Below are positions 1 through 64,000 of a stretch of DNA of 64,000 nt, piece by piece. Positions within the stretch are counted from its first letter, which is position 1. Each line of letters opens with the position of its first letter. The translations under genes and the position numbers were made by a program. Source of the DNA: Candidatus Krumholzibacteriia bacterium (GTDB lineage Bacteria > Krumholzibacteriota > Krumholzibacteriia > LZORAL124-64-63); contig JAZBOO010000280.1 of assembly GCA_036351155.1 (NCBI GenBank), forward strand, positions 6,147 through 70,146, written 5' to 3'. The notes beneath the pieces are model-generated. The model did not search any database. It was not told the origin of the DNA and saw only the letters and a program-made list of their open reading frames with translations.

Positions 1-506
1 TGATCGGGGGCGGACACCAGGAACGCGGACGTCGGGCCGGCACCGAAAACACCCCCGGCATCGCCGGCATGGGTGCGGCTTGCACCCTGGCGGCGGCCAA
101 CATCGCCCACGAGAACACCGTGGTCCGCGGCATGAGGGACCGTCTGGAGCAGGGCCTCCTGGAGGCCATCCCCGACAGCCGCCGCAACGGTGACGCGGAG
201 TTCCGTCTGCCCAACACCACCAATATCAGTTTCGAGTTCATCGAGGGCGAAGGCATCCTGCTGTTGCTGGATCGCCTGGGTGTGGCCGCCAGCAGCGGGT
301 CGGCCTGCACCAGCGGCAGCCTCGAGCCCAGCCACGTGCTGCGCGCCATGGGCCTGCCCTTCACCCAGGCCCACGGGTCCATCCGGTTTTCCCTTTCGCG
401 TTACAATCGCCCCGAAGAAATCGAGTACGTGATCAAGGCCCTGCCCCCCATCATTGCCCGACTGCGCATGATCACGCCCTTCAATGCCGAAAGGGCGACG
501 TTCTAG
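1..506 (+). CDS. Cysteine desulfurase (IscS/NifS family), C-terminal part; the 5' end lies upstream of the window
   Basis: The reading frame is open from position 3. Translation ...RRAGTENTPGIAGMGAA...SSGSACTSGSLEPSHVLRAMG... matches the class V aminotransferase / cysteine desulfurase C-terminal region (SGSACTSG active-site Cys loop). Stop at 504-506. Confidence 0.85.
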   Translation, partial: IGGGHQERGRRAGTENTPGIAGMGAACTLAAANIAHENTVVRGMRDRLEQGLLEAIPDSRRNGDAEFRLPNTTNISFEFIEGEGILLLLDRLGVAASSGSACTSGSLEPSHVLRAMGLPFTQAHGSIRFSLSRYNRPEEIEYVIKALPPIIARLRMITPFNAERATF

Positions 507-510
507 GAAA

Positions 511-3500
511 ATGATGAACGCATCGCACTCCTCGTGCAGTGGGCCCACAGGTCTGCTGCACGATGCCTTTCTGGACCAGGTGGCCGGCGAGGGCCTGTTC
601 GAGGCCGTCGCTGCGGTGGATGCCGTCCTGCGCCATCATCGAGAAGACCCTCTTCTTCTTTCTGGACTGCAAAGCGGGGCCCAGGCCCTGCTGCTGGCGG
701 CCTGGGGCTTGAAGTCCGGCCGCTCGGGCCTGGTCGTCGCCCCGGATCGGGAAACGGCCGCCCAGCTGGCCGATGATCTCGAGGTGTGGCTGGGCTCGGA
801 GCAGGTGATCTATCTGCCTCAGGAAGAAGTCCTGGCCTTTGACCACAGCTCGCCCGAGCCCGCCCTGGTGGGTGATTTCCTGGAAGGGCTGTTGCGTCTG
901 CAGAACCAGCAGAAGGCCCTGGTGGTGACTTCGCTGTACGGGATGCGGCAGCGGGTCATGGCCCCGGGCACTCTGGAGAAGGCCACCCTGCGCCTGAAGG
1001 TGGGCCAGCAGGTCGACATGGACGATCTGGGCCAGGCCCTGGCCCAGCGCGGTTATCGACCGGCGGGTATGGTCTCCCGGGTGGGTGACTTCGCCCGGCG
1101 CGGCGGCCTGCTCGACATCTTTACCCCCGGCGCCCAGCCCCTGCGGATCGAGTTCTTCGACGATGAAATCGTCTCGGTGCGCGTATTCGACGTGGAAAGC
1201 CAGCGGACCATCGAACGGGTGGACGAGGCGGTCATCCTGCCGGTGAGCATGCTGCTGCTGGATGACGACGCGGTGCTGGCCTGCCTGGGCAAGGTCGAAC
1301 AGGCCATGTCCGAAGAGGACGCCCAGGAGGTGGACCCTGATTTCCTGATCGACCTGGAGGCACGCCTCGAGGACCGGCTGGTGGATGACGGTCTGGAATC
1401 GTTCCTCCCCTGGCTGGGTCCCACCGCCACGGTGAGCGACTACCTGCCCGAGGGCACGCCTGTTTTCTGGATCGATCCGGTGCGCCTGAACAGCCAGACC
1501 GAATTGCTGGAAGAAGAATTGCCCCGGTTGCGCAAGGGCCGCCTGGCCAAGGAGCCCATCCTGCCCAGGGTGGCCGAGCTGGTGACCCCTGTCGACCAGC
1601 TGGATCGACCCGGGCGCAACAACGTGTTCGTGGCCGAATCCTGGATCAAGGGTGATGTGGCCGGCTACTGGCTGGATTCTCATCCCGGCGAGTTTCTGGA
1701 GTACCGGACCACGGGCCAGGAGTTGCGGGGCGGTGACGTGGCCCAGCTGGCGTCCGAGCTGAAGAAGCGGGAAGAAGAGGGGCAAACCGTTCTGATGCTG
1801 TGCGACAACGCCGGCCAGGCGGGCCGCCTGACTGAACTGCTCGAGGAGATGGACGAGACGCTGGATCTGGCCCGGCCTCGGGTGGCCAGCCTGGGTGCCG
1901 GATTCAGCTGGCCGGAAATTGGTGTGTCCGTCATCACCGACCACGAATTTTTTCAGCGTTACCGACGGCCCACCAAGGTGCGGCACCGCAGCAGCGGTCT
2001 GGTCAAGGAGCGGGCTTCGCTCAAGCCCGGCGAGTTCGTGGTCCACCTGGAATATGGCATCGGTCACTACAAGGGTCTGCAGGTCATCACCGTCGAGGGT
2101 GTGGAACGCGAGTGCCTGCGGGTCGAGTATGCCGAGGGCGGCCAGGTGTACGTCCCGGTCGAGAACATCGACCAGGTGGAAAGGTACAGCTCGGACCAGG
2201 GAGCCAATCCACCCCTGGCCAAGCTGGGCTCGGGCAGCTGGCTCAAGGTCAAGGGGCGGGCCCGCAAGGCCATCAAGGCCATGGCCGCCGAGCTGATCGA
2301 ACTTTATGCCGCGCGCGAGGCCCGCCCCGGGCACGCTTTCCCGGCCGATTCCCATCTGCAAAAAGCTCTCGAGGAATCTTTCCTGTTCGAAGAAACCCCC
2401 GACCAGCTGACCGCCATTGCCGACGCCAAGCAGGACATGGAAAGCGCCCAGCCCATGGACCGCCTGGTCTGCGGCGATGTGGGCTTCGGCAAGACCGAGG
2501 TGGCGTTGCGGGCCGCCTTCAAGGCCGTGGACGCGGGCAAGCAGGTGGCCGTTCTGTGCCCCACCACCCTGCTGGCGGTGCAGCACGGCGAGACGTTTTC
2601 CGAGCGTTTCCGCGATTTTCCGGTGCGGGTGGAAACCCTGAGCCGTTTCAAGACCACCGCCGAGGCCAAGCAGCTGCTGGCCGAGTGTGCCGCCGGCAAG
2701 GTCGATGTGCTCATTGGCACCCATCGTCTCCTGTCCCGCGATGTCCGGTTCAAGGACCTGGGCCTGCTGGTGGTGGACGAGGAGCAGCGTTTTGGCGTGA
2801 AGCACAAGGAGCGGATCAAGGAGATCAAGCGTCAGGTTGACGTGATGACCCTGAGCGCCACGCCCATTCCACGCACCCTGTACCTGGCCCTGATGGGGGC
2901 CCGAGACATGAGCCTGATCAACACCCCACCGCGCGACCGTTTGCCCATCCACACCGAGCTGTGTGCGTTCAGCAAGCAGACCCTGGTCGAGGCCATCCTG
3001 CGTGAGATGCACCGCGGCGGACAGGTCTTCTTCGTGCACAACCGGGTGCAGACCATCGAGGGGACGGCCCAGCTGATCAAGCAGCTGCTGCCCAACGTGA
3101 GGGTGGCCTGGGCCCACGGGCAGATGAAGGAAGATCGGCTCGAGTCCATCATGACCAGGTTCCTGAATCATGAATTCGATGTGCTGGTGGCCACGGCCAT
3201 CATCGAATCGGGTCTGGACATGCCCCGGGTGAACACCATCATCATCGACCGGGCCGATCGCTTCGGTCTGGCCCAGCTTTACCAGCTGCGGGGCCGCGTG
3301 GGGCGCAGCAATCACCGGGCGTTCGCCTATCTGATGACCCCGCCCGGGGAGCGTCTGACCCCGGAGGCCCGTCGACGGCTGGCCGCCCTCGAGGAGTTTC
3401 AGGCACTGGGCTCGGGATACCACATCGCCATGCGGGATCTGGAAATCCGGGGGGCCGGCAACCTGCTGGGCGAGGAACAGCACGGGCACATGGAGGCCAT

Positions 3501-4104
3501 CGGTTTCGATCTGTACTGCCGTCTGCTGGAGGAAACGGTGGCGGAACTTCGAGGCGGTGGTGGTGTTGCACCGCTGGATGTGAAGGTCGACCTGCGTCTG
3601 AGCGCCTATCTGCCTGACAGTTACGTGGGCGATCCCCAGCAGAAAATGGACCTCTACCGCCGTCTGGCGCGATTGCGCAAGGTGGGAGCCTGTCGGCGGA
3701 TTGCCGAGGAGTTCAAGGACCGCTACGGTCCGCTGCCCCCGGCGGTCGAACATCTGGTGGCCATCCAGGAGCTGAAAATCCTGGCCGGGTCCCTGGGAGT
3801 CGAGGAAATCAAGGGAAGCCGTCAGGGGCTAGATTTCTTTTTCGCTGGCGGTCAGGAACCCGAACCCGCTATAATTCAGGGTTTGATGGGCTCGGGGCAC
3901 CCTCCCACGCGCGAGGGGACTTCACCGGCATTCCACCCAGGCCTCAAGTTCCGGGCGGTCGACCAGCTGATCATGAGCGTTCCCGCGGCCAGGGAGGAGT
4001 TCCTCTCGGTGGCGGCGGCCATGTTGCGCCGGGTGGCCGAACTCAAGAAAATCGTCGCCGACCGTACAGCACCGTCGGCCCGTTTTGTCAAAACCGAGGA
4101 GTGA
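511..4104 (+). CDS. mfd: Transcription-repair coupling factor Mfd
   Basis: 1206-aa ORF with Walker A LVCGDVGFGKTEVALRAAFKAV, DEEQRFGV (DEAD-like) and the TRCF C-terminal domain. ATG 511/514 follows AGGAAA; the ORF-track start at 484 overlaps the upstream stop, so the exact start is uncertain. Confidence 0.93.
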   Translation: MMNASHSSCSGPTGLLHDAFLDQVAGEGLFEAVAAVDAVLRHHREDPLLLSGLQSGAQALLLAAWGLKSGRSGLVVAPDRETAAQLADDLEVWLGSEQVIYLPQEEVLAFDHSSPEPALVGDFLEGLLRLQNQQKALVVTSLYGMRQRVMAPGTLEKATLRLKVGQQVDMDDLGQALAQRGYRPAGMVSRVGDFARRGGLLDIFTPGAQPLRIEFFDDEIVSVRVFDVESQRTIERVDEAVILPVSMLLLDDDAVLACLGKVEQAMSEEDAQEVDPDFLIDLEARLEDRLVDDGLESFLPWLGPTATVSDYLPEGTPVFWIDPVRLNSQTELLEEELPRLRKGRLAKEPILPRVAELVTPVDQLDRPGRNNVFVAESWIKGDVAGYWLDSHPGEFLEYRTTGQELRGGDVAQLASELKKREEEGQTVLMLCDNAGQAGRLTELLEEMDETLDLARPRVASLGAGFSWPEIGVSVITDHEFFQRYRRPTKVRHRSSGLVKERASLKPGEFVVHLEYGIGHYKGLQVITVEGVERECLRVEYAEGGQVYVPVENIDQVERYSSDQGANPPLAKLGSGSWLKVKGRARKAIKAMAAELIELYAAREARPGHAFPADSHLQKALEESFLFEETPDQLTAIADAKQDMESAQPMDRLVCGDVGFGKTEVALRAAFKAVDAGKQVAVLCPTTLLAVQHGETFSERFRDFPVRVETLSRFKTTAEAKQLLAECAAGKVDVLIGTHRLLSRDVRFKDLGLLVVDEEQRFGVKHKERIKEIKRQVDVMTLSATPIPRTLYLALMGARDMSLINTPPRDRLPIHTELCAFSKQTLVEAILREMHRGGQVFFVHNRVQTIEGTAQLIKQLLPNVRVAWAHGQMKEDRLESIMTRFLNHEFDVLVATAIIESGLDMPRVNTIIIDRADRFGLAQLYQLRGRVGRSNHRAFAYLMTPPGERLTPEARRRLAALEEFQALGSGYHIAMRDLEIRGAGNLLGEEQHGHMEAIGFDLYCRLLEETVAELRGGGGVAPLDVKVDLRLSAYLPDSYVGDPQQKMDLYRRLARLRKVGACRRIAEEFKDRYGPLPPAVEHLVAIQELKILAGSLGVEEIKGSRQGLDFFFAGGQEPEPAIIQGLMGSGHPPTREGTSPAFHPGLKFRAVDQLIMSVPAAREEFLSVAAAMLRRVAELKKIVADRTAPSARFVKTEE

Positions 4105-4106
4105 CA

Positions 4107-5945
4107 ATGTACCCCTGCAAGCTTTACCGAACCCCCGCAGCGCGCCCTGCCGCGGGCCTGGTTTTCCTGATCCTGATCCTGACCTTCCTGCTGGCCGGTT
4201 GCGGCGGCGGCGACAAGTCCGGGACTTCCGGAGACAGGGATGCCGTGGTTCTGGCCACCGTTGGCGAGGTCGAGGTCACCGACCTGGACTACGAGAGGGG
4301 CCTGGTCAAGCTGGAGCCCAACGAGCTGCCCGTGGACGACCAGGGCCAGTTCCTGGACATGGCCGGCCGTGAGGGGAAGAAGGAATTCCTCGAGGTGCTG
4401 ATCAACAAGGAACTGCTGAACCTCAAGGCGCGGCAGCTGGGTTACGACCAGGAACCGGATGCGGTCAATGCCCGTAAAAGCCTGCTGGCCTATCATGCCC
4501 AGGAGGCCCTGTGGAAGCAGGTGGTGGGCGAGCCCGCCAACACCATCACCGAGGAGGAACTGCAGGCCTTCTACGCCAACATGGGGAAGACGCGCAACTG
4601 CCAGTTCGTGATCTGCAACTTCATTGAAGATGCACATGCGGCCAAGAAGCACGCCGAAGGCGGAGCGGACTGGGACGAGATGGTGGACAAGTTCCACGAC
4701 GGCAGTGAGGATCCCGCCGGCAAGTACGAAATTGCGGTGCCCTACGGCCAGTACAGTTCCAGCTTCGAGGACAGGGTTTACGAGATCCCCATCGGCGGGA
4801 TCACCGAACCGATCAAGACCAGCTACGGCTACTGGGTCCTGCGGGTCATGAATGAAAAGCAGGGCAAGAAGCCGGACCTGGAGGCGGCCAAGGCCCAGGT
4901 GCTGGACATCACCCGCAATCGCAAGATGGGGCGGGCCCGCAACGACTTCCAGGAATCGGTCATCGCCAAGCACCAGCTGACCTTCGACGAGGATGTGCTG
5001 TGGATCTGCTACCAGGGCATTCCCGAGGGCGATATCATGGATCCGGCCACCAATCAGCCCCGCAATCGTGAGGATCTGGAGCCCCTGAACGTGCCGGCGG
5101 CCGACCTGGATCGCTTCTTCTTCTCGTACTACCTGGGCGGGGAGCTCAAGGAATTCACGCTGGGCGATTACAAGGAGCACTTCGACAAGATGGGTGTGTT
5201 CCAGCGTCCCAAGCGCGGCGACATGCTGGGCGGACTGCGCCAGAAGATCACCAACGAGGTGGGCAAGGGATTCATGGAAGAGGAAGCCCGCGAGCGCGGT
5301 CTGGAAGAGGATCCCGAAGTGGTGGCCAAGGTGGACACCAAGGTCGAGGAGATCATGGTCACCCGCCTCTACGGTGATCTGGTCACCTTCGATGAGAGGG
5401 TCACCATTCCCCAGATGGACGAGTACTACGCGCAGTATCCCGAGAAATTCCTGGAGCCCGAGGTGCGCGAAGGCCGCCTGGTGGTCTGCCTGAATCCCAA
5501 GCAGGCGGGACAGGCCCGAGACAAGGCCCGGACGGGCGCTCCCTGGCGGGAAATCCTCAAGGAATTCGGCAACGACAAGGGTAACATCGCCCAGGGTGGG
5601 AAGATCACCAAGGTGATCGTGGGTGAGCCCACGCCCCTGGAAGTGGTGCTGTTCGCCATGCAGGAGGGCGAAGTCAGCGATCCCTTCCCCATGGAAAACG
5701 GGCGCCACGGTGTGGTCATGCTGGAAAGCGTGACTCCGGAGCGGATGCCGGCCCGTGAGGGACTGAACGAAAAGATTGCCTTCCGCATCAAGAATGAGCG
5801 GCGGGAAAAGGCCTTCAAGGACCTTCTGGCCCAGTGGTCCGAGGAGTTCGGGGTGACCCGCTTCGAGGAGAACCTGGACGGTCTGCCCAGCTACGAGGAA
5901 CTCAAGACGGTGCAGCAGCCTGAAAACCTGGTGCCGGTGAATTAG
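4107..5945 (+). CDS. Lipoprotein with parvulin-type peptidyl-prolyl cis-trans isomerase domain (PrsA/SurA-like)
   Basis: Signal peptide plus lipobox LLAGCGGG. The PpiC-type region has ITEPIKTSYGYWVLRV. ATG 4107 sits 6 nt after AGGAG; the ORF-track GTG at 4101 overlaps the mfd stop. Confidence 0.8.
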   Translation: MYPCKLYRTPAARPAAGLVFLILILTFLLAGCGGGDKSGTSGDRDAVVLATVGEVEVTDLDYERGLVKLEPNELPVDDQGQFLDMAGREGKKEFLEVLINKELLNLKARQLGYDQEPDAVNARKSLLAYHAQEALWKQVVGEPANTITEEELQAFYANMGKTRNCQFVICNFIEDAHAAKKHAEGGADWDEMVDKFHDGSEDPAGKYEIAVPYGQYSSSFEDRVYEIPIGGITEPIKTSYGYWVLRVMNEKQGKKPDLEAAKAQVLDITRNRKMGRARNDFQESVIAKHQLTFDEDVLWICYQGIPEGDIMDPATNQPRNREDLEPLNVPAADLDRFFFSYYLGGELKEFTLGDYKEHFDKMGVFQRPKRGDMLGGLRQKITNEVGKGFMEEEARERGLEEDPEVVAKVDTKVEEIMVTRLYGDLVTFDERVTIPQMDEYYAQYPEKFLEPEVREGRLVVCLNPKQAGQARDKARTGAPWREILKEFGNDKGNIAQGGKITKVIVGEPTPLEVVLFAMQEGEVSDPFPMENGRHGVVMLESVTPERMPAREGLNEKIAFRIKNERREKAFKDLLAQWSEEFGVTRFEENLDGLPSYEELKTVQQPENLVPVN

Positions 5946-5953
5946 GAGCCAAA

Positions 5954-7267
5954 ATGAATCGTTTCCTGCCCATTCTTGTCCTGGTGATGCTCGCGATGTC
6001 GTCCTTGTCGCCCGCGATGGCCCAGACCGCCGGCGAAACCCAGCTGGTGGATCGAATCGTGGCCATCGTGGACGAGGAGGCCATCCTCATGAGCGACCTG
6101 GAACGGGAGATGGAACTCTACCGGATGGAACGGGAATACGCGGGCCAGCCGATCGATCAGAAGCCGGAGGAGATCCGGAGCGAAATGCTGAACCGGCTGG
6201 TGGAAAGCAAGCTGATCATCGCGGCGGCCAAGCAGGCGGACATGACCGTTGATGCGGAGGCCATCAAGGCCAGCGTGGAGCAAAAGATTGATCAGTTTGT
6301 CGAGCATTTCGGCTCCATGGAAAATCTCCAGAGCGAGCTGGCCCGCAGTGGGATGACCCTGGGCGATTATCGGGCCCGGATGACCAGCCAGCTGATGGAT
6401 CAACAGTACCTGCGCCTGGTGGTGGGCAAGTATATCCGCCCCGATGTGGAGGTGCTGGAAAATGAGATCCGGCAGTACTATCTGGACAACCTGGACCAGA
6501 TGCCGGCCGAGCCCGACAGCGTGACCATCGCCAACATTCTGATCCCGGTGCAGCCCTCGGTCGATGTGCGGCAGGCGGTGCAGGCGCGGGTTACCGAGGT
6601 TCAGGCAGCTCTGGCCAAGGGGACCCCCTTCGCCGACGTGGCGCGCCAGCTGAGCATGGGACCCAACGCCGCGCGGGGGGGAGCCATCGGAACCCTGGCC
6701 CCCGGCGACCTGTTCGATCCCAACCTGGACCGGGCGGCCTTCGCGCTGGCGGCCGGTCAGGTGAGTGAACCGGTGGTCAGCACCCGCGGTGTGCATCTGC
6801 TGCGGGTCGATGCCGTGCAGCCCGACGGGCGTCGGGCCATCAGCCAGATCTTCTTTCCCATCGAGATCACCGAGGCCGACATGAACGCGGCCAAGGCCCG
6901 CATGGACCAGGCCCGCAACCGGGTTCTGCAGGGCGAGAGCTTTGCTCTGGTGGCGGCCGAGGTCAGTGGTGATCCGGTTTCGGCCCGGGCGGGCGGGGTG
7001 CTGGGAACCTTCCGGCTGGAAGATCTGAGTGCCCAGTTCCAGGAAGTCCTGGAACCGGCCAACATCGGCGAGATCACCGAACCGGTGCTGACGCCGGCGG
7101 GGTGGTATGTGTTCCTGGTGCAGGACCGCAGGGATGGCCACCGCTACACCTTCGAGGAATTGAAGGAAGATCTGCGCCAGGTGGTGGAAGGGCAAAAGAT
7201 CGAGGCGGCCCTGGCCGAGTATGTGGCCGGGCTGAGGAATCGGTTCTTCATCGACGAGAAAAGCTGA
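5954..7267 (+). CDS. surA: Periplasmic chaperone / PPIase SurA
   Basis: Signal peptide MNRFLPILVLVMLAMSSLSPAMA, SurA N-terminal chaperone region, parvulin domain (VSTRGVHLLRV). RBS GGAG precedes ATG 5954. Confidence 0.85.
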   Translation: MNRFLPILVLVMLAMSSLSPAMAQTAGETQLVDRIVAIVDEEAILMSDLEREMELYRMEREYAGQPIDQKPEEIRSEMLNRLVESKLIIAAAKQADMTVDAEAIKASVEQKIDQFVEHFGSMENLQSELARSGMTLGDYRARMTSQLMDQQYLRLVVGKYIRPDVEVLENEIRQYYLDNLDQMPAEPDSVTIANILIPVQPSVDVRQAVQARVTEVQAALAKGTPFADVARQLSMGPNAARGGAIGTLAPGDLFDPNLDRAAFALAAGQVSEPVVSTRGVHLLRVDAVQPDGRRAISQIFFPIEITEADMNAAKARMDQARNRVLQGESFALVAAEVSGDPVSARAGGVLGTFRLEDLSAQFQEVLEPANIGEITEPVLTPAGWYVFLVQDRRDGHRYTFEELKEDLRQVVEGQKIEAALAEYVAGLRNRFFIDEKS

Positions 7268-7293
7268 CCGCCATCGCGATCCGGAAATTGGAC

Positions 7294-7329
7294 GGCTCAG
7301 GGACCCTGCTCCCTGAGCCGTTTTGTTTC
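7294..7329 (+). terminator. Rho-independent terminator of surA: GGCTCAGGGA-ccctgc-TCCCTGAGCC followed by GTTTTGTTT
   Basis: Perfect 10-bp GC-rich stem, 6-nt loop and a U-rich tail, 27 nt after the surA stop. It overlaps the last codons of the convergent minus-strand gene. Confidence 0.75.
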
Positions 7330-8787
7330 GGCCTCCAGAAAGGCGGGCAACCAGGGGAAGGCTTCCAGCAGGTTGCCGCAATTCTCGGCGAAGGCGCTCA
7401 TGACCTCGGGGTTGCGGCTGCTCCAGAGCAGGGTGATCCATTCCTTGAGCAGACGGTCGGCGGTGTCCTGGTCGGTGTCGAGGGTGCCCTGGAAATCCTG
7501 CCCCACCGCCAGTTGACAGACCAGCAGACCCAGCTGCGCGATGGGATCAGGACCGGAGTGCCGCGCCAGGATCTGGCCCGCGCCTGCCGGTCGGCCCTGA
7601 CCCAGCAGCAGCCGCGCGCAGGGAATGGCCGCTTCGGGGTGGGCGTTGAGATGGTCCCCGAGGGGGGCCTGTTCCGGGTCAAATCCCGCGCAAACCGAGA
7701 GGGCCATCAGGGCCTCGGTGTCGGTGGGGGCCGAGACAGCCGCCTGCCTGGCCAGGATCGAGGCCCGGTCTCGATCGCCACGGTTCAGGGCCAGACGGCA
7801 TAGTCCCAGAAGTGGGCGGGTCACCGCCAGCTGACTGGCCGCATCGGCAGGGAGATCCAGGCAGCGCTGGAAGGCTGCACCCGCCTGGTCCGTTTGCTCC
7901 GCCGCCTCATGCAGCAGACCCCGCTGCAGCCACCAGGCGGCCGATTCCCCTGACCAGTGGCGATGAGCGTCCAGCCAGGTGAGTCCTTCGCGGGGATCGC
8001 TGAACAGCCTCTGCACCATCATGGCCGCCAGTTCACCGCTCCAGGCCCGGCCCTTGAGGTCTTGCGCCTGCTGGGGCGTCAGCCCGGCCAGGTGCTCCAC
8101 ACAGGCGTGAGCCTCCTGCCGGCCCAGATCCTGATCTTCCCAGAAACGCGCGATTTCCAGGATCTTGAACCGACAGTAAAAATCCTCGGGATCCTGCTCC
8201 AGGGACAGCCGCAACAGGGTCAGATCCCGATCCTTCTTGTTGCGGTCGGCGGCCACCTCACGCACGTAGCCCAGGTGGTCGACCACGCCGTCGAGGTGGA
8301 CCAGTTTCAAGCTCTCGCGCCCGAGCATGTCCTGTACGGGGACCGAGATATCCTCGTGGATGCGGTAGCGAAAGCGCACCTCGGGCCGGTTGCGGAACAG
8401 TCGCAGAAGCCGGCTTTCCCGCCGGTGTCCCCCGGGCAGCTGGTTGCGCATGACCACCGTGGCCGCCCCGGCCTGCGGGTCGTGCACCAGCCGGCGAATT
8501 TCCGCTTTCAATGTGGGGCTCACACGTTCATCGGCATCGAGGAACAGGATCCACTGGCCGGTGGCCGGCTGCAGAGAGGCGTTGCGGGCGGCGGCAAAAT
8601 CATCGTCCCAGGGATAATCCACCAGCTGGGCTCCGGCCTGCTTCAGCAGGGCGGCCGAGGCATCCCTTGATCCGGTGTCCACGGCGATGAATTCATCCCA
8701 CAGCCCATCCACAGCCGCCAGGAAGTCGGGCAGCATGGTTTCTTCATCACGAAAAATCATACACAAGCTCAAGATGGGCCGGGGCAT
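7297..8787 (-). CDS. Family 2 glycosyltransferase fused to a TPR-repeat C-terminal domain
   Basis: N-terminus ILSLCMIFRDEETMLPDFLAAVDGLWDEFIAVDTGSRD...LFLDADE is the GT2 fold with a DxD motif. The C-terminal half is repetitive and helical (TPR-like). AGGAGC RBS lies 6 nt upstream of ATG 8787. Confidence 0.8.
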   Translation of the reverse strand: MPRPILSLCMIFRDEETMLPDFLAAVDGLWDEFIAVDTGSRDASAALLKQAGAQLVDYPWDDDFAAARNASLQPATGQWILFLDADERVSPTLKAEIRRLVHDPQAGAATVVMRNQLPGGHRRESRLLRLFRNRPEVRFRYRIHEDISVPVQDMLGRESLKLVHLDGVVDHLGYVREVAADRNKKDRDLTLLRLSLEQDPEDFYCRFKILEIARFWEDQDLGRQEAHACVEHLAGLTPQQAQDLKGRAWSGELAAMMVQRLFSDPREGLTWLDAHRHWSGESAAWWLQRGLLHEAAEQTDQAGAAFQRCLDLPADAASQLAVTRPLLGLCRLALNRGDRDRASILARQAAVSAPTDTEALMALSVCAGFDPEQAPLGDHLNAHPEAAIPCARLLLGQGRPAGAGQILARHSGPDPIAQLGLLVCQLAVGQDFQGTLDTDQDTADRLLKEWITLLWSSRNPEVMSAFAENCGNLLEAFPWLPAFLEAETKRLREQGP

Positions 8788-8939
8788 GGGTGCTCCTGTT
8801 CGGGGAGAAAGTTGACCGGGACATTATGACCTTCCGGGCACGGATTGTGCAACCTATCACCTGAACAGAACGTGCACGGCCCCCGGGCCGGGCTGCGGCT
8901 GGACCCCAGAACGGGTCCGTCAAACCACAGGAGAAGACC

Positions 8940-9734
8940 TTGGCCACCGACATCAGCGGAACAGGGCAGGACAAGAGCAGCGGACCGCTCGATGCCCGCA
9001 CGATCATCAACTTCTACCGGGTCAATCTGGAGTACAAGGATCAGATGGCCCTGCGGGATATCAATTTCTCGGTGGACAACGGGGAGTTCCTTTGCCTGAC
9101 CGGGCCCAGCGGCGCAGGCAAGAGCAGCATCCTGCGCCTGATCGCCATGGATGCCATCCCCACGCGCGGCGAAGTGATCGTCAAGGGGATGCTGGCCACG
9201 AAGATGAATCGCAAGAAGATCGCCCTGCTGCGGCGCGAGATAGGGTTCGTTTTCCAGGACTTCCGGCTGCTGGAAGACCGCAGCGTGGAAGAGAACGTTG
9301 CTTTCGCGCAACTCGTTGTGGGCGTGTCAAATGCTGAGATCAAGAAGAACGTCATGCGCGTGCTCACCCAGGTGGGCTTGCACGACAAGAAGCACCGCCG
9401 GCCCCGCGAGCTGAGCGGCGGGGAGCAGCAGCGGGTGGCCATCGCCCGGGCCATGGTCAACAGTCCCAAGATCCTGCTGGCCGACGAGCCCACCGGCAAC
9501 CTCGATCCGGTCACTGCGCAGGAGATCATCGACCTGCTGTTCCGCATCAACGATGGGGGCACCTGCGTGATCTTCAGCACCCACGACCACGAAATCGTCA
9601 AGACCTTCGGCCAGAGGGTCATGATCATCGACGGGGGCAAGGTCAAGTCCGATATCCAGCGCCGCCAGGCGGTCGACCGCAACGCCCGTCTGACCGACAA
9701 GATGTTCCAGGCCGAGGAGGCCCTCCATGCTTAA
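8940..9734 (+). CDS. ftsE: Cell division ATP-binding protein FtsE
   Basis: Walker A GPSGAGKSS, ABC signature LSGGEQQRVAIARA, Walker B ILLADEPTGNLD. TTG start with AGGAG 6 nt upstream; the start could be further downstream. Confidence 0.9.
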   Translation: MATDISGTGQDKSSGPLDARTIINFYRVNLEYKDQMALRDINFSVDNGEFLCLTGPSGAGKSSILRLIAMDAIPTRGEVIVKGMLATKMNRKKIALLRREIGFVFQDFRLLEDRSVEENVAFAQLVVGVSNAEIKKNVMRVLTQVGLHDKKHRRPRELSGGEQQRVAIARAMVNSPKILLADEPTGNLDPVTAQEIIDLLFRINDGGTCVIFSTHDHEIVKTFGQRVMIIDGGKVKSDIQRRQAVDRNARLTDKMFQAEEALHA

Positions 9735-10611
9735 GCGCGCCCAGTTCAGCTACATCGTGCGGGAATCGTTCGCCGGCTTCCACCGGCGGAAATTGACCAC
9801 GGGTGTCACCATCCTGATCATGGGTTCGTCCCTGCTGGTCCTGGCCGTCCTGACCCTGGCCACCCTGAATCTGGGCTATCTGCTGGAATCGGCCCGCGCC
9901 AGCATCGACGTGCGGGTTTTCCTGAAGGAAGGCCTGGCCACCGAGGAGGTGGCCGAGCTTCAGCCCCGCCTGGTGGTCATTCCCGGGGTGCAGCAGGTGA
10001 ACTTCATCACGCCGGAGGCGGCCCTGCACGAGTTCCGGGCCAGCCTGGGGGAAGATGCCGACATTCTCGACCTGATGGACACCAACCCCTTGCCCGCCTC
10101 TTACCACCTGACGCTGAATCCGAACGCGCGCAACCTGGACGCCGTGCGGGCGATCCGGGACGAGATCGCCGCCTGGCCCGAATCGGGCGACGTGGTGTTC
10201 AACCAGGCCTGGGTGGACGCGCTGGAGGCCTGGGCTTTCCGCTTCCAGGTGGCCAGCCTGATCGTGGGCCTGGTGGTCTTCTTCGCGGCCGTGTTCGTGA
10301 TCTCCAACACCGTCAAGCTGACCATGGCGGCCAACGCCCGGGTGATCTCCATCCAGAAGCTGGTCGGGGCCACCAACGGGTTCATTCGCACGCCCTACCT
10401 CATGGAAGGCATCATCCAGGGGCTGCTGGCCGGAATGCTGGCCATGGGGCTGCTGGCCGGGGCGGGACATATCTTCGGCGATCAGGTGGGCGACGTGGTT
10501 TTCTTCGCGCCCGGTCAGATTGCCGGCTTTATCGGCTTCTGCGTGTTGCTGGGATTCCTGGGGTCCTGGTCGGCCATGCGCAAGTACCTGCGCCTGGGGA
10601 GTGAAATCTGA
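9727..10611 (+). CDS. ftsX: Cell division permease FtsX
   Basis: Four TM segments and a large periplasmic loop. It overlaps the ftsE stop by 8 nt, which implies translational coupling. FtsX family architecture. Confidence 0.88.
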   Translation: MLKRAQFSYIVRESFAGFHRRKLTTGVTILIMGSSLLVLAVLTLATLNLGYLLESARASIDVRVFLKEGLATEEVAELQPRLVVIPGVQQVNFITPEAALHEFRASLGEDADILDLMDTNPLPASYHLTLNPNARNLDAVRAIRDEIAAWPESGDVVFNQAWVDALEAWAFRFQVASLIVGLVVFFAAVFVISNTVKLTMAANARVISIQKLVGATNGFIRTPYLMEGIIQGLLAGMLAMGLLAGAGHIFGDQVGDVVFFAPGQIAGFIGFCVLLGFLGSWSAMRKYLRLGSEI

Positions 10612-11816
10612 TGACATGGTGGCGTAAAAGCAGTGCCTGGTTGCTGATTCCGGTGGCCATGTTGACCCTGGCGGTGGCCGGGGCCCAGGAGAACGATCGC
10701 AATGCCGATCTGTTGCGGGGCAAGATGGCCGAGAGCGAGAAGGAGCTGACGGCCATCCGCGAGGAGATCAGGGCCCAGCAGAACCGGATGAAGGGGCTGG
10801 ACACCCGTGAGGCCGAGGTGACCCGGGACCATCAGGAAATCCTGGCCGAGATCGACCTGATCCAGCAGCTGCTCAGCGGCATGGATCAGCGTCAGCGCCT
10901 GCTCGAAGAGCAGAAGGAGGGGCTGCAGGTTTCCCTGGAGCGCAGCCGGCGCGCCTACCGGGGGGGGCAGGAAGCCCTGGCGGAAAACCTGCGGGCCATG
11001 TACCGGCGGGGCCGTTTCGGACGGGTGGAGATGATCCTCACCTCGCCCAGCTTTTCCAGCTTCGTGACCCGGATGCGCTACGAAGCCCTGCTGACCCGGC
11101 TGGGTGCGGGGCTGGTGGAGCAGACCAAGCAGGAAGCCATCAACATCCACAGCCGGCAGAAGCAGCTGGAAGTGGCCCAGGCCGAGATCAACCTCTCGCG
11201 GCAGGAGGCTTCGGCCCAGACCAGCCGCCTGGAAGATCTGGTGGCCGAGCAGATGGCCGCCTTGCGCGACCTCAAGGGTGAGCGTCAGAGCATCAGCGGC
11301 CGTTTGCTGGAACTGAGCATGAACGAGCAGCGACTGTCCTACGTGCTGGAAGACCTTGAGCAGCAGCGCCAGGAGAAAGCCGCGCGCCAGGTGCCTCCGA
11401 CCACGGGCTCGCTGCAGGAGATGGCCGGGCAGCTGGAATGGCCCGTTCAGGGCGAGCTGCCGCGGGGGTTCGGCCGGTCGGTGCACCCACGATTCAAGAC
11501 CGTCACCCTGAACAATGGTGTGAACATTGCCGCGTCGGTGGGGGCCCCGGTGGCCGCCGTGGGCCTGGGCGTGGTGGAATTCGCGGATGTTTTGCCTGGA
11601 TTCGGTCAATGCGTTATCCTTGATCACGACAATGGGTACTACACCCTTTACGCGCATCTGGACCGGACCTTCGTGACCAAGGGGCAGGATATTGCCCGAG
11701 GCCAGGTCATTGCCGAGGTCGGACGCCCCGAACCCGGAGAGCCCTCGCAGCTCTATTTCGAGGTTCGGCTGGGCAAGACGCCCCTGGATCCCGCCGACTG
11801 GTTGAGGACGCGGTAG
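10611..11816 (+). CDS. EnvC-like coiled-coil M23 peptidase (murein hydrolase activator)
   Basis: Signal peptide, long coiled-coil region, C-terminal LytM/M23 domain (GVNIAASVGAPVAAVGLGVV...YYTLYAHL). Start overlaps the ftsX stop (ATGA). Confidence 0.85.
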   Translation: MTWWRKSSAWLLIPVAMLTLAVAGAQENDRNADLLRGKMAESEKELTAIREEIRAQQNRMKGLDTREAEVTRDHQEILAEIDLIQQLLSGMDQRQRLLEEQKEGLQVSLERSRRAYRGGQEALAENLRAMYRRGRFGRVEMILTSPSFSSFVTRMRYEALLTRLGAGLVEQTKQEAINIHSRQKQLEVAQAEINLSRQEASAQTSRLEDLVAEQMAALRDLKGERQSISGRLLELSMNEQRLSYVLEDLEQQRQEKAARQVPPTTGSLQEMAGQLEWPVQGELPRGFGRSVHPRFKTVTLNNGVNIAASVGAPVAAVGLGVVEFADVLPGFGQCVILDHDNGYYTLYAHLDRTFVTKGQDIARGQVIAEVGRPEPGEPSQLYFEVRLGKTPLDPADWLRTR

Positions 11817-11859
11817 TTCCGGACCCGACCGCGCACCCATCCGAACAGCGGAGCATACC

Positions 11860-13041
11860 GTGGGCAGGACCGCCTTTCCCGGCCGCCAGGCCGTTCTCGA
11901 CAAGCTGCTCCAGGTCAAGCAGGGCGACAAGCTGGGGCAACCGTTCCTGCTGGTGGGGCCCGAGGGCAGCGGCAAGGAAAACACCGCCCTCGAATTTGCC
12001 CGCTTGCTCAACTGTGTCGCGCCGCAGACCTGCGGGCCCGCCCGCCTGTGTGAAAGCTGCGTCAAGATCCTGGGCTTCCAGCACCCTGATGTCCGCTGGA
12101 TCGGGCCGGCCCCGGCGGCCATCAAGGAAGCCGAGGTGCGGGACCTCTTCGATGCCAAGATCGCCAACCCCTTCTTTCAGCCGCCCTACGCCGCCACCAG
12201 TTTCGTCAGCATCGGCGATCCCGAAAATCCGGGCCCGCTCTCCATCCGGTCCATCATCCACTTTCTGCGGCGGCGTGCTTTTCAGAGCCCGTACAAGGTG
12301 GCCGTGGTGGCCGACGGCCATCGCATGAACGCGGCGGCGGCCAACGCCTTTCTGAAAACACTGGAGGAGCCGCCTCCGGCCACGGTCATCTTCGTGCTGA
12401 GCACCGGCACCGAGGGCATGCTGCCCACCATCCTGTCCCGCTGCCAGAAGATCCGCTTCGAGCCCTGGCCCGAGACCGAGCTGGTCACGCTGCTAGGCAC
12501 CATGACCGATCAGCCGCCCGAGGCGGTGAGCCAGGCCGTGCGCGTCAGCGACGGCAATGCGCGTCGGGCTCTGGAACTGCTGCGGCCCGAAACCGGGATG
12601 GTGCTGGACTGGGCGGCCCAGGTCTTCGGCTGGATCCAGGAGCAGAGACATGCCCTGGCCGGCATTGCGGCCGATGAGATCCACCGCGGCCTGCTGGGGC
12701 ACGCCGTGCTGCCGGAAGGGGCGGGGCCCAAGACGGGTGAGCTGAAGGACACGGCCAGCCGGCGCAATCGCGCAATCCAGTTGTGTGAACTGCTCAACTT
12801 GCACTACAGTGACACGGTGGGCCTGATCGAGGCCGGCGACCAGTGGCCTTGCCGACTGCCCGCGATGGCGTCGGTCACGGGCCAGGCGGCGCGCCGTCGA
12901 CAGACGGCCACCTTGCTGAAGGACATGGAAAGGATCGATGCCGCCCGCGGGGACATCGACCGCAACCTCAACATCGGACTGGTCCTGGCGGTCCTGTTCG
13001 AAGAATTGATAGAGAATGTCCGAAGAGATCAGACCAGCTGA
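11860..13041 (+). CDS. holB: DNA polymerase III delta' subunit
   Basis: GPEGSGKENTALEFARLLNC followed by a Zn-module CxxC (CESCVKI) and SRCQ sensor motif, typical of delta'. Confidence 0.85.
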   Translation: MGRTAFPGRQAVLDKLLQVKQGDKLGQPFLLVGPEGSGKENTALEFARLLNCVAPQTCGPARLCESCVKILGFQHPDVRWIGPAPAAIKEAEVRDLFDAKIANPFFQPPYAATSFVSIGDPENPGPLSIRSIIHFLRRRAFQSPYKVAVVADGHRMNAAAANAFLKTLEEPPPATVIFVLSTGTEGMLPTILSRCQKIRFEPWPETELVTLLGTMTDQPPEAVSQAVRVSDGNARRALELLRPETGMVLDWAAQVFGWIQEQRHALAGIAADEIHRGLLGHAVLPEGAGPKTGELKDTASRRNRAIQLCELLNLHYSDTVGLIEAGDQWPCRLPAMASVTGQAARRRQTATLLKDMERIDAARGDIDRNLNIGLVLAVLFEELIENVRRDQTS

Positions 13042-13978
13042 TGAATCCATCCCGGGCCCGGTGCCCGGTCTGGATGTCCCCTTGCCGGCTCCGGATGAGC
13101 CGGAGCTGGTGCTGGTGCAGTTCAAGGGCCACCGCAAGGGCTACTATCACAATCGGAACCGGCTGGATCTGGTGCGCGGTCAGTACTGCGTGGTCGAGGC
13201 GGACCGGGGCCGCGACATGGGGCGGATCACCTACATCGGGCCCGGCAAGCCGGAGTGGTGGGGCACCGCCAACATGCAGGGTGTGCTGGCGGTGGCCGAC
13301 GAGAAGGACCTGGAACGACTGCACAACAATCGGGGCGACGAGTGGGAGTTCTGGGATATCTGCCAGGAGAAGATCCAGTACCGTCGGTTGAAGATGAACC
13401 TGGTCAGCGTCGAGCGGCAGTTCGACCACAAGAAGATCACCTTTTATTTCACGGCCGAGAAGCGGGTCGACTTTCGCGAACTTGTGCGGGACCTGGCCGC
13501 CGTGTTCCGCACCCGCATCGAGCTGCGGCAAATCGGTGTGCGCGATGAGGCTCGTCTGAAGGGCGGGCTGGGCATCTGCGGCCGCGAGTTCTGCTGCTCC
13601 GGTTTCCTTCACGAATTTTTGCCCGTCACCCTGAAGATGGCCAAGGTGCAGCAGCTGCCCCTGAACCCCGGCAAGCTGAGCGGCCCCTGTGGCCGGCTGC
13701 GCTGCTGCCTGACCTTCGAGCAGGATGTGTATCAGGAAGTCCGCCGTCGGTTGCCCCGCGTGGGGGCCAGGGTGCAGACACCCGCCGGCCCCGGAACGGT
13801 GCGCAAGCTGGACCTGCTGCAGGAAGAGGTGGGCGTTTCGGTGCCCGGAGTGGATGGACTGAGCGTCTATCGCGCGGCGGACCTGTGCTGGGACGGCGAT
13901 GCTGATCTGCCCGAGCCGCGATCAATAAATTCGTCCAGCTGTGGCCAGGGCGGCTGTTCCCGGAGAGGCCCCCATTGA
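13016..13978 (+). CDS. PSP1 C-terminal domain protein (RicT/YaaT homolog)
   Basis: Conserved PSP1 region ...ICGREFCCSGFLHEFLPVTLKMAKVQQL...GPCGRLRCCL... with a cysteine cluster. It sits in the classic position downstream of holB and overlaps holB by 26 nt. Confidence 0.85.
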   Translation: MSEEIRPADESIPGPVPGLDVPLPAPDEPELVLVQFKGHRKGYYHNRNRLDLVRGQYCVVEADRGRDMGRITYIGPGKPEWWGTANMQGVLAVADEKDLERLHNNRGDEWEFWDICQEKIQYRRLKMNLVSVERQFDHKKITFYFTAEKRVDFRELVRDLAAVFRTRIELRQIGVRDEARLKGGLGICGREFCCSGFLHEFLPVTLKMAKVQQLPLNPGKLSGPCGRLRCCLTFEQDVYQEVRRRLPRVGARVQTPAGPGTVRKLDLLQEEVGVSVPGVDGLSVYRAADLCWDGDADLPEPRSINSSSCGQGGCSRRGPH

Positions 13979-14778
13979 TCGACAGCCACGTCCACCTGAA
14001 CCGCCAGGAACTTTCCGGTGAAACCGCCGCCGTTCTGGAACGGGCCGCCGCCGCCGGTGTCCACGGCTTCCTGAACGTGGGGTATGATCTGGAGACCAGC
14101 GAAGCCTCCATTGCCCTGGCCGAATCCGACCCCCGCATTCTGGCCACCGTGGGCATTCATCCTCATGACGCGCTGCTGCTGGCCGACGACCAGGGGAAAA
14201 TCACCCCCGCTGGTGAAACCGCCCTGGCCCGGCTGGAAGAGCTGGCGGCGCATCCCCGGGTGGTGGGCATCGGGGAAATCGGTCTCGATTTTTTTCGCGA
14301 CCTTTCGCCCCGTCCGGCCCAGGCGGCGGCCATGACCTGGCAGCTGCAGCTGGCCAATCGGCTGGAACTGCCGGTGGTGTTCCATATCCGTGACGCCTGG
14401 CCGGAAACCCTGCAGCTGATCGACCAGGTGGGTGTTCCGGTCAAGGGCGGCGTGCTCCACAGTTTCAGCGGCACGCCCGAGAATGTGGAATGGGCTCGGG
14501 CCCGGGGCATGCACCTGGGGATTGGCGGGCCGGTGACCTACAAGAACAGCCACCTGCCCCAGCTGGTGGAGCAGGCGGGCCTGGACCTGCTGCTTCTGGA
14601 AACCGATGCGCCCTGGCTGCCCCCGGTGCCCTACCGGGGCAAGCGCAACGAGCCGGCTTATCTGGCCCATACCCGCGATGGCATCGCTTTGGCACTGAAC
14701 TTGCCACCAGATGAGGTGGCCCAGAGGACCACAGCCAACTTCCAGCAGATCTTCGGCGGAGGACTCGGTGACACGTAG
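13975..14778 (+). CDS. tatD: TatD-family metal-dependent DNase (YabD-like)
   Basis: N-terminus MIDSHVHLN, GIHPHDA, VVGIGEIGLDF, LPVVFHIRDA, LHSFSG, LLLETDAPWL: all TatD signature blocks. ATGA overlap with the PSP1 stop. Confidence 0.9.
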   Translation: MIDSHVHLNRQELSGETAAVLERAAAAGVHGFLNVGYDLETSEASIALAESDPRILATVGIHPHDALLLADDQGKITPAGETALARLEELAAHPRVVGIGEIGLDFFRDLSPRPAQAAAMTWQLQLANRLELPVVFHIRDAWPETLQLIDQVGVPVKGGVLHSFSGTPENVEWARARGMHLGIGGPVTYKNSHLPQLVEQAGLDLLLLETDAPWLPPVPYRGKRNEPAYLAHTRDGIALALNLPPDEVAQRTTANFQQIFGGGLGDT

Positions 14779-15604
14779 CCAGCAGAATCTTTTGCGGGAT
14801 TACGGCATCAAACCGGTGAAACGGCGCGGTCAGAATTTCCTGATCGACACCAATCTGGCCCGGTCCATCGCCCAGGATACCCTGGAACTCGGCCGTGAAA
14901 TCCTGGAACTGGGGGCGGGCGGCGGGGCCCTGACCGTCCACCTATTGGGACAGGCGTCCCGTGTGGTGTGCGTGGAAGTGGACCGTCACCTGTGTGCCTT
15001 GCTGCAGGCGGAATTCGGTCATCTGCCAGAATTCCAGCTGGTGGAAGGCGATCTGGCCAAGCTGGACTGGACAGCCACCCTGGACCTGGCCGGACCGCGG
15101 CCCGTGGTGGCCGGCAACCTGCCCTACGTCCTGACCAGCAAGGTCCTGTTTGCCCTGGCCGACCACCGCAACCGCACCGCAGGCGGGGTGTTCATGGTCC
15201 AGAAAGAGGTGGCCGAACGGTTGACCGCCACCCCGGGAGGCCGGGACTACGGGATCCTGGCGGTGGTCCTGGGCTCGCTGTTTGAAATCAGACTGGTGCG
15301 AACGGTACCTTCTACCGTATTTTGGCCCCGGCCCGAGGTGGCATCGGCCATCGTGCGGCTGGTGCCCGGGGAAATCTGGGAGGATGCCGAGTACCACCAG
15401 TTCACCGCCGTGGTGAAGACCCTGTTCGGGCAACGCCGGAAAAAATTGCGCACCCAGCTGCGGGCGCATTTCCAGCTGGAAGGTGCCGAGATCGACGATC
15501 TCTGCCGACCCATCGATCTGGACCCCGATCTCAGGCCCGAGCAGATCGAGGCTTCATTGCTACGTCAACTGGCCGCGAAGCTGCCGCGGAAGGACAGTTC
15601 TTGA
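14768..15604 (+). CDS. rsmA: 16S rRNA (adenine1518/1519-N6)-dimethyltransferase RsmA/KsgA
   Basis: GQNFLID, LELGAGGGALT (SAM-binding) and NLPY motifs. GTG 14768 lies 5 nt after GGAGGA. The ORF-track start at 14711 would overlap tatD by 68 nt. Confidence 0.88.
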   Translation: MTRSQQNLLRDYGIKPVKRRGQNFLIDTNLARSIAQDTLELGREILELGAGGGALTVHLLGQASRVVCVEVDRHLCALLQAEFGHLPEFQLVEGDLAKLDWTATLDLAGPRPVVAGNLPYVLTSKVLFALADHRNRTAGGVFMVQKEVAERLTATPGGRDYGILAVVLGSLFEIRLVRTVPSTVFWPRPEVASAIVRLVPGEIWEDAEYHQFTAVVKTLFGQRRKKLRTQLRAHFQLEGAEIDDLCRPIDLDPDLRPEQIEASLLRQLAAKLPRKDSS

Positions 15605-17682
15605 ACTTGCATCGCTCCGGAGCAGGCAACACGAAAACACCGAGGCCCTGGCTGATCCTGGCCCTGGTCCTGTTGCTGTGTCCGGCGGTGGTCCTGGCCC
15701 AGGAATATGCCCAGGCCGACAGCCTGGCCACGGCCGATGGCGACACGCTGTCCGCCGATATGACCGTGGCCGAGATGGCCGCCCTGGAGAATGCGCGCAG
15801 CCGATCCGCCGAGGCCGAAGACCTGCCCACAGGGTTCTTCATCGGACTGAACAGCAGCGCCAAGGCCGGCATCAGTTTCGATGTCCGCGTGAACAGGTTC
15901 TACGGGGAGCTGAAGAACGATGTGGTCATGGCCGGGGGATCCACCTTCAACAACACGGCCAAGTGGTCCTGGGACGATTTTCGTCAGCAGGAGAAGACGG
16001 TGGATGTCCGCAACGACCGCTTCCTGTACAACTCCGGCACTCTGCTGCCTTTCAAGCTGAGCTCGAACGGAAGCTGGGACTGGTCCGAGGACAACACCAT
16101 CAACTCGGCCGGGTTCGAGAACCTCTCCAAGCGCGATTTCAAGACCGGCAACATCCAGCTCAACAAGCCCAAGTTCGATCTCGCGGGCATGAAAGCCATC
16201 CTGAAAACATCGGTGGGCACCAGCGACCAGAAGGCAGTCAGTCGCGACCAGCGCAACGATTTCACCGAGGCTTTTCTGGACGGTGGAGCCCAGCTGGGGC
16301 GGGAACTGGTCGAGGGTGTGGCTCTGGCCACCAGCGTGTACGGCAAGACCATCTCCGGTGACAAGACTCTGGGCGACAGCGCGGCGCCGACCACGACCAA
16401 CAGTGATTCGCTGGGCATCGGGGTCTACTTCGAGCGGGGAATTGCCAACGGCCGGTTGACCATTGCCCGCAGCAACTTCGAAGAGAAGTACCTGGACTAC
16501 CGGCGCAACACCACCGGGCAGATCGACACCGTGCGCGTGGACGAGTTTGACAAGGTTGTCGACGAGCTGAAGACCACCGATGCGGTGAGTGTCGAGTTCG
16601 AGAATCAGATGCGGGTGGGCCGGCTGGGTTTCCGGACTTCCCTGTCACGGGATGCGGACGAACTGGCTTACCAGGCCAGCGGTGTGGGCCGCAAGGAAAG
16701 GCAAACCGACAAGGCCCGGTTCGGACTCACCTATGCCACCGGACGGGACTCCTTCAGCCTGGACTATCACTACCTCTGGAAATGGGACGATCAGCGCCTC
16801 AAGAATGCGACGGCCAACCGCGGGCGTCAGTACATCAAGAATCGCGATCTGGATTTCTTCTACGGCCGTGAGCTTTTCAAGGCCACCGATCTCACTGTCA
16901 AGTACCACACGGGTCTGGGGCAGGATATCGCCCAGAATCAGTTCAACGCCAATGACAAGGATCGCCTGAACAACGACCTGTCCATTCAGATGGGGCGCGA
17001 CTGGCGGGGCAAGTTCAAGGTGGATCTGCTGTTTGCCTACAAGCAGAGCAAGGATGTGGCCATCCGGTCGACCAGCTCGGCCAACAACAACCTCAAGGAT
17101 TCTTACGAGGTGTCGCCGGGCTACCGCTGGCCGCTGGCCGACTGGCTGACCTTGAGCCAGACCTACCGCATCTATATCCAGTACACGGATTACGTGTATT
17201 CCGATCTGGAGCAGGTGACGCGCGAGGACGACTACAGCAAGCGGGGCAATCTGAACTCCATCGTGGTCATCAAACCGTCCAGGCGGCTTGAGGTGGCCAT
17301 CCGGCACGATTACAACAAACGATCCAGCGCCGTGAAATCGGCCACCGATGTTCTGGGCCGCACCAGCTACTTCACCAAGCAGAAGCAGGCCATCAACAAG
17401 ATCGATCTGGGGGCCACCTTCAAGTTGACCGAGGGGGTGACCATCGAGGCGGCCACCTTCCGGACTCGCGACTTCAAGGAGATTTTCGGCACCTCGGTGA
17501 GTGATAGCGAGGTCTTCAGCGGCGAGGTCTGGATCGGGGCCAAGGTGGATCAAGCGTGGGGCCCCAACGACGATCTGTTGCTGTCGGCGGTCATCAAGAA
17601 GTACAATGCCTTCGGGCCCAGCGTCACCGAAGAGACCAGTGATTACTGGGAAGCCGATGTCTCGCTGAAGTGGGGGTTCTAG
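15601..17682 (+). CDS. Outer-membrane beta-barrel protein of unknown family
   Basis: TTG 15601 overlaps the rsmA stop. Signal peptide TKTPRPWLILALVLLLCPAVVLAQE. Polar, beta-rich, alternating-pattern sequence with a C-terminal aromatic residue (...LKWGF), characteristic of OMPs. The ORF-track upstream extension to 15322 is a GC-driven artefact. Confidence 0.6.
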   Translation: MNLHRSGAGNTKTPRPWLILALVLLLCPAVVLAQEYAQADSLATADGDTLSADMTVAEMAALENARSRSAEAEDLPTGFFIGLNSSAKAGISFDVRVNRFYGELKNDVVMAGGSTFNNTAKWSWDDFRQQEKTVDVRNDRFLYNSGTLLPFKLSSNGSWDWSEDNTINSAGFENLSKRDFKTGNIQLNKPKFDLAGMKAILKTSVGTSDQKAVSRDQRNDFTEAFLDGGAQLGRELVEGVALATSVYGKTISGDKTLGDSAAPTTTNSDSLGIGVYFERGIANGRLTIARSNFEEKYLDYRRNTTGQIDTVRVDEFDKVVDELKTTDAVSVEFENQMRVGRLGFRTSLSRDADELAYQASGVGRKERQTDKARFGLTYATGRDSFSLDYHYLWKWDDQRLKNATANRGRQYIKNRDLDFFYGRELFKATDLTVKYHTGLGQDIAQNQFNANDKDRLNNDLSIQMGRDWRGKFKVDLLFAYKQSKDVAIRSTSSANNNLKDSYEVSPGYRWPLADWLTLSQTYRIYIQYTDYVYSDLEQVTREDDYSKRGNLNSIVVIKPSRRLEVAIRHDYNKRSSAVKSATDVLGRTSYFTKQKQAINKIDLGATFKLTEGVTIEAATFRTRDFKEIFGTSVSDSEVFSGEVWIGAKVDQAWGPNDDLLLSAVIKKYNAFGPSVTEETSDYWEADVSLKWGF

Positions 17683-17683
17683 C

Positions 17684-18304
17684 ATGATGATCCTGGACCG
17701 AGGGCCCCGGCTGGGCCAGACCCTGGTGCTGACCCTGGGGCTGGCCATGTTCTTGAGTGGGTGTCTTTTTGAACCCCGCGATGACGAACCGCCTTCCCTG
17801 GGTGCCCAGGTCACGTACAACCCGCGGAACAGTCCGCGCAATGTCTGGGAGAACCTGCAAATTTCCCTCCAGAACAACGACAGCTTCGGCTGGGAGGAAA
17901 ATATCAGTCCCGATTTCACCTACGAGCCCGATTCGGAATCTGTGCCCGCGGATAATCCCGGTTTTTTTCAAGGCTGGAACTTCGAGCGAGAAAAGGCATT
18001 CATCAATAACTTCTATACCAGTCCGGTGACTTCTCAGGCCCAGATGCGCAACGACGAATTCATTGTCCCGGAAGCTTCGGGGGTCGAGGTGATCTGGACC
18101 GAGGTCATCTATTTTGTGCGGGTGACCAACACCAATGACAATTCCGAAATCCGGTATCGAGGTTCAGCAAATATCACCTTTAAGCTCGAGGGCAATTTCT
18201 GGTATGTTTACAGGTGGGTGGATCTCATCGGGGAAAATGACCCCGATACTGGTCAGCCATTGCCAACTCTGGGGGTGCTGCGCGGAACATTTGGTAGCAA
18301 TTAA
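17684..18304 (+). CDS. Lipoprotein, unknown function (paralog 1)
   Basis: ATG lies 1 nt after the OMP stop. Signal peptide plus lipobox LSGC. Weak similarity to the downstream lipoprotein. Confidence 0.6.
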   Translation: MMILDRGPRLGQTLVLTLGLAMFLSGCLFEPRDDEPPSLGAQVTYNPRNSPRNVWENLQISLQNNDSFGWEENISPDFTYEPDSESVPADNPGFFQGWNFEREKAFINNFYTSPVTSQAQMRNDEFIVPEASGVEVIWTEVIYFVRVTNTNDNSEIRYRGSANITFKLEGNFWYVYRWVDLIGENDPDTGQPLPTLGVLRGTFGSN

Positions 18305-18434
18305 ACACAGTATATGTTAAATTCATGGGAGAGTATCCCGGTTTTTAACCGCAACATGCCGCGTTTCTGGTTGGGCTTCTCGTTCAAATTCCCTGTCACC
18401 CCAGGGAGGCCCTGGAATTATGGAGGACCGTGAG

Positions 18435-19061
18435 ATGAAAAGGAACTTTCTGTTACTCTTGATGGCCCTGGCCCTGATGGTCGGTCCGGCCGGTTGTATC
18501 TTCTCGCCCGACGATAATACAGGGGATCCCCCTGGAGGGAACACCGACCTGGAGTACCCCAAGGATCCCGATACCCTCATCAAAAATTTCAAGCGCATCT
18601 ACACCGAGATGCGGATTGATGATTTCAAGGCCATGCTCTTCAGCGAGTACAAGACCGTACTTCTGCCCTCGACTCTCGAGGAATGGAACGATGCGGGGAA
18701 CCCCCTGGCCGAGGATGTTTTCTACCGTGAGGACGAGATCAACATCCACCAGAACATGTTCTCCGGGAATACGGGGCTGCGACCGAATGGCGATACGGTT
18801 CCGCCCATCGCTTCCATCCAGGTTGATCTCCTCTCAAAGTTGACGAGCTGGGAGCTCATTCCCGAATCCCATGTCCATTTTTCCGGGCAGGGAGGGTACT
18901 GGGCCCTGTTCCATGTGAATCTTTCCTTCTACCTTCCGGACGGATCCCGATTCCAGGTTCAACAAAATGTGGAGTTCTACGTGGTGCCCACCGACGACAA
19001 CGGACGCACCAAGTGGCTGCTGCTGGGCCAGGTCGGGATCGAGCCCAGTAATGATCCCTAG
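18435..19061 (+). CDS. Lipoprotein, unknown function (paralog 2)
   Basis: GGAGGA lies 7 nt upstream of ATG 18435. Signal peptide plus lipobox GPAGC. Preceded by an AT-richer promoter-like gap (18305-18420). Confidence 0.6.
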   Translation: MKRNFLLLLMALALMVGPAGCIFSPDDNTGDPPGGNTDLEYPKDPDTLIKNFKRIYTEMRIDDFKAMLFSEYKTVLLPSTLEEWNDAGNPLAEDVFYREDEINIHQNMFSGNTGLRPNGDTVPPIASIQVDLLSKLTSWELIPESHVHFSGQGGYWALFHVNLSFYLPDGSRFQVQQNVEFYVVPTDDNGRTKWLLLGQVGIEPSNDP

Positions 19062-19153
19062 ACCCGGGCCCTTGGCCGGATCTGCTTGACAGCCGATACA
19101 CAAAGAGGGAGCCTTGACGGGCTCCTTCTTTTCCCCGCATATGGAGATGCGAC

Positions 19154-20635
19154 TTGAAATTGCCAGGAATGTCCCCCCGAAAGAAAACCAAGGCCCGCGG
19201 GAAAGCTCCCGCCCGCCGCAAGAAGAAAACGGCCAGACCTCCCTGGCTGGGCGCCGTGCTGGGTGTAGCTCTCGTGCTCATGGTGGCCATGATCGGGTTG
19301 CTCAAGTGGTCGGAGTCACGCACCGGTCAAACGGCCCTGCTGTCCATGGGGTCGGAAAAGATGTTCGGCGAAGTGCAGGCGGCCATCGATGAGCAGCTGG
19401 CTCCGCTGTTTCCCGGCTGGCGCTCCGGCCCCGTCGGACCGGGCAGCGCGCCAGGTGACCACGACTGGCCCGCCGACGAGTTCGGCTCCGGCGCGGCGGT
19501 GTGGTGCCGGGTGCTGTCCGTCCCTGCCGATGTTCCCTACCGCCACCTTTCCTGGCAGATCGCTCAGGCCCTTGAACCGCTGGGAGCCCGGGTCCTCTGG
19601 TCCCAGCGCCTGTACCCGGACCAGCCTTCGGCGGCCCAGGCCCAGCCCAGCGAGGAGCTGGATCTGCTGAGGTTGGATCTGGGCGTACCCGGCCGCCCCA
19701 CCCACACCCTGGTGTTGCAACGCCAGGGCCATGAGGCGCCGGTGCGCTGGGGCACAGGGCCGGGGATCACCGCCTGGTCCGCGCTGGCCGCCCGCCACGA
19801 TGCGCCGCTGGTGGCCCTGGTCATCGACGACTGGGGCTATGCCAAGACCACCGCCACGCGCCAGCTGATCAGCTTGCCGGTTCCACTGACCATGGCCGTC
19901 CTGCCGGGGCTGTCCTATTCTCGTGAATTTGCCCTGGAAAAAACCGACCTGGTGCTGCCTCCGGATCTCCTGAAAGGCGCCGCCGGGGTGGGGCAGCGGG
20001 CCGCCCCGGGCCGCATCGAGCGTCTGGCGGCCGGGTGTTTCGTGGAGGTGAGCGTGGATCGGCCGCGCACCCGCTCGGAAGTCCGGCGCCGGGAAATCCT
20101 GCTCCATCTGCCCATGCAGCCCGAAGGCTACCCCGAAACCAATCCCGGCAGCGAGGCCATCATGGTGGGCATGTCCCGCACCGACATGGAAGTCCGGGTG
20201 GACAAGGCGCTGAACCAGCTGGACCGCGTCACCGGCGTGAACAATCACATGGGCAGTGCGGCCACCAGTGATCCCGCCACCATGGACAATCTCATGGCGG
20301 TCCTGGAGGATCGGGGGCTGCTCTTCCTGGACAGCCTGACCTCATCGCGCTCGGTGGCCTACGATGCGGCCCGGCAACAGGGCATTCCCGCCCTGAAGAA
20401 CCGCCTTTTTCTGGACTACGACAACGAGGACGAGCAAAAGATCACCGCCAAGCTGAATCGCCTGGTCCAGGCCGCCCGCAGCACCGGGTACGCCGTGGGC
20501 ATCGGCCACCCTCACCCTGCCACCGCCCGGGTGCTGGCCAGGGAAATCCCGCGGCTGGTGGCCGAGGGTGTGGTCTTCGTGACCGTCTCGGAATTGCACG
20601 CCCTCGTGGACCATCGTCAGAAAGTTTTGCCATGA
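19154..20635 (+). CDS. Divergent polysaccharide deacetylase family protein (YibQ-like) with N-terminal basic tail and TM anchor
   Basis: LVALVIDDWGY...NNHMGSAATSD...GIGHPHP match the YibQ/DUF610 deacetylase-like family. N-terminus KKTKARGKAPARRKKKTARP followed by a TM helix. Confidence 0.7.
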   Translation: MKLPGMSPRKKTKARGKAPARRKKKTARPPWLGAVLGVALVLMVAMIGLLKWSESRTGQTALLSMGSEKMFGEVQAAIDEQLAPLFPGWRSGPVGPGSAPGDHDWPADEFGSGAAVWCRVLSVPADVPYRHLSWQIAQALEPLGARVLWSQRLYPDQPSAAQAQPSEELDLLRLDLGVPGRPTHTLVLQRQGHEAPVRWGTGPGITAWSALAARHDAPLVALVIDDWGYAKTTATRQLISLPVPLTMAVLPGLSYSREFALEKTDLVLPPDLLKGAAGVGQRAAPGRIERLAAGCFVEVSVDRPRTRSEVRRREILLHLPMQPEGYPETNPGSEAIMVGMSRTDMEVRVDKALNQLDRVTGVNNHMGSAATSDPATMDNLMAVLEDRGLLFLDSLTSSRSVAYDAARQQGIPALKNRLFLDYDNEDEQKITAKLNRLVQAARSTGYAVGIGHPHPATARVLAREIPRLVAEGVVFVTVSELHALVDHRQKVLP

Positions 20636-21732
20636 GCCCAGCCGAATCTCCTGTGGTCCACTTTTTTCCTCTGGCTGATCAGGTGGAGAGGGAACTCGAC
20701 CCCGCGGTGCTGAAGAAGGCCACCACCGCCGTGGTGAGCCGTCTGGCGCTCAGGCCGGTGAGCCAGGGCGCGTGGGCCGTCAAGGTGCACCTGGGGGCCC
20801 GGGGACGGCCCGCCGCCGTGTCCCCGGAATGGGTCCAGGCCGGCAGTGCCCAGCTGGGTGGGCCGGTGGAGATCTGCGACACCCTGTCGATCACCAGCGA
20901 AGGTCTGCACACTCCCGAGGAACTGCGCAGGACCGCTCTGGCCAAGGGCCATGCCGCGGGGTTCAAGGTGGCCGATGATCCCGCGCTGGGTGAGGCCGTC
21001 CCGGTCAAGGGCCAGCTGGTCCATCCGAGTGGCCGTCCCGGGCGGGAAGCTCGCCTGGCTGCCGGCCTCGCTCCCGCCCAGGGTCTGCTGGTGATGAATG
21101 CGGTGGACACCCATCCTCACCTGGGTTTCCAGGGAGCCATGGCGCAGCTGGCCCTGGGTTGCAGTGATCGCCAGGCCAAGCTGGACCTGCACCGGGATAT
21201 CCGGCCCAAGGTGGACACGCCTCTGTGCGCGGGCTGTGGGTCCTGTCTGGCCGTGTGTCTCTTCGATGCCATCGATCTGAAGTCGGGGCGCGCAGTGATT
21301 GACCACACCCGATGCACCGGGTGCGGAGAATGCATGACGGTGTGCCACCTGGCAGGCATTGCGGCAGAAAATCCGGCCAGCCTGGAAAACTATCAGGTGC
21401 AGCTGGCGGAAACAGCCACCGCTCTCTGGCAAGGGACCGAGTGGCAGCGGGCGGGGCGTCTGGGCTTCGTGAACTACCTGGTCCATCTGGATCGCCGCCA
21501 CAACCGATCGGCTCCCCGGGGAAGGGGGCGCGCCCTTCATCTGGGGGTGCTGGCCTCACGCGATCCCGTGGCCCTGGACCGGGCCACCTGGGACCTGCTG
21601 GCAGAGTACACGGGACGCGATCTGACCGCCTGGTGTGGTTATCCCCAGAATCCGGGGGTGCTGCTGGAGCGCATGGCCCTGTGGACCGACTGCAGCCAGG
21701 AGTACCGCCTGGTGGAGGTGGCGGGCCCCTGA
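20632..21732 (+). CDS. DUF362-domain protein with two 4Fe-4S ferredoxin-type motifs
   Basis: CAGCGSCLAVC and CTGCGECMTVC clusters (CxxCxxCxxxC) embedded in a DUF362-like scaffold. ATGA overlap with the upstream stop. Confidence 0.7.
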   Translation: MSPAESPVVHFFPLADQVERELDPAVLKKATTAVVSRLALRPVSQGAWAVKVHLGARGRPAAVSPEWVQAGSAQLGGPVEICDTLSITSEGLHTPEELRRTALAKGHAAGFKVADDPALGEAVPVKGQLVHPSGRPGREARLAAGLAPAQGLLVMNAVDTHPHLGFQGAMAQLALGCSDRQAKLDLHRDIRPKVDTPLCAGCGSCLAVCLFDAIDLKSGRAVIDHTRCTGCGECMTVCHLAGIAAENPASLENYQVQLAETATALWQGTEWQRAGRLGFVNYLVHLDRRHNRSAPRGRGRALHLGVLASRDPVALDRATWDLLAEYTGRDLTAWCGYPQNPGVLLERMALWTDCSQEYRLVEVAGP

Positions 21733-21863
21733 AACCGGGGCAAGTGACCATGGTGCCGGCAGATCCCGGAACGGCTCTTCTCCGATTTATTGCCATTTCC
21801 TGGAAAAATTGAACAGGCTGTGTTATCATGGTTGCCGGCTAATCCGGCGGGGCGCGTCTTTCT

Positions 21864-21921
21864 GTGCGCCTTGATGCGATCTCGACGCCCCGTCCGTACT
21901 GACATCAAGGCGTGCTTTTTT
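21864..21921 (+). terminator. Putative intrinsic terminator after the DUF362 gene (10-bp stem CGCCTTGATG / CATCAAGGCG, long loop, TTTTTT)
   Basis: Inverted repeat followed by a T6 tract in the gap before secD. The 26-nt loop is unusually long. Confidence 0.45.
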
Positions 21922-22009
21922 ATGTGATGTTGACCCGTATATCCTCGGAAGTTCATTGGTGACAATTACTTCCGTCATTGCGGCAGACGGCATTCCAGGA
22001 GTTGAAAAA

Positions 22010-23737
22010 ATGAACCGTTCCCTGCAGATCAGGGCTGGACTGAGTATCCTTGTCCTCCTGTTCTCCATCTATGGGTTGTTGCCCACCTTCAAAGCCCTGT
22101 CGATTTCCTCCGAGGAACGCGAGGCGGCCAAGGACGACCCGGTCAAGATGGCGGAAATCTCTGAAATCGACGCGGCGGCCATTCGCCGGGGGCTGGATCT
22201 CAAGGGTGGTATGTATCTGGTGCTCGAAGTCGAGCAAACCGGGATGAATTCCTCCGAAGCCCAGAATACCCTCGATCGAGTCAAGACCATCCTGACCAAC
22301 CGGATCGACAAGTTCGGCGTCAGCGAGCCGGAAATCACCACCTTCGGCAGCAGCCGTATCGTGGTGAAGTTGCCGGGTCTGCAGGATCCCGAGCGGGCCA
22401 AGAACCTGCTGGGCTCCACCGCCCAGCTGGAATTCCGTCTGGTGCGCCCGGACGCGGAAATCCAGACGGCTCTCGAGACCCTGGACGAGCTGTTCCTGGG
22501 TAGCGTGACGGCCGAGACCAGTGAGCCTGAAGCTGGGGTTGATCCCGTGGAAACGCCTGCCGAGGACCCGGCCGAGGTCGATGACCCCGCCGTGGCCGAA
22601 GCCGACTCCGCCGGGGAAGAGAATCCCTTCGGCGACCTGGACGAACTGGCCGACAACGAGGCCGCCGCCGAGGATTTCCTGCGCGATCATCCCTTCAGCG
22701 GCCGGCTGATTGTTCAGCCCGGCATCTTGGCCACCCCTCTGTTCGTCAACGAGGACGATGTCCTGCTGGTGCAGGGCATGCTCGATGACCCGCGCGCCAA
22801 GCGTCGCCTGCGTGACATGGAATTCCAGCTCGGCGCCGAGGCCATGGCCTTTGGCGAGGGCCTGTTCCTGCGCCCCCTGTATCTGGTCGACGGCAAGCCC
22901 GGCATGACCGGTGACCACCTCAAGAGTGCCGTGCCGACCGCCAACCCGGACCGTCCCGGCAGCTGGCAGGTGAGCTTCGCCCTGGACAGCCGTGGCGCCC
23001 GCACCTTTGCCAAGCTCACGGGTGAGAACATCAACCGTTTCCTGGCGATCAGCCTGGACGACCGCATCGCCTCGGCGCCGCGGATCGACAGCCGCATTCC
23101 CGGCCAGGGCGTGATCACCGGCGACTTCGACCACAACGAAGCCAAGGACCTTTCCACTCTGCTGGAAGCCGGTGCCCTGCCCGTCGACATCTACATTGCC
23201 GAGGAGCGTACCGTGGGCCCGAGCCTGGGGAGCGACTCCATCCGCATGGGTGTCTCGGCCGCTCTGTACGGCTCCATCCTGGTGATCCTGTTCATGCTGA
23301 TCTACTACCGGATCAGCGGTCTGGTGACCGTGATTGCCCTGATCAGCAACATCCTCATCCTGATGGCCATCCTGGGTCAGGCGGGGCTGGTGCTCACCTT
23401 GCCTGGTATTGCGGGTATCATCCTGACGGTGGGTATGGCCGTTGATGCCAACGTGCTGATCAACGAGCGTATTCGCGAGGAGCTCCGCAAGGACAAGACC
23501 ATTCGCGCGTCGGTGCAGGCCGGGTATGCCAACGCCACCCGGACCATCCTGGACGCCAATATCACGACCCTGATCGCGGGCGGCATCCTCTGGATGTTCG
23601 GCACCGGCCCCATCAAGGGCTTTGCCGTCACCCTGAGCATCGGTATCGCCACCAGCGTATTCACGGCCCTGGTCATGACCCGTTTCATCATGGAGATGTA
23701 CACGCGGAACAAGGGCCAGCAGAAAATGAGTATCTAG
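22010..23737 (+). CDS. secD: Protein translocase subunit SecD
   Basis: N-terminal TM, LDLKGGMYLVLEV, large periplasmic domain, six C-terminal TM segments with SecD/SecF signature blocks. Contains an acidic insertion (PAEDPAEVDDPAVAEADSAGEE). Confidence 0.92.
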   Translation: MNRSLQIRAGLSILVLLFSIYGLLPTFKALSISSEEREAAKDDPVKMAEISEIDAAAIRRGLDLKGGMYLVLEVEQTGMNSSEAQNTLDRVKTILTNRIDKFGVSEPEITTFGSSRIVVKLPGLQDPERAKNLLGSTAQLEFRLVRPDAEIQTALETLDELFLGSVTAETSEPEAGVDPVETPAEDPAEVDDPAVAEADSAGEENPFGDLDELADNEAAAEDFLRDHPFSGRLIVQPGILATPLFVNEDDVLLVQGMLDDPRAKRRLRDMEFQLGAEAMAFGEGLFLRPLYLVDGKPGMTGDHLKSAVPTANPDRPGSWQVSFALDSRGARTFAKLTGENINRFLAISLDDRIASAPRIDSRIPGQGVITGDFDHNEAKDLSTLLEAGALPVDIYIAEERTVGPSLGSDSIRMGVSAALYGSILVILFMLIYYRISGLVTVIALISNILILMAILGQAGLVLTLPGIAGIILTVGMAVDANVLINERIREELRKDKTIRASVQAGYANATRTILDANITTLIAGGILWMFGTGPIKGFAVTLSIGIATSVFTALVMTRFIMEMYTRNKGQQKMSI

Positions 23738-23825
23738 GTCTCGACCCGGTCGAGCGCAGATATACACCCCCGGCAACGGGGCATGAAACCGAGCCGGCAG
23801 GGTTCGGGAAAGGTCGGACAGGAAG

Positions 23826-24752
23826 ATGGAATTCTTCAGGAACCCCAGCATCAACTTTGTTGGCGGCATGAAGGGGGCGTTCACCGTCTCGGCGGTGCTC
23901 GTCGTGCTGAGCCTTCTTTCGCTGCTGATCCACGGCGGTCCGCGGATGAGCATCGATTTCACGGGCGGCTCGGTTTTGCAGGTCAAGATTTCGCCCGTGC
24001 CCGAGGTGGGCGACATTCGCTCCACCCTGGAAAACGCCGGCTACGAGGGTGTGCAGGTGACCGAGTTCGGCTCGCAGGACGAGTTCCTGATCACCTTCGT
24101 GAACCCCGAAAGCACCGAGGAAACCCTCGATGCGGCCCAGGGCCTGCTGGCCGATCTCCGCACGGGCCTGAGCGGTTCGGAAATCGAGCTGCGGCGCGAA
24201 GAGACCGTGGGACCCAAGATCGGCGGCGAGCTGCGCGATGCCGCGGTGAACTCCGTGGTCTCGGCCCTGGCCCTGATCGTGCTGTACATCACCATCAGGT
24301 TCGTGTTCCGCTACGGGATCGCGGCCATCATCGCGTTGATTCACGATGTGTCCTTGACCCTGGGTGTGTTCTCGTTGCTCGACTTCGAGATCAGCCTGCA
24401 GATCATCGCCGCCTTCCTCACCATCATCGGTTACTCGCTGAACGACACCATCGTGGTGTTCGATCGTATTCGCGAGAACATGAGGCTGCGCCGCAAGGAG
24501 AGCTATCGCGAGGTCATCAACCGGTCCATCAACGAGTGCCTGAGCCGGACGGTGCTGACCTCGGTCACCACCTTCTTCGTGTCCGCCATGCTCTACATTT
24601 TCGGCGGCCCGGTGATTCACGATTTTGCCTTCGCGCTGTGCTTCGGCGTGGTCATCGGTACCTACAGCTCGATGTTCATCGCCAGCCCCGTGCTGGTGTG
24701 GTGGTACGAGCGTCGGATCGCCGACAAGAAGCGCATGGCCACCGACATGTAA
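23826..24752 (+). CDS. secF: Protein translocase subunit SecF
   Basis: MEFFRNPSINFVGGMK..., DFTGGS, six TM segments, SecF family. Confidence 0.92.
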   Translation: MEFFRNPSINFVGGMKGAFTVSAVLVVLSLLSLLIHGGPRMSIDFTGGSVLQVKISPVPEVGDIRSTLENAGYEGVQVTEFGSQDEFLITFVNPESTEETLDAAQGLLADLRTGLSGSEIELRREETVGPKIGGELRDAAVNSVVSALALIVLYITIRFVFRYGIAAIIALIHDVSLTLGVFSLLDFEISLQIIAAFLTIIGYSLNDTIVVFDRIRENMRLRRKESYREVINRSINECLSRTVLTSVTTFFVSAMLYIFGGPVIHDFAFALCFGVVIGTYSSMFIASPVLVWWYERRIADKKRMATDM

Positions 24753-24760
24753 CGGCCCCG

Positions 24761-24832
24761 GAACACTGGCCCCAAAACAAGGGATCCGGAATGTCCTCGC
24801 CACTTCGTGGCTGCGGATTTTCCGGATCCCTT
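24761..24832 (+). terminator. Long nested palindromic element after secF: 21-bp stem CCCAAAACAAGGGATCCGGAA / TTCCGGATCCCTTGTTTT(T)GGG, with inner hairpin GCCACttcGTGGC in the loop
   Basis: Seen directly in the sequence, 9 nt after the secF stop. The U-run lies inside the 3' arm. A second related hairpin GCCACttctcgGTGGC sits at 24848-24863. Confidence 0.55.
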
Positions 24833-25105
24833 GTTTTTGGGCCAGTGTTCCGGGGAAGCCACTTCTCGGTGGCCATACTGTCCGCTTACGGGGTATAGAA
24901 GTCTCTTTTCGCGGTCAAATGGTCCGGAGGAGAAGCTGCGGGTACTGAGGGGCTTGGCGGCAAAATCCTTGCTTTCACCTATTTCCTGGCGAAAAATTGA
25001 GGTTTGGGGGTACAATGGGGGAGTGAGGTCCACAGGAAGTCTCCAGGCATGATCCTTGCCCTTTTCCTGGTGAGACATGGACCAATTTTTCTGGAGAGAC
25101 CGGAA

Positions 25106-25606
25106 TTGACCTATTTCAAGAAAACATCCCACCTTCATCAGATCGGCTTCTTCCTGGGGCTGGGGCTGCTGGTGTTCACGTGCGCCATTCCTGCCCTGGG
25201 CAAGATCGACAAGTCGGGGGCTCGCCTATCCGGCGCCGAGCCTGACCTCGTTTTCGAGGCCATTGCCACGGCCTGGGAACTCGGGGACGAGGATGCTCTG
25301 GCCAAGCTGGTGCACGAGAACGGCCTGCGGGTGACCAGCGGCGACTACAACCGTTTCACCGATTACAGCCCCAGTCAGGCATTCTACTATTTCCGCAATC
25401 AGTTTCGCACCTACCCGACGGTGTCCTTCGGCATCGAACGCATGCAAAAGCAGATGTCGGGTCAGGACCGGGTGCATGGTATGGTGAGCTGGCAATACCA
25501 GCGCACCAGGGGTGGGCCGGTGCAGGAACTCAAGCTGGTCCTGGTTTTGACCCGGCAGGGAAGCAACTGGCGGCTGGCGGAGATCAATACCATCAACAAG
25601 AGGTAA
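25106..25606 (+). CDS. Small secreted protein, possibly NTF2/SnoaL-like fold
   Basis: GGAGAG lies 7 nt upstream of TTG 25106. Signal peptide MTYFKKTSHLHQIGFFLGLGLLVFTCAIPALG. About 130-aa mature domain. The fold assignment is an inference only. Confidence 0.5.
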   Translation: MTYFKKTSHLHQIGFFLGLGLLVFTCAIPALGKIDKSGARLSGAEPDLVFEAIATAWELGDEDALAKLVHENGLRVTSGDYNRFTDYSPSQAFYYFRNQFRTYPTVSFGIERMQKQMSGQDRVHGMVSWQYQRTRGGPVQELKLVLVLTRQGSNWRLAEINTINKR

Positions 25607-25609
25607 TTC

Positions 25610-28600
25610 ATGACCTGGTTGGTCAGCCAGGCGGCACGCGCGCTGGGTATTCTCTGTCTGCTGGGGCAGGGATTTCTCGTTTATGCGGGCAGCACGGTGG
25701 GGCCTGAGCCGGGACTGGCTCTGCCCGGGCTGTTTCTGGCCCTGACCATCGTCCAGGCGGTGGTTTTTTCCCTGGAACTGCGAAAAAAGCTGACGAGCCT
25801 GGACGAAGCGGGGCGCCGTGCCCTGTTCCTGCCGAGTGTTTTTCTGACCGTGGCCATCGGAACCATGCTGGCCTGTGGGCTGGTGGTTCTGTCCCGGGGG
25901 ACCGGTGCGGGAGACTCATCCTGGAAAGATCCCGAAAGCTCTTCACCGGTGCTGGCCGAGGCACTGCTGGCCCTGGAACAGTATCCTGCCGCCTCGGCCG
26001 CTCTGCTCGATGGGGTCCGGGTGATGCGCGGCCAGCTGGAGAGCCAGCCCGTCAAGGGCGATTGGTTTCGATTGCTGGCCCCGTGGCCGGAGCAGTGGAG
26101 CCGCTATTTTCCTGCGGCGGATGCCTTGCCTGGCGATTTGCTGGTCCATCGTCGGGGCTCACCTCTGGCCTGGACCGAGGGTGCGGAGCCTCTGCCTCCC
26201 CCGCCTTCCCAGGACGTGCGTGCCCTGCCCGTGGACTTTCTGACCCAGCATGCGGGGACCTGGTACCTGCGCAGCTTCGTGATGCTGTCCTCGGAAACCC
26301 TGCTCGAATGGCAGGTGCCCCTGGAAGGACCTCAGCTGGCCCACCGCTGGCCGGGACTGGAACTGTCCGTGAGATCCCTCAACGAGGGCACTCTGACAGG
26401 GAAGGTGGCCCTGACCGACTCCGATCAGGCACGCCAGCTGGTCGCCCAGATGGAACCCGGCAGTGCCGACCAGGCGGCGAGCAAGGGCCGGGCACGTCTC
26501 ATGATCCTCTTGACCCTGGGGTGGCTGCTGGGGCTGACATCGTGGTTTCACATCCTGGCCGGACACGGAGTCTGGCTGGGCTCTCTCTGGGCGGGACGTG
26601 CGCTGCTGGCGGGCGTGGACTTCTTCCGCTGGTTTCCTCAGGCCTTCCCCGACCTCACCGCCCCGGCTCCTCCCGGCCATCCCATCAGCCTGGTGGGGCC
26701 TGCCTACTTTGCCACCCCCTTTGCCTCGGGGTGGTTCGCCTCCACGGCCGATGCCCTGCTGACCGCCCTGGTGGTGGGTCTGACGGCCTGGGCCCTTCTG
26801 CGCTCACGAGGCCTGGTGGGATGGACCGATGAGCTGGCGCGGGCCGGGAAAACCCGCCCTCTGCTGGGACAGGGTCTGGTGTCGGGGCTGGTGTTTGGAC
26901 TGGTGGGTGCGGGATTGCTCTGGCTCGCCCACCTCTTTGCAAGCCTGGTGGCCGACAATGCCAACCCGCGGCTGATCGGCCAGGGCGTCTCGGTGGGGTT
27001 TCTCTCCTTCTGGGGCCTCCATGTGGTGCTGATGGTGATCCCCTTCAGTCTGGCATCCCTGCTGGTGGGCTGGGCCGGCGACCGACCCTGGCCCGAGCGC
27101 ACCCGACTGGGCGGTTGGCTGGCCGCCGCTGGTTTGGGCGGACTGGTTTCGGGCGCGGTTTTCTTCTTCCTGCCGCGCGACTGGTGGTGGCAACCCGCGC
27201 TGGCCGGTCTGATCACGGCGACCTGGTGGCTGGTGGCTCCTGCCCTGCGTTCGCGCCCCCGCTTCTTGCGGCGGTTTGCCTGGCCCACGGTGATGCTGCT
27301 GGTGGTGGTCTGGAACTACGTGTCCCTGCGAGAAGTGTATGACCAGGCCGAGCGCAGCTGGCTGGTGAGCAAGGGCCACCTCATCACCAGCCCCGGGGAG
27401 GAGGGGACGCGCTTCCTCCTGGAAGATGCCATGCTGGGGATGCGGGAAACGGACCGCCTCAGTCCCTCGACGGGCGAGGGTGTGGGCATCTGGCGGGACC
27501 ATCCGGCCTACCTGCTGTGGGCGTCCTCGCCCTTGCGGGACCTGGGCTATGCCTGCTCGGTGGAGATCATCGACACCGAGTACGGTGCCACCCCGTTTTT
27601 TGCCACCGGGTTCATGCGCGATTCGGGTTATGAACTGCTCAGTCGCGGCAACTGGACCGACCGCGAAGGGGCTCCCGCCACCGACGACGAGCAACTGCAA
27701 TTCCAGACCGAACGCCGGGTCTATCCCGGGGGCGAAGAAGAGGTCCTGGTGGCCCGGATGGGCCGGGCCGGTGATCTGGGCTGGATCCGGGTGGAGTTGC
27801 CGGTGCGCAGCTGGCGGATCTCGACCCTGCTGGCCGACCTGCGCGATGAGGTCCCGGTGGACAGTGGTTACCGGCCCCGGGCGGAAGTGGATCGCCCCAT
27901 TCTTCTCTTGCGGGGGGACAACCAGGGGTGGCTGGGAACGGGAGATCCCGGTCTGAAGGGAGCACAGGCCAGTGGCCTCCTGACCGAGCTGAAGCAGGGA
28001 GTGCGTCCCTGGGCGGCGATCGAGCGAGACGATGGCACCTGGCTGTGTCGCTGGAACCCCCTGCCGGACAATCTGGCCCGGTCCCCGGGAGAAGGCTTCC
28101 TGCTGGGGCTGAGACGCGCGGGCCCGGTGGAAGACCTGCTGGATCTTTCGCGGATCATGCTGATCAATCTGGTGTTGCTGCTGGTCCTGTTTGGCCTGGT
28201 TCAGGGCACGGAGCGACTGCGCCTGGCGTTCCTGCCTGCGGGCGCGAATCGGCCGAACAGCCAGGGGCCCTGGCTGCCCGGGTTTCAGGAGCGGTTTCTG
28301 GCGGGCTATCTCATGCTCGGCCTCCTGTTGCTCCTGGTGGTGGGCATGTCGGTGGACCGGGTGGGTTATCAGCGGGTGCTGACCGAATCCAAGGAAAAAA
28401 CCCTGGATGGGCTGAACCAGGCCATTTCCCAGCTGCGCAGTCTGCTGGCCGAACAGGCCGGAGCCATGGCGGCCAGCGAGTACATCTCGGACCTGCTGGT
28501 GGGCGAAATGGCCGGGCAGCGTCCGGTGGGTCCTCCCAGTCGACGCCAGGCCATGGTCTTTGCGGGTGATGGCACGCTGGTACTGGACGAAACCCTCAGC

Positions 28601-30394
28601 AATCTGACCGATACCGAGGCGCGGGTGCTGCTCACCGCCGGCCGCAGTAACCCCTTGATCGTGATCAGAGATGACCAGCAGATCTACGTGGCCACCGTGA
28701 TTCCGGTGGATCTTTTCGCTCCGGTGGAAGGGGTGGCCGACGAGGACTCGCTGGTGCTGAACCCGGAACCTGGAGAAGGGTTCTTTCTCTACCGCCAGCA
28801 GCTGGATTCCGAGTTTCTGGGCAGCCTGGCCGACCTGGTGCGCGGTCAGGCCACCTTGTATCTGGAGGGGCAGCCCTATCTGGCCAGCCATCCGGGACCC
28901 GTCTTTGCGGGCCGAAAAAATTTGCTGACGGGACCGGATCTGATGGCCTCGTTGCTGGACCATCCCTGGGGTCCGGGGGTCTTTCCCCGTCCGGGGCGCA
29001 CCTTCGCCTTTTCCGGCAGTCAGCCCTTGCCCGTGTTTGCCCGGGACGAGCAAGGACGTCTGGTGCCCCAGCCCATCCCCGGGGTCATGTCCCTGGCCTT
29101 CCCGGATCGGGAGCAACAGTACAACCAGCAACGTCGCGAGACGGTCCTTTTCCTGGCGGGGCTGGCCAATCTCATCTTGCTGACGGCCCTGATGCTGGCC
29201 CTGGTCATGTCCTGGAACCTCTTCCGCCCGTTGCGGGTGCTTCTGACGGCGACCCGCCGTCTGGCCGACGAAGATTTTGATGCGCCTCTGCCTCCGGGCG
29301 GTCGGGATGAGGTGGGTCGACTGGCTCAGGCCTTCGGTTTGATGAGAGGTCAGCTCCGCACCGCCCGCGAAAAACTGGCGGCCCGGGAAAAGTTTCTGGC
29401 CGGTGTGCTGGACCAGGTGACGGTGGGTGTGGCGGTGGTGGACCGGCAGGGGCAGGTGGCAGCGCTGAACCCCGCCGGCCGGCATATCCTGACGGATTTT
29501 CAGCCCGAGATGGAAGAGCAGGCGGCCGTGCGCGGCCTGGTCGAGATTTTCCGGGACATGGCCGCGGGAAAGCCCACCTGGTCCGGTGAAATCCGCAGCG
29601 CCGATGGTCAGCATACCCTGCGGGGCGCCATGGCACCCCTGGATATTGCCGGGGGCGAGTCGGACACCATGCTGGTGTTCGAGGACATCACCGAGTTTCT
29701 GCAGACCAAGAAGATGGCCATCAACGCCGAGCTGGCGCGCCAGGTGGCCCATGAGATCAAGAACCCTCTGACTCCCATCCAGCTGTCGGTTCAGCTGCTG
29801 GACCAGGCCTGGCGAGATCAGCACCCGCGCCTGGATGCCATCGTACCCGAGACCGTGCAGAGGGTGCTGTCGCAGGTGGAACTGTTGCGGACCATCGCCT
29901 CGGAGTTCAGCCTGCTGGGGCAGCCCGGCGAGCTGGATCTAGTGGTTCTGGACCTGGCGCACCTGGTAGGTGAGGTGACCGATGCCTACCAGGGCGCCGG
30001 GGCTGTGGATTCCGATCATTTCCGGGTGGAAGTGGCCGATTGCCCCCACCCGCTGGTCCTGGGGGAACGGGATGCTCTGCGCAAGATCCTGGGTAATCTC
30101 ATGCAGAACAGCCTGGATGCCACGCGGCCCGAGGAGCCTCTGTCGGTGCAGGTGAGCTGGCGCATCCAGGCGGGCCGGCTGACGCTGGTCTGGGTGGACA
30201 ACGGCCAGGGTTTGCTGCCGGAGGTGGCTGATCGGCTGTTTGATCCCTATTTTTCCACCAAGAGCAAGGGCACCGGTCTGGGCCTGGCCATCTGCCGGAA
30301 CCTGGCCGACCGCATGGGAGGATCCATGACTCTGGCCAACCGACAGGATGCGCCGGGGGCCCAGGCCACCTTGACCTTGCCGCGCGCCAAGTGA
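25610..30394 (+). CDS. Giant (1594 aa) polytopic sensor histidine kinase: about 9-10 TM segments and large periplasmic regions, then HAMP-PAS-HisKA-HATPase (NtrY-like core)
   Basis: C-terminus has HEIKNPLTPIQLSVQLL (H-box), LGNLMQNSLDA (N-box) and GTGLGLAICRNLADRMGG (G2-box). A HAMP/PAS segment precedes it. Many hydrophobic helices in the first 560 aa and one more near residue 850. Confidence 0.85.
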   Translation: MTWLVSQAARALGILCLLGQGFLVYAGSTVGPEPGLALPGLFLALTIVQAVVFSLELRKKLTSLDEAGRRALFLPSVFLTVAIGTMLACGLVVLSRGTGAGDSSWKDPESSSPVLAEALLALEQYPAASAALLDGVRVMRGQLESQPVKGDWFRLLAPWPEQWSRYFPAADALPGDLLVHRRGSPLAWTEGAEPLPPPPSQDVRALPVDFLTQHAGTWYLRSFVMLSSETLLEWQVPLEGPQLAHRWPGLELSVRSLNEGTLTGKVALTDSDQARQLVAQMEPGSADQAASKGRARLMILLTLGWLLGLTSWFHILAGHGVWLGSLWAGRALLAGVDFFRWFPQAFPDLTAPAPPGHPISLVGPAYFATPFASGWFASTADALLTALVVGLTAWALLRSRGLVGWTDELARAGKTRPLLGQGLVSGLVFGLVGAGLLWLAHLFASLVADNANPRLIGQGVSVGFLSFWGLHVVLMVIPFSLASLLVGWAGDRPWPERTRLGGWLAAAGLGGLVSGAVFFFLPRDWWWQPALAGLITATWWLVAPALRSRPRFLRRFAWPTVMLLVVVWNYVSLREVYDQAERSWLVSKGHLITSPGEEGTRFLLEDAMLGMRETDRLSPSTGEGVGIWRDHPAYLLWASSPLRDLGYACSVEIIDTEYGATPFFATGFMRDSGYELLSRGNWTDREGAPATDDEQLQFQTERRVYPGGEEEVLVARMGRAGDLGWIRVELPVRSWRISTLLADLRDEVPVDSGYRPRAEVDRPILLLRGDNQGWLGTGDPGLKGAQASGLLTELKQGVRPWAAIERDDGTWLCRWNPLPDNLARSPGEGFLLGLRRAGPVEDLLDLSRIMLINLVLLLVLFGLVQGTERLRLAFLPAGANRPNSQGPWLPGFQERFLAGYLMLGLLLLLVVGMSVDRVGYQRVLTESKEKTLDGLNQAISQLRSLLAEQAGAMAASEYISDLLVGEMAGQRPVGPPSRRQAMVFAGDGTLVLDETLSNLTDTEARVLLTAGRSNPLIVIRDDQQIYVATVIPVDLFAPVEGVADEDSLVLNPEPGEGFFLYRQQLDSEFLGSLADLVRGQATLYLEGQPYLASHPGPVFAGRKNLLTGPDLMASLLDHPWGPGVFPRPGRTFAFSGSQPLPVFARDEQGRLVPQPIPGVMSLAFPDREQQYNQQRRETVLFLAGLANLILLTALMLALVMSWNLFRPLRVLLTATRRLADEDFDAPLPPGGRDEVGRLAQAFGLMRGQLRTAREKLAAREKFLAGVLDQVTVGVAVVDRQGQVAALNPAGRHILTDFQPEMEEQAAVRGLVEIFRDMAAGKPTWSGEIRSADGQHTLRGAMAPLDIAGGESDTMLVFEDITEFLQTKKMAINAELARQVAHEIKNPLTPIQLSVQLLDQAWRDQHPRLDAIVPETVQRVLSQVELLRTIASEFSLLGQPGELDLVVLDLAHLVGEVTDAYQGAGAVDSDHFRVEVADCPHPLVLGERDALRKILGNLMQNSLDATRPEEPLSVQVSWRIQAGRLTLVWVDNGQGLLPEVADRLFDPYFSTKSKGTGLGLAICRNLADRMGGSMTLANRQDAPGAQATLTLPRAK

Positions 30395-30446
30395 GCAGCC
30401 CCCGAGAGCATCCGGAAGGACGCCCATGACTTCGCACCTCAGGATC

Positions 30447-31127
30447 ATGACACGTGGCCGGCAGGTTTTCTCCCTGCTGGTCGTCCTGTTGATGGCCGGA
30501 GGCGGGGCAGTGCTGGCGCGTCAGTCCGACCAGGCCGAGGTGCGCATCGCCCGCCTGCATTACGATGGGGGCGGCGACTGGTACTGCGACCCGAGCAGTC
30601 TGCCCAACTGGCTGGAACAGTTCAGCCGACGTACGGGCATTGCCACGGCGGCCACCGAGGCGGTGGTTACCCTGGATAGCGAGGATCTGTATCAGTATCC
30701 CTTCCTCTACCTGAGTGGACACGGCCGCATTGATCTGAAGCAGGAAGATCTGAGCGAGCTGCGCCGGTATCTCGAGGCCGGCGGGTTTCTCTACGCCGAC
30801 GACAACTACGGGCTGGACCCCTCGTTCCGTCAGATGATCGCGCAGCTGTTTCCCGAGCGGGAGCTGGCACCCATCGGAGCCGATCATCCCATTTTCCGAG
30901 CCTTCTATCGGTTGCCGGGGGTGCCCAAGATCCATCAGCACGATGGGGAACCTGCCCAGGCTTTCGGCGTATCCCATGAGGGCCGTCTGGTGGTGTTCTG
31001 CACCTGGAGCGCGGACATCGGCGATGGACTGGAGGACGCGGACGTCCACGGCGATCCCCCGCATGTGCGGGAGGCGGCCACCCAGATGGCGGTCAACGTG
31101 TTGATGTATGCCCTGACTCATCCGTAA
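30447..31127 (+). CDS. DUF4159-like secreted protein (class I glutamine amidotransferase-like fold)
   Basis: Signal peptide, RLHYDGGGDWYCD and FLYLSGHG...GGFLYADDNYG blocks that I recall as the DUF4159 family. Family assignment is from memory, not a search. Confidence 0.55.
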   Translation: MTRGRQVFSLLVVLLMAGGGAVLARQSDQAEVRIARLHYDGGGDWYCDPSSLPNWLEQFSRRTGIATAATEAVVTLDSEDLYQYPFLYLSGHGRIDLKQEDLSELRRYLEAGGFLYADDNYGLDPSFRQMIAQLFPERELAPIGADHPIFRAFYRLPGVPKIHQHDGEPAQAFGVSHEGRLVVFCTWSADIGDGLEDADVHGDPPHVREAATQMAVNVLMYALTHP

Positions 31128-31135
31128 CAGAAAAA

Positions 31136-34100
31136 ATGGCACCCATGGATATCCGGCAGACATTCCAGGATCAGTTGTACAGCCTGCTGGGGCGCACCCG
31201 CCGGCGCATCCTGGTGCTGGGCCTGCTGCGGGTGCTGGCGGTTGCCGGGCCCATGACGGTGCTGGCGGTCTGGTCGCTGGGCACCGGTCCCGAGCCGGGC
31301 CCCGTACTGGCGGGCGGTCTGGTGTTTTCCCTGCTGGCTGCCTGGGTGGCTCTGGTCTGGACGCAGGTGGTTTGTCCCCTGTGGCGGTTGCGCCGCCCCG
31401 TGGATCTGGTGGACAGGGTCGAGAAGTTCGGCGACTTTGCCAATGTCCTGGTGGCGGGAGAGGAAGCCCTGCGGCAGCCGGAGCGCTGGGAGGCGGACAC
31501 CTCGGTGCGCCGCGAATTGCGAGACCGGGTGTTCCGGCAGGGTTTGCGCATCCTGGGTTTCTTGAGCCCCGAACGGGTTTTTCCGCACCGTCATCTGCGC
31601 GCTGGCCTGGTGGGCCTGGGCTTGCTGGGGACCGGCGTGCTGTTCATTGGCCTGGCCCAGCCGACCGTGGGCCGTCAGGGAATAGCGCGTCTGCTCCGCC
31701 CCATCCCGCCGGCGGCGGTGCCCCAGGTGGCGGGCATCTATCCCTGGGACACTCCTGACCATGTGGTGGCCGGCGAGGAAGTCCGGCTTTCCGTGCGGGA
31801 TTTCGGAGGCGGAAACGATCTGGCCGTCTGTGAGATCCGGGTGGGACAGGGCCTGTGGCAACCGCTGGAAGCCAGATCCGAAACCGTTCCCCGGGACCAG
31901 GCCTTCCTGCCGCCCCCCTTCAAGCTGTGGATGTCCCAGGTGGACAACGTGCGCGAGGATTTTTCCTGGCGTTTTCGGCGCGGGTCTCGGGTTTCTCCCG
32001 AGCAACGCGTCACGGTGCGGCACCATCCATTGCTGACCAACCTGGGCGTGACCATTCAGCCCCCCGAGTACACCGGTCTGGATGAGCAGGCCCTCGATCG
32101 GTTGCCCACCTGGCTGGAAGTTCCCACCGGTGCGGGCCTGGTCTTGCAGGGGACGGCGAATCACCCGCTGAGCGTGGCCGAGCTGGTGATCTCGGGGCAA
32201 GATGCCCAGGCCCTGGCCATCTCCGGTTCACGGGTGGAGGGCGCGCTGCGTATCGAGGATTCCCTGACCTTCCAGCTGGCCCTGCAGGACAGTTTCGGGC
32301 TGACCAATCTCTCCCCTCTGGTTTACGAAGTGCGGGCCATCCCCGATGAAAAGCCCCTGGTCCAGCTGGTGCGCCCAGGCGACGATGGGCTGCTGCCGCT
32401 GGATGGGATCCTGCCCCTGGGTCTGGATGCCACCGACGACTACGGACTGACCCGCCTGGAACTGCAGCTGCGCGTGGTGGATGGGCCCGAAGAAGGGGAA
32501 GGTGATACCGGCTGGACCATGGGAACCCACCGCATCTGGCAGGGGACGGGGCCTGCCGGCGGATCCTTCACGACAGCCTGGGGCACGGTGCGCCTGGACG
32601 CCCGGATGGCGGAAAATGACGGAGCCCCCCTGCGGGTGGAGATGCAGGTCGATGCGGATATCGCCGACCTGGATCTGGTGCCGGGCGATGTTCTGGAACT
32701 CAGGCTGGGTGCAGTGGACAACCGCCGTCCCGGCTCCGGGCAGATTTCCTACAGCCGGGCGCTACGGCTGGTTTTGCCCTCGGCGGCCGATGTCCTGGCC
32801 AATCAGGCGGAAGCCAATGAACAGCGGCGCGACGAGCTGGAGGAGGCGCGCCGGCGCGGGCTGGAACTGGGCCAGGATCTGGACCGTTTGAATCGCGAGC
32901 TCATGAAGAATCCTCTGCCCGACTGGGCGCGCCGCCAGGAGATGGAAGAGGCCATTGCCCGTCAGCAGCGTCTGCAGGAAGAGCTGTCCCGTCTGGCTGC
33001 CGAGTTGACCAGTGATCTGGATCGTATGGCGTCAGGGCAGATGACCAGCGAGCGGATGCTGGAAAAGGCCGAGGAAGTATCCTCCCTTCTGAACCAGGAT
33101 CCCGACCAGAGCTTGCAGGATCTTCTGGAGCGCATGAAACAGAGTGGCGAGGAGGCGGCTGCCGAGGAGATGGTCCGGGCCATCCGCGAGGTGGGGCAGG
33201 ACCAGAAGGACATGGCGCGGCGCCTGGATGCGGCTCTGGCCATGCTGAACCGCATGGAGCGGGAACAGGAGATGGAGGGCCTGACCGCCCTGCTGGAGCA
33301 GATGATCCGCAAGCAGCAGGAACTGGCCGATCTGAGCCGGGAACTGGCGGATCAGCAGGAGCAACAGGCGGGCGAAGGTCAGGACCAGGAGGCGGCCGGT
33401 GATCCGGACGCCGAATCGGGGGAACCGCAAGAAGGTGATCCGCAGCAAGGTGAACAGCAGGAAGGCGAACAGCAACCGGGAGACCAGCAACCGGGAGACC
33501 AGCAACCGGGAGACCAGCAACCGGGAGACCAGCAGTCCGGCGAACAGCAGGAAGGATCTCCCGAGGACACTCCCACCGCCGAGGAACTGGCCAGACGCCA
33601 GGAGGCCCTGGCCGAGGAGCTGGAGGAGCTGGAGGAAAGGCTGGAAAAAGCCCTGGCCGAATTGCAGGAGCAACAGCAACAGGACAACGGTCAGCAGTCG
33701 CCCGACAGCGAGAAGATGGAGCAGGCCCTGCAGGAAGCCCTGGAACAGCTGGAAAGCCAGAAGGAAAAGGGAGGCATGAAGAAGGCCTCCGAGCAGCTGT
33801 CCCAGATGGATCCCGAACAGGCGGCCAAGCTGCAGCAGGAAAGTCTGCGTGATCTGGGAGCGCTGTACCACGTGATCCTGGAAACGCAGCAGGCCATGCA
33901 GTCGGCCATGCAGCAAAATCAGGTGTCGTCCCTGCGGGGACTGGCCGCCGACATGCTGGCCCTTTCCACGCGCCAGGAGGAGATCTCCCTGGCCATCCCC
34001 TCGCAGCTGCGCGATGTGCGGTCCCTGGGACTGACCCGCAGTCAGCACCGACTGCAGCGGTCGGCCACCGGTGTGCGCGATCGCTTGAGCCTTCTGCTGG

Positions 34101-34924
34101 AAGAGTCTCCGGCCCGGATCATGCGCCTGCTGGCCAAGCTGGACGAGCTGATCGAGCAAATGGGGCACACCGTGCAGTCCATGGAGGACAACCGCGGCCC
34201 CGTGGCGCGGCGCGACGCGCTGGCCAGTCTGGCGTCGGCCAACCGGATCGTGATCGGGCTGTTGACCGAAGCGCAGATCACCAGTCAGAGCAGCAGCCCC
34301 GGCAGCAACGGGCAGCAGCAGAGCATGGCCCAGCAGCTGCAGCAGATGGCTCAGGAACAGGCCAAGCTCAACGGAATGACCGATCAGTTGCGGCAGATGC
34401 TGGCCAACCGCGGCATGAGCCAGGAAGCCCGCTCGCAGATGAAACGCCTGGGTGAGGCCCAGGGCAATCTGGCCGGACAGCTGCAGGAGCTGGAGGAGAA
34501 AGAACGGGAGAATGCCGAAGGTGAGCGCCTGCTGGGCGACCTGGGCGAGCTGGGTCGTCAGATGGAAAGCATCAGCGGGGAGATGGACGACGGCCTGGTC
34601 AGCGAGGAAACGCTGGTGAGGCAAGAGCGCATCCTGAGCCGGCTGCTGGATGCGCGCAACTCGGTGCGACGGCGGGACTACACCAGCCGCCGGGAAAGCC
34701 GGACCGCCGGTCAACTCTACACGGACATGCAAGGCCCGCTGGATGGCGATGACCCGGCCGCAGCAGAGCGCAGCTTCCGCCTGCGTTACCAGGCCCTGGA
34801 AAAGGCGCCGCTTGAATACCGTGATCTGGTGCGGCGCTACTTTGCGGCCCTGGACAGCTTGCGAGCCATGGATGGAGCAGATCTCTGGCCCGACCAGGCA
34901 GATCAGCGAAAGGAACTGCCATGA
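31136..34924 (+). CDS. Large (1262 aa) N-terminal double-TM envelope protein with beta-rich ectodomain, long coiled coils and an acidic Q/E/P/G/D repeat region (DUF4175-like)
   Basis: Two TM helices at residues 25-75, then about 350 aa of beta-rich sequence, then about 750 aa that are heptad-like and rich in E/Q/R/L/A. Contains (QPGDQ)4. Family assignment is tentative. Confidence 0.7.
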   Translation: MAPMDIRQTFQDQLYSLLGRTRRRILVLGLLRVLAVAGPMTVLAVWSLGTGPEPGPVLAGGLVFSLLAAWVALVWTQVVCPLWRLRRPVDLVDRVEKFGDFANVLVAGEEALRQPERWEADTSVRRELRDRVFRQGLRILGFLSPERVFPHRHLRAGLVGLGLLGTGVLFIGLAQPTVGRQGIARLLRPIPPAAVPQVAGIYPWDTPDHVVAGEEVRLSVRDFGGGNDLAVCEIRVGQGLWQPLEARSETVPRDQAFLPPPFKLWMSQVDNVREDFSWRFRRGSRVSPEQRVTVRHHPLLTNLGVTIQPPEYTGLDEQALDRLPTWLEVPTGAGLVLQGTANHPLSVAELVISGQDAQALAISGSRVEGALRIEDSLTFQLALQDSFGLTNLSPLVYEVRAIPDEKPLVQLVRPGDDGLLPLDGILPLGLDATDDYGLTRLELQLRVVDGPEEGEGDTGWTMGTHRIWQGTGPAGGSFTTAWGTVRLDARMAENDGAPLRVEMQVDADIADLDLVPGDVLELRLGAVDNRRPGSGQISYSRALRLVLPSAADVLANQAEANEQRRDELEEARRRGLELGQDLDRLNRELMKNPLPDWARRQEMEEAIARQQRLQEELSRLAAELTSDLDRMASGQMTSERMLEKAEEVSSLLNQDPDQSLQDLLERMKQSGEEAAAEEMVRAIREVGQDQKDMARRLDAALAMLNRMEREQEMEGLTALLEQMIRKQQELADLSRELADQQEQQAGEGQDQEAAGDPDAESGEPQEGDPQQGEQQEGEQQPGDQQPGDQQPGDQQPGDQQSGEQQEGSPEDTPTAEELARRQEALAEELEELEERLEKALAELQEQQQQDNGQQSPDSEKMEQALQEALEQLESQKEKGGMKKASEQLSQMDPEQAAKLQQESLRDLGALYHVILETQQAMQSAMQQNQVSSLRGLAADMLALSTRQEEISLAIPSQLRDVRSLGLTRSQHRLQRSATGVRDRLSLLLEESPARIMRLLAKLDELIEQMGHTVQSMEDNRGPVARRDALASLASANRIVIGLLTEAQITSQSSSPGSNGQQQSMAQQLQQMAQEQAKLNGMTDQLRQMLANRGMSQEARSQMKRLGEAQGNLAGQLQELEEKERENAEGERLLGDLGELGRQMESISGEMDDGLVSEETLVRQERILSRLLDARNSVRRRDYTSRRESRTAGQLYTDMQGPLDGDDPAAAERSFRLRYQALEKAPLEYRDLVRRYFAALDSLRAMDGADLWPDQADQRKELP
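33473..33532 (+). repeat. Perfect tandem repeat 4 x 15 bp (CAACCGGGAGACCAG), flanked by degenerate copies, inside the CDS; encodes (QPGDQ)n
   Basis: Read directly from the sequence. The flanks GAACAGCAGGAAGGCGAACAG and CAGTCCGGCGAACAG are diverged units. Confidence 0.9.
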
Positions 34925-36867
34925 GCAAGAGCCTGCTGATCATTCTTGTCCTGGGTGCCGTCATCCTGGGGGCATCACCCGCACCGGCGCAGGAGCAACA
35001 GGGGCCCCGTCTGGTCCCACCGCGAGCGCAGCGGGGTGTGGTGCAGTCCGGACAGCAGCTGGCGGATCTGCGTCGCCGCGTCCTGGAGCTCGACCGCCTG
35101 ATCGGGCTGGGCAGTGTGGCCCGAGCCGAATCGCTGCTGGAAGACCTTGCGCAACACAGTCTGCTGAAGGACGAGCTGGTCAGCCGCCGCATCAAGCTGG
35201 CGCAGCTCCGCGACGACCATCGCCAGGCGGTGGATCTGAGCCGGGAGGCGGTCATCTCCCAGCCGCTGAATGCGGCCCTCTGGCGTTCGTTGACCAGCTC
35301 ACTGCTGGCGGTGGCCGAGCCCGACAGTGCCCGCGAGGCGGCCGGCATGTTCATCGCCACCAGCCCCAATGCCCGCAGTGCCGGAATGGTGGCGGTGGAA
35401 CTGTTCCAGATGGCGCAGCGGCCCCGGGTCAGCCTGGGGTTGATCGACTCGCTGCGGATCTCGCTGGCCGAGCCCCGGTATCTGGGCCGTCAGCGGGCGG
35501 TGTGCCTGCTGCAGCTGGGCGAACCCGAGGAGTCGGCCGATGAGGTGGTGGCCGAGCTCAGGTACAACCCCTTCAACATTTCCCTGCTGCGCACCGATTT
35601 GCTGGAAGAGGCCTACCAGCCGGGAAGGCACCAGGATTTTCTGGACCGCTTGAAGAATCGCGCTGCGGAATCCGGGAGCCGGACGGCCGAGTCGGTTCTG
35701 CTGGCCAACCTGTACCTGGCCGATGGACAGGCGGAGCCGGCCCTGGAGGCCATCGCCTCAAGCTTTGACACGCGCAGCTCCCAGATCACCGTGCTGCAGA
35801 ACGGGGTGTCCCTGTCCCAGGAGCTGGAACTGCTGGAAGATCCCAGGCAGCGGCACGCCACGGTGGAGTACCTGCTGGACACCATGGCCCGTATGTGTGG
35901 CCCGGTGAATCCCGATCAGGGCCTGCGTCTGCGGGCGGCCGACCATCTGGCCCGGGTCTGTGAACAGGGGCTGGAAATGGGGGCGCTGGGGGGCGATCCA
36001 CGACAGGCCGTGGAGCGCTACGGCGAGTATCTGCAGCTGGTCCGGAAGGTGCACCCGGCCAGTCAGTATCTGTACTCCTCGCAGATCAAGCTGGCCGCCT
36101 ACACCCGTGATGAACTGCGCAAGCCCCGCCAGGCAGCGGGACGGCTGGAACGCATGCTCATGGATCTGGATCTGCCCACCGAGGGCGTGGCGCTGGTGCG
36201 CCTGACTCTGGGCGAGTGCTACCTGGCCGCCGGGGACACCGCGCGCGGGCGTACGGTGCTGACCCAGCTGGGGCGCGACCCCGAGTTCCGTGAAGCGGCG
36301 GGCCATGCTCATTTCCACCTGGCCCGGCTGGACCTGGCCGAGGGCCATTTCGCCACGGCCCGCGATCGTTTCGCCGTGGCGGCCATGGACAATCCCGCCG
36401 CCCCCTACGCCAACGATTCCCTGGAGCTGGGGCTGGCCATTGCCGAGGAGATGGACAATCCTTCCGGCGGCCCGGCCATCCTTCAGCTTTACGGGCAAAG
36501 CGTCTATTTCGATCTGACGCGCCGGCCGGAAGACCATCTGGCTGCACTGGAACATTTCGTGGCCCAGGCCGATCTGCGACTGGATCCTGACGACAAGCAG
36601 CACCTGCTGGAACGAGGGCGCAGGGAACTGGCCGAGGCCTACCAGGAGGCCGGGCGCTTGGAGGACGCGCTGGCCCAGTGGAACGCCATCGTTTTGAATC
36701 ACCCCGATGGGCGGCACCCCGCCCTGGCCCTGCTTTCTCGTGCCCAGCTGTTCGCCAGGACCGGGCGCCCCGAAGAATCCCGACAGGCCATGGAGCAGCT
36801 GCTGGCCCAGTACCCCGACTACCTGTTCGTCGAGGATGTGCGCGACGAGCTGAGGAATTTGCCATGA
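34921..36867 (+). CDS. Secreted TPR-repeat protein
   Basis: Signal peptide MSKSLLIILVLGAVILGASPAPAQ, then repeated amphipathic helix pairs rich in A/L/R/E with an all-helical TPR-like periodicity. ATGA overlap with the upstream stop. Confidence 0.7.
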   Translation: MSKSLLIILVLGAVILGASPAPAQEQQGPRLVPPRAQRGVVQSGQQLADLRRRVLELDRLIGLGSVARAESLLEDLAQHSLLKDELVSRRIKLAQLRDDHRQAVDLSREAVISQPLNAALWRSLTSSLLAVAEPDSAREAAGMFIATSPNARSAGMVAVELFQMAQRPRVSLGLIDSLRISLAEPRYLGRQRAVCLLQLGEPEESADEVVAELRYNPFNISLLRTDLLEEAYQPGRHQDFLDRLKNRAAESGSRTAESVLLANLYLADGQAEPALEAIASSFDTRSSQITVLQNGVSLSQELELLEDPRQRHATVEYLLDTMARMCGPVNPDQGLRLRAADHLARVCEQGLEMGALGGDPRQAVERYGEYLQLVRKVHPASQYLYSSQIKLAAYTRDELRKPRQAAGRLERMLMDLDLPTEGVALVRLTLGECYLAAGDTARGRTVLTQLGRDPEFREAAGHAHFHLARLDLAEGHFATARDRFAVAAMDNPAAPYANDSLELGLAIAEEMDNPSGGPAILQLYGQSVYFDLTRRPEDHLAALEHFVAQADLRLDPDDKQHLLERGRRELAEAYQEAGRLEDALAQWNAIVLNHPDGRHPALALLSRAQLFARTGRPEESRQAMEQLLAQYPDYLFVEDVRDELRNLP

Positions 36868-38135
36868 CCCGATTGCGATGGACCTTGCTGATTGCCGTGT
36901 TGTTGACCCTGGGCGGGTCGGGCGCAGCCCGGGCCCAGAGGTACCTGCTGGTGCCCATGGACCTGACCCAGAACAACCACCTGCGGGCGTACGGGCACGC
37001 CTTCCACACACTGCAGGCGGGGGACAAGGTCAACTGGCTGTTGAACTATCGCGGGGGCAGTTTTTTGATGGACGACACCCAGCGCGCCCGTCTCGATGCC
37101 CGCCTGCTGGGGGTGCGCTTCGAGGAGGTGGGCGAGGCGGATGTGGCCGCTATCCGGCAAATCGTCCAGCAGGAAAACATGGACGAGGTGCTGCTGGAAA
37201 CGCCGCCCCGCATTGCCGTGTACAGTCCGCCCAGCAAGCAACCCTGGGACGATGCGGTGACCCTGGCCCTGACCTATGCCGAGGTGCCCTACGATGTGAT
37301 CTACGACGAGGACATCATGGCCGGCCGCCTGGGTGACTACGACTGGCTGCACCTGCACCACGAGGATTTTTCGGGGCAGTACGGGAAGTTCTATGCCAGC
37401 TTCGGCTACGAGCCCTGGTACCTGGAACAGAAGCACCAGAGCGAGGAGATGGCGACCCGTCTGGGCTTCGACACGGTGTGGGAGCTGAAGCACGCGGTGG
37501 CCCAGACCATCCAGCAGTACGTGGACCAGGGCGGGTTCCTGTTCGCCATGTGCTCGGCCACCGACACCATCGAAATTGCTCTGGCCTGGCTGCACACCGA
37601 CATCGTGTCCGAACCCTTCGACAACACGCCCTATGACCTGGATTATCGCCGCAAGGTGGACTTCGAACAGACGTTCGGCCTGACCGATTTCAAGCTCGTG
37701 ACCAATCCGATGATGTATGAATTTTCGGATATCGACTCGAGCAACTACGCCCAGATGCGCGGCGCCGAGGCCGACTACTTCACCCTGTTCGCCTTTGCCG
37801 CCAAGTACGACCCGGTGCCGGCCATGCTTACCCAGAACCACGTCAACGTGATCAACGGATTTCTGGGACAAACCACCGGGTACTTCAAGAAGCACCTGAA
37901 GCGCTCGGTGATCGTTCTGGCTGCGGTGGAGGGCACGGACGAGGTCAAGTATATCCATGGCAAGCGGGGCATGGGCACCTGGACCTTTCTGGGCGGGCAC
38001 GACCCCGAAGATTACCAGCACCGGGTGGGTGATCCCCCCACCGATCTGGACCTGTATCCCACCAGCCCGGGATACCGTCTGATCCTCAACAATGTCCTTT
38101 TCCCGGCCGCCAAGAAGAAGCCGCAGAAGACTTGA
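36864..38135 (+). CDS. Secreted class I glutamine amidotransferase-like (ThuA/DUF4159-related) protein
   Basis: ATG overlaps the TPR gene stop (ATGA). Signal peptide MTRLRWTLLIAVLLTLGGSGAARA. DYDWLHLHHEDFSG...GGFLFAMCSATD resembles the GATase1-like core also seen in the 30447 protein. The ORF-track start at 36678 is an upstream artefact. Confidence 0.55.
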   Translation: MTRLRWTLLIAVLLTLGGSGAARAQRYLLVPMDLTQNNHLRAYGHAFHTLQAGDKVNWLLNYRGGSFLMDDTQRARLDARLLGVRFEEVGEADVAAIRQIVQQENMDEVLLETPPRIAVYSPPSKQPWDDAVTLALTYAEVPYDVIYDEDIMAGRLGDYDWLHLHHEDFSGQYGKFYASFGYEPWYLEQKHQSEEMATRLGFDTVWELKHAVAQTIQQYVDQGGFLFAMCSATDTIEIALAWLHTDIVSEPFDNTPYDLDYRRKVDFEQTFGLTDFKLVTNPMMYEFSDIDSSNYAQMRGAEADYFTLFAFAAKYDPVPAMLTQNHVNVINGFLGQTTGYFKKHLKRSVIVLAAVEGTDEVKYIHGKRGMGTWTFLGGHDPEDYQHRVGDPPTDLDLYPTSPGYRLILNNVLFPAAKKKPQKT

Positions 38136-38277
38136 TATTGTTGCCCGAGTTGGCCTTCTGGACATCGAGGATCAGTTTTCCTTGCTAACCTCTTGTAATC
38201 TGATAGGATTTACGGGTGATCCCATTCCGGATGGGACTGACCTGCCCCCTGAACAGGACGATCAAAGAGGAGGAAGC

Positions 38278-38463
38278 ATGGAGTACCCGAGTTGCAAGAA
38301 GTGCCAGGACGGGGTGCTGTTGCCTCTGAGTGATTACGGCCGTGATGGAGCGCCCATCCGCTTCAAGGCCTGGGTGTGCCACAACCCCGATTGCGGTTTC
38401 AGCATCCGCATCGACAACGGGGAAATCAGCCACGGCAAGGAATTGCGCCCCTCGGTGAAATAG
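38278..38463 (+). CDS. 61-aa zinc-ribbon mini-protein (CxxC...CxxxxC)
   Basis: Strong RBS GAGGAGGAAG precedes ATG 38278. MEYPSCKKCQDG...WVCHNPDCGF gives four Cys in two pairs. Confidence 0.6.
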   Translation: MEYPSCKKCQDGVLLPLSDYGRDGAPIRFKAWVCHNPDCGFSIRIDNGEISHGKELRPSVK

Positions 38464-38495
38464 GTCCGATCACCCGAAGCAGGAAGAATGATGGA

Positions 38496-39347
38496 TCACA
38501 AGGTGTGGCCGTCATCTTCCCGGGTTTGCGCCGCCATGCGGGCTTCCCACAGGAATTTTCCCACCGCCACCATCACCAGGAGAGACACAGCTGCCCAGAT
38601 GAATGTGCTCAGCTGCCAGGGCTGAGGCACCATATCGCGGGGCCCTTGCCGGACCATCAACACCAGCGAAATCCCGTTATGGATGGCGTGGCACAGCCAG
38701 CAGGCGGTCAACGACCGGGTGGCCTCCCAGACGAAGGCCAGGACCACGCCCACCCCGATCAGGCCGAACAGGATCCAGGCTTCCCCGTGCAGGATTCCGA
38801 AGACCAGTGAGGAAACTGCCGTGCCGGCCAGCGGGCCCCAGACGCTCGAGGCCAGGCGGTGCAACAGGCCGCGGAAGATGATCTCCTCGGCCAGGGGCGC
38901 CACCACCACCAGAGCCAGGAAGGCCAGGGCCAGTTCCAGGGGGCCCTCGGGCAGGTGGTCGTTCATGAAGGCGACCGATTCGGGGTGAGCCGGGGTCAGG
39001 CGCAGGGAGAGCTCGGCCAGGATGGAGGTGGGCACCAGCCCGGCCACCGCCAGCAGGCCGGTGGCGCCGAGGATGGTCCAGGGGGGCAGGTCCAGGGCAA
39101 AATCCCGCACCAGTTGCAGCTTGCGCAGACGCGCCACCGCCAGCAGAGGCAGGAACACCCCCAGCACCGCTCCGCCGAGGACGGGAATGGCCAGCCCGCC
39201 GAAGGTGCTGAACGCGGCAAACTGTCCGAAGAAATTCCCCGTCAAGACCAGGAAAAACAGGCCCAGGATCTCGGTCCGGGACCAGGATACCCACAGCCCG
39301 GCGGGGATGTCGCTGTCGGTCAAGCGGTTGTCACGGTTTTCGTTCAT
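38496..39347 (-). CDS. CPBP-family intramembrane metalloprotease (CAAX protease / Abi-like)
   Basis: EEIIFRG, FGILHG and HAIHN motifs within multiple TM helices. The start may instead be the upstream ATG at 39458. Confidence 0.75.
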   Translation of the reverse strand: MNENRDNRLTDSDIPAGLWVSWSRTEILGLFFLVLTGNFFGQFAAFSTFGGLAIPVLGGAVLGVFLPLLAVARLRKLQLVRDFALDLPPWTILGATGLLAVAGLVPTSILAELSLRLTPAHPESVAFMNDHLPEGPLELALAFLALVVVAPLAEEIIFRGLLHRLASSVWGPLAGTAVSSLVFGILHGEAWILFGLIGVGVVLAFVWEATRSLTACWLCHAIHNGISLVLMVRQGPRDMVPQPWQLSTFIWAAVSLLVMVAVGKFLWEARMAAQTREDDGHTL

Positions 39348-39480
39348 GGGACCAAGGTCGCTTGAAAACGGAGGTGGGGCAACCCATGTTTTCGGGCGAA
39401 CGGGTCGGACCATTTCTCCGACCATGGGGCCCGCAATGATCCGTGCATTGCCGGGCAAAAATGGTTAGACTGGTTTCCTC

Positions 39481-40251
39481 TTGCCAATCGATCTCCTGGG
39501 AAAGGGCTATTCCGTGGTGCAACCAGCGGACCGCAACATCGACACCGTCATATTCGACCTCGACAACACCTTGACCGACTTCATGAAGGCCAAGGAGAAC
39601 TCGGTGCGCGCGGCGGTGGACGCCATGATCGACGCCGGTCTTCCCCTGGGACGCCAGGAGGCGGTGGATCAGGTTTTTGCCATCTACAAGAATGTGGGGA
39701 TCGAGCACCAGCGCATCTTCGATCTTTTCCTGGAGAAAACGGTGGGCCGGGTGGACGACCGGATCCTGGCCGCCGCGGTGGTGGCGTACCGCAGGGCCCG
39801 GGGCGGGTCCCTGGTGCCCTATCCGCACGCCAAGTTCGTCCTGAACCGCCTGCTGAAGGAAGGGTACAAGCTGGCCGTGGTCAGCGACGCCCGCAGCTAC
39901 GAGGCCTGGTTGCGCCTGAATTACATCGGCCTGCAGCACACCTTCGACCTGGTGTTGACCTTCGATGAAACCGGGCACCACAAGCCCGACCCCACACCCT
40001 TCCTGATGGCTCTGGAAAAGCTGGATGCCAGGGCCGAGCGGACGGTGCTGATCGGGGACTGGGTGGAACGGGACATCCTGGGGGGACAGAATGCCGGACT
40101 GCACACCGTTTACGCCCGTTACGGAGACAAGTACAGCCAGTATGCCGACAAGGTGGACACGCCGGAAACCAAGCCGGATTTCGTGGTGGATGACCTGCTG
40201 CAGTTGCTCGATGTTCTGGACCAGCTGAATGGTAAGGAGACTCAGGGATGA
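39481..40251 (+). CDS. HAD-superfamily hydrolase (subfamily IA)
   Basis: VIFDLDNTL (motif I), VVSDA (II), K...GDW.ERD (III/IV). TTG start; an alternative GTG at 39514 lies after GAAAGGG. Confidence 0.8.
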   Translation: MPIDLLGKGYSVVQPADRNIDTVIFDLDNTLTDFMKAKENSVRAAVDAMIDAGLPLGRQEAVDQVFAIYKNVGIEHQRIFDLFLEKTVGRVDDRILAAAVVAYRRARGGSLVPYPHAKFVLNRLLKEGYKLAVVSDARSYEAWLRLNYIGLQHTFDLVLTFDETGHHKPDPTPFLMALEKLDARAERTVLIGDWVERDILGGQNAGLHTVYARYGDKYSQYADKVDTPETKPDFVVDDLLQLLDVLDQLNGKETQG

Positions 40252-41894
40252 GGGTGTGTACCGCCAGGGAAATGGGGGCCATCGACCGGGCCACCATCGC
40301 AGCCGGAACTCCGGGCCGCGAACTCATGGAGCGCGCGGGGCAGGCCATGGCCGAGGTCTGCTGGGATTACCTGGAGGAACTGGATTCTCTGGGCCTGACC
40401 ACCTTTCCCGAGGACGCCAGCGAAGCCCCCCATGTCCTGGTTCTTTGCGGCAAGGGCAACAACGGGGGAGACGGGTTGGTTCTGGCCCGGCTCATGCACC
40501 TCGAAGGCGCCGAGGTCACGGTGATGATGCTGGCCGGACGCAACGACCTGACACCCGACACCGGGGTGAACTTCGATCTGCTGCCCCAGGGCGTGACCAT
40601 TGTCCACGCCGCCGGGCCCCAGTGGGCCTGTACCGTGGAACAGCTGGCCGAGCGGGCCGATGTGATGGTCGATGCGATCTTCGGGACGGGCATCAAACCG
40701 CCCCTGCGCACGCATCATGTCGACCTGATCCGGGCCATCAATGACACCGGCCTACCTTGCCTGGCCCTGGACATCCCCTCCGGGGTGTGCGGCGATGATG
40801 GAACGGTGGATCCGGTCGCGGTGGCCGCTGATCTGACGGTGACGGTGGGATTGCCCAAGCGCGGGCTGCTGTTCCGGCCCGGCCGCGATTTCACCGGAGA
40901 TGTTTCGGTGGTGGATATCGGCTTTGCCGCCGCCACCTGCCAGGAGCACACCGCCGATCATCAGTATCTGCTGCGGAACGATTACCTGGAGCTACTTCCT
41001 CCCCGCTTTCCCAGCGGGCACAAGTACACCCACGGCACTCTGGCCATTCTGGCCGGGTCGCGCCGCTTCGGTGGAGCGGCCCATCTGACCGGCCTGGGCG
41101 CCCTGCGCTCGGGAGTGGGACTGGTCACCCTGGCGGCCCCTCACAGTCTGGAAGTTCCCCTGCGGACAGGCCTGCCCGACCTCCTGACCATGCCTCTGGC
41201 CGAGACCGAGGCCGGGACCATCGCACCGCTGGACGACAGCATCTTGCAGGCCCTGTGGGCCAGGCAACGAGCCTGGGCGGTGGGGCCCGGGCTGGACAGT
41301 CATCCGGAGACCGACCGCTGGGTGGTCGAGACCCTGGCCGCCGGCACCTTGCCCGTGGTGGTGGATGCCGATGGTCTGGGGGCCTTTGCCCGGCGGGAAG
41401 TGGTGCCGAAGTTCGGGGCCACCGAGGTGGTGCTGACACCTCACGCGGCGGAACTGGCGCGCCTGATCGGGTGCTCGGCCGCCGAGGTCGAGTCCCGCAA
41501 GCTCGAGCTGGTGCCGGAGCTGGCCCGGCGCTGGAACGTGGTCCTGTTGCTGAAGGGGTCGACCACCCTGATCGCCGGCCCCGAGGGGACGCTGTATTTC
41601 AACACCACCGGCGATGATGCCCTGGCCAGGGGCGGTTCCGGCGATATCTTGACGGGGCTGATCGGCGGGTTGCTGGGCCAGGGAATGTCCGCCCTCGAGG
41701 CCGCTCTGCTGGGGGCATACGTCCACGGGCTGGCCGGTAGCTTGGCCGCTCAGGGGCGGAGCACCCGGGCAGTCCGGGTGACCGAGATTGCCGAAGCCAT
41801 GGGCCCGGTATTCGAAGACATGGAAAAAGAGGCCAGCGGGTCCGCCCGTCTGCGCGAGCGCATCTGGCCCGTGACCTCCGGAGACACCACATGA
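40248..41894 (+). CDS. nnr: Bifunctional NAD(P)H-hydrate repair enzyme Nnr (YjeF-N epimerase plus carbohydrate-kinase-like dehydratase)
   Basis: GKGNNGGDGLVLAR (YjeF_N), C-terminal GGSGDILTGLIGGLLGQG (dehydratase). Confidence 0.88.
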   Translation: MRVCTAREMGAIDRATIAAGTPGRELMERAGQAMAEVCWDYLEELDSLGLTTFPEDASEAPHVLVLCGKGNNGGDGLVLARLMHLEGAEVTVMMLAGRNDLTPDTGVNFDLLPQGVTIVHAAGPQWACTVEQLAERADVMVDAIFGTGIKPPLRTHHVDLIRAINDTGLPCLALDIPSGVCGDDGTVDPVAVAADLTVTVGLPKRGLLFRPGRDFTGDVSVVDIGFAAATCQEHTADHQYLLRNDYLELLPPRFPSGHKYTHGTLAILAGSRRFGGAAHLTGLGALRSGVGLVTLAAPHSLEVPLRTGLPDLLTMPLAETEAGTIAPLDDSILQALWARQRAWAVGPGLDSHPETDRWVVETLAAGTLPVVVDADGLGAFARREVVPKFGATEVVLTPHAAELARLIGCSAAEVESRKLELVPELARRWNVVLLLKGSTTLIAGPEGTLYFNTTGDDALARGGSGDILTGLIGGLLGQGMSALEAALLGAYVHGLAGSLAAQGRSTRAVRVTEIAEAMGPVFEDMEKEASGSARLRERIWPVTSGDTT

Positions 41895-42901
41895 AGATCC
41901 TGGGCATCGAAACCTCCTGCGACGACACCAGCGTGGCCCTTTTCGACAGCGAAGGCGGAGTGGCGGAAAATCTGGTCTCCTCCCAGGTGGACCTGCACAA
42001 CCATTTCGGCGGTGTGGTTCCGGAACTGGCCAGCCGGGCCCATCTGGTCAACCTGCTGCCCCTGGTGCAGATGTTGATGGACCGGCAAAAGCTGGCCCTG
42101 GACGACCTGGATGGGGTGGCGGTCACGGCGGGACCGGGGCTCATCGGGGCCCTGCTGGTGGGATTGTCCACGGGCAAGGCGGTGGCCATGGCGGCCGACC
42201 TGCCCCTGGTGGGAGTGCACCATATCGAGGGGCACATCCTGGCCAACGCGCTGACGCAGGAAATGCAATTGCCCGCGGTGGTGCTGGTGGTTTCGGGCGG
42301 TCACACCGAGGTGATCCACATGCCCGAGGTGGGACGCTACGAGCGGCTGGGCGCCACCCTGGACGATGCCGCCGGCGAAGCCTTCGACAAGACGGCCAAG
42401 ATCCTGGGCTTGCCATACCCGGGAGGGCCGCACATCGACCGGCTGGCCAAGCAGGGCCACCCCGGGCGCCACAGCTTTCCTCGCCCCCTGCTCAAGGACA
42501 AGCGGGTGGTGTTCAGCTTCAGCGGGCTGAAAACGGCGGCCCGCCTGGCGGTGGAAGGATTACCTCGCCCCCTGATGGACCAGGATGTGGCCGATGTCTG
42601 CTACGAGGTGCAGGAGGCCATCGTGGACTCACTGTGCGCCAAGCTGTTCATGGCCGCCCGCCGGAAGAAGGTGGGCGCCGTTTATCTGGCCGGGGGCGTG
42701 GCGGCCAACGGGCGCTTGCGTGAGCGCGTGGCCACCGAGGCCCAGAAACGCGGACTGCACTTTGTCCCGCCGGAACGCGTGTATTGCACCGACAACGCGG
42801 CCATGATTGCCTACGCCGGCTGGCAGCATTTCCAGCATGGCAGACAGGATGGTCTGGACCTGGATTCGTTCCCCCGGGGTTCCCTCTCTTCCTGGCGGTG
42901 A
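41891..42901 (+). CDS. tsaD: tRNA N6-adenosine threonylcarbamoyltransferase TsaD
   Basis: MKILGIETSCDDTSVAL, His-His metal motif (HIEGH), GVAANGRLR. Overlaps the nnr stop. Confidence 0.9.
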   Translation: MKILGIETSCDDTSVALFDSEGGVAENLVSSQVDLHNHFGGVVPELASRAHLVNLLPLVQMLMDRQKLALDDLDGVAVTAGPGLIGALLVGLSTGKAVAMAADLPLVGVHHIEGHILANALTQEMQLPAVVLVVSGGHTEVIHMPEVGRYERLGATLDDAAGEAFDKTAKILGLPYPGGPHIDRLAKQGHPGRHSFPRPLLKDKRVVFSFSGLKTAARLAVEGLPRPLMDQDVADVCYEVQEAIVDSLCAKLFMAARRKKVGAVYLAGGVAANGRLRERVATEAQKRGLHFVPPERVYCTDNAAMIAYAGWQHFQHGRQDGLDLDSFPRGSLSSWR

Positions 42902-43032
42902 CCTGTGTTCCCCGCCGAACAAAAAAACCTGCCTGAATAAGCCTCTCCTGGCATGTCCTTTGCCTGTTTTGCCTGACATATTCCACGTTCCCGGGGGACC
43001 GGGGGCCAAGCAAGCGCATCAAAAGGAAACAA

Positions 43033-44031
43033 ATGTCAGGAAACGCACGCATCCTGGTCGCGGATGACGAGCCGCATATCCGTCGCATTCTGCAGTTTCT
43101 GCTGGAGAATGAGGGGTTTGAGGTCTATCTGGCCGAAGACGGCAGTCAGGCCTGGGAAGCGGTGCGTTCATTTCAGCCGGATCTGGTCCTCCTGGATGTG
43201 ATGATGCCACGGATGGATGGTTTTGCAGTACTGGACGAGATTCGTGCCGGTTACGAAACCGCCACCCTGCCGGTGATCATGTTGACGGCCAAGGGCGAAT
43301 CGGTGGACAAGGTGCGGGGCCTCAAGGGTGGGGCCAACGACTACGTCATCAAGCCCTTCAATCACGATGAATTGTTGTTGCGGGTGGGAAACCTGCTGGA
43401 AGTGACCCGGCGCGAGCGCGAGGCCAATCCCCTGACGGGTCTCCCCGGAAACCGTTCCATCGAGCGGGAAACCCTGAGGCGCATCAGCTCGAAGGATCCT
43501 TTCGGGTTCATGTACATCGATATCGATCGATTCAAGAGTTTCAACGACTACTATGGCTATTCCCGGGGCGACCACGCCATCAGCTATCTGGCGGGAGTGC
43601 TGGTCAGCTGTTCCCGTCGGTTCGGCACCGGAGACGATTTCGTGGGCCACGTGGGAGGCGACGACTTCGTCCTGATCACCTCCAGCACCAAGGCGGAGGC
43701 GCTGGCGCGCAAGATCATCGAGGAATTCGACGAGGGTATTGCCGGCCTGCACGACGTGGAGGACTACCGGCGGGGGTACCTGGAGGTGGAAAGCCGAGCG
43801 GGGGAAGTGGAGCAGTTCCCCTTGATCACCCTGACGGTGGCTCTGGTGAACAATGCCGAGGGCCGGTTCCGTCATCCCGCCGAGATCAGCGACACCATGG
43901 TGGAGCTGAAGAAGTACGGCAAGACCATGGCCAGCAGTGTCCTGGTCAGGGAGCGCCGGAATCGCCAGGGTGAAGAGGAGTTCGTGGCCACGGGTGTGAA
44001 AACGCGTGGAGAGGGACCCGATCATGAATAG
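43033..44031 (+). CDS. Response regulator with receiver domain plus GGDEF-type domain carrying a variant GGDDF motif
   Basis: ILVADDE...LLDVMMP...KPF receiver. GGDEF-domain blocks TGLPGNR, DIDRFKSFND and GHVGGDDFVLI. Confidence 0.85.
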   Translation: MSGNARILVADDEPHIRRILQFLLENEGFEVYLAEDGSQAWEAVRSFQPDLVLLDVMMPRMDGFAVLDEIRAGYETATLPVIMLTAKGESVDKVRGLKGGANDYVIKPFNHDELLLRVGNLLEVTRREREANPLTGLPGNRSIERETLRRISSKDPFGFMYIDIDRFKSFNDYYGYSRGDHAISYLAGVLVSCSRRFGTGDDFVGHVGGDDFVLITSSTKAEALARKIIEEFDEGIAGLHDVEDYRRGYLEVESRAGEVEQFPLITLTVALVNNAEGRFRHPAEISDTMVELKKYGKTMASSVLVRERRNRQGEEEFVATGVKTRGEGPDHE

Positions 44032-46285
44032 AACCGACCCGCGCCAGATCGGCAGTCAGGGACTGGAGCAGACGGGCTGGAGTGAGCTGGCCTGGCAGGA
44101 TCACTTGCCGGACCTGGAAGAATTTTTGCGCCTGGTGGCCGTGCGGAGTTTGGCTCTGGCGCCCGGAGGAGTGACAGCCATCGGGGTGCCCCCCGTGGGG
44201 ATCTCCTATCTGGCCCCTCTGCACCATCAGCTGACGGGACTGGCCTGTCGTCTTGCCCGCAAGAGTGGTCAGCCGGGCTGGGATGCCTGGCCCGCCGCCT
44301 GGACCAAGGGAACCTTCGGTGCCCACGGTGAACAGGGTGCGGGCACGGGACCCTGGCCTGATTACTGGGCCTTGCCGGTGACTCCCGTCGAAGGGTGGGC
44401 CTGGCGAGAAGAGCGACTGCAGGTTGATGGCGCGACCCTGATGACCATCCTGGTCCTGTTCCCCGAGGATGAAGGGATGCAGGATGAGGTGAAAAGCGGT
44501 CTGGCCAGCCTCGGGTCCGAACTGGTGGTTCTGCTGCGCATGTGGGTGGCGGCGCGACGGGCTCAGGCCCAGCTGTCCCGCCTGAGCACCGAGAACCAGG
44601 CCCTGACCCGGCTCAATGTTCTGCAGGAAAAAGCGGTGGCCCGGGCCAGCCATGAATTCAAGACCCCGTTGACTTCGATCACCGCCTACACCGATGCCCT
44701 GCGGGAACAGATCACCGATGACGATTTCCCTCATGCCACGGAATTTCTGGACGTGATCCGGTCCGAGGCCGGACGGTTGCTGAGACTGGTCAACCGGATC
44801 AGCGATCAATCCCGCCTGAACGCCGGTCTGGAACTGCTGGAAGCGGTGCCCACGGAACTTCCGGACCTGATCGAGGGGGCGGCCTCTGCCCTGGGTCCCA
44901 GCCTGGCGGAAAAGAACCTCCACCTGACCACCGACTTTGCCCCCCACCTGCCCCCGGTGATGGCGGACGCCGATCTGGTGCGGCAGGTTCTGGTCAACCT
45001 GATGGGCAATGCGGTCAAGTACACGCCGAAGGGCGGCAACATCGAAGTGGTGGTGAGCGAACGCGAGGCCACCGTCAGGATCAGCATCAACGACACCGGC
45101 GTGGGGATTGCCGAAGAGGAACTCCAGCGTATCTTCCGTGAATTCTACCGCACGCGCGAACAGGCCGCCCTGCACGAGGGAACCGGGCTGGGACTGGCCA
45201 TTGTCCGCAGCATCGTGAATCTGCACGGTGGCTTCGTGACCGCCCGCCGTCGCCAGCCGGCCGGCACCAGCTTTGCCGTGCACTTGCCCAAGGAAATCCA
45301 CGCGCCGCATCCCTTGCCTCTGGCCTATACCTCGCGTGTGGACCGGGACCAGGCCTGGCGTCTGGTGAGCACGGTGTGCCGCCTGGCCGCCGAGTTGACC
45401 GGAAGCATGTCCGTGGAAATCCAGTTGCCCGACGCGGAAGGCCGGCCGGTGACGGTGGCCTCCATGGGGCATGGTCATTCTGGCGGAGAGAGCCCCTGGC
45501 TGACCCAGGATCTGGGCCAGGGCGGGGGGGCCTGCGGTCGGCTGCGGGTGGGATCGCCGCGAGAAGGTCAAGGCTACGATCAGGCCCGGGAGAAACAGCT
45601 GGCGGTGATTGCCGAAACCGCCGCCCTGGCCTTGCGCAGTCTGCTGCCGGAAGGTGCCGAGGGATCGGACACTTCCTCCAGCACTCTGGTGGCCAAGGTG
45701 GCCGAGGCGGTCCAGGCCATCCTGCAGATCCGGCGGTCCGGGGTCCCCACCTCGACGGCCGAGGCTCTGGATCTGATGGAGAAGCTGGGCCAGGCCATGA
45801 AGCTCTCCCCCGAGGTCATCCGCCGCCTCTGTTACGCCGCTCTGGTCCATGATGCGGGCATGGCCCGGGTCGAGGTGGAAATCGTGATGGGCACCTCGGC
45901 CCTGTCCTGGGATCAACGCGACGAGGTGGAACGCCACGTGGAGCAGGGCCTGGAATTGATGGCTCCGTTGCTGCCGGATCCGGAAACCCGTTCCTGCATT
46001 GCGCATCATCATGAACGATTTGACGGCCAGGGTTACCCCGCGGGCCTCAAGGGTGAAGATATTCCTCTGGGAGCACGCCTTCTGGCGGTCATCGACACCT
46101 GGTTTGCTCTGACGCGTGAGCGTCCCTATCGCCCCTGCCTGTCTCCGGAAGAGGCCTGGCAGGAAATGGAAAAACATAGCGGAAGCCAGTTCGACGCCGC
46201 CGTCGTCCGCGCTTTCGGAGACGTGCTGGCGAGCGAGGGAATCATCCCCGGATTTCCCGCTCCAACCCACCAAGACCGGGGCTGA
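44024..46285 (+). CDS. Cytoplasmic histidine kinase fused to GAF-like and HD-GYP domains
   Basis: ASHEFKTPLTSI (H-box), NAVKYT / GTGLGLAIV (HATPase), then LVHDAGM ... HHHERFDGQGYP (HD-GYP). Start ambiguous: ATG 44006 or 44024, both overlapping the upstream gene end. Confidence 0.82.
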   Translation: MNRTDPRQIGSQGLEQTGWSELAWQDHLPDLEEFLRLVAVRSLALAPGGVTAIGVPPVGISYLAPLHHQLTGLACRLARKSGQPGWDAWPAAWTKGTFGAHGEQGAGTGPWPDYWALPVTPVEGWAWREERLQVDGATLMTILVLFPEDEGMQDEVKSGLASLGSELVVLLRMWVAARRAQAQLSRLSTENQALTRLNVLQEKAVARASHEFKTPLTSITAYTDALREQITDDDFPHATEFLDVIRSEAGRLLRLVNRISDQSRLNAGLELLEAVPTELPDLIEGAASALGPSLAEKNLHLTTDFAPHLPPVMADADLVRQVLVNLMGNAVKYTPKGGNIEVVVSEREATVRISINDTGVGIAEEELQRIFREFYRTREQAALHEGTGLGLAIVRSIVNLHGGFVTARRRQPAGTSFAVHLPKEIHAPHPLPLAYTSRVDRDQAWRLVSTVCRLAAELTGSMSVEIQLPDAEGRPVTVASMGHGHSGGESPWLTQDLGQGGGACGRLRVGSPREGQGYDQAREKQLAVIAETAALALRSLLPEGAEGSDTSSSTLVAKVAEAVQAILQIRRSGVPTSTAEALDLMEKLGQAMKLSPEVIRRLCYAALVHDAGMARVEVEIVMGTSALSWDQRDEVERHVEQGLELMAPLLPDPETRSCIAHHHERFDGQGYPAGLKGEDIPLGARLLAVIDTWFALTRERPYRPCLSPEEAWQEMEKHSGSQFDAAVVRAFGDVLASEGIIPGFPAPTHQDRG

Positions 46286-46296
46286 AAGAGGTTGTC

Positions 46297-46686
46297 ATGA
46301 TCGACTCGGCCAGGATTCTCATCGTGGATGACGAGAAGCCCATCGCCACGTTGCTGGCACAGACCTTCGAGCAGGAAGGGCATCAGGTGGCGAGCGCCCA
46401 CGACGGGATCGACTGCATGAACAAGATGGCCAGCTTCCGGCCCGACGTGGTGATCATGGACATCATGATGCCCAAGCTGGACGGCATCGACACCACCAAG
46501 CTGATCCGACGCAATCAGAGCTACGCGGGGACCATCATCGTGGCGCTGTCGGCCAAGGCCGATGAAGACACCCGCCACAAGATGAAGGACGTGGGAGCCA
46601 ACCTGTTCATGCGCAAGCCGTTTTCCATCGCCAAGCTGGTTGCCCGCGTGTCTCACATGCTGGAAACCCGATCGCAATCGAGGTAG
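46297..46686 (+). CDS. Single-domain response regulator (CheY-like)
   Basis: ILIVDDE, D..IMDIMMP, LSAK, KPF. Confidence 0.88.
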   Translation: MIDSARILIVDDEKPIATLLAQTFEQEGHQVASAHDGIDCMNKMASFRPDVVIMDIMMPKLDGIDTTKLIRRNQSYAGTIIVALSAKADEDTRHKMKDVGANLFMRKPFSIAKLVARVSHMLETRSQSR

Positions 46687-46692
46687 CCAGGG

Positions 46693-49347
46693 GTGACACA
46701 CGTCCTGACCATTCTGCTGACCGCTGGGCCAACCCTGACCGGGTTCTGGGCCGTGATGTCGGTATCGTGGTGGACGACACTGATTCTCATGGCCGCCAGC
46801 GGGGTGGGGGTCTGGGTGGGGCAGATGGGGCGCCGGCAATATCTGCGCCGCCGTCTCAGTGCCCAGGCGGAGCGCCAGGCGCGGCAAGAAAAAACCGCGC
46901 AGCTGAACCGCCGATGCCGGGTTCTGGAAAAAATTCTGGCGGTGTCCACGCGCCTCAGCCGGATTCGCAATCCCCAGGAATTGCAAACCCGGATTGTGGA
47001 AGCCGTGGCGGAGATCGGGGGATTCAACCGGGTGGTCCTGTACCTGTGGTCCGACAGCACGGGAGCCTTCGAAGCCCGCAGTTTTGCGGGAATGGACGCC
47101 GAACAGCAGAAGCAGGTGGGCGGGCACCAGGTGTCCCGGGTCGAGTATGCCGCGCGGTGCAACGTGCGCTTCCGTTTTTCGAACAGCTTCCTGGTCCACG
47201 ATGGTCCCGTTCAAGAAGGACCGGCGCGAGAACGCACCCCCGGTGACCCGGTGACCGGAGGCGGATCAGGCAAGGTCTGGCGCGCCGGACAAGTTCTGGT
47301 GGCCCCGTTGCTGAGTTCCGATGGTGAGGAGATCGGGTACCTGGATCTGGACGAACCCGTCCACGGTGAGGTGCCGGATGTGGTGGACCTGCGACAGCTG
47401 GAGTTCCTGTTCCAGCATGCGGCGGCCAGCCTGGAGTCGGCCGGCATTCATCACACCTTGGCCCGCAGCAACGCCGAGCTGCAGGTGGCCTCCGAGAAGC
47501 TGAACAGCCTGAACGACATGAAGAATAACTTCGTGGCGAATGTCAGTCACGAGTTGCGCACGCCGCTGACCTCGATCTCGGCCTACGCCGAGATGTTGCA
47601 GCAGAACATGGGCACCATGAGCGAAGAGGTGCGGAGCGAGTTCCTGAGGGTGATCCACAACGAGAGCCTGAAGCTGACCGACGTGATCAACGACCTGCTG
47701 GAACTGGGCAACATGGAAAACGGGCGGGTCCAGTCGCCGTCCATGACGGTGGACCTGACGGCCATGGTGACGCGTCTGGTGGATTCCTGGCGATCGCGCG
47801 CCCAGGAAAAGGGAATTGCCCTGAAACTGGAGTGTGATATTCCCGCGCTATCCATGCCTGCCGACGGATTGCTGATGCAGCAGATGCTGACCCACCTGCT
47901 GAGCAACGCCTTCAAGTTTTCCGCGAAGGGCGGACTGGTGCGGGTGACTCTGGCGGAAACGGGGACGGCGGTGCGATTGTCGGTCGAGGACCGCGGCATC
48001 GGCATTCCCGAGGAGAAGCTGGGACGTATTTTCGACCCGTTCTACCAGGTGGACGGCTCGGCCACGCGACAGCACAACGGACAAGGCGTGGGGCTGGCCA
48101 TCTGTCGGGATATCGTCAATCACCACGACGGGCGCATCTGGGCGGAAAATCTCCAGCCCAGGGGGGCCCGGTTCACGGTGCTGCTCCCGCGGCGTTCTCC
48201 GGTCTTGCAGCCCGTGGCCACCGATCCCATCAGCGGATCTCCTTTCCAGCCGGGCGAGTTCATGCAGCGGGTCATGCACTGGGTCGGGGAAAGCCTGGGG
48301 GTCCAGACGGCCACCCTGATGATGCCCGACTCGGACCATGAGTACCTGGCCATCCGGGCGGCGGTGGGCTTGCCGGAGTCGGTGGTCCAGAGTGCCCGGG
48401 TGCGACGGGGATCCGGGTTTGCCGGCCGGGTCTGGGAAAGCGGACAAACCCTCCTGGTGGATGACGTGGCTGCCGAGGGCCTGCCTGGGCGCGACCAGAG
48501 TGAACCCCGCTATTCCACGTCGAGCCTTCTGTGTGTCCCCTTGAAGAACAAGGACGAGTGCCTGGGGGTGGTGGCGGTCAACAACCGCTTCGACGGCAAG
48601 CCGCTGGACGCCGATGATCGCCTCCTGCTGGAAAGCCTGGCTCCCAGACTGGCCGAACTTTTACGGCGTCATGCCCACTGGCAGGCCGATTCTCATCATT
48701 TCGCCCAGATCCGGGATACCCTGCGGACCATCACGGGCATTGGCCACCTGCGCCAGGAAAGCCTCCTGGAAACCTGCCAGGAGATCTGCCTGGCCAGCGC
48801 GCGGGCGATCAACATGCCGGATGAAGATCTGCGGCACCTGGCCTTTGCCCTGCAGTTCTATGATGTGGGGCTGGGCTATGTCCCGCGGGAGCTGCTGAAC
48901 AAGCCCGGCCCCCTGGACGATGACGAGCAGCGCACGGTACGCCAGCACGTCAAGACGGGTCTGGTGGTCCTGGAGCCTCTGGCCGCGCCGTCCAAGATTC
49001 GCCAGTTGATCCTGCACCACCACGAGAACGTGGATGGGTCGGGTTATCCCGAAGGTCTGGCCGGGGAGTCCATTCCTCTGGGTTCTCGACTGTTGCGGCT
49101 GACCGACACCCTGGCGGCCCTGCTCAGCACCCGACCCTGGCGGCCGGCGCGCAGTCTGGATGAGGCTCTGGAGGAGATCCGCTGGGGCATCGGGACTCAT
49201 TATTGTCCGCGAATGGCCGAGATCTTCTTGCGGGAAGCTGAATTGCGCCGACCGCGGATAGTGGAGCAACAGGAACGCGGCATGGACCACGCCGTTTTCA
49301 AGCGGCCCGTTCTGGATCCCGCGCAGATGGCTCCCCTCAACAGTTGA
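46693..49347 (+). CDS. Membrane-anchored histidine kinase with GAF, HisKA/HATPase, second GAF and a divergent HD-GYP-like domain (Y-D instead of H-D)
   Basis: N-terminal TM helices. NVSHELRTPLTSI, NAFKFS, GQGVGLAICRDI. C-terminus FYDVGLGY ... HHHENVDGSGYP aligns to the HD-GYP of the 44024 protein with His replaced by Tyr. Confidence 0.82.
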   Translation: MTHVLTILLTAGPTLTGFWAVMSVSWWTTLILMAASGVGVWVGQMGRRQYLRRRLSAQAERQARQEKTAQLNRRCRVLEKILAVSTRLSRIRNPQELQTRIVEAVAEIGGFNRVVLYLWSDSTGAFEARSFAGMDAEQQKQVGGHQVSRVEYAARCNVRFRFSNSFLVHDGPVQEGPARERTPGDPVTGGGSGKVWRAGQVLVAPLLSSDGEEIGYLDLDEPVHGEVPDVVDLRQLEFLFQHAAASLESAGIHHTLARSNAELQVASEKLNSLNDMKNNFVANVSHELRTPLTSISAYAEMLQQNMGTMSEEVRSEFLRVIHNESLKLTDVINDLLELGNMENGRVQSPSMTVDLTAMVTRLVDSWRSRAQEKGIALKLECDIPALSMPADGLLMQQMLTHLLSNAFKFSAKGGLVRVTLAETGTAVRLSVEDRGIGIPEEKLGRIFDPFYQVDGSATRQHNGQGVGLAICRDIVNHHDGRIWAENLQPRGARFTVLLPRRSPVLQPVATDPISGSPFQPGEFMQRVMHWVGESLGVQTATLMMPDSDHEYLAIRAAVGLPESVVQSARVRRGSGFAGRVWESGQTLLVDDVAAEGLPGRDQSEPRYSTSSLLCVPLKNKDECLGVVAVNNRFDGKPLDADDRLLLESLAPRLAELLRRHAHWQADSHHFAQIRDTLRTITGIGHLRQESLLETCQEICLASARAINMPDEDLRHLAFALQFYDVGLGYVPRELLNKPGPLDDDEQRTVRQHVKTGLVVLEPLAAPSKIRQLILHHHENVDGSGYPEGLAGESIPLGSRLLRLTDTLAALLSTRPWRPARSLDEALEEIRWGIGTHYCPRMAEIFLREAELRRPRIVEQQERGMDHAVFKRPVLDPAQMAPLNS

Positions 49348-49432
49348 CCAGTTGAGACTCAACCTGGTGCCGGAGATGCCGATCACCGGGGACAGGAAAC
49401 GCCCCATTCGCCCATAGACCGGAGGAACGGCC

Positions 49433-49804
49433 TTGTTCAAAGTCCTGATCGCCGATGACGAGCACAACATTCGCAACATCCTGGATTTCAGCCTGCATGC
49501 CGAAGGTTTCGATGTCATCGCCGTGCACAGCGGGGAGGAGGCCTTCGCGCGGGCGGTGGAAGAGATCCCGAGCCTGATCATTCTGGACGTCATGATGCCC
49601 GGCCAGGGGGGCATGGAAACCTGCAAGCAATTGAAGCAGGACCAGCGGACCGCCGGCATTCCCGTGATTCTCCTGACGGCGCGCAGCAGCAAGCAGGATC
49701 GTGAGGAAGGGATGGCCTGTGGCGCCGATCAGTACATCACCAAGCCCTTCAGCCCTCAGAAAGTGATCGGGGCGGTCCAGGAACTTCTGGGTGCCATGTC
49801 CTGA
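49433..49804 (+). CDS. Single-domain response regulator (CheY-like)
   Basis: GGAGGAA lies 6 nt upstream of TTG 49433. VLIADDE, LDVMMP, TAR, KPF. Confidence 0.85.
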   Translation: MFKVLIADDEHNIRNILDFSLHAEGFDVIAVHSGEEAFARAVEEIPSLIILDVMMPGQGGMETCKQLKQDQRTAGIPVILLTARSSKQDREEGMACGADQYITKPFSPQKVIGAVQELLGAMS

Positions 49805-49818
49805 CCGGATTTTTCTCG

Positions 49819-49849
49819 GCCCCTGCCAGCTGGCGGGGGCTTTTTTTTT
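49819..49849 (+). terminator. Rho-independent terminator GCCCCTGCC-agct-GGCGGGGGC followed by T9
   Basis: GC-rich stem with one G-U wobble and nine consecutive T, 15 nt after the receiver gene stop. Confidence 0.85.
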
Positions 49850-49916
49850 GGTGGTTGGACTGCGGCCAGCCGGCAGGGTAATTTGGGGGCACCCCAACCA
49901 AGGCGGAGCCGACCCC

Positions 49917-51923
49917 GTGGACTTTCTGGTCAACATCATCTTGCCCGTTCCCCTCTTGCAGGACTTTTCCTACCGTTGTGTTGTGGACGAGGAAGCGCAA
50001 GAGACGGCCCCGGAAGCCGGCGATCTGGTGGCGGTTCCCTTCGGCCGCCGCAAGAAGGTCATCGGCCTGGTGGTGGCGGTGAAACCGCTGGCCGCCGAGG
50101 TGACCAAGGTGGACGGTTTCACCCTGAAAAACGTGGCCCATCGCTATGGACCGGAATATCGGATCACCGGAGAGCGCCGCCGCCTTCTGGACTGGATGGC
50201 GGCCTACTATGCCTTGCCCGCCGGAGAGGTGGTGCCCCTGTTCCATCCTCCTGGTCCCGGGACCCGATCCAGAGGCAAGGCCGCCACCGAGGAGTTCCCC
50301 ACCGGCGATAACCAGAAGATCGTGCTGACCCCCGCCCAGAACCGTGCTGTGGCCATGGCCGCCGAGCACCTTGAGGCCGATCGCTTCGGAGTGATGTTGC
50401 TGCATGGCGTGACGGGCAGCGGCAAGACCGAGGTCTACCTGACGGTCATCGAACAGGCCCTGGCCGCGGGGAAAGGGGCCATTTTTCTGCTCCCGGAAAT
50501 TGCCCTGACGCCCCAGATGCTGGCCCGGGTCACCGCGCGCTTCGGCAGTCGAGTGGCCGCCCTTCATTCCGGTCTGGCCGCCGGCCAGAGGTGCCAGGTG
50601 CACGAGAAGGCCGCGCGGGGGGAAATCGAGGTGGTGGTGGGTCCGCGATCTGCCCTGTTTGCGCCGGTGCAGAACCTGGGTGTGATCGTGGTGGACGAGG
50701 AACACGAGGGGTCCTACAAGCAGGATGAAAAACCGCGCTACCACGCCCGTCACGCCGCGCTGGTGCGGGGCCGGGAAAACGGGGCGGTGGTCATTCTGGG
50801 CTCGGCCACACCCGATCTCGAAAGCATGGACAATGCTCGCCGCGGGCGCTATCAGCTGCTGGAGCTGCCCGACCGCATGGGCGGACACCTCCCTGTGGTG
50901 GAGCTGGTGGACATGCGGGGACCGCAGGCCATGGCAGGATTCTCTCCCCACCTGGTGGAGGCCATCGGTGAAACTCTGGATCAGAAGCGTCAGGTCATCC
51001 TGTACTACAACCGTCGGGGCTTTGCGCGCGTGATGCAATGCCGGGACTGCGGCGAGGTGGTCATGTGCCCCAACTGCGATATCGGGCTCACCTATCACCT
51101 GCGTCCCCGCCGCCTGCTGTGTCACTACTGCGACCACACGCGCGAGGTATGCGACACCTGTCCCGCCTGTGGATCCGAGAACTTCCTGCCCCAGGGGGGC
51201 GGCACCGAGAAGGTGGAGCTCAATCTGGAAGCCCATTTTCCGGAGGCGCGGCTGCTTCGGCTGGACCGCGACACGACCTCCCGCCGCGGCAGCCATCACC
51301 GCATCCTGGCCAGCTTTGCCCGCCGGGAAGCCGATATCCTGGTGGGCACCCAGATGGTGGCCAAGGGGCACCACTTCCCCGGGGTGGGTCTGGTGGGGGT
51401 GCTGGCGGCTGATGATGGTCTGGGCCTGCCCGATTTCCGCGCCGCCGAACGCACCTTCCAGCTGTTGACCCAGGTGGCCGGCCGCAGCGGGCGCACCGAG
51501 AAGGGCCGGGTGGTGTTTCAGACCTATCGCCCGGACGATCCGGTGATTTCGGCGGCCAGCTGCCACGACTATCATCAGTTCGAGGAGCAGGAGCTGCCCC
51601 AGCGGCAGGCCCTGGGCTATCCTCCCGGCCGGCGCCTGGTGCGGGTGGCCGTCAGCGGTCGCCTGTTGAAGCGCGCCGAGGAAGTGTCCGGCCAGCTGGG
51701 CGACGTCTTGCGTACCAACCTGGCCGGGCCCGAGATCACCGTCCTGGGCCCCGCCCCGGCCGTCTTTCCCCGCCTTCATGATCGCTACCGATTTCAGATC
51801 CTGATCAAGGGCACTCTGGGCCTGGAGGCCAAGGCCTGGCTGGCTCAAACCCTCGAGGCCTTGCGGCAGCAGTTCCGGGACATCGATGTGTTCCACGACG
51901 TCGATCCCACGTCGGTTTTTTAG
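49917..51923 (+). CDS. priA: Primosomal protein N' (PriA helicase)
   Basis: N-terminal 3'-DNA-binding region, Walker A GVTGSGKTEVY, DEEHEGSYKQ (DEAH), Cys-rich Zn module CPNCD...CHYCDH...CPACG. GTG 49917 is chosen because the ORF-track start at 49791 would contain the upstream terminator. Confidence 0.88.
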   Translation: MDFLVNIILPVPLLQDFSYRCVVDEEAQETAPEAGDLVAVPFGRRKKVIGLVVAVKPLAAEVTKVDGFTLKNVAHRYGPEYRITGERRRLLDWMAAYYALPAGEVVPLFHPPGPGTRSRGKAATEEFPTGDNQKIVLTPAQNRAVAMAAEHLEADRFGVMLLHGVTGSGKTEVYLTVIEQALAAGKGAIFLLPEIALTPQMLARVTARFGSRVAALHSGLAAGQRCQVHEKAARGEIEVVVGPRSALFAPVQNLGVIVVDEEHEGSYKQDEKPRYHARHAALVRGRENGAVVILGSATPDLESMDNARRGRYQLLELPDRMGGHLPVVELVDMRGPQAMAGFSPHLVEAIGETLDQKRQVILYYNRRGFARVMQCRDCGEVVMCPNCDIGLTYHLRPRRLLCHYCDHTREVCDTCPACGSENFLPQGGGTEKVELNLEAHFPEARLLRLDRDTTSRRGSHHRILASFARREADILVGTQMVAKGHHFPGVGLVGVLAADDGLGLPDFRAAERTFQLLTQVAGRSGRTEKGRVVFQTYRPDDPVISAASCHDYHQFEEQELPQRQALGYPPGRRLVRVAVSGRLLKRAEEVSGQLGDVLRTNLAGPEITVLGPAPAVFPRLHDRYRFQILIKGTLGLEAKAWLAQTLEALRQQFRDIDVFHDVDPTSVF

Positions 51924-51963
51924 GCTCTGTTCAACGTTCAAAAACTATCACAAAACTGAACAA

Positions 51964-51992
51964 TTGTGCCAGCCGGAGCCCTTTGGTATACT
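51964..51992 (+). promoter_or_regulatory. Near-consensus sigma70-type promoter TTGTGC-17 bp-TATACT upstream of the cysteine protease gene
   Basis: Hexamers and 17-bp spacer read directly. The ATG at 52056 is preceded by GAAAGG. Confidence 0.5.
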
Positions 51993-52055
51993 TTATTCAT
52001 CAATACCCCCGAATACGAAATCATCGGGATTAATGCACTGTCTGAAAGGTTTGCC

Positions 52056-55000
52056 ATGCGCAAGTCCTGCATCTTGCTGGGAATCTGTCTGTTTCTCGGG
52101 CTGGCGTCCGGAGCTGTCGCCGCCGATCAACTGGATATCGAGGCCATTCGTCAGGACATCGAGCGCTACGGCTGGTCCTTCGAAGTGGACGATGCCTTCT
52201 CGCGCAGTCTGACCCCGGAGCAGCGGCAGAACCTGCGCGGTTACCGCCCCCCGGAGGACTACCAGAAGATTCTGGACGAGAACTTGAAGATCTTTCCGGT
52301 GGACAAGGATCTGCCCTCGAGTCTGGACTGGCGGGATGTGAACGGCGTGACCTCGGTCAAGAACCAGGGGGACTGCGGAAGTTGCTGGGCCTTCGCGGCC
52401 ACCGCCGAGCTGGAATCGTTCATCAAGATCTACTACGGCGAAGACACCAACCTGTCCGAGCAGCAGGTGGTTTCCTGCAATCCCTACGGGGCCGATTGCG
52501 ATGGGGGCTGGGCCAACGCGGCTTACTTCGTGTTCCGCCAGTATGGGGCCGCCCAGGAAAACTGCATTCCCTACCTGGGCATGAGCCCGCCCGCTGCTCC
52601 GTGCGAGCAGGATGATTTCAAGAAGTACGGCTTCATCACCGGGTGGCATTCCATTTCCAACAACGTGCAGCAGATCAAGGAAGCCCTTCAGGACGGTCCG
52701 GTGTGCACGGCCATTGACGCCAGCGATGAGTTCGAGGCCTACGAGAGTGGCTGCTACGATGTGCCCGGCGGCTGGACCAATCACCTGGTGCTCATCGTGG
52801 GTTACGACGATCGTGCCTGCGGGAACAACGGGGCCTGGATCATCAAGAACAGCTGGGGTTACGACTTCGGCGATGGCGGGTACATCTACGTCCAGTACGG
52901 AGCCGGATCCACGGGACAGAGCGTGACCCAGCTGGAGTATACCCCCCCTCCGACTTCCATTTCCATCCACACCGGGGTCACCGAAGAGCCCATCTATGCC
53001 GACGAGACTGCTCTGATCGAGTGGGGCACCTCGGGGGCCGCCGCACCCCTGGTGGACATCTACTTCGGCAACGAGGGCCACTGTCACCCGGTGCTGGTGG
53101 CGGAGAATTTGCCCAACACCGGCAGCTACAACTGGACGGTGCCCAACCTGGGGACCAACTACGGCAGCCTGGTGGTCTATCCCAGCAGCGGCACCGAGGA
53201 CGGCTTCGGGATCACCGAGGAATACATCCGGGTGGTCGGTCACAAGACCCGTTACGTCTCGCCCAGCGGCAGTAACACCGCGCCTTTCGAATCTCCCGAA
53301 ACGGCGGCCCACAGCATCAGTGATGCCGTGGTGGCCTGCACCGGGACCGACAGCGTGCTGGTGGCAGGCGGCCACTATCTCGGCACGGTGACCGTCGGAA
53401 CCACGGTGCGACTGCTCGGTGGCTACAGCCAGGATTTCAGCGTCCGCGACCCGGAGACCTACCCCACCGTGATCCAGAGCGGCAACACCGGAATGCGTTT
53501 CCTGGAAGGCTCCGGGGACTTCGGGATGGCCGACGGATTCGTGTTCCGCGATTGCACCGGCAGTCCCGGCAGCGTGCCGGAATCAGGGAGTCATGGCGGC
53601 GGCATCTTTGTGCGCAACGCCTCGCCCCTGATTCTCAACTGTGTGTTCGAAGAAAATCTGGCCTCGGCCAGTTCAGGGACGGGCTTCGGTGGCGGTATCT
53701 GCGTGGTGGGCGGCCAGCCCGAGATCAGGGATTGCGTTTTCCGCGACAACGTGGGCAGCCAGGGTGGCGCGGTCGGTATTTTCGATGGGGCCCACGCGAC
53801 CCTGATCGATTGTCAAATTCTGGGCAATGCCTGCCGGGACAGCTCCAGCGCCAACACCGGCGCCGGCCTGTTCGTCAGAAATGCCGCCGTGACTCTCCAG
53901 GGCGGCGCCATCGGTGGCAATGGCGGGGGAGCGGGTGCGGGCATGCACCTCCTGGGTTCCCAGGCGGACCTCAGCCGAGTGGACATCCGGAACAACCGGG
54001 CCCAGGTCGATGGGGGCGGTATTCTGGCCGTGGACTCCACACTGGATCTGGCCAATGTGAAGCTGACCGGTAACGTGTCGAACACCGGCAGTGGTGGTGG
54101 ACTGTCCGGTCAGGGAACCTCTCTCACCCTGCGCAACGTGCAGATCACCGACAACCGCAGTGCCATCCTGGGTGGTGGCATGTTCGCCAGCGGGGCCACC
54201 GGACTGGTGGAGAATTGCCTGGCCAGCGGCAACACCGCGGGCAATACGGGGGGCCTGATGGCCCTGGCTTCCGGGCCCATGACCGTGCGCAACAATATCG
54301 TCAGCGAGAATTTTGGCGGCGGCCTCACCGTGATCGGTTCGGAGGTCACCGTCGGCTCGAACAACGTGTGGCAGAACGAAGGCGGCGACTACGTGTCCAT
54401 GGCCGTACCGGCGGCTGATTTTTCCGCCGATCCTCTGTTCCTGAATGCGGCGGCGGGCGATTACGGTCTGGCGCAGTATTCTCCGTGTGTGGACCGTGGC
54501 GAGATGGCCGCGGATTGCCTGGACCCGGACGGCTCCCGAGCGGACGTGGGTCTGCTGGGTGGCCCGGGCGCGGACTTCGTGGCCCCTGATCATGTGACCG
54601 GGGCGGCACTCGAGGATCTGGGCGGCGGAACCTGGCGCCTGACCTGGAACGCCCTGGGGGCCGACAACATCAGCCACTACGTGGTTTACCGGGACACCTC
54701 CGAGGTGTTCGAGCCCTCGCCCAGCAAGGCCCTGGCCACCATCGACCACCCGGGAACGGTGTTCGAGGATTCCCCGGGTATGGAGTGCTACTATCTGGTG
54801 GCGGCCATCGATGAGACGGGGTACAGCGGCGGATATTCCGCGCAGGTGAGCACAGCCGGAAGCATCAGTGCGGCCGGCGACAGCGATTTGCCCCGAAGCC
54901 TGGCCATCGCCAAGGTGGTGCCCAACCCCTTCAATCCCCGGACCACCCTGAGCTACGATGTGCCCCGGACCGGGCGCGTGGAACTGGCGGTTTACGACAT

Positions 55001-55172
55001 CAAGGGGCGGCTGGTGAAACGGCTGGTTTCGGGGACGGTCCAGGCGGGTCGGCACACCGTGAGCTGGAGCGGGCAGGACAGTCATGGCCATTCGGTGGCC
55101 GCCGGCGTGTACTTTGCCCGGATGAGTGATGGGCACTCGGCCACGACGACGAAGATGGTGCTGACCAAGTAG
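52056..55172 (+). CDS. Secreted papain-family (C1A) cysteine protease with parallel beta-helix repeats and a C-terminal T9SS/FlgD-Ig-like sorting domain
   Basis: Signal peptide MRKSCILLGICLFLGLASGAVAAD. QGDCGSCWAFA (catalytic Cys), GWTNHLVLIVGY (His), NSWG (Asn). Long G/N/S/T-rich repeats in the middle. C-terminus VVPNPFNPRTTLSYDVPRTGRVELAVYDIKGRLV...GVYFARMSDG. Confidence 0.85.
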   Translation: MRKSCILLGICLFLGLASGAVAADQLDIEAIRQDIERYGWSFEVDDAFSRSLTPEQRQNLRGYRPPEDYQKILDENLKIFPVDKDLPSSLDWRDVNGVTSVKNQGDCGSCWAFAATAELESFIKIYYGEDTNLSEQQVVSCNPYGADCDGGWANAAYFVFRQYGAAQENCIPYLGMSPPAAPCEQDDFKKYGFITGWHSISNNVQQIKEALQDGPVCTAIDASDEFEAYESGCYDVPGGWTNHLVLIVGYDDRACGNNGAWIIKNSWGYDFGDGGYIYVQYGAGSTGQSVTQLEYTPPPTSISIHTGVTEEPIYADETALIEWGTSGAAAPLVDIYFGNEGHCHPVLVAENLPNTGSYNWTVPNLGTNYGSLVVYPSSGTEDGFGITEEYIRVVGHKTRYVSPSGSNTAPFESPETAAHSISDAVVACTGTDSVLVAGGHYLGTVTVGTTVRLLGGYSQDFSVRDPETYPTVIQSGNTGMRFLEGSGDFGMADGFVFRDCTGSPGSVPESGSHGGGIFVRNASPLILNCVFEENLASASSGTGFGGGICVVGGQPEIRDCVFRDNVGSQGGAVGIFDGAHATLIDCQILGNACRDSSSANTGAGLFVRNAAVTLQGGAIGGNGGGAGAGMHLLGSQADLSRVDIRNNRAQVDGGGILAVDSTLDLANVKLTGNVSNTGSGGGLSGQGTSLTLRNVQITDNRSAILGGGMFASGATGLVENCLASGNTAGNTGGLMALASGPMTVRNNIVSENFGGGLTVIGSEVTVGSNNVWQNEGGDYVSMAVPAADFSADPLFLNAAAGDYGLAQYSPCVDRGEMAADCLDPDGSRADVGLLGGPGADFVAPDHVTGAALEDLGGGTWRLTWNALGADNISHYVVYRDTSEVFEPSPSKALATIDHPGTVFEDSPGMECYYLVAAIDETGYSGGYSAQVSTAGSISAAGDSDLPRSLAIAKVVPNPFNPRTTLSYDVPRTGRVELAVYDIKGRLVKRLVSGTVQAGRHTVSWSGQDSHGHSVAAGVYFARMSDGHSATTTKMVLTK

Positions 55173-55196
55173 ATCATTCACCAGGCGCGTCGAGAC

Positions 55197-55235
55197 AAAA
55201 AAGGCCCCGGGCTTGCACCCGGGGCCACTTTTTTT
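55197..55235. terminator. Bidirectional intrinsic terminator AAAAAA-GGCCCCGGG-cttgca-CCCGGGGCC-TTTTTTT between convergent genes
   Basis: Perfect 9-bp GC stem flanked by an A6 tract and a T7 tract, giving U-tails in both orientations. Confidence 0.85.
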
Positions 55236-55581
55236 ACTCCGACCACACGGCCAGCTCATTGCCGCCGGGCTCGCTGAAGTGGAAACGCTTGCCCCCGGGA
55301 AACTCGTAGGTCTCCTTCACAATGGTCCCCCCGGCAGCTTTCACCTTGGCCACCACGGAATCCAGATCCGGAGCGTAAAAAACCACCAGAGGGCCGCCGC
55401 TTGCCGCCTTGTCGCCCTGGGCGAAACCACCGCGCATGGCGGCGTCCTTGAAGCTGGCGTACTCCGGTCCAAAGTCCTTGAACTCATAGCCGAAAACCTC
55501 CTGGAAGAAGGCCTTGCTACCGTTCAGATCGGTGGTGGTGAATTCGATGTAATCGATGGCGTTGGGATGGCTCATGTTCAA
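55234..55581 (-). CDS. VOC-family (glyoxalase / bleomycin-resistance-like) protein
   Basis: IDYIEFTTTDL...FFQEVFGYEF...GGPLVVFYAPDLD...FHFSEPGGNELAVWS pattern of the betaalphabetabetabeta VOC fold. Confidence 0.65.
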   Translation of the reverse strand: MNMSHPNAIDYIEFTTTDLNGSKAFFQEVFGYEFKDFGPEYASFKDAAMRGGFAQGDKAASGGPLVVFYAPDLDSVVAKVKAAGGTIVKETYEFPGGKRFHFSEPGGNELAVWSE

Positions 55582-56899
55582 ACCTTTCTGGATGGATCGG
55601 GTTCATTGTCTGCAGAGATGATACTCCAAGCAGTCCGAATTGCACATCATCTCGTCCGAACATCAGGTCGATGGTCCATTCCAGGGCGATCCTCAGGCGT
55701 CGTCCCCAGCCGGGCATCTTCATGAGATAGACCGTGCGCCACAGGAACCACGCGGCAAAACCGGCCAGCTTGATGGGGCCGATGCGGGCCACGCCGGTGC
55801 GGCAACCCAGGGCCACCAGCTGGCCGCGGTCCCGGATCACACATGGTCCGGTGGGCTGCCCACGCAGGACCCGCAGGAGGTTGTCGGCCAGTTGCCGCCC
55901 CTGCTGGACGGCGGCCTGGGCCGTGGCCGGATAGGGGCGTCCCGTCGGATCGGGGTTGACGGCGCAATCGCCGATGGCCCACAGGTGTTCGTGGCCCTGG
56001 ACCCTGAGGTCGGGGGAGCAAAGGATCCAGCCACGTTCGTCCGACGGGAGCCCCAGTGCTGTCAGTGCCGGGTTGGGTGCGATCCCGGCACACCAGATGA
56101 CCGTCCGGGTGGCCAGACGGTCACCGCCGGCCAGAATGATATGATCTTCGCTCACTTCCTGAACAGAGGTGTTCAGGCGCAGGTGAATGCCGCGCTGCTG
56201 CAGTTTTTCGGCGGCAAATGACGCCAGCTTGGCGTCCAGGTTGGGCAAGATGCGGGGTGCGATATCGATCAGCGTGACCGTGATGTCCGAATCGTGGACA
56301 TGGCTGTAGCGACGGGCGGCCCTTTTGAGGAACACCTCGAACTCACCGGCCACTTCCACCCCGGTGAAACTCGAACCGACCACGGCAAAGTGCAGCAGTT
56401 CGCGGCGCAGCAGGTGGTCCGGCGACTGATCGGCTTGCTCCAGCAAGCGGATGGCCCGGTCGCGCAGAGCGATGGCGTCCGCCACCCCCTTGACCTGCAG
56501 TCCGTGCTGGTGCAGTCCGGGGATGGGGGGCAAATTGGTGATGCTGCCCATGCCCAGAACCAGGTGATCGTAAGGGATGTTCCGGGGTTGAGCCTGTCCC
56601 ACCGGGCGCACAGCTATGGTCTTCTGATCCAGGTCGGCCCCGATAAATTCCCCCATGAGGAGGTCGTCCGAACGCGTGAAGGCGCGCAGTCCCACCACCG
56701 CATGCCGGGGGGATAGACTGCCGGTCCCCGCTTCCACCAGGAAGGGGTGAAAAACGAAGAAATTGTTGCGGTCGATCAGCAGGACTTCAGCCTCACCCGG
56801 CTTCAGCTTTTTCAAAAGCCGCTGCACCGCGCTGGCTCCGCCGAACCCACCGCCTACCACCACGATACGAGGAATGTCACTTTTATGGTGAATACCCAT
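55517..56899 (-). CDS. ndh: Type II NADH:quinone oxidoreductase (NDH-2)
   Basis: IVVVGGGFGG (FAD site), second GxGxxG (VVGSSFTGVE), C-terminal amphipathic membrane-anchor region. The last roughly 40 aa overlap the start of the VOC gene. Confidence 0.85.
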   Translation of the reverse strand: MGIHHKSDIPRIVVVGGGFGGASAVQRLLKKLKPGEAEVLLIDRNNFFVFHPFLVEAGTGSLSPRHAVVGLRAFTRSDDLLMGEFIGADLDQKTIAVRPVGQAQPRNIPYDHLVLGMGSITNLPPIPGLHQHGLQVKGVADAIALRDRAIRLLEQADQSPDHLLRRELLHFAVVGSSFTGVEVAGEFEVFLKRAARRYSHVHDSDITVTLIDIAPRILPNLDAKLASFAAEKLQQRGIHLRLNTSVQEVSEDHIILAGGDRLATRTVIWCAGIAPNPALTALGLPSDERGWILCSPDLRVQGHEHLWAIGDCAVNPDPTGRPYPATAQAAVQQGRQLADNLLRVLRGQPTGPCVIRDRGQLVALGCRTGVARIGPIKLAGFAAWFLWRTVYLMKMPGWGRRLRIALEWTIDLMFGRDDVQFGLLGVSSLQTMNPIHPERFEHEPSQRHRLHRIHHHRSER

Positions 56900-56938
56900 G
56901 GCATCCTACTCGGCTTGCGATTATCATTTTCATCTGTC

Positions 56939-56967
56939 TTGATTATACTTGATAAAAAAGGTATGAT
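56939..56967 (+). promoter_or_regulatory. Near-consensus sigma70-type promoter TTGATT-17 bp-TATGAT in the divergent ndh/sucA intergenic region
   Basis: Read directly. Lies about 65 nt upstream of the sucA ATG in an AT-rich gap that also contains the direct repeat CTTGAT-TATA-CTTGAT. Confidence 0.5.
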
Positions 56968-57033
56968 TTTCACGCCAGTTCCGGGTTCTCACAACCGGAA
57001 TCAACCGTCACCCACATTCCGTAATCCGGGGCC

Positions 57034-59865
57034 ATGAATAACCGTAAAAACAATGATCCCAATACGTTGAGCCTTTCATACGCGGAAATGCTCTGGCAAT
57101 CTTGGCAGGATGATCCTGCCAGCGTGCCCCCCGCCTGGCAGGCCTGGTTTGCCGCCCAGAACGTGGCTGGACCCAGTGACCCATCCTATCAGCCTTCCGG
57201 GGCGGCGAGCGACCGTGCCTTGGCCGACCAGAACAAGGTCGATCAGATGGTCAGGAATTACCGGGTCAGGGGTCATCGTATTGCCAACTTGAACCCCCTG
57301 GGCAAGCCCATGGAGGAGCCTCCTGAGCTGACCCTGGAATATTATGGATTCGGTGAAGGGGATCTGGATCGCGTCTTCTCGGCGGGAACCCTGAGCCCGG
57401 GCGATATGCTCCCGCTACGGGAAATCCAGCGCAAGCTTCAGGCCACCTATTCGCGCTTCATCGGTGTGCAGTACATGCACATCGACGACCTGCAGGTCCG
57501 GGAATGGCTGCAGGGCCGCATGGAGGCCAGTGAAAATCGTATCGAGCTGGACCACGAGGTTCAGGAACGGATCCTCAAGCGGCTGATCGACGCAGAGATT
57601 TTCGAGGAATTCATCCAGAACAAGTATCTGGGAGCCAAGCGCTTCAGCCTGGAGGGCGCCGAGACGCTCATTCCTTTGCTGGACATGGCCATCGAGCATG
57701 CCGGTCAGCAGGGGCTGGACAAGGTGGTCATCGGGATGGCTCACCGTGGTCGACTGAACGTGCTGGCCAACATCCTCCATAAAAGCCCCAAGAAGATTTT
57801 CCAGGAATTCGAGGACGCCGATGCCGAAACCTACCTGGGGCGTGGCGATGTTAAGTACCACCTCGGCCATCATTCGAACTGGACCACCCGACAGGGTGAT
57901 ATCGTTCATCTGAGCCTGTGTTTCAATCCCAGTCATCTGGAGTTTGTCACGCCGGTGGCGCAGGGGCGAGTGCGGGCCCGGCAGGATCGACTGGAGGACG
58001 CAGGTCGAGAAAAGAGCATGGCCCTTCTGATTCATGGCGATGCCGCCTTCAGCGGCCAGGGGGTCATCCAGGAGTCATTGAACCTTTCGCAGCTTGACGG
58101 CTACACCACCGGGGGGTCCCTCCATCTGGTGTTGAACAACCAGATCGGTTTCACCACGGATCCCCACGACGCGCGTTCCACGCGGTACTGCACCGACGTG
58201 GCCAAGATGCTGCAGGCCCCGGTTTTCCACGTCAACGGTGAGGACCCCGAGGCGGTGGCCCAGGTCATCAGCCTGGCCATGGACTTTCGAAAGGAGTGGA
58301 AGCGGGATGTCATCGTGGATATGTATTGTTTCCGCCGTCGCGGACACAACGAGACCGATGAGCCGGCTTTCACCCAGCCCATCATGTATCAAGCAATTGA
58401 TCGTCGCCCATCGGTGCGGGAAGGGTATCTCAAGCGTCTGACCAAGACCGGCCCTTTGACTCAGAAAACAGCGGACGAGATGCTTGTGGAACGCCGGCAA
58501 CGTTTACAGGGGATTCTGGACGAGGTGCGAGAAGGTCCCCCCGAGAAGGTGGATGAACTGGACCGGCGGAAAGTTCTGGGACCGGTCTGGAAGGAATACA
58601 TGGGCGGACCCGAGCCGGGGGGGCCCAAGCTGTACACCGGTGTGGAACAAGAGAAGCTGAAGGACATTCTCCAGAGTATTTCGAGGCATCCCGAGGACTT
58701 TCAGCCGCACCGCAAGATCAAACGACTGTTGACCCAGCGCCAGGAAATGGCCGAGGGAGAGCGCCCGCTGGACTGGGCTGCCGCCGAGGCGTTGGCCTAT
58801 GGCTCCCTGGCTCTCGAAGGCCACCCCGTACGTCTGAGTGGCCAGGACAGCCAGCGGGGCACCTTCAGCCACCGCCACTCCGTCCTGCACGACAGAGAGA
58901 CCGGGGATACTTATGCTCCTCTGCAGAATCTTGGATCTCAGCAGGGCTGGGTGCAGACCCTGAACAGCCCGCTGTCCGAGGTGGCCGTCCTGGGATTTGA
59001 GTACGGCTACAGCCTCACCTATCCCGAGGCCCTGGTCATCTGGGAAGCGCAGTTCGGGGATTTCAACAATGTGGCACAGCCCATCATTGACCAGTTCATC
59101 GCCAGTGCCGAGAGCAAGTGGGGGATGCTGTCCGGTCTGGTGATGATGTTGCCTCACGGCTTCGAGGGCATGGGGCCTGAGCATAGCAGTGCGCGGGTGG
59201 AACGTTTTCTGCAGCTGGCCGCCGAGGACAATCTGCAAATCGCCAACCCGACGACGCCCGGGCAGCTGTTCCATCTGTTGCGGCGGCAGGTCTGGCGCCA
59301 CTGGCGCAAGCCTCTGGTCCTGCTGTCCCCCAAGTCTTTGCTGCGCCACCCGGGCTGCGTCAGCTCACTGGACGATCTATCCGCCGGCTCCTTCGAGCCG
59401 GTCCTGGCCGACCCGACCGCGCCGGATCCGGCCAAGGTCAAGCGCATCTTGCTGTGCAGCGGCAAGGTGTACTACGATCTGGAAAAGGAACGCCGCAGCC
59501 GCGGCCGCGAGGATGTGGCCATTCTGCGACTGGAACAGCCTTACCCTGTGCCGGCCAGTGCCTTGATCGGTGCAGTGGGGCGGTACGCCGACGAGACTCC
59601 GCTGATCTGGGTCCAGGAAGAACCGGCCAACATGGGCGTGTGGCCCTATCTGCGTTATCGCTTCGGTCAGCGGTTCCTGGGACGCGAATTGCTGGGGGTG
59701 TGCCGCCCTGAAGCGGCCAGTCCAGCCACCGGTTCGGCCGCGAGCCACAAACTTGAACTTTGTATGCTGCTGGACCAGGTTTTCGGATCGCTGGGCGATC
59801 TATCCTCCTCCCGGCCGCCATGGAATCAGAACCCCGAAAGGATTGACCAATGTCGGTCGACGTGA
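57034..59865 (+). CDS. sucA: 2-oxoglutarate dehydrogenase E1 component
   Basis: 943-aa protein with a ThDP-binding region and the E1o-specific N-terminal region (MNNRKNN...LSYAEMLW, a characteristic E1o N-terminus). Confidence 0.9.
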
Positions 59866-61043
59866 CAGTGCCCGATCTGGGCGAGTCCATCAATGAAGTG
59901 GAAGTGTCCGGACTGCTGAAGCAGCAGGGCGATGCGGTGGCCCTGGATGAGCCCTTGATCGAGCTGGAATCGGACAAGGCCACGGTCGAGGTCCCGGCGC
60001 CGGCGGCCGGTGTGCTGGTGGAAATCCTGGTAGAGGAAGGCGCGGTCCTGAAGACCGGCGACATTCTGGCCCGGATCGATACCGACGCGGTGGCGGCTGC
60101 TCCCTCTGCTGCCGACGAGCAAAAAGAATCGGCGAAGGCGGACACTCCGCATGTCATGCCGGCGGCCCAGCGGGTCATGGACGAACGGGGGATTTCCCCG
60201 GACCAGGTCAAGGGAACCGGGCCCGGCGGCCGGGTGCTGAAAGAAGATGTGCCCGATGCGCCTCCGGCCTCCGCTCCGATCGCGCCCCGGCCGGCCGCGA
60301 AGGTGCCCGCGCCATTGCCTGCGCCCCCGACCATGACCGGGGAACGAAACGAGCGCCGCCAGCGCATGAGCCCCATTCGTCGGCGGATCGCTGAACGCCT
60401 GGTGGAATCGCAGCAAACGGCGGCCCTGTTGACCACCTTCAACGAGATCGACATGACCCGGGTCAAGGCCTTGCGTGCCGAACACCAGGAAGCCTTCACC
60501 GCACGCTACGGCGTGAAGCTGGGTTTCATGAGCTTCTTCACCAAGGCGGCCTGTGAGGCGTTGCAACTCATGCCGGGAATCAATGCCCAGATCGAGGGTG
60601 ATGAGATCCTCTATCACGACTACTGCGACATCGGAATCGCCGTGGGTGGCGGCAAGGGCCTGGTGGTGCCGGTGATCCGCAACGCTGAGATGCTGGACTT
60701 CGGGGGCCTGGAGCAGACCATTGCCGACTACGCTCAGCGCGCCCAGACCAACAAGCTTGATCTCGCAGAACTGGAAGGAGGCACCTTCACCATCAGCAAC
60801 GGTGGGGTGTACGGCTCCCTGATGAGCACGCCCATCATCAACCCGCCCCAGAGCGGAGTGCTGGGGCTGCACAGCATTCAGGACCGCCCGGTGGCCATCG
60901 ACGGCCAGGTGGTGATTCGTCCCATGATGTACGTGGCGCTCACCTACGACCATCGGCTGGTGGACGGCCGCGAAGCGGTCACGTTCCTGAAGCACATCAA
61001 GAACTGCGTCGAACAGCCCGAGCGGCTGTTGTTGAAGGTTTGA
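59850..61043 (+). CDS. sucB: Dihydrolipoyllysine-residue succinyltransferase (E2 of 2-oxoglutarate dehydrogenase)
   Basis: Lipoyl domain [19 protein letters not shown]-rich linker, catalytic domain ending [10 protein letters not shown]. Confidence 0.9.
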
Positions 61044-61045
61044 TC

Positions 61046-62422
61046 ATGGCGGCGAAAAAGCACGATCTCATCGTCATCGGAGCCGGCCCCGGCGGCTATG
61101 CCGCGGCCATCCGTGGGGCCCAGCTGGGTCTGGACACGGCCTGCATCGAAAAGGAAGCGCGTCTGGGGGGGACCTGCCTGCGGGTGGGGTGCATTCCCAG
61201 CAAGGCTCTCCTGGAAAGCAGCGAGAAGTTTGCCGAGGCGGGCCATGCCCTGGCCGGTCATGGCGTGAAGGTGGGCCAGCCGGAGCTGGACCTGGCGGCC
61301 ATGATGGGTCGCAAGGACGGCATCGTCGAGCAGCTGACCGACGGCATCGCCGGGCTGTTCAAGGTGAACAAGGTGACCCGATACGAGGGTGCGGCCCAGC
61401 TGACGGGCCCCGGCAAGGTCCAGGTGGGAGATCAGGAACTGACGGCGGACAAGATCATCATCGCCACCGGCAGTACGGCCAGTTCGCTGCCCGGGGTGGA
61501 GCTGGATGGTGACCTGGTGGGGGACAGCACAGCCGCCCTTTCCTGGTCCGCAGTGCCCGAGCATCTGGTGGTGATCGGCGCCGGGTACATCGGACTGGAG
61601 CTGGGCTCGGTTTGGGCCCGCCTCGGGGCCAAGGTCACGGTCATGGAGTATCTCAAGCGCATCTTGCCGGGCACCGATGGCGAGATTGCCCGGGTGGCTC
61701 TGCAGCTGTTCAAACGCCAGGGCCTGGATTTTGCCCTGGGCAGCCGGGTCACCGGCACGGAGATCAAGGACGGCAAGGTGCAGGTCCATCGTGATGGTGA
61801 AGATCCGGTGACCTGCGATCGGGTACTGGTTGCGGTGGGTCGACGCCCCGTGACCGAGGGCCTGGGTCTGGAAACCGCGGGGGTGTCGCTGGACGATCGA
61901 GGCTTCATCAAGGTCGATCAGCACAATCTGGCCGCGCCCGGGGTCTGGGCTGTTGGCGATGTGGCCGGGGGGGCCATGCTGGCGCACAAGGCCACGGACG
62001 AGGCGGTGGCCTGCGTGGAACGGATGGTCGGTCAGGCCGGGCATTTCGATGCATCTCTGGTACCCGGGGTGTGCTACACCGATCCGGAAATTGCGGGAGT
62101 GGGGAAGACCGAGGAAGATCTGAAGGATGCCAAGATTCCCTACAACAAGGGCGTCTACACCTTCCGTGCCAACGGCAGGGCCCTGGCTCTGGACCGCCCC
62201 GAAGGTCGCGTCAAGGTTCTGGCGCACAAGGAAACCGACCGGGTGCTGGGTGTGCACATTGTCGGGCCGCGGGCCGGTGACCTGATTGCCGAGGCCACGG
62301 CGGCCATGGCCTTCGGGGCCAGCGCCGAGGACATCGGCCGGGTTTGCCATGCGCACCCGACGCTGTCCGAAGTACTGCGTGAAGCGTCACTGGCCGCATT
62401 CGACCGGCCTCTGCACGGGTAG
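61046..62422 (+). CDS. lpdA: Dihydrolipoyl dehydrogenase (E3)
   Basis: VIGAGPGGY, redox-active GGTCLRVGCIPSK, C-terminal HAHPTLSE. An alternative TTG start at 61040 overlaps the sucB stop. Confidence 0.9.
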   Translation: MAAKKHDLIVIGAGPGGYAAAIRGAQLGLDTACIEKEARLGGTCLRVGCIPSKALLESSEKFAEAGHALAGHGVKVGQPELDLAAMMGRKDGIVEQLTDGIAGLFKVNKVTRYEGAAQLTGPGKVQVGDQELTADKIIIATGSTASSLPGVELDGDLVGDSTAALSWSAVPEHLVVIGAGYIGLELGSVWARLGAKVTVMEYLKRILPGTDGEIARVALQLFKRQGLDFALGSRVTGTEIKDGKVQVHRDGEDPVTCDRVLVAVGRRPVTEGLGLETAGVSLDDRGFIKVDQHNLAAPGVWAVGDVAGGAMLAHKATDEAVACVERMVGQAGHFDASLVPGVCYTDPEIAGVGKTEEDLKDAKIPYNKGVYTFRANGRALALDRPEGRVKVLAHKETDRVLGVHIVGPRAGDLIAEATAAMAFGASAEDIGRVCHAHPTLSEVLREASLAAFDRPLHG

Positions 62423-62444
62423 GTCGTCACGGGGGGCCGCGCTT

Positions 62445-63578
62445 TCAGATGGCCTGCAGCCACCTGTAGAGCTCGTCCAGCTCGACGCGCCCCGTGTGGT
62501 TGATCTTGCCCAGATCCTCGGGCAACACCCACCGCAATCCCACGCGCGTGGATTGCTTCTTGTCTCCCGCCAGCAGGCGCCCGAGTTCCTCGGGGCCCGG
62601 GGCCGTCCAGGTGATGGGCAGGCCGCAGGCCTCGAGCACCTCGATCATCTTGACGGCCAGGGGCAAGGGGCAGCTTCCCCTTTCGGCAGCCAGACGGAAC
62701 ACCACGGCCATGCCCACCGACACGGCTTCTCCGTGGCTCAGGGGACGGTCTGATGGCTTGCTCCATGCCTCGAGGGCGTGGCCCAGGGTGTGGCCCAGGT
62801 TCAGGTTCCTGCGTTCGCCTTTCTCCCGGAAATCCCGGTTGACGATCCCGGCCTTGACGGCCGCTGCGCGCCCGATCCACCGGGCCCAGGGCAGGCAGCC
62901 CAGCACTCCGGGAACCATCTCCTCAGCCGGCCCCTCGGCAAACAGCCGCCACAACGCGGGGCGCGCTTCGTGGATCTCTTCAAACAGGAGGGGATCTCCG
63001 ATGGCGGCAGTCTTGATCATCTCGGCCAGGCCATCGCGCCAGGCCTGGCGGGGCAGGGTGGCCAGGAAGCCCACGTCAGCCAGGACGGCGCTGGCCGGAT
63101 AGAATAGCCCCACGGGATTCTTCAGCCCCGCGGCATTGATGGCGGTCTTGCCGCCGATGGAGGCATCGACCATGGCCAGCAGTGTGGTGGGGAAGGAAAC
63201 GAAACCCATGCCGCGTCGCCACGTGCCGGCGGCCAGTCCGGCCACATCCAGCACGGCGCCTCCGCCCACGGCCACCAGGGTGCGGTCCCTGCCGACGGCC
63301 TGCTCGGCCAGCCAGTTGTAGATGACCTCCAGCTGCTGCATGGTCTTGGCGGACTCACCTCCGGGGACCACCAGGGTCTGGTGTGGGCTGGCTCCACAGC
63401 TGTTCTGGATCTGCTCGACCCACGGGGCATGGAGCAAAGCCACCGCTTCGTCCAGGAGGTATACGGGGGGGTATCCCTTGACGTATCTGGGCAGTTCAAG
63501 ACCGGCCAGAGGGCCCAGGATGTATCGGCTTTTCTCGCCGTCGAGATTCATGTCCAGGATCAGGGGTTGCTCGGCCAT
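62445..63578 (-). CDS. aroB: 3-dehydroquinate synthase
   Basis: VAVGGGAVLDVAGLAA...PTTLLAMVDASIGGKTAIN (NAD-binding/shikimate-pathway DHQS motifs), HTLGHALE metal site. Confidence 0.88.
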   Translation of the reverse strand: MAEQPLILDMNLDGEKSRYILGPLAGLELPRYVKGYPPVYLLDEAVALLHAPWVEQIQNSCGASPHQTLVVPGGESAKTMQQLEVIYNWLAEQAVGRDRTLVAVGGGAVLDVAGLAAGTWRRGMGFVSFPTTLLAMVDASIGGKTAINAAGLKNPVGLFYPASAVLADVGFLATLPRQAWRDGLAEMIKTAAIGDPLLFEEIHEARPALWRLFAEGPAEEMVPGVLGCLPWARWIGRAAAVKAGIVNRDFREKGERRNLNLGHTLGHALEAWSKPSDRPLSHGEAVSVGMAVVFRLAAERGSCPLPLAVKMIEVLEACGLPITWTAPGPEELGRLLAGDKKQSTRVGLRWVLPEDLGKINHTGRVELDELYRWLQAI

Positions 63579-63805
63579 TATTTCCTACCTGTTGAGTGAG
63601 TGTGTGACCGGCCAAAGCCAAGTGCTGTATGAATTAATAGCATTTACCGGGTGGAAATGCTAGTTGAAAATAAGTATCAGTTTCATCAACTGTTTGTTTC
63701 ACAACGGTTTAACTTGTTAACTCCTCGTGCGGTGTTTACTTTTGTCGCACCGGCCCGTCATCCTACACGCCGGTACGATTGAATTCCACAAAAGGAGTAG
63801 TTCCA

Positions 63806-64000
63806 TGGCAGGTCAGATGGTTGAAGTCCGCTGGCATGCGCGGGGTGGTCAGGGCGCCAAGACGGCAGCCATGTTCCTGGCCGAAGCCGTCCTGGAGAAG
63901 GGCAAGTACGGTCAGGGTTTTCCCGAGTACGGTCCCGAGCGTCGCGGCGCTCCCATGCGCGGGTACACGCGGATTTCCGAAACCCCCATTCGTCGGCATT
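63806..64000 (+). CDS. 2-oxoacid (pyruvate/2-oxoglutarate):ferredoxin oxidoreductase gamma subunit, N-terminal part; runs off the window
   Basis: AAGGAG lies 7 nt upstream of ATG 63806. [57 protein letters not shown] is the typical PorG/KorC N-terminus. It is not in the ORF track because no stop is reached before the window ends. Confidence 0.75.

Follow-up and report, generated by a model that had tools for sequence, protein, structure and literature searches.

The 64-kb window, i.e. the whole stretch of DNA that was analysed, carries immediately downstream of rsmA a gene for an outer-membrane beta-barrel protein followed by two lipoprotein genes. The features of this locus are as follows (positions are those of the window).

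14711..15604, + strand: rsmA (ksgA), 16S rRNA dimethyltransferase (TIGR00755, E = 1.5e-62; PF00398, E = 4.8e-45)
15601..17682, + strand: outer-membrane beta-barrel gene, 693 aa, no described family
15601..15699, + strand: signal peptide of the barrel protein, aa 1-33, predicted cleavage VLA|QE, read from the sequence
15700..15837, + strand: acidic disordered N-terminal linker of the barrel protein, aa 34-79, pI 4.05 (from charge, and pLDDT <50 for residues 1-74)
15838..17679, + strand: barrel domain, aa 80-693, approximately 28 antiparallel strands (AlphaFold2 model)
17684..18304, + strand: lipoprotein 1 gene, 206 aa
18305..18434, + strand: AT-rich spacer between the lipoprotein genes, with a conserved TATATGTTAAAAT element, a small CCCTG...CAGGG hairpin and a GGAGG ribosome-binding site
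18435..19061, + strand: lipoprotein 2 gene, 208 aa from ATG 18435 (the open reading frame opens at 18420)
19108..19125, strand unassigned: GC-rich hairpin GGAGCC-N6-GGCTCC, followed by TTCTTTTCC on the + strand
19154..20635, + strand: context gene for a YibQ/SddA-type divergent polysaccharide deacetylase with an N-terminal membrane anchor (PF04748, E = 1.8e-68)

rsmA closes the housekeeping string holB-PSP1-tatD-rsmA. The sequence at position 15601 reads TTGA, so that the TTG start codon of the barrel gene (15601-15603) overlaps the TGA stop codon of rsmA (15602-15604); the same 693-aa extent is called for a 100% identical database protein (P0001). The TAG stop codon of the barrel gene (17680-17682) lies 1 nt ahead of the ATG of lipoprotein 1 (17684). 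Both junctions had been described in the initial annotation, which concluded that the barrel and the tandem lipoproteins are co-transcribed and coupled to rsmA, and the overlap and the 1-nt gap bear this layout out. The spacer between the two lipoprotein genes is conserved in the related loci L001 and L002, at protein identities of only approximately 50-60%. It has no match in Rfam and possibly provides lipoprotein 2 with an internal promoter or an attenuator. Translation of lipoprotein 2 likely starts at ATG 18435 rather than at 18420, given the GGAGG upstream and the invariance of M6 in the family alignment. The terminator-like hairpin at 19108..19125 may end the rsmA-barrel-lipoprotein transcript; it is a consensus-level match only, placed by the scanner on the - strand, with the + strand tail read from the sequence. 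Further upstream lie ftsE-ftsX-M23, at a distance of 4-6 kb, and surA, which had been reported as a neighbour and is indeed present at 5954-7267.

Neither Pfam (E ≤ 1) nor NCBIfam provides a family for the 693-aa barrel protein. It has 67 close relatives and 191 at profile level; weak matches to OMP_b-brl were found in 11 of 57 diverse relatives, and weak matches to DUF2490 were seen as well. Its AlphaFold2 model, built on 35 sequences (pLDDT 83.7, pTM 0.70), consists of beta structure throughout residues 80-693, with many strands of 16 to 23 residues, and contains neither a plug nor a folded periplasmic domain. DSSP assigned 29 strand elements, or 28 strands if residues 497-513 form one bulged strand, as read from the DSSP string and not from inspected coordinates; 28 is the sole count that leaves both termini periplasmic and the periplasmic turns short. 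A polar/apolar dyad pattern was evident in 28/28 strands, and the protein ends in ...WGF, with F693 invariant and W-x-F conserved in the family alignment. Signal peptide, dyad strands, even strand number, periplasmic termini and aromatic C-terminal beta-signal are together those of a BAM-dependent outer-membrane barrel. The C-alpha radius estimated from geometry (approximately 24-26 Å) slightly exceeds that of 26-strand barrels such as LptD or MtrB, and basic and acidic residues facing the lumen balance each other in number (40 and 43, respectively). Within the close family (mean column identity 55%), A33 and Q34 are nearly invariant, and the linker contains a short conserved (A/V)DS(L/I) motif, of which DS is the sole N-terminal feature retained across the barrel superfamily.

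Lipoprotein 1 has the lipobox LSG-C27 and a mature length of 180 aa (pI 4.2), and lipoprotein 2 the lipobox PAG-C and a mature length of 188 aa (pI 4.4). The two had been described as divergent paralogues of about 200 aa. BLASTP was blind to this relationship beyond the lipobox region (sole match, E = 0.02), whereas profile-profile alignment of their families by hhalign, with 24 homologues of lipoprotein 2, supported it (probability 96.3%, E = 1.8e-9, 170 columns). Every paralogue combines a lipobox with the motif C-[LI]-[FL]-[DES]-[PT]-[RDKE] starting at the lipidated Cys, which reads C-L-F-E-P-R-D in lipoprotein 1 and C-I-F-S-P-D-D in lipoprotein 2. The fold is an NTF2-like cone in which three helices pack against a curved antiparallel sheet. 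No curated NTF2-clan family (SnoaL_2, DUF4440, others) matched the window lipoprotein at the Pfam threshold; among 32 relatives, SnoaL_2 was matched in two (best E = 5.5e-6) and DUF4440 in three (best E = 1.1e-3), and one relative (P0145) carries a precomputed PF12680 annotation. The NTF2 fold typically holds a hydrophobic ligand; it is also generic, being found in enzymes and scaffolds, which counts against reading the lipoproteins as ligand carriers. MlaC includes an NTF2-like domain (PMC12153054). The lipoproteins described here differ from this superfamily (MlaC, SnoaL/DUF4440) in being lipid-anchored and in having the conserved post-Cys tether motif and a conserved C-terminal helix.

The initial annotation had proposed, as a hypothesis based on synteny, that the trio might be an LptD/LptE-like module, with profile matches and the 26 strands of LptD as the means of recognising it, and had named an uncharacterised pair of outer-membrane protein and lipoprotein as the alternative. 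The evidence favours this alternative. PF03968, PF04453 and PF19838 were absent from the barrel and from the Pfam families listed for the 57 diverse relatives, and PF04390 (LptE) was absent from the window lipoprotein and its 32 relatives. With disorder over residues 1-74 and a barrel that begins at residue 80, the protein lacks the OstA_N beta-jellyroll (PF03968) that would dock the LptA/LptC bridge. Strand number is approximately 28 instead of 26, fold searches placed solved LptD far below other barrels, and the lipoproteins, of which there are two to four paralogues per locus instead of one LptE, show the NTF2-like fold and not the alpha/beta sandwich of LptE. The trio thus does not belong to LptD/LptE.

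An LPS exporter of this lineage that replaces LptD/LptE, being either highly divergent from them or non-homologous, would be compatible with the overall architecture, i.e. a very large BAM-assembled barrel plus lipoproteins of approximately 180-200 aa, for which a barrel-and-plug arrangement is plausible. It would also be compatible with an envelope/housekeeping neighbourhood comprising rsmA in the same operon, surA 7 kb upstream and, in sister lineages, pdxJ a few genes downstream, with conservation at the level of housekeeping genes, and with the absence of canonical lpt genes from the 64-kb window. In E. coli, lptD lies in the cluster lptD-surA-pdxA-rsmA. The string holB-PSP1/ricT-tatD-rsmA is itself an ancient housekeeping arrangement, as in the gene order of B. 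subtilis, and the synteny with rsmA is better explained by a barrel gene appended to its end. We consider such an exporter most improbable: the barrel has neither a jellyroll nor another folded periplasmic domain that could take over LPS at the LptA/LptC bridge, the profiles and folds disagree as described above, and LptBCDEF/G are reported from Latescibacteria single-cell genomes (PMC4454575).

Two further classes of large barrels were compared with the trio. MtrB of MtrCAB (PDB 6r2q_B) has 26 strands as opposed to approximately 28, shares 11% identity with the barrel, and MtrB_PioB was not among the Pfam families listed for the barrel relatives. The operon contains no cytochrome genes, and the lipoproteins lack CXXCH haem sites because each has a single Cys, so that the multihaem cytochrome partners of a porin-cytochrome system are missing. 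TonB-dependent transporters, including SusCD, have 22 strands, an N-terminal plug and a TonB box, whereas the approximately 28-strand barrel has no PF07715 plug (Pfam), no folded N-terminal domain and no TonB box; with an rmsd of approximately 8 Å, the likeness is that of generic barrels only.

Another reading is a surface-display or uptake device, in which the barrel would pass the lipoproteins to the surface (as for MtrB-MtrC, RcsF-OmpA or Slam substrates) or be capped by them as SusC is by SusD, with the NTF2 cones capturing an external hydrophobic nutrient. In both lipoproteins the lipidated Cys is immediately followed by a segment with acidic residues (CLFEPRDDE, CIFSPDDN), reminiscent of the acidic signal for lipoprotein export in Bacteroidota. 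The long strands of the model reach well past the membrane, and between 2 and 4 paralogues occur per locus. We nevertheless regard this device as unlikely: besides the missing plug and TonB box, neither inner-membrane transporter nor catabolic genes are consistently linked, and the location in a housekeeping operon and the conservation of the loops (0.65, compared with 0.62 for strands, unlike in an ordinary porin) speak against a surface-exposed, nutrient-specific system.

Homologues of all three proteins are numerous, and the gene order recurred in 28/28 related loci fetched (26 distinct). In all loci labelled Krumholzibacteria or Latescibacteria with enough flank, the order rsmA-barrel-lipoproteins is retained at barrel identities of 15-20%; in loci so labelled, the first lipoprotein is of the lipoprotein 1 type (A2-type) and the further paralogue or paralogues follow, with 2-4 per locus in sister lineages and two here. 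Eisenbacteria share the order, as do two remote lineages that are unassigned, while a remote Cloacimonadota relative keeps rsmA-barrel alone, without lipoprotein genes behind it. At all loci with upstream flank but one, where a single gene is inserted, rsmA immediately precedes the barrel gene. The trio is conserved across several uncultured phyla of the FCB group and belongs to no described family. In a mirror-tree comparison of 13 loci, the distance matrices of barrel and lipoprotein 1 remained the most strongly correlated pair once rsmA, secD and yibQ were controlled for (partial correlation 0.55), which is weak evidence that the two may be coupled. Gene order around the trio is broadly conserved in these lineages, so inherited synteny accounts for some of the linkage.

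This general synteny, the resemblance to generic barrels alone (including the weak OMP_b-brl and DUF2490 matches) and the Cloacimonadota relative without lipoproteins would fit an ordinary large porin whose lipoproteins are mere operon neighbours and form no complex with it. We judge this very unlikely, as an unplugged 28-strand pore would be of lethal size, the loops are conserved, and the overlapping and 1-nt junctions and the barrel-then-lipoprotein order persist at 15-20% barrel identity and in lineages where the other neighbours have changed.

The PF04748 deacetylase gene follows the lipoproteins in all Krumholzibacteria- and Latescibacteria-labelled loci with enough flank, which, together with the upstream ftsE-ftsX-M23 genes, raises the question whether the trio is the outer-membrane partner of a division or peptidoglycan-splitting machinery containing the SddA/YibQ deacetylase and FtsEX-EnvC-like proteins. 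E. coli YibQ is SddA, a deacetylase of denuded peptidoglycan glycan strands that is co-expressed with EnvC and modulates how septal amidases are activated, also from the outer membrane (bioRxiv 10.1101/2025.02.18.638797). We hold such a partnership to be quite unlikely: the Eisenbacteria locus keeps the trio without yibQ (downstream flanks at the other remote loci being too short to judge), the terminator-like hairpin separates lipoprotein 2 from yibQ, the barrel-yibQ partial correlation was just 0.12, and no peptidoglycan-binding domain was detected with Pfam or NCBIfam.

On balance, we lean modestly towards one conserved, undescribed outer-membrane module in which a plug-less barrel of approximately 28 strands works with NTF2-fold lipoproteins that handle a hydrophobic envelope component. 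The module is best read as an analogue, not a homologue, of LptDE or MtrB. Translation of its genes is coupled to that of the housekeeping string holB-ricT-tatD-rsmA, at the 3' end of which they lie, and the module is therefore probably made constitutively. The barrel would be assembled by a BAM-type route, and as a lumen of this width could hardly stay open, we infer that the lipoproteins form a physical complex with it, docking inside it or onto it in the manner of LptE with LptD or of MtrA/MtrC with MtrB, and may serve as its plug. Against this, the lumen charges show no obvious complementarity to the acidic lipoproteins, and the Cloacimonadota relative has no such lipoprotein genes next to its barrel gene. 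Each lipoprotein would be tethered by its conserved post-Cys segment, and the NTF2 cones would bind or pass the hydrophobic component at the outer membrane.

A more specific proposal, which we consider unlikely, is that the module is a hitherto unrecognised core machine for building the outer membrane in a block of FCB-group candidate phyla (Krumholzibacteriota, Latescibacterota, Eisenbacteria and, more remotely, Cloacimonadota), with lipid-binding NTF2-fold lipoproteins on a 28-strand barrel inserting or surface-exposing a hydrophobic component. Candidate cargoes would be lipoproteins, in the role of a LolB receptor or surface-lipoprotein exporter, or a lipid or glycolipid; to our knowledge, neither of these two roles has been assigned to a protein outside Proteobacteria. 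If the module is a machine and not a porin, it marks a missing part of FCB-group envelope biogenesis and touches the question of how, in the absence of LolB, lipoproteins or lipids enter the outer membrane or are flipped across it.

The principal machines of the Gram-negative outer membrane are large barrels that have lipoprotein partners of their own (LptDE, BAM, MtrCAB, SusCD), and several of them are antibiotic targets. What is new here is the presence of NTF2-fold lipoprotein partners on a barrel at least as large as those of these systems, encoded in a housekeeping operon and conserved in several uncultured phyla, yet without a Pfam or NCBIfam family. For annotation, the locus warns that LptD/LptE should not be called by synteny alone, and for structural biologists it offers a defined three-protein target.

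The initial annotation had placed an outer-membrane barrel gene across the stop codon of rsmA, with the first of two tandem lipoprotein genes beginning 1 nt after the barrel stop. ORF positions, junctions, signal peptide and lipoboxes bear out these structural statements, 'paralogous' being the one term that needs qualification. The genes concerned are:

14711-15604 (+): rsmA (TIGR00755, E = 1.5e-62)
15601-17682 (+): outer-membrane barrel, 693 aa, TTG start overlapping the rsmA stop
17684-18304 (+): lipoprotein 1, 206 aa, starting 1 nt past the TAG stop of the barrel gene
18420/18435-19061 (+): lipoprotein 2, after a 130-nt AT-rich spacer
19154-20635 (+): YibQ/SddA-type deacetylase (yibQ, PF04748)

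The barrel start and the TGA stop of rsmA share the tetranucleotide TTGA at 15601. The barrel protein carries a signal peptide (…AVVLA-QE), and both small proteins carry lipoboxes (LSG-C in lipoprotein 1, PAG-C in lipoprotein 2). One database protein matches lipoprotein 1 at 100% identity and bears the label Candidatus Krumholzibacteria, which barrel homologues bear too. Barrel and lipoprotein genes are appended, by overlapping or 1-nt junctions, to the 3' end of holB-PSP1(ricT)-tatD-rsmA, an ancient housekeeping string that occurs in Bacillus subtilis too. Such junctions imply that the module would be co-transcribed with this string and expressed constitutively. Lipoprotein 2 is followed at 19108-19125 by a GC hairpin and a T-rich tail, which may end the transcription unit before the PF04748 gene. 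A promoter scan gave no match to the sigma-70 model, to which FCB promoters are not expected to conform, and an Rfam scan of the locus returned no RNA family. The spacer between the lipoprotein genes is AT-rich within a window of about 64% GC (18305-18434; in two relatives, L001 12745-12887 and L002 12672-12780), and its TATATGTTAAAAT element and small CCCTG…CAGGG hairpin persist between genomes that share only about 50-60% identity in their proteins. The spacer may serve as an internal promoter or attenuator, placing lipoprotein 2 under separate control.

The description of the two lipoproteins as paralogues held at the level of profiles, whereas direct comparison by BLASTP matched only the lipobox region (E = 0.02). 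Alignment of the two families by hhalign gave a probability of 96.3% (E = 1.8e-9, 170 columns). Nearly all lipoprotein paralogues combine signal peptide and lipobox with the motif C-[LI]-[FL]-[DES]-[PT]-[RDKE], which reads C-x-N-P-F in a low-GC lineage; each consists of a globular domain of 150 aa and a conserved tether.

From gene neighbourhood, the module had been proposed to be LptD/LptE-like. Scans of all three proteins against Pfam and NCBIfam (E ≤ 1) found no OstA, LptD, LptE or other meaningful family, and the same held for OstA, LptD and LptE among relatives: 57 diverse barrel-superfamily members gave only sub-threshold matches to generic barrels (OMP_b-brl in 11, DUF2490 in 7), and 32 members of the lipoprotein-1 family only weak matches to the NTF2 clan (SnoaL_2 in 2, DUF4440 in 3). 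Searching PDB sequences with the profiles of all three families gave nothing for the barrel, and lipoprotein matches were no better than noise (E ≥ 0.2).

An AlphaFold2 model of the barrel, built from a 35-sequence alignment (pLDDT 83.7, pTM 0.70), predicts residues 1-74 to be disordered and residues 80-693 to be all-beta, with neither a jellyroll domain nor a plug; the longest modelled loop has 18 residues. DSSP assigned 29 strand elements, or 28 if 497-504 and 507-513 are read as one bulged strand. We adopted 28, the only count that leaves both termini in the periplasm and lets periplasmic turns of 2-5 residues alternate with longer outer loops. Each of the 28 strands shows the polar/apolar dyad pattern in register. 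LptD has 26 strands. By simple barrel geometry, 28 strands correspond to a C-alpha radius of about 24-26 Å and 26 strands to 23-25 Å. Foldseek ranked MtrB first (E = 3.9e-10, TM 0.46) and LptD 38th (TM 0.29), and no solved structure resembled the model beyond generic similarity (TM < 0.5). Since several defining features failed, by profile, domain, strand count and fold, we reject membership of LptD and LptE.

No canonical lptD lies within the 64-kb window. That the module is an LPS exporter non-homologous to Lpt is highly improbable. There is indirect evidence that lineages related to the host have the standard Lpt pathway, because LptBCDEF/G are reported in the supplement to a study of Latescibacteria single-cell genomes (PMC4454575).

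A word-indexed search retrieved 67 barrel relatives, which are 40-100% identical and carry no Pfam domain. Among 1.84 billion cluster representatives, a profile search found 191 at E ≤ 1e-3 (46 at E ≤ 1e-30), full-length matches falling into two large clusters and small remote ones. Full-length relatives share a length of about 600-720 aa, signal peptides, a short N-terminal (A/V)DS(L/I) motif and, at the C-terminus, …W…F. Mean column identity in the close family is 55%, with conservation of 0.65 in loops versus 0.62 in strands. Loops conserved like strands are unusual for a porin and look more like those of a machine component; a plain porin with unrelated lipoproteins beside it is accordingly a very unlikely reading. 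In the acidic, disordered and otherwise unconserved linker (aa 34-79; 15700-15837), the motif (A/V)DS(L/I)xAA is the only N-terminal feature kept superfamily-wide, the 15%-identical cluster included; a periplasmic partner may use it as a docking peptide.

Gene order was compared in 28 related loci, 26 of them distinct, L004 nearly duplicating L003 and L006 nearly duplicating L005. Two Krumholzibacteria genomes with 48% barrel identity show one long gene order identical to that in the window (surA…ftsE-ftsX-M23-holB-PSP1-tatD-rsmA-barrel-lipo1-lipo2-PF04748-DUF362-secD-secF). The core order recurs in an intermediate group (L005/L006) and in a distant cluster (L003/L004, L007-L024) with 15-20% barrel identity, labelled Krumholzibacteriia, Latescibacteria/-ota and, once, Gemmatimonadales. 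Wherever the upstream flank exists, rsmA lies directly 5' of the barrel gene, bar one inserted gene in the Candidatus Eisenbacteria locus, where the barrel is followed by two recognisable lipoprotein paralogues and secDF. In every Krumholzibacteria- or Latescibacteria-labelled locus with a downstream flank, a lipoprotein of the lipoprotein-1 type stands directly 3' of the barrel (hmmsearch E 1e-12 to 1e-29), followed by one to three further paralogues and the PF04748 gene. Two remote lineages keep rsmA-barrel-two lipoproteins despite different other neighbours; in a Cloacimonadota relative (Ca. Zophobacter franzmannii), rsmA-barrel persists but no lipoproteins follow. The distant Krumholzibacteriia/Latescibacteria-labelled cluster has three or four lipoprotein paralogues versus two (L010, L015-L018, L020-L022, L024), the later copies starting C-(E/S/D)-D-D-P versus C-[LI]-F-x-P. 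There, pdxJ lies between the yibQ-like gene and secD (L003 11226-11966; L004 9962-10702); together with surA and rsmA it loosely recalls the proteobacterial lptD-surA-pdxA-rsmA neighbourhood, probably by coincidence or ancient housekeeping synteny.

The neighbours also raise a division- or peptidoglycan-linked role for the barrel, since the adjacent PF04748 gene is a YibQ/SddA homologue and the upstream genes include ftsE-ftsX and an M23/EnvC-like gene. In E. coli, SddA removes acetyl groups from denuded glycan strands of peptidoglycan and is expressed together with EnvC (bioRxiv 10.1101/2025.02.18.638797). However, the Eisenbacteria locus keeps the module without yibQ, and the barrel-yibQ partial correlation of distance matrices is low (0.12), which leaves this role distinctly unlikely. 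The highest partial correlation tested was that of barrel and lipoprotein 1 (0.55, controlling for rsmA, secD and yibQ, across only 13 loci). The ftsE-ftsX-M23 genes (8940-11816) and the deacetylase, about 7 kb apart, belong to one conserved cluster, an echo of envC-sddA co-expression in E. coli; the deacetylase (493 aa) has an extra N-terminal region and a membrane anchor.

Large barrels with lipoprotein partners are of a well-known general kind: LptE occupies or caps LptD, and MtrA/MtrC do so in MtrB, the best structural match here. A barrel of about 28 strands with no plug domain or long in-folding loop is too wide to be left open, and the co-encoded lipoproteins, each a globular domain on a tether, would be the obvious candidates to occupy or cap its lumen. 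Gene structure, folds, conservation, linkage and exclusion from LptD/LptE are what the analysis shows; beyond these, we consider it reasonably probable that barrel and lipoproteins form a complex, and infer that the lipoproteins plug the barrel; electrostatic complementarity between lumen and lipoproteins gave no signal. NTF2-like cones, the fold of these lipoproteins, typically enclose hydrophobic ligands. MlaC, an envelope phospholipid carrier, contains an NTF2-like domain (PMC12153054). From lumen width, co-encoded lipoproteins and the ligand habit of NTF2 folds, our favoured reading is a constitutive outer-membrane complex that would handle a hydrophobic envelope component, a lipid-like cargo being a tentative proposal. 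A surface-display or uptake device is unlikely.

None of the three proteins belongs to a curated family; searches found no open-access paper on a 28-stranded outer-membrane barrel and no literature equivalent for NTF2-like lipoproteins with barrels. The module probably has a core function. It makes a clean target of three genes, is conserved in several phyla and occurs only in uncultured lineages.

Elsewhere in the window, a small protein, secreted or in the membrane, that weakly matches DUF4440 (NTF2-like; 25004-25606) lies directly 5' of a 1594-aa HAMP histidine kinase (25610-30394), a pairing repeated in L001 (19567-20094); profiles of the two lipoprotein families did not detect it as a paralogue. 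After secDF and the kinase come DUF4159, DUF4175-like (1262 aa), TPR (648 aa) and secreted (~420 aa) proteins (30426-38135). DUF4159 and a 1165-aa gene likewise follow secDF in the Eisenbacteria locus (L025 12915-13890), which makes the block, too, part of the deeply conserved backbone. A signalling run (43033-49804) holds a response-regulator-GGDEF protein, two hybrid histidine kinases fused to HD_5 (HD-GYP-type) and two single-domain response regulators. A papain-family protease of 1068 aa (51966-55172) combines a beta-helix region with a C-terminal Por_Secre_tail/FlgD_ig sorting domain and is, judged by its domains, a type IX secretion substrate; the organism would thus have a T9SS, which fits its FCB-group affiliation.

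What the first reader, a model, noticed from the sequence alone, without database searches (positions are those of the whole stretch)
24753..24900. Nested palindromic RNA-like element downstream of secF
Nine nucleotides after secF lies a 21-bp near-perfect inverted repeat (CCCAAAACAAGGGATCCGGAA ... TTCCGGATCCCTTGTTTT-T-GGG). Its 28-nt loop itself contains the hairpin GCCACttcGTGGC. About 45 nt further on, a second copy of the same inner motif (GCCACttctcgGTGGC) recurs with similar flanks (ATGTCC / ATACTGTCC). The intergenic region is about 350 bp, which is long for this compact genome. The structure is more elaborate than a simple terminator and could be a REP-like repeat, a small RNA, or a protein-binding site. 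Both strands translate to ...DPLF(W/L)GQCSG..., which explains the spurious mirror ORFs in the track.
Basis: seen in the sequence. Interest (0 to 1): 0.5.

Follow-up and report, generated by a model that had tools for sequence, protein, structure and literature searches.

The report
Tip-conserved long palindrome after secF
The hairpin after secF is real and much longer than reported; it sits where relatives have an ordinary transcription terminator, and it belongs to an apparently undescribed family of gene-end palindromes that share a small conserved tip but have arms made from each locus's own sequence.

Summary
The inverted repeat is real but was understated. The arms are 36 bp with one mismatch (24756-24791 / 24820-24855), around a 28-nt centre. 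They continue in register to 62 nt (85%), into the last codons of secF. The element is single-copy in the window and matches no Rfam family, but it is not a plain terminator.

Close Krumholzibacteria relatives (SecF 87-99% identical) carry a hairpin at the same place. Its arms have almost entirely different sequences but stay complementary, and its centre is conserved (YGTCCTCGC-small hairpin-GGCTGCGGATT). More distant relatives have ordinary G+C-stem/T-run terminators there.

The same tip caps long palindromes behind at least seven other genes in related contigs, each time in the gene's orientation. Each has locus-specific arms that run into that gene's stop codon.

The arms are almost purely Watson-Crick (425 WC, 3 G·T, 9 A·C in the inner 35 bp of 13 copies). 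This argues for DNA-level templated copying rather than RNA-type compensation.

Best reading: a two-way intrinsic terminator (A-tract / G+C clamp / T-tract) hosting a REP-like conserved imperfect hairpin tip, with arms extended and homogenised by template switching. What recognises the tip is unknown. I rate it a new variant of known kinds, moderately to highly interesting.

The parts
23826..24752 (+). secF coding sequence (308 aa; stop TAA 24750-24752). Its last six codons form the outer left arm.
   Evidence: Pfam SecD_SecF_C, E = 1.4e-68. 100% identical to a protein named SecF of Candidatus Krumholzibacteria.
24735..24755 (+). Outer left arm: the end of secF (ATGGCCACCGACATGTAA) plus CGG. 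It is the template of the degraded outer right arm.
   Evidence: the repeat finder I1 extends the arms to 24735-24796 / 24815-24876. The 11-nt match ATGGCCACCGA / TCGGTGGCCAT lies on the same axis as the core (i + j = 49611). The C-terminus RMAT(D/E)M is conserved in relatives with and without the extension.
24756..24791 (+). Core left arm, 36 nt: outer G+C-rich part (24756-24773), A-tract AAAACAA (24774-24780), G+C clamp GGGATCCGGAA (24781-24791).
   Evidence: Sequence; folds. Homologous to the spacer between the stop codon and the terminator in relatives L086, L092 and L093.
24792..24819 (+). Conserved tip TGTCCTCGCCACTTCGTGGCTGCGGATT. It is an imperfect mini-helix: T x T mismatch, G·U, U-A, C-G, C-G, U x C mismatch, C-G, bulged U, then GCCAC / GTGGC (24799-24803 / 24807-24811) closing a TTC loop.
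   Evidence: Invariant or nearly invariant columns in A3 and A4. Pair counts. Covariance model R1 scores 93.8 bits on + and 51.4 bits on -. The same tip occurs at other loci.
24820..24855 (+). Core right arm, 36 nt: G+C clamp TTCCGGATCCC (24820-24830), T-tract TTGTTTTT (24831-24838), outer part GGGCCAGTGTTCCGGGG (24839-24855).
   Evidence: Sequence. One mismatch to the left arm (24838 T against 24773 C). Three paired double substitutions relative to L082, at 24760/24851, 24764/24847 and 24774/24837.
24856..24876 (+). Outer right arm: a degraded inverted copy of the secF 3' end.
   Evidence: This stretch is a roughly 38-nt insertion relative to the 93% relative L086, which has TTTTTT directly after its stem (A2).

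Best explanation
This is the transcription-terminator hairpin of the secD-secF operon, in an elaborated form that belongs to a dispersed family.

Shown:
- The core layout is A-tract, 11-bp G+C clamp, structured tip, mirror clamp, T-tract. That is the design of a two-way intrinsic terminator.
- It lies where more distant Krumholzibacteria have an ordinary G+C-stem/T-run terminator, and upstream of a separately promoted operon.
- The 25-38-nt tip is a conserved imperfect mini-hairpin. It also caps long palindromes behind at least seven other genes in related contigs, always in the orientation of the upstream gene.
- The arms are locus-specific. They stay almost perfectly Watson-Crick for about 32-40 bp and continue, degraded, as an inverted copy of the upstream gene's last codons and stop codon.

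Inferred:
- The arms are created and homogenised at the DNA level by intrastrand template switching at a quasi-palindrome. The right arm is copied from the left arm, because the left arm is coding or ancestral spacer sequence. They are not kept by RNA-type stepwise compensation.
- The tip is held by purifying selection because some factor recognises it in hairpin form. Its identity is unknown, and so is whether it binds RNA or single-stranded DNA. That recognition, or the tip's stability, favours long arms.

Expected working: RNA polymerase terminates at the T-tract (about 24838-24845) once the tip and clamp have folded. Read-through transcripts would fold into the full 36-60-bp duplex.
For: Position and layout:
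- The consensus of 13 family members reads ...AAAAAAA-GG-CCCGGGAT-tip-CCCGGG-CC-TTTTTTT....
- Distant relatives L003, L005, L006, L008-L013 and L033 have ordinary terminators after secF.
- The 93% and 87% relatives L086 and L093 have a short stem directly followed by T5-6.
- A promoter-like block with a sigma-54-type element is conserved before the next gene.

Orthologous hairpins:
- Window, L082, L083, L090, L091 and L092 keep the tip while their arm sequences differ almost completely.
- On A4, 26 of 34 pairs carry changes on both sides, 86% of cells are paired against 52% when the partner is slid by one column, and 0 of 500 shuffles reach the observed values.

Paralogous copies:
- L262 has three copies; L241, L334 (two copies), L229, L286 and L010 have the rest.
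- Upstream genes and orientations were checked.
- The arms mirror the upstream stop codon region in L262a, L262b, L241 and L334.

DNA-level copying:
- In the inner 35 bp of 13 copies there are 425 WC, 3 G·T, 9 A·C and 18 other pairings.
- Over the full arms, 21 differences are G·U-type and 26 are A·C-type.
- Window versus L082 (SecF 99% identical) shows three paired double substitutions in the core, including an A-T to T-A flip.

Link between tip and long arms:
- In 241 kb of the close clade, 10 of 14 palindromes with arms of at least 22 bp carry the tip. There are none in 220 kb of other Krumholzibacteria, and none of 15 in 1.08 Mb of other phyla carry it.
- The two lineages with a degenerate tip (L086, L093) have short arms.
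- The peroxiredoxin terminators of L335 and L336, which lack the tip, have 15-16-bp stems. Their tip-bearing orthologues have 33-37-bp stems.

Literature (abstracts only): imperfect inverted repeats in bacteria are preferentially corrected to perfect ones by template switching (PMC5941160, PMC7202029). Such mutations 'extend identity between the arms' (PMC3820800). Protein bound to DNA stimulates them (PMC6357072).
Against: - There are no transcript data, so termination is inferred from layout and position only.
- The T-tract is interrupted (TTGTTTTT) and lies inside the long stem. No T-run follows the full 36-bp stem, and the simple terminator scan does not call it because its loop limit is 3-8 nt.
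- Only one copy lies in the 64-kb window and one per 20-kb secF locus. Copy number per genome is unknown.
Their tip identity is therefore partly due to ascertainment, and the range of the family is unknown.
- A conserved G·U at the base of the tip (10 of 13 sequences) and the strict sense orientation would also fit an RNA-level role.
- A second tip subfamily lies antisense to its neighbouring gene.
- No partner protein has been identified.
Confidence: 0.55

Rival explanations
1. A plain intrinsic terminator of secDF. On this view the large structured loop and the long stem are incidental, and the resemblance of the loop to other hairpins has no functional meaning.
For: It lies directly after secF and before a separately promoted gene. 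Relatives have ordinary terminators at the same place. It has the A-tract / G+C stem / T-tract layout. It matches no Rfam family and is single-copy in the window.
Against: The tip is conserved in six secF lineages whose arms have turned over almost completely. It recurs behind unrelated genes. Long arms go with the tip and not with terminators in general. The other terminator-like hairpins in the window (7277-7335, 55190-55242) have short stems and small loops.
Confidence: 0.15
2. A functional RNA element at the 3' end of the mRNA. The long duplex with a protein-binding tip would act as an RNase III site, an exonuclease barrier or a regulatory 3'UTR hairpin. Both the arms and the tip would be kept by selection on the RNA.
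For: The tip points the same way as the upstream gene at all verified loci of subfamily 1: secF, two genes in L262, peroxiredoxin, DUF4097, the 1086-aa protein in L229, and the YibQ-like gene in L010. The tip base has a conserved G·U and conserved mismatches and a bulge. The folding energy is very strong.
Against: G·U pairs are almost absent from the arms (3 of 455 inner positions) and no commoner than A·C. That is not the pattern of RNA helices kept by compensation. If termination occurs at the T-tract, the outer right arm is rarely transcribed. The outer arms are inverted copies of coding sequence, which point mutation cannot build. Subfamily 2 lies antisense to its neighbouring gene. No Rfam match.
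Confidence: 0.15
3. A classical small mobile element (MITE, REP/REPIN or IS remnant) that inserted as a unit behind secF.
For: The tip is dispersed over several loci. Orthologous terminators differ in presence or absence of the tip: behind peroxiredoxin, L334, L241 and L262 have it and L335 and L336 do not. L262 has three copies in 3.7 kb.
Against: The arms are unrelated between copies, even within one contig, so there are no shared terminal inverted repeats. No direct target duplication is visible. The left arm is homologous to the ancestral stop-to-terminator spacer of relatives without the extension. The element is syntenic in all relatives with SecF at least 87% identical. There is no transposase, integrase or reverse transcriptase among 40 window proteins scanned. 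Mobility of the tip alone is not excluded (see the novel case).
Confidence: 0.08
4. A DNA recombination or nicking site that acts as a folded single strand or cruciform, such as an integron attC-like site or the target of an HUH enzyme.
For: The tip is an imperfect hairpin with a conserved bulged base and mismatches, the kind of irregularity such enzymes read (established knowledge of attC, IS608 and REP-RAYT, not tested here). The arms are kept perfect at the DNA level. The long arms would favour extrusion.
Against: The geometry is opposite to attC, which has a conserved base and a variable tip. The neighbours are housekeeping genes in conserved synteny, not cassettes. No integrase or Y1 transposase lies in the window. 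The orientation follows local gene direction even for convergent copies about 200 bp apart in L262. That fits transcription better than replication-strand targeting.
Confidence: 0.05
5. An assembly artefact: a chimeric inverted duplication.
For: Palindromes can be created by amplification or assembly errors (general knowledge).
Against: The same structure lies inside contigs from independent assemblies and sources: JGI 3300040781 (L001), NCBI GCA_942491155.1 (L082), JGI 3300036762/64/65 (L083-85), and ENA contigs of 0.6 and 3.8 Mb (L093, L092). It also shows evolutionary variation that keeps the pairing.
Confidence: 0.01

Closest known systems
REP / BIME / REPIN elements (repetitive extragenic palindromes, mobilised by RAYT transposases)
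   Same: Both are short (about 25-40 nt), G+C-rich, imperfect palindromes conserved in sequence. Both recur in extragenic positions just 3' of genes, inside or at the end of transcription units. REPs have been linked to termination and mRNA 3'-end effects (PMC3337134; bioRxiv 10.64898/2026.03.23.713779, abstracts only).
   Different: Here the conserved unit forms the tip of a much longer palindrome whose arms are unique to each locus. There is no GTAG/CTAC foot. Density in the window is low (1 per 64 kb). There is no REPIN doublet architecture, and no RAYT gene is known for these genomes.
Bidirectional intrinsic (Rho-independent) terminators
   Same: The layout is A-tract, G+C-rich stem, T-tract, directly after a stop codon. 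Orthologous positions in relatives hold canonical terminators.
   Different: The loop is 25-38 nt and is a conserved structured mini-helix, not 3-8 nt. Pairing continues 15-50 bp beyond the A/T tracts and into the upstream coding sequence.
Quasi-palindrome correction and extension by replication template switching (E. coli and yeast mutation studies; conservation of perfect inverted repeats in Proteobacteria, PMC5941160, PMC7202029, PMC3820800)
   Same: The arms are kept perfect, changes appear on both arms together, and the palindrome is extended by an inverted copy of the flank.
   Different: That work describes a mutational process at arbitrary inverted repeats. Here it appears tied to one conserved tip sequence at many loci, with perfect zones of about 32-40 bp over long evolutionary times.
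Integron attC sites
   Same: Both are imperfect palindromes directly after the stop codon of a gene, with conserved unpaired or extrahelical bases. attC sites function as folded strands.
   Different: attC has a conserved base (R/L boxes) and a variable tip, whereas this family has a conserved tip and variable arms. The neighbours are syntenic housekeeping genes, and no integrase is nearby.
MITE-type palindromic repeats (for example Correia elements and ERIC)
   Same: They are dispersed, form hairpins, lie in intergenic regions and can act as terminators.
   Different: In MITEs the terminal inverted repeats are the conserved part and insertions carry target duplications. Here the arms differ completely between copies.

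Membership tests
Intrinsic (Rho-independent) terminator | G+C-rich hairpin directly downstream of a gene or operon | tested here: met
   The stem starts 4 nt after the secF stop codon. The 11-bp G+C clamp plus the tip helix folds strongly.
Intrinsic (Rho-independent) terminator | U/T-tract immediately 3' of the stem | tested here: inconclusive
   TTGTTTTT (24831-38) follows the clamp directly, but it is itself paired with the A-tract inside the longer stem. No T-run follows the full 36-bp stem. The simple scan does not call it because its loop limit is 3-8 nt.
Intrinsic (Rho-independent) terminator | Orthologous position is a terminator and the downstream gene has its own promoter | tested here: met
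   There are canonical terminators after secF in L003, L005, L006, L008-L013, L033, L086 and L093. A promoter-like block is conserved before the next gene.
Intrinsic (Rho-independent) terminator | RNA 3' ends at the T-tract | not testable with these tools
   No transcript data are available.
REP / REPIN | Short imperfect palindrome conserved in sequence at many extragenic sites | tested here: met
   The tip is conserved at secF in six lineages and at at least seven other loci. Several of these were found through a tip-anchored pattern, so there is ascertainment bias.
REP / REPIN | High copy number per genome (tens to hundreds) | tested here: inconclusive
   Counts are 1 copy in the 64-kb window, 1 per 20-kb secF locus, 2 in 20 kb of L334, 3 in 3.7 kb of L262, and 0 in L335 and L336. 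Whole genomes could not be scanned.
REP / REPIN | Conserved GTAG/CTAC tetranucleotide at the foot of the hairpin; REP doublets in inverted orientation | tested here: not met
   The tip is flanked by variable stem sequence, typically CC(C)GG(G)-AT / TA-CC(C)GG(G), with no GTAG. Copies are single, except for a convergent pair in L277.
REP / REPIN | RAYT (Y1 transposase) gene in the genome | not testable with these tools
   None is present among 40 window proteins scanned against Pfam. The rest of the genome was not available.
MITE | Terminal inverted repeats shared between copies, and direct target-site duplications | tested here: not met
   The arms of L262a, L262b, L262c, L241, L229, L286 and the window are unrelated in sequence. 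No flanking direct repeats were seen.
Integron attC | Conserved R''/R' core sites at the base, a variable centre, and an integrase with cassette array context | tested here: not met
   Conservation is at the tip and not at the base. The neighbours are syntenic housekeeping genes and no integrase is in the window.
Any Rfam 15 RNA family | Covariance-model match at or near the gathering score | tested here: not met
   For the window 24600-25250 the best hit is mir-2320, at 26.5 bits against a gathering score of 90. Six other member loci hit only generic miRNA-precursor hairpin models, all below threshold.
Quasi-palindrome maintained by template switching | Arms perfect at Watson-Crick level without wobble enrichment; paired substitutions; an inverted copy of one flank inserted on the other side | tested here: met
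   There are 425 WC, 3 G·T and 9 A·C pairings in the inner 35 bp of 13 copies. Window versus L082 shows three paired double changes. The window lineage has a 38-nt insertion relative to L086 that mirrors the secF end. The process itself is inferred, not observed.

The most novel reading that the evidence does not exclude
The conserved tip may be the active core of a new kind of bacterial repeat. On this reading it is a small imperfect hairpin, recognised by a dedicated but still unidentified hairpin-binding or nicking protein, that colonises the loops of intrinsic terminators. It then drives fold-back, templated copying of the upstream flank. Each copy thereby builds and keeps renewing a 30-40-bp perfect palindrome out of local sequence, including the end of the neighbouring gene. 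That would make it a 'self-extending palindrome' family spread through Krumholzibacteria, and perhaps through related high-G+C lineages (subfamily 2).
Probability: 0.2. Interest if true: 0.85.

Novelty: new variant of a known kind. Interest (0 to 1): 0.6.

Why it matters
If the reading holds, it adds a new type to the short list of dispersed bacterial palindromic elements. In this type the conserved, presumably recognised part is the hairpin tip, and the stem is made from each locus's own DNA.

It would also be a natural, multi-locus example of palindrome growth and concerted evolution by template switching. So far that process is known mainly from mutation reporters and from statistics on short inverted repeats.

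Here it visibly copies coding 3' ends and stop codons into intergenic DNA. It can be followed across graded relatives (SecF 99, 97, 93, 90 and 87% identical).

Practically, such hairpins create mirror ORFs that confuse gene callers. They also mark operon ends in an uncultured phylum for which no terminator or regulatory-RNA annotation exists.

The conserved tip is a concrete bait for finding its binding partner by phylogenetic profiling or pull-down.

Tried and rejected
- **Rfam.** I searched the intergenic region and six other member loci at permissive E-values. Only generic miRNA-precursor hairpin models hit, far below threshold, so I rejected them.
- **Multi-copy test inside the window.** All gave a single copy. 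The next CM hits are ordinary terminators.
- **Viral contigs.** Two exact scans found nothing. A loose gapped pattern gave only chance hits without arms.
- **Genome-contig scan with SecF**. It returned only relatives of 81% identity or less.
- **Metagenome pattern scan**. One conserved coding sequence was hit nine times.
- **Taxonomy of subfamily 2.** I tried a CoaBC homologue search and a cluster look-up. The names were truncated and no taxon was obtained.
- **Sigma-54 consensus as a bare pattern.** It is not enriched in the window. Only its conservation of position supports it.
- **Explanations considered and set aside.** These were attC, MITE, retron msd, CRISPR repeat, a riboswitch or leader for the downstream gene, and tRNA-like or ribozyme folds. 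None fits the combination of conserved tip, variable arms and housekeeping synteny.
Full report
**What is in the sequence.**

secF (23826-24752, Pfam SecD_SecF_C, E = 1.4e-68) ends with TAA at 24750-52. Four nucleotides later a 36-nt arm begins: CCCCGGAACACTGGCCCCAAAACAAGGGATCCGGAA (24756-24791). Its reverse complement lies at 24820-24855, with a single mismatch (24773 C against 24838 T).

Between the arms lies the 28-nt centre TGTCCTCGCCACTTCGTGGCTGCGGATT. The repeat finder extends the arms in register to 62 nt (24735-24796 / 24815-24876, 85% complementary).

The extension arises because TCGGTGGCCAT (24866-76) is the exact mirror of ATGGCCACCGA (24735-45), which covers codons Met-Ala-Thr-Asp of secF.

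The region folds far better than shuffled sequence in every form tested:
- RNA, plus strand: -101.6 kcal/mol, z = -11.7.
- DNA: -64.2 kcal/mol, z = -12.3.
- RNA, minus strand: -119.9 kcal/mol, z = -15.4.

In each case none of 200 shuffles did as well. This is the only inverted repeat of its size in the window.

**Organism and reality of the structure.**

The SecF protein is identical to one named as from Candidatus Krumholzibacteria, and many graded relatives exist. An independent JGI contig (L001) is identical over the region except for one SNP in the right arm.

The locus, with conserved gene order, was recovered from relatives with SecF identities of 99% (L082), 97% (L083-85), 93% (L086-89), 90% (L091), 89% (L090) and 87% (L092, L093). 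The gene order is YibQ-like deacetylase, DUF362/4Fe-4S protein, secD, secF, a small protein, then a 1594-aa HAMP histidine kinase. The hairpin is therefore not an assembly artefact.

The window is ordinary chromosome, with genes such as mfd, SurA-type PPIases, tatD, tsaD, 2-oxoglutarate dehydrogenase and aroB. No transposase, integrase or reverse transcriptase is among the 40 proteins scanned.

**Comparison at the secF locus.**

In L082 and L083 the same hairpin is present. Relative to the window, L082 has three paired double substitutions in the core stem:
- 24760/24851, G-C to A-T.
- 24764/24847, C-G to T-A.
- 24774/24837, A-T to T-A.

L082 also has one change that repairs the window's mismatch, and two unpaired changes.

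In L090, L091 and L092 the arm sequences are almost entirely different, yet each forms a 31-38-bp nearly perfect stem. The centre keeps YGTCCTCGC, a small variable hairpin, and GGCTGCGGA(T/A)T.

L086 and L093 have a degenerate centre and a short stem followed directly by TTTTTT or TTTTT, which is a classical terminator. Relative to L086, the window lineage carries a roughly 38-nt insertion on the right side, and this is the mirrored left flank.

More distant Krumholzibacteria (58-81% SecF identity) have ordinary G+C-stem/T-run terminators after secF and no such centre.

**A family, not a single locus.**

A test for complementary flanks then found the same centre at the tip of long palindromes elsewhere:
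- Three copies within 1.2 kb of L262.
- One copy each in L241, L229 and L286.

Chance hits had at most 14 complementary flank positions. Real ones had 27-49.

A covariance model built from 13 members (A4, R1) added further copies:
- L010:657-741.
- Two copies in L334.
- A second subfamily in L277 (two copies), L318, L251, L310 and L294/L304. It has a CCTCCGG internal loop and the motif GGCTGCGGAGG.

L241, L262 and L334-336 are Krumholzibacteria by protein naming and shared gene order around a Fur-peroxiredoxin pair.

On A4, 26 of 34 pairs show changes on both sides. Paired cells are 86%, against 52% when the partner is slid by one column. None of 500 shuffles reaches the observed values.

No Rfam family matches any member.

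**Common anatomy.**

Reading from the outside inward, each arm has four parts:
- A degraded zone that is an inverted copy of the upstream gene's last codons and stop codon. This is seen for secF, for both plus-strand genes of L262, and for peroxiredoxin in L241 and L334.
- A G+C-rich zone.
- An A-tract on the left and a T-tract on the right.
- A G+C clamp, usually containing CC(C)GG(G).

The consensus is visible.

The tip itself is an imperfect mini-helix with conserved irregularities: a T x T mismatch, G·U, U-A, C-G, C-G, a U x C mismatch, C-G, a bulged U, then a 3-9-bp G+C hairpin with a small loop.

In subfamily 1 the tip points the same way as the upstream gene at every verified locus: secF, two genes of L262, peroxiredoxin, DUF4097, the 1086-aa protein of L229, and the YibQ-like gene of L010. 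The truncated L286 probably fits as well. This holds even for convergent copies about 200 bp apart in L262.

Subfamily 2 is antisense to its neighbouring CoaBC gene.

**Tip and long arms go together.**

Behind peroxiredoxin, L335 and L336 have ordinary terminators with 15-16-bp stems and 4-5-nt loops. The tip-bearing orthologues L334, L241 and L262 have 33-37-bp perfect stems, with total arms of up to about 85 nt.

I counted palindromes with arms of at least 22 bp:
- Close clade, 241 kb: 14 (58 per Mb), of which 10 carry the tip and two more are by-products of tip copies.
- Other Krumholzibacteria, 220 kb: none.
- Other phyla, 1.08 Mb: 15, none with the tip.

The near-perfect zone is 31-40 bp in ten copies. 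It typically starts 3-13 nt after the stop codon (with the gene ends). It therefore fills the non-coding spacer between the gene and the tip.

**RNA or DNA?**

In the inner 35 bp of 13 copies there are 425 Watson-Crick pairs, 3 G·T, 9 A·C and 18 other mismatches. Over the full arms of 19 copies, G·U-type differences (21) are no commoner than A·C-type differences (26).

Helices kept by RNA-level compensation normally carry many G·U pairs and few A·C (my own knowledge). A complement of coding sequence 20-40 nt long cannot be built by point mutation.

I therefore infer that the arms are produced and homogenised by templated copying of one arm from the other. That is the quasi-palindrome template-switch process known from E. 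coli and yeast and proposed for conserved perfect inverted repeats in Proteobacteria (PMC5941160, PMC7202029, PMC3820800; abstracts only).

The direction of copying is left to right, for two reasons. The left outer arm is coding sequence whose product (RMAT(D/E)M) is conserved whether or not the extension exists. The left inner arm is homologous to the spacer of relatives that lack the extension.

The conserved irregular tip would be erased by such a process unless selection keeps it. That is my reason for proposing that something recognises it.

The sense orientation and the conserved G·U leave open that the recognition is of RNA.

**Function.**

The element sits between the secDF operon and a gene pair with its own conserved promoter-like block. 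That block has TACAAT at 25011-16 and a sigma-54-type GGCATGATCCTTGC at 25046-59, and the same arrangement occurs in 12 of 22 Krumholzibacteria secF loci. The element also has the A-tract / clamp / T-tract layout of the ordinary terminators of this phylum.

The most economical function is therefore transcription termination, with release expected at the T-tract (24831-38) once the tip and clamp have folded. This is inferred. There are no transcript data, and the simple terminator scan misses the element because of its large loop.

**Verdict.**

I file it as a new variant of known kinds: a terminator, plus a REP-like conserved hairpin, plus a template-switch palindrome. I do not file it as a member of REP, MITE or attC, because defining features of each were tested and not met.

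The main limits are three. Genome-wide copy number could not be measured. The paralogous copies were found with a tip-anchored pattern. The factor that recognises the tip is unknown.

Noticed in passing
window 24975-25105: A conserved promoter-like block lies before the gene after secF. That gene probably starts at TTG 25106, with GGAGAG at 25093-98. The block has TACAAT at 25011-16 and a sigma-54-type -24/-12 element GGCATGATCCTTGC at 25046-59. The same arrangement sits at the same relative place in 12 of 22 Krumholzibacteria secF loci, for example L002 CTGGCACGCCCCTTGCC. As a bare pattern it is not enriched in the window. It accounts for much of the long intergenic region.
   Followed up: partly
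L277:84-184(+) and 323-423(-), L318:433-533, L251:1472-1555, L310:955-1035, L294:8138-8219(-) (= L304): A second tip subfamily has a conserved CCTCCGG internal loop on both arms and the motif GGCTGCGGAGG. It occurs in contigs of 67-73% G+C and unknown taxon. Here the tip is antisense to the neighbouring gene (CoaBC in L294 and L310), unlike subfamily 1.
   Followed up: partly
L334:11678-11785 and L336:13805-13943: There are other long palindromes in the same clade with unrelated centres. One has 27-bp arms around a 54-nt structured centre just after the PGI gene. The other has 25-bp arms around an 89-nt centre between PGI and thiI. These may be further tip types.
   Followed up: no
L335:10642-10684 and L336:10633-10689, compared with L334:10625-10737, L241:3334-3445 and L262:2503-2602: The tip is present at some orthologous peroxiredoxin terminators and absent at others, within one clade (85-95% protein identity). 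That is direct evidence that the tip is gained or lost at existing terminators.
   Followed up: partly
window 24625-24948(+), 24807-25052(+), 24662-25138(-), 24676-24876(-): These ORFs cross the palindrome and are mirror artefacts: the same peptide is read from both strands. The paired 371-aa ORFs 23783-24898(+) and 23688-24803(-) over secF are likewise spurious. One ends and the other starts inside the hairpin.
   Followed up: yes
window 7277-7335 and 55190-55242: These are ordinary terminator-like hairpins of this genome (A-tract, G+C stem with CCCGGG-type top, small loop, T-tract). They are the next-best hits of the family model, at 20-22 bits, and serve as an internal comparison.
   Followed up: partly
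window 24853 (L001:2058): There is a single G/T polymorphism at the base of the right arm (CCGGGG in the window; CCGTGG in L001 and L083-85). It creates a C x T mismatch in those sequences.
   Followed up: no
L314, L316, L319, L322, L323, L328, L330, L237, L305: Nine metagenome contigs matched the tip pattern within one conserved, probably coding, sequence that has no complementary flanks. This chance match was multiplied by homology and is a warning for pattern-based censuses of this family.
   Followed up: yes

Follow-up and report, generated by a model that had tools for sequence, protein, structure and literature searches.

Bat operons combine MoxR, DUF58, vWA and TPR genes and have been linked to stress tolerance (PMC11834572). 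The Bacteroides aerotolerance (Bat) operon and the locus analysed here, from the same broad bacterial group, are both multi-gene envelope operons with TPR proteins and membrane-anchored proteins that have large extracytoplasmic parts. The MoxR, DUF58 and vWA (BatA/BatB) genes that define the Bat operon are absent from our locus, and the TPR protein common to both (g3 here) is a generic feature and not diagnostic. To our knowledge, the classical Bat operon does not include DUF4159, DUF4175 or the g4 protein described below, and searches of Pfam and NCBIfam gave no match here to BatD or to the BatA N-terminal domain. On plasmid 1 of Gemmatirosa kalamazoonensis, DUF4159 and DUF4175 genes flank genes for a MoxR-like ATPase (E = 3e-78 against PDB entry 2r44), a DUF58-like protein and a double-TM vWA protein. 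The Gemmatirosa cluster and our module share two families: DUF4159, as an exported protein, and DUF4175, as a protein of ~1,200–1,300 residues with the same three-segment membrane anchor. In both, all components are predicted envelope proteins. The MoxR, DUF58-like and vWA genes of that cluster are lacking in the module and in 87 related loci, whereas the module has a TPR protein of 650 residues and g4, a highly conserved protein with no counterpart at the Gemmatirosa locus. Pfam scans of the open reading frames of the 64-kb window (the whole stretch of DNA analysed) gave no MoxR, DUF58 or vWA domain. Likewise, phmmer, with the Gemmatirosa MoxR as the MoxR query, gave no MoxR, DUF58-like or BatA-like homologue within ~10 kb in the window and the 87 related loci (1.37 Mb). 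The likeness to a Bat-type operon without MoxR, drawn in the first-pass annotation, is thus apt. Literature searches returned no experiment or publication on any of the components g1–g5; in full-text searches DUF4159 appeared in the Pfam database paper alone and DUF4175 nowhere.

The coordinates of the genes and of the features within them are given in Table 1. The cluster had been described as five consecutive same-strand genes with overlapping or abutting ends. All five lie on the forward strand, and the ATGA stop/start overlaps at 34921 (g2/g3) and 36864 (g3/g4) are present in the sequence; g5, however, does not abut g4, from which it is separated by 142 nt, and has an AGGAGG ribosome-binding site of its own. 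The spacing of g1 and g2 is 8 nt. The open reading frame of g1 runs from 30426, the start given previously (30447) being its second in-frame ATG. The sensor kinase gene, correctly placed directly in front of the cluster, ends 31 nt upstream of g1. The 4-nt overlaps of g2/g3 and g3/g4 were also seen at distant orthologous loci, and g1–g4 are therefore a single operon with extracytoplasmic or membrane products.

Table 1. Positions in the window of the genes and of the features within their products.
Feature	Position	Strand	Basis or remark
Histidine kinase gene (upstream neighbour)	25610..30394	+	1594 aa
g1, DUF4159 gene	30426..31127	+	233 aa; alternative start 30447
g2, DUF4175 gene	31136..34924	+	1262 aa
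g2 predicted TM segments, together	31208..31657	+	Kyte-Doolittle scan
g2 predicted TM segment 1 (aa 25-47)	31208-31276	+	Kyte-Doolittle scan
g2 predicted TM segment 2 (aa 57-80)	31304-31375	+	Kyte-Doolittle scan
g2 predicted TM segment 3 (aa 156-174)	31601-31657	+	Kyte-Doolittle scan
g2 perfect tandem repeat, 15-bp x 4.3 (QQPGD units)	33470..33534	+	Tandem Repeats Finder, 100% matches
g3, TPR gene	34921..36867	+	648 aa
g4, GATase1-like gene	36864..38135	+	423 aa
g4 motif H163-L-H-H-E-D-F-x-G-Q-x-G-K-F	37350..37391	+	columns of alignments A1, A2, A3
g4 Cys230 codon (FAMCSA)	37551..37553	+	conservation and model secondary structure
g4 motif G-G-H379-D-P-E382-D-Y-Q-H	37992..38021	+	conservation and model secondary structure
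g5, Cys-protein gene	38278..38463	+	61 aa

The family assignments made earlier for g1 and g2 stood up to profile searches. g1 matches Pfam DUF4159 (PF13709) well above the gathering threshold (E = 4.2e-59, 199.9 bits, cut-off 25.9) over HMM positions 1–202 of 202, and has a solved relative in PDB entry 4i66 (E = 6.6e-16). Its hydropathy predicts an N-terminal hydrophobic signal at residues 13–31, in agreement with its description as a secreted protein. g1 belongs to the GATase1-like family without the Cys nucleophile, with conserved Asp-Asp and His-Glu-His motifs in place; D125-D126 is invariant in the columns of alignment A4, and by motif comparison its position matches that of the Cys motif of g4. 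The median identity of g1 across phyla is 46%. g2 matches DUF4175 (PF13779) at residues 303–585 (E = 2e-12, 46.4 bits, cut-off 27.3). The window protein covers only HMM positions 186–429 of 825, and the orthologues at loci L085 and L086 cover positions 163–760 (E = 1e-19). No match of g2 to TIGR02226 or BatA_N was obtained in NCBIfam and Pfam.

The length of g2 was as described, but instead of the two N-terminal TM helices claimed previously three hydrophobic segments were found. The third, ~100 residues past the second, is shared by the majority of 40 orthologues. From the positive-inside rule the N-terminus is predicted to lie inside, which would make the large C-terminal part periplasmic. 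The segments are followed by a mixed beta and Pro/Gly-rich region (residues ~180–540), and in the C-terminal ~700 residues helix-forming residues are abundant and Gln and Glu enriched, as judged from composition, hydropathy and the conservation profile. A basic motif, RQERILSRLLDA...EYxxLVRRYFxAL, is conserved at the C-terminus, and the cross-phylum identity of g2 is only 23%. The QQPGD repeat lies within an acidic, Gln-rich, lineage-specific insert (residues ~740–860) that is missing in 86% of the orthologues. TIGR02302 describes proteins in which an N-terminal anchor of two to three helices precedes a long C-terminal region of low complexity outside the cytoplasm; the predicted topology of g2, with three conserved hydrophobic segments and a helix-forming, Gln/Glu-rich tail, fits that description.

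For g3, matches to TPR_6, TPR_14, TPR_19 and TPR_2 in Pfam and a signal-like hydrophobic segment at residues 5–23 agree with its earlier reading as a secreted TPR protein. It has diverged beyond the reach of BLAST (<26% identity across phyla) and was detected by an iterated profile search upstream of g4 in at least 50 loci. g3 is likely to be an exported scaffold protein.

g4 begins with a hydrophobic export signal, a cleavable-looking signal peptide, and consists of a small N-terminal alpha/beta domain and a class-I GATase-like domain. It matches no Pfam or NCBIfam model, DUF4159 included. The structure model has the GATase1/ThuA-like, flavodoxin-like alpha/beta fold of GATase1, ThuA and DJ-1, and on this fold the call of a second secreted GATase1-like protein holds. 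Comparison of the g4 alignment (A3) with the DUF4159 alignment (A4) in hhalign aligned 15 columns at the GGFLFA strand with a probability of 31%. Cys230 lies between strand 225–229 and helix 231–241 of the model, the nucleophile-elbow position of GATase1. It is nearly invariant (≥90%) among 141 sequences and is retained in six divergent long variants, five of them with a Pfam-detected type IX tail. H379, D380, P381 and E382 are invariant in the 141 sequences, and their motif directly follows strand 371–376 of the model; H379 and E382 probably occupy the His/Glu position of the 'HPE' motif of triad GATases. The H163 motif, (nearly) invariant family-wide, comes after strand 161–165 and, by the model, would sit at the position of the GATase1 oxyanion-hole loop. 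The triad class-I GATases and gamma-glutamyl hydrolases (HisH, PdxT, PurQ, PabA, peptidase C26) likewise have a strand–Cys–helix and a late strand followed by His-x-x-Glu. These enzymes are cytoplasmic, whereas g4 is exported and without a partner synthase domain; their motif is HPE and that of g4 HDPE, and no sequence-profile similarity was detectable, hhalign giving no alignment of g4 with HisH.

A scan of ten long g4 relatives gave the type IX secretion C-terminal domain in six, which places the work of the family outside the cytoplasm. The window protein has no C-terminal Por_Secre_tail sorting domain and ends in a conserved ...FPAAKKKPQKT. Across phyla g4 is 58% identical, on a par with the essential enzyme TsaD. 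g4 is an unstudied, mis-named, enzyme-like protein conserved at the level of an essential housekeeping gene. Its exceptional conservation, the retained Cys/His/Glu motifs and its solitary, housekeeping-type occurrence had gone unremarked in the first-pass annotation.

From operon structure, protein families, fold, export signals, conservation and recurrence we infer, as our best reading and with somewhat less than even confidence, a periplasmic complex that lacks MoxR and keeps a thiol amidohydrolase in position; its proposed elements are the physical complex, its topology, its catalysis and its substrate. The g1–g4 operon would encode an extracytoplasmic (periplasmic) protein assembly in which g2 would be a three-helix inner-membrane anchor sending ~1,080 residues into the periplasm as a beta-rich and then a long helical region, g3 a periplasmic TPR scaffold, and g1 and g4 two exported GATase1-like proteins. 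With a nucleophile-elbow Cys and a His/Glu pair in the canonical place, beside a His/Asp/Glu-rich loop, g4 would be the working enzyme, a thiol-dependent amidohydrolase or transamidase of the gamma-glutamyl or amide type, possibly metal-assisted, and may act on a conserved constituent of the envelope. g2 and g3, which evolve fast, would keep g4 and g1 at the membrane. The assembly would be related to the Bat-type (MoxR/DUF58/vWA) clusters with DUF4159 and DUF4175 genes in other bacteria, but independent of MoxR. An enzyme with adaptable scaffolds fits the unequal cross-phylum identities (g4 58%, g1 46%, g2 23%, g3 <26%). Alternatively, the numerous His, Asp and Glu residues that are invariant in g4 could form a metal centre with quite different chemistry.

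The same residues bear on a rather unlikely alternative, in which g1–g4 are the periplasmic half of a Bat/MoxR-type system whose MoxR, DUF58 and vWA genes lie elsewhere in the genome and act in trans, for example in module assembly or cofactor loading. MoxR ATPases are cofactor-insertion and maturation chaperones, and in Gemmatirosa the DUF4159 and DUF4175 genes stand beside MoxR-like, DUF58-like and vWA genes; the Gemmatirosa MoxR locus, however, has no g4. The described composition of Bat operons, MoxR, DUF58 and vWA with TPR (PMC11834572), speaks for such a partnership, and the phmmer result for the window and the 87 related loci, within ~10 kb, and the Pfam results for the 64-kb window, both negative for MoxR, DUF58 and vWA or BatA relatives, speak against it. 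For MoxR systems, which typically form operons, it would be unusual to act in trans consistently in many phyla.

We consider it improbable that g1 and g4 lack catalytic activity and are ThuA/GIFT-type modules for binding or scaffolding, serving glycan or surface-polymer handling or supporting a surface machine (type IX secretion, gliding). The closest structural neighbours of g4 are the GH42 middle domain, ThuA-like proteins, 3rht, 2gk3, IFT52 and OST48, presumably for the most part non-catalytic modules. The best matches include glycan-associated GATase-like modules (the GH42 domain, lacto-N-biose phosphorylase, a beta-1,2-glucosyltransferase and the deacetylases Agd3 and PelA), and matches were also obtained to IFT52 and OST48/WBP1, which contain GIFT domains. 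Identity to g4 is 10–15% in the ThuA-like or 'GATase1-like' group (PDB entries 4jqs, 1t0b, 4e5v, 3rht and 2gk3; GH42 middle domain) and the GIFT domains (IFT52, OST48/WBP1, GldG). g4 differs from this group in that it has no Pfam ThuA or GATase match, adds an N-terminal alpha/beta domain of ~90 residues and long insertions, and keeps Cys/His/Glu motifs at the predicted triad positions. We know of no such Cys/His-x-x-Glu residues in non-catalytic ThuA and GH42M modules, and the (nearly) invariant nucleophile-elbow Cys and His-x-x-Glu are what is expected of an enzyme. An identity of 58% across phyla is, moreover, far above that usual for binding modules. The distribution of the g4 family tracks the FCB group, a user of type IX secretion, some g4 relatives are type IX cargo, and a type IX cargo protease is encoded in the window; yet no glycosyltransferase, polysaccharide-export or type IX component gene was linked to the module at the loci examined.

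Carried further, the thiol-enzyme reading would make g4 the founder of a hitherto unmodelled family: extracytoplasmic thiol enzymes of housekeeping grade, perhaps metal-dependent, spread across the FCB phyla. Together with DUF4159, DUF4175 and TPR proteins they would form a MoxR-independent envelope machine processing a conserved envelope component. We put this forward as a possibility more doubtful than the complex itself. Such a machine might act on gamma-glutamyl or amide linkages of the cell wall or of a surface protein. If true, FCB-group bacteria would have a core process not yet described, and the g4 module is a concrete candidate for a core envelope function in environmental and host-associated bacteria that together form a very large group. 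Clusters with and without MoxR, DUF58 and vWA genes offer a natural comparison that could help to explain Bat/MoxR envelope systems. Since g4 is carried by cultured organisms (Nonlabens, Croceibacter, Mesonia, Aequorivita and Caldithrix abyssi), genetics and biochemistry are feasible.

The complete order g1–g2–g3–g4 was found in 38 of the 80 species-representative genomes that hold g4, and a further 12 loci, cut by contig ends, are consistent with it. The full-order loci span Krumholzibacteriota, Marinimicrobia/Fidelibacterota, Eisenbacteria, KSB1, others and unlabelled lineages; the flanks differ among phyla, those of L085 and L086 being unrelated. DUF4159 and DUF4175, catalogued but unstudied families, are thus newly placed, alongside a TPR protein and g4, in a fixed operon of four genes in the Bacteroidetes-related phyla surveyed (FCB group). 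At 19 loci (Flavobacteriia, Cloacimonadota, WOR-3, Zixibacteria, Latescibacteria) g4 occurs without g1–g3 nearby and so is not strictly dependent on them in cis. In Krumholzibacteria-like genomes synteny extends over all 20 kb between the kinase and TsaD, both included, and local synteny therefore proves little. Despite this and the solitary g4 genes, inherited synteny without functional meaning, of five unrelated envelope genes in one lineage, is very improbable, as order, spacing and overlaps of g1–g4 are kept in Marinimicrobia/Fidelibacterota, Eisenbacteria, KSB1 and unlabelled lineages with wholly different flanks, and protein identities of 23–58% disfavour one recently transferred island.

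This census refutes chance synteny for g1–g4; it does hold for the kinase and g5, and the recurrent module proposed earlier, five genes plus kinase, is reduced to g1–g4. g5, whose motif is CxxC...CxxxxC and not CxxC...CxxC as first read, was present in only 12 of 82 loci. Elsewhere it stays beside the downstream HAD/Nnr genes, 2–8 kb from g4 in L004, L006, L018 and L029, and it is an adjacent lineage-specific gene outside the conserved module. The histidine kinase has ~12 hydrophobic segments in its N-terminal 1200 residues, followed by HAMP, PAS, HisKA and HATPase domains (Pfam, hydropathy). Only Krumholzibacteria-like loci and L015, L027 and L030 have its sensor region upstream of g1, and the upstream genes in other phyla are unrelated to it. 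The kinase is a lineage-specific upstream neighbour outside the core module, possibly co-transcribed with it here. PADLOC anti-phage defence models gave no matches to g1–g5.

Many g4-family records in NCBI, nr and UniRef are named 'asparagine synthetase B', an identity with practically no chance of being right and refuted by the domain and fold tests: the name alone is common to the two, since g4 matches no asparagine synthase or class-II amidotransferase model in Pfam or NCBIfam, has a signal peptide where AsnB has its N-terminal catalytic Cys at position 2, shows a class-I GATase-like and not an Ntn fold, and has type IX-secreted family members. A propagated mis-annotation of g4 is thereby corrected.

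The kinase gene is followed by genes for a DUF4159 protein (g1), a DUF4175 membrane protein (g2), a TPR protein (g3), a GATase1-like protein (g4) and a small Cys protein (g5). All five + strand ORFs listed in the first-pass annotation are present in the sequence, as are both of the ATGA overlaps that it had claimed (at 34921 and 36864). The gap between g1 and g2 is 8 nt; 142 nt separate g4 from g5, which has its own AGGAGG site. Scans of the window found no MoxR, DUF58 or vWA gene, as had also been stated. The promoter/terminator scan gave counts no different from those of shuffled sequence, PADLOC returned no matches and NCBIfam returned none for g1, g2, g4 or g5. The G+C content of the window is ~64%, and the rest of it is chromosomal DNA of an ordinary housekeeping kind (Mfd, SurA-like proteins, FtsEX, DNA polymerase III delta', KsgA, SecDF, HAD, Nnr, TsaD, PriA and the 2-oxoglutarate dehydrogenase complex). 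The kinase is an unusually large polytopic sensor, with ~12 hydrophobic segments across its first 1,200 residues followed by HAMP-PAS-HisKA-HATPase, and has no adjoining response regulator.

Features of the module and its surroundings (window coordinates)
Feature	Position	Strand	Description
Predicted ORFs	15322-19061 and 25004-25606	+	786, 206, 213 and 200 aa; no Pfam match
Histidine kinase	25610-30394	+	1594 aa; stop 31 nt before g1
g1	30426-31127	+	233 aa; second in-frame ATG at 30447
g2	31136-34924	+	1262 aa
Tandem repeat	33470-33534		In g2 insert; perfect 15-bp x 4.3; QQPGD units
g3	34921-36867	+	648 aa
g4	36864-38135	+	423 aa
g4 C-terminus	38103-38132		...LFPAA-K/R-K-K-x-x-K-T
g5	38278-38463	+	61 aa
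Rce1-like gene	38496-39458	-	CAAX protease family membrane protein, between g5 and HAD gene
Signalling cluster	43033-49347	+	Three genes, as follows
Response regulator-GGDEF	43033-44031	+	Fusion
Kinase-HD_5	44006-46285	+	HisKA/HATPase fused to HD_5 (HD-GYP-type)
Kinase-HD_5	46693-49347	+	As preceding, also with GAF
Peptidase	51966-55172	+	1068 aa; papain-family C1 peptidase, right-handed beta-helix, C-terminal FlgD_ig/Por_Secre_tail

Neighbourhoods were compared across 80 species-representative genome loci with g4, using iterated profile searches of their ORFs. The full g1-g2-g3-g4 order with constant spacing was found in 38 loci (37 scored automatically, plus locus L070, in which g3 and g4 share one stop-to-stop frame). 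A further 12 loci were consistent with this order and cut by contig ends, two had g3-g4 only, 19 had g4 with no g3 upstream and nine were too short to judge. Krumholzibacteriota, Marinimicrobia/Fidelibacterota, Eisenbacteria, KSB1 and UBP1 all have loci with the full module, as do unlabelled lineages and MAGs that bear the labels Fibrobacteraceae and Deferribacteres. In two additional loci, L085 and L086 (the latter from Fidelibacterota), these four genes overlap at start and stop in the same way but have wholly different flanks. Chance synteny of g1-g4 is excluded. Of the recurrent module that had been suggested, g1-g4 stand, and the kinase and g5 fall outside it: apart from three other loci, the kinase sensor region is upstream in Krumholzibacteria-like ones only, and g5 is found in only 12 loci, in some of them 2-8 kb from g4, so that the conserved unit is g1-g4. 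HAD/Nnr lies just downstream of g5 in all but one locus for which enough downstream sequence was retrieved; an Rce1-like gene intervenes in Krumholzibacteria-like loci, and it is kept at that position in those genomes only. Solitary g4 sits among housekeeping genes: seven Flavobacteriia-type loci have DnaB, Cloacimonadota have signal peptidase I with a HemN-like gene, WOR-3 has one gene of the amino-acid-kinase family and one that is ARMT1-like, and other loci have BirA, RecO, or DnaX and Mfd. Directly downstream of g4 there is a YjbQ-family gene (132-133 aa) in two short contigs with a Caldithrix abyssi-named g4 (L083 and L084), on a 1.27-Mb metagenome contig (L085) and in Fidelibacterota (L086). 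L085 has an extra 80-aa ORF between g3 and g4.

A tblastn search using the DUF4175 part of g2 as the query identified a locus on plasmid 1 of Gemmatirosa kalamazoonensis. Its genes encode, in order, a double-TM vWA protein, a DUF4159 domain, an AAA+ ATPase similar to 2r44 (E 3e-78), which we take to be a MoxR-family structure, a 358-aa protein that carries a DxSxS motif and in size and position is like DUF58, another double-TM protein with DxSxS, and a 1,298-aa DUF4175 protein anchored by three segments in the same way as g2. In other bacteria DUF4159 and DUF4175 are presumably part of MoxR/DUF58/vWA clusters, of which this locus is one tested example. The Gemmatirosa MoxR, DUF58-like and BatA-like queries found no homologue in the window and 87 related loci (1.37 Mb). 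The Gemmatirosa locus, in turn, is without g4. The window module is thus a variant lacking MoxR, with DUF4159 and DUF4175 joined by a TPR protein and g4. MoxR partners might instead act on the module in trans; the Gemmatirosa cluster has such genes beside DUF4159 and DUF4175, the searched loci have none, and we consider this unlikely. Bat operons combine MoxR, DUF58, vWA and TPR genes and are linked to stress tolerance (PMC11834572). The Bat-like comparison made in the first-pass annotation was borne out, as the Gemmatirosa cluster holds DUF4159 and DUF4175 beside a MoxR-like ATPase and a vWA gene. Literature searches found 'DUF4159' in the Pfam database paper alone and gave nothing useful for 'DUF4175' or the TIGR names. 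A DUF4159 gene 41% identical to g1 lies at 11965-12582 of Corynebacterium crudilactis plasmid pCRULAC1 (L088), adjoining a dihydrofolate reductase gene in a mosaic antibiotic-resistance island with IS26/IS6 elements and aminoglycoside/sulfonamide resistance genes. Neither this gene nor a stand-alone Gemmatirosa DUF4159 gene offered a functional context.

The family assignments proposed for g1-g3 held in profile searches. g1 matches DUF4159 over its full length (E 4e-59) and has a solved relative (PDB entry 4i66). g2 scores above the Pfam threshold for DUF4175, but only over residues 303-585; orthologues from other phyla cover most of the model (E 1e-19). The N-terminal hydrophobic anchor described for g2 is present, with three hydrophobic segments rather than two helices; the third, ~100 residues past the second, is retained in most of 40 orthologues. 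Given an N-terminus inside the cell, the remaining ~1,080 residues would therefore be periplasmic. Residues ~180-540 are of mixed beta/Pro-Gly-rich composition, and 55-78% of residues in 541-1260 are helix-forming. An acidic/Gln-rich insert is lineage-specific and missing from most orthologues; its QQPGD repeat is likely to be a hypervariable spacer. A PDB sequence search with g2 gave noise only. g3, whose N-terminus is signal-like, is a TPR protein. g5 had been described as CxxC...CxxC; its motif is in fact CxxC...CxxxxC, and it has no family match.

The interest lies in g4, a housekeeping-grade, mis-annotated and unmodelled exported family in many Bacteroidetes-related phyla. The database proteins that match g4 number more than 8,000, a lower bound, and it has no sequence match in Pfam, NCBIfam or the PDB. 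Sources that name the family call it 'asparagine synthetase B', which is a wrong database name; literature on that name with Flavobacterium, gliding or type IX secretion held nothing attributable to the family, and neither a gene from a Bizionia transcriptome (its annotation is of real asparagine synthetase activity) nor a Tannerella glycosylation cluster could be tied to it. The nearest named relatives are from Candidatus Krumholzibacteriota (~81% identity). The family also occurs in Marinimicrobia/Fidelibacterota, Eisenbacteria, KSB1, Calditrichaeota (including Caldithrix abyssi, whose g4 sequence was located only on 3-kb contigs), Cloacimonadota, Zixibacteria, Latescibacteria, WOR-3, Ignavibacteria, Bacteroidota and MAGs labelled Fibrobacteraceae; Nonlabens, Croceibacter, Mesonia and Aequorivita are among its cultured carriers. 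Family members are 52-61% identical to the window g4. Among 1.84 billion proteins clustered at 50% identity there are about twenty full-length representatives, and this search returned the family itself and fragments, with no distant annotated relatives; the variants with type IX tails came to light through it. No homologue was found among 72,556 plasmids. Judged by sequence identity, g4 is conserved to the same degree as TsaD (80 versus 82% in Krumholzibacteria, 68 versus 70% in the next group). Median identities across phyla are 58% (g4), 46% (g1) and 23% (g2); for g3, BLAST found a match in only one of 23 loci, at 26%. Unusually for the end of a protein, the g4 C-terminus is near-invariant across phyla; it may be a signal for retention, interaction or sorting.

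A first AlphaFold model of g4, built from 20 close homologues (pLDDT 55 overall and under 50 in the C-terminal half), was replaced by one from a 141-sequence alignment assembled from three homologue searches (pLDDT 81.4, pTM 0.83). At the fold level this model supports the earlier 'GATase1-like' label, and Foldseek agrees. Residues conserved family-wide are PWDDAV, DWLHLHHEDFxGQxGKF, FAMC230SA and GGH379DPE382. In the model, FAMC230SA lies between strand 225-229 and helix 231-241, and GGH379DPE382 comes after strand 371-376; by position, C230 would be the nucleophile elbow and H379/E382 the His/Glu pair of triad amidotransferases. Using hhalign, g4 gave no alignment with T. maritima HisH and only 15 columns with DUF4159, at the strand before the elbow; the arguments for homology and the triad therefore draw on fold and motif position. 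g1 has an invariant Asp-Asp where, by motif comparison, the g4 Cys would lie, and so would lack a Cys nucleophile. A type IX secretion C-terminal domain is present in six of ten longer g4 family members, from which it follows that the family works outside the cytoplasm; among the longer variants with sequences read, the Cys motif is kept in 6/6 and GHDPE in 5/6. In six divergent relatives of 497-534 aa (P0361, P0363, P0369, P0370, P0372 and P0382) the sorting domain replaces the ...KKxxKT C-terminus, which implies putative surface or secreted versions.

The reading that we favour, while rating it somewhat short of probable, is a periplasmic g1-g4 assembly with g4 as a thiol amidohydrolase or transamidase, for which we infer the complex, the catalysis and the substrate. 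The four proteins probably make up this assembly; the fast-evolving g2 and g3 would be its membrane anchor and scaffold, and the slowly evolving g1 and especially g4 would do the specific work. The retained Cys/His/Glu motifs suggest the enzymatic role; the bonds typically attacked by enzymes with this fold (class-I amidotransferases, peptidase C26) are those of glutamine or gamma-glutamyl amides. A metal site in g4 is possible, given its many invariant His, Asp and Glu residues. Less probable again than partners in trans is a reading in which g4 and g1 have no catalytic role and are binding modules of the ThuA/GIFT type for a glycan or surface machine; the motifs retained in g4 run counter to it.

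Elsewhere in the window, the 51966-55172 product resembles, by its domains, a protease that is cargo of type IX secretion, which makes it probable that the organism has such a system. The GGDEF/HD_5 signalling arrangement of the window recurs in the related genomes L001 and L002.
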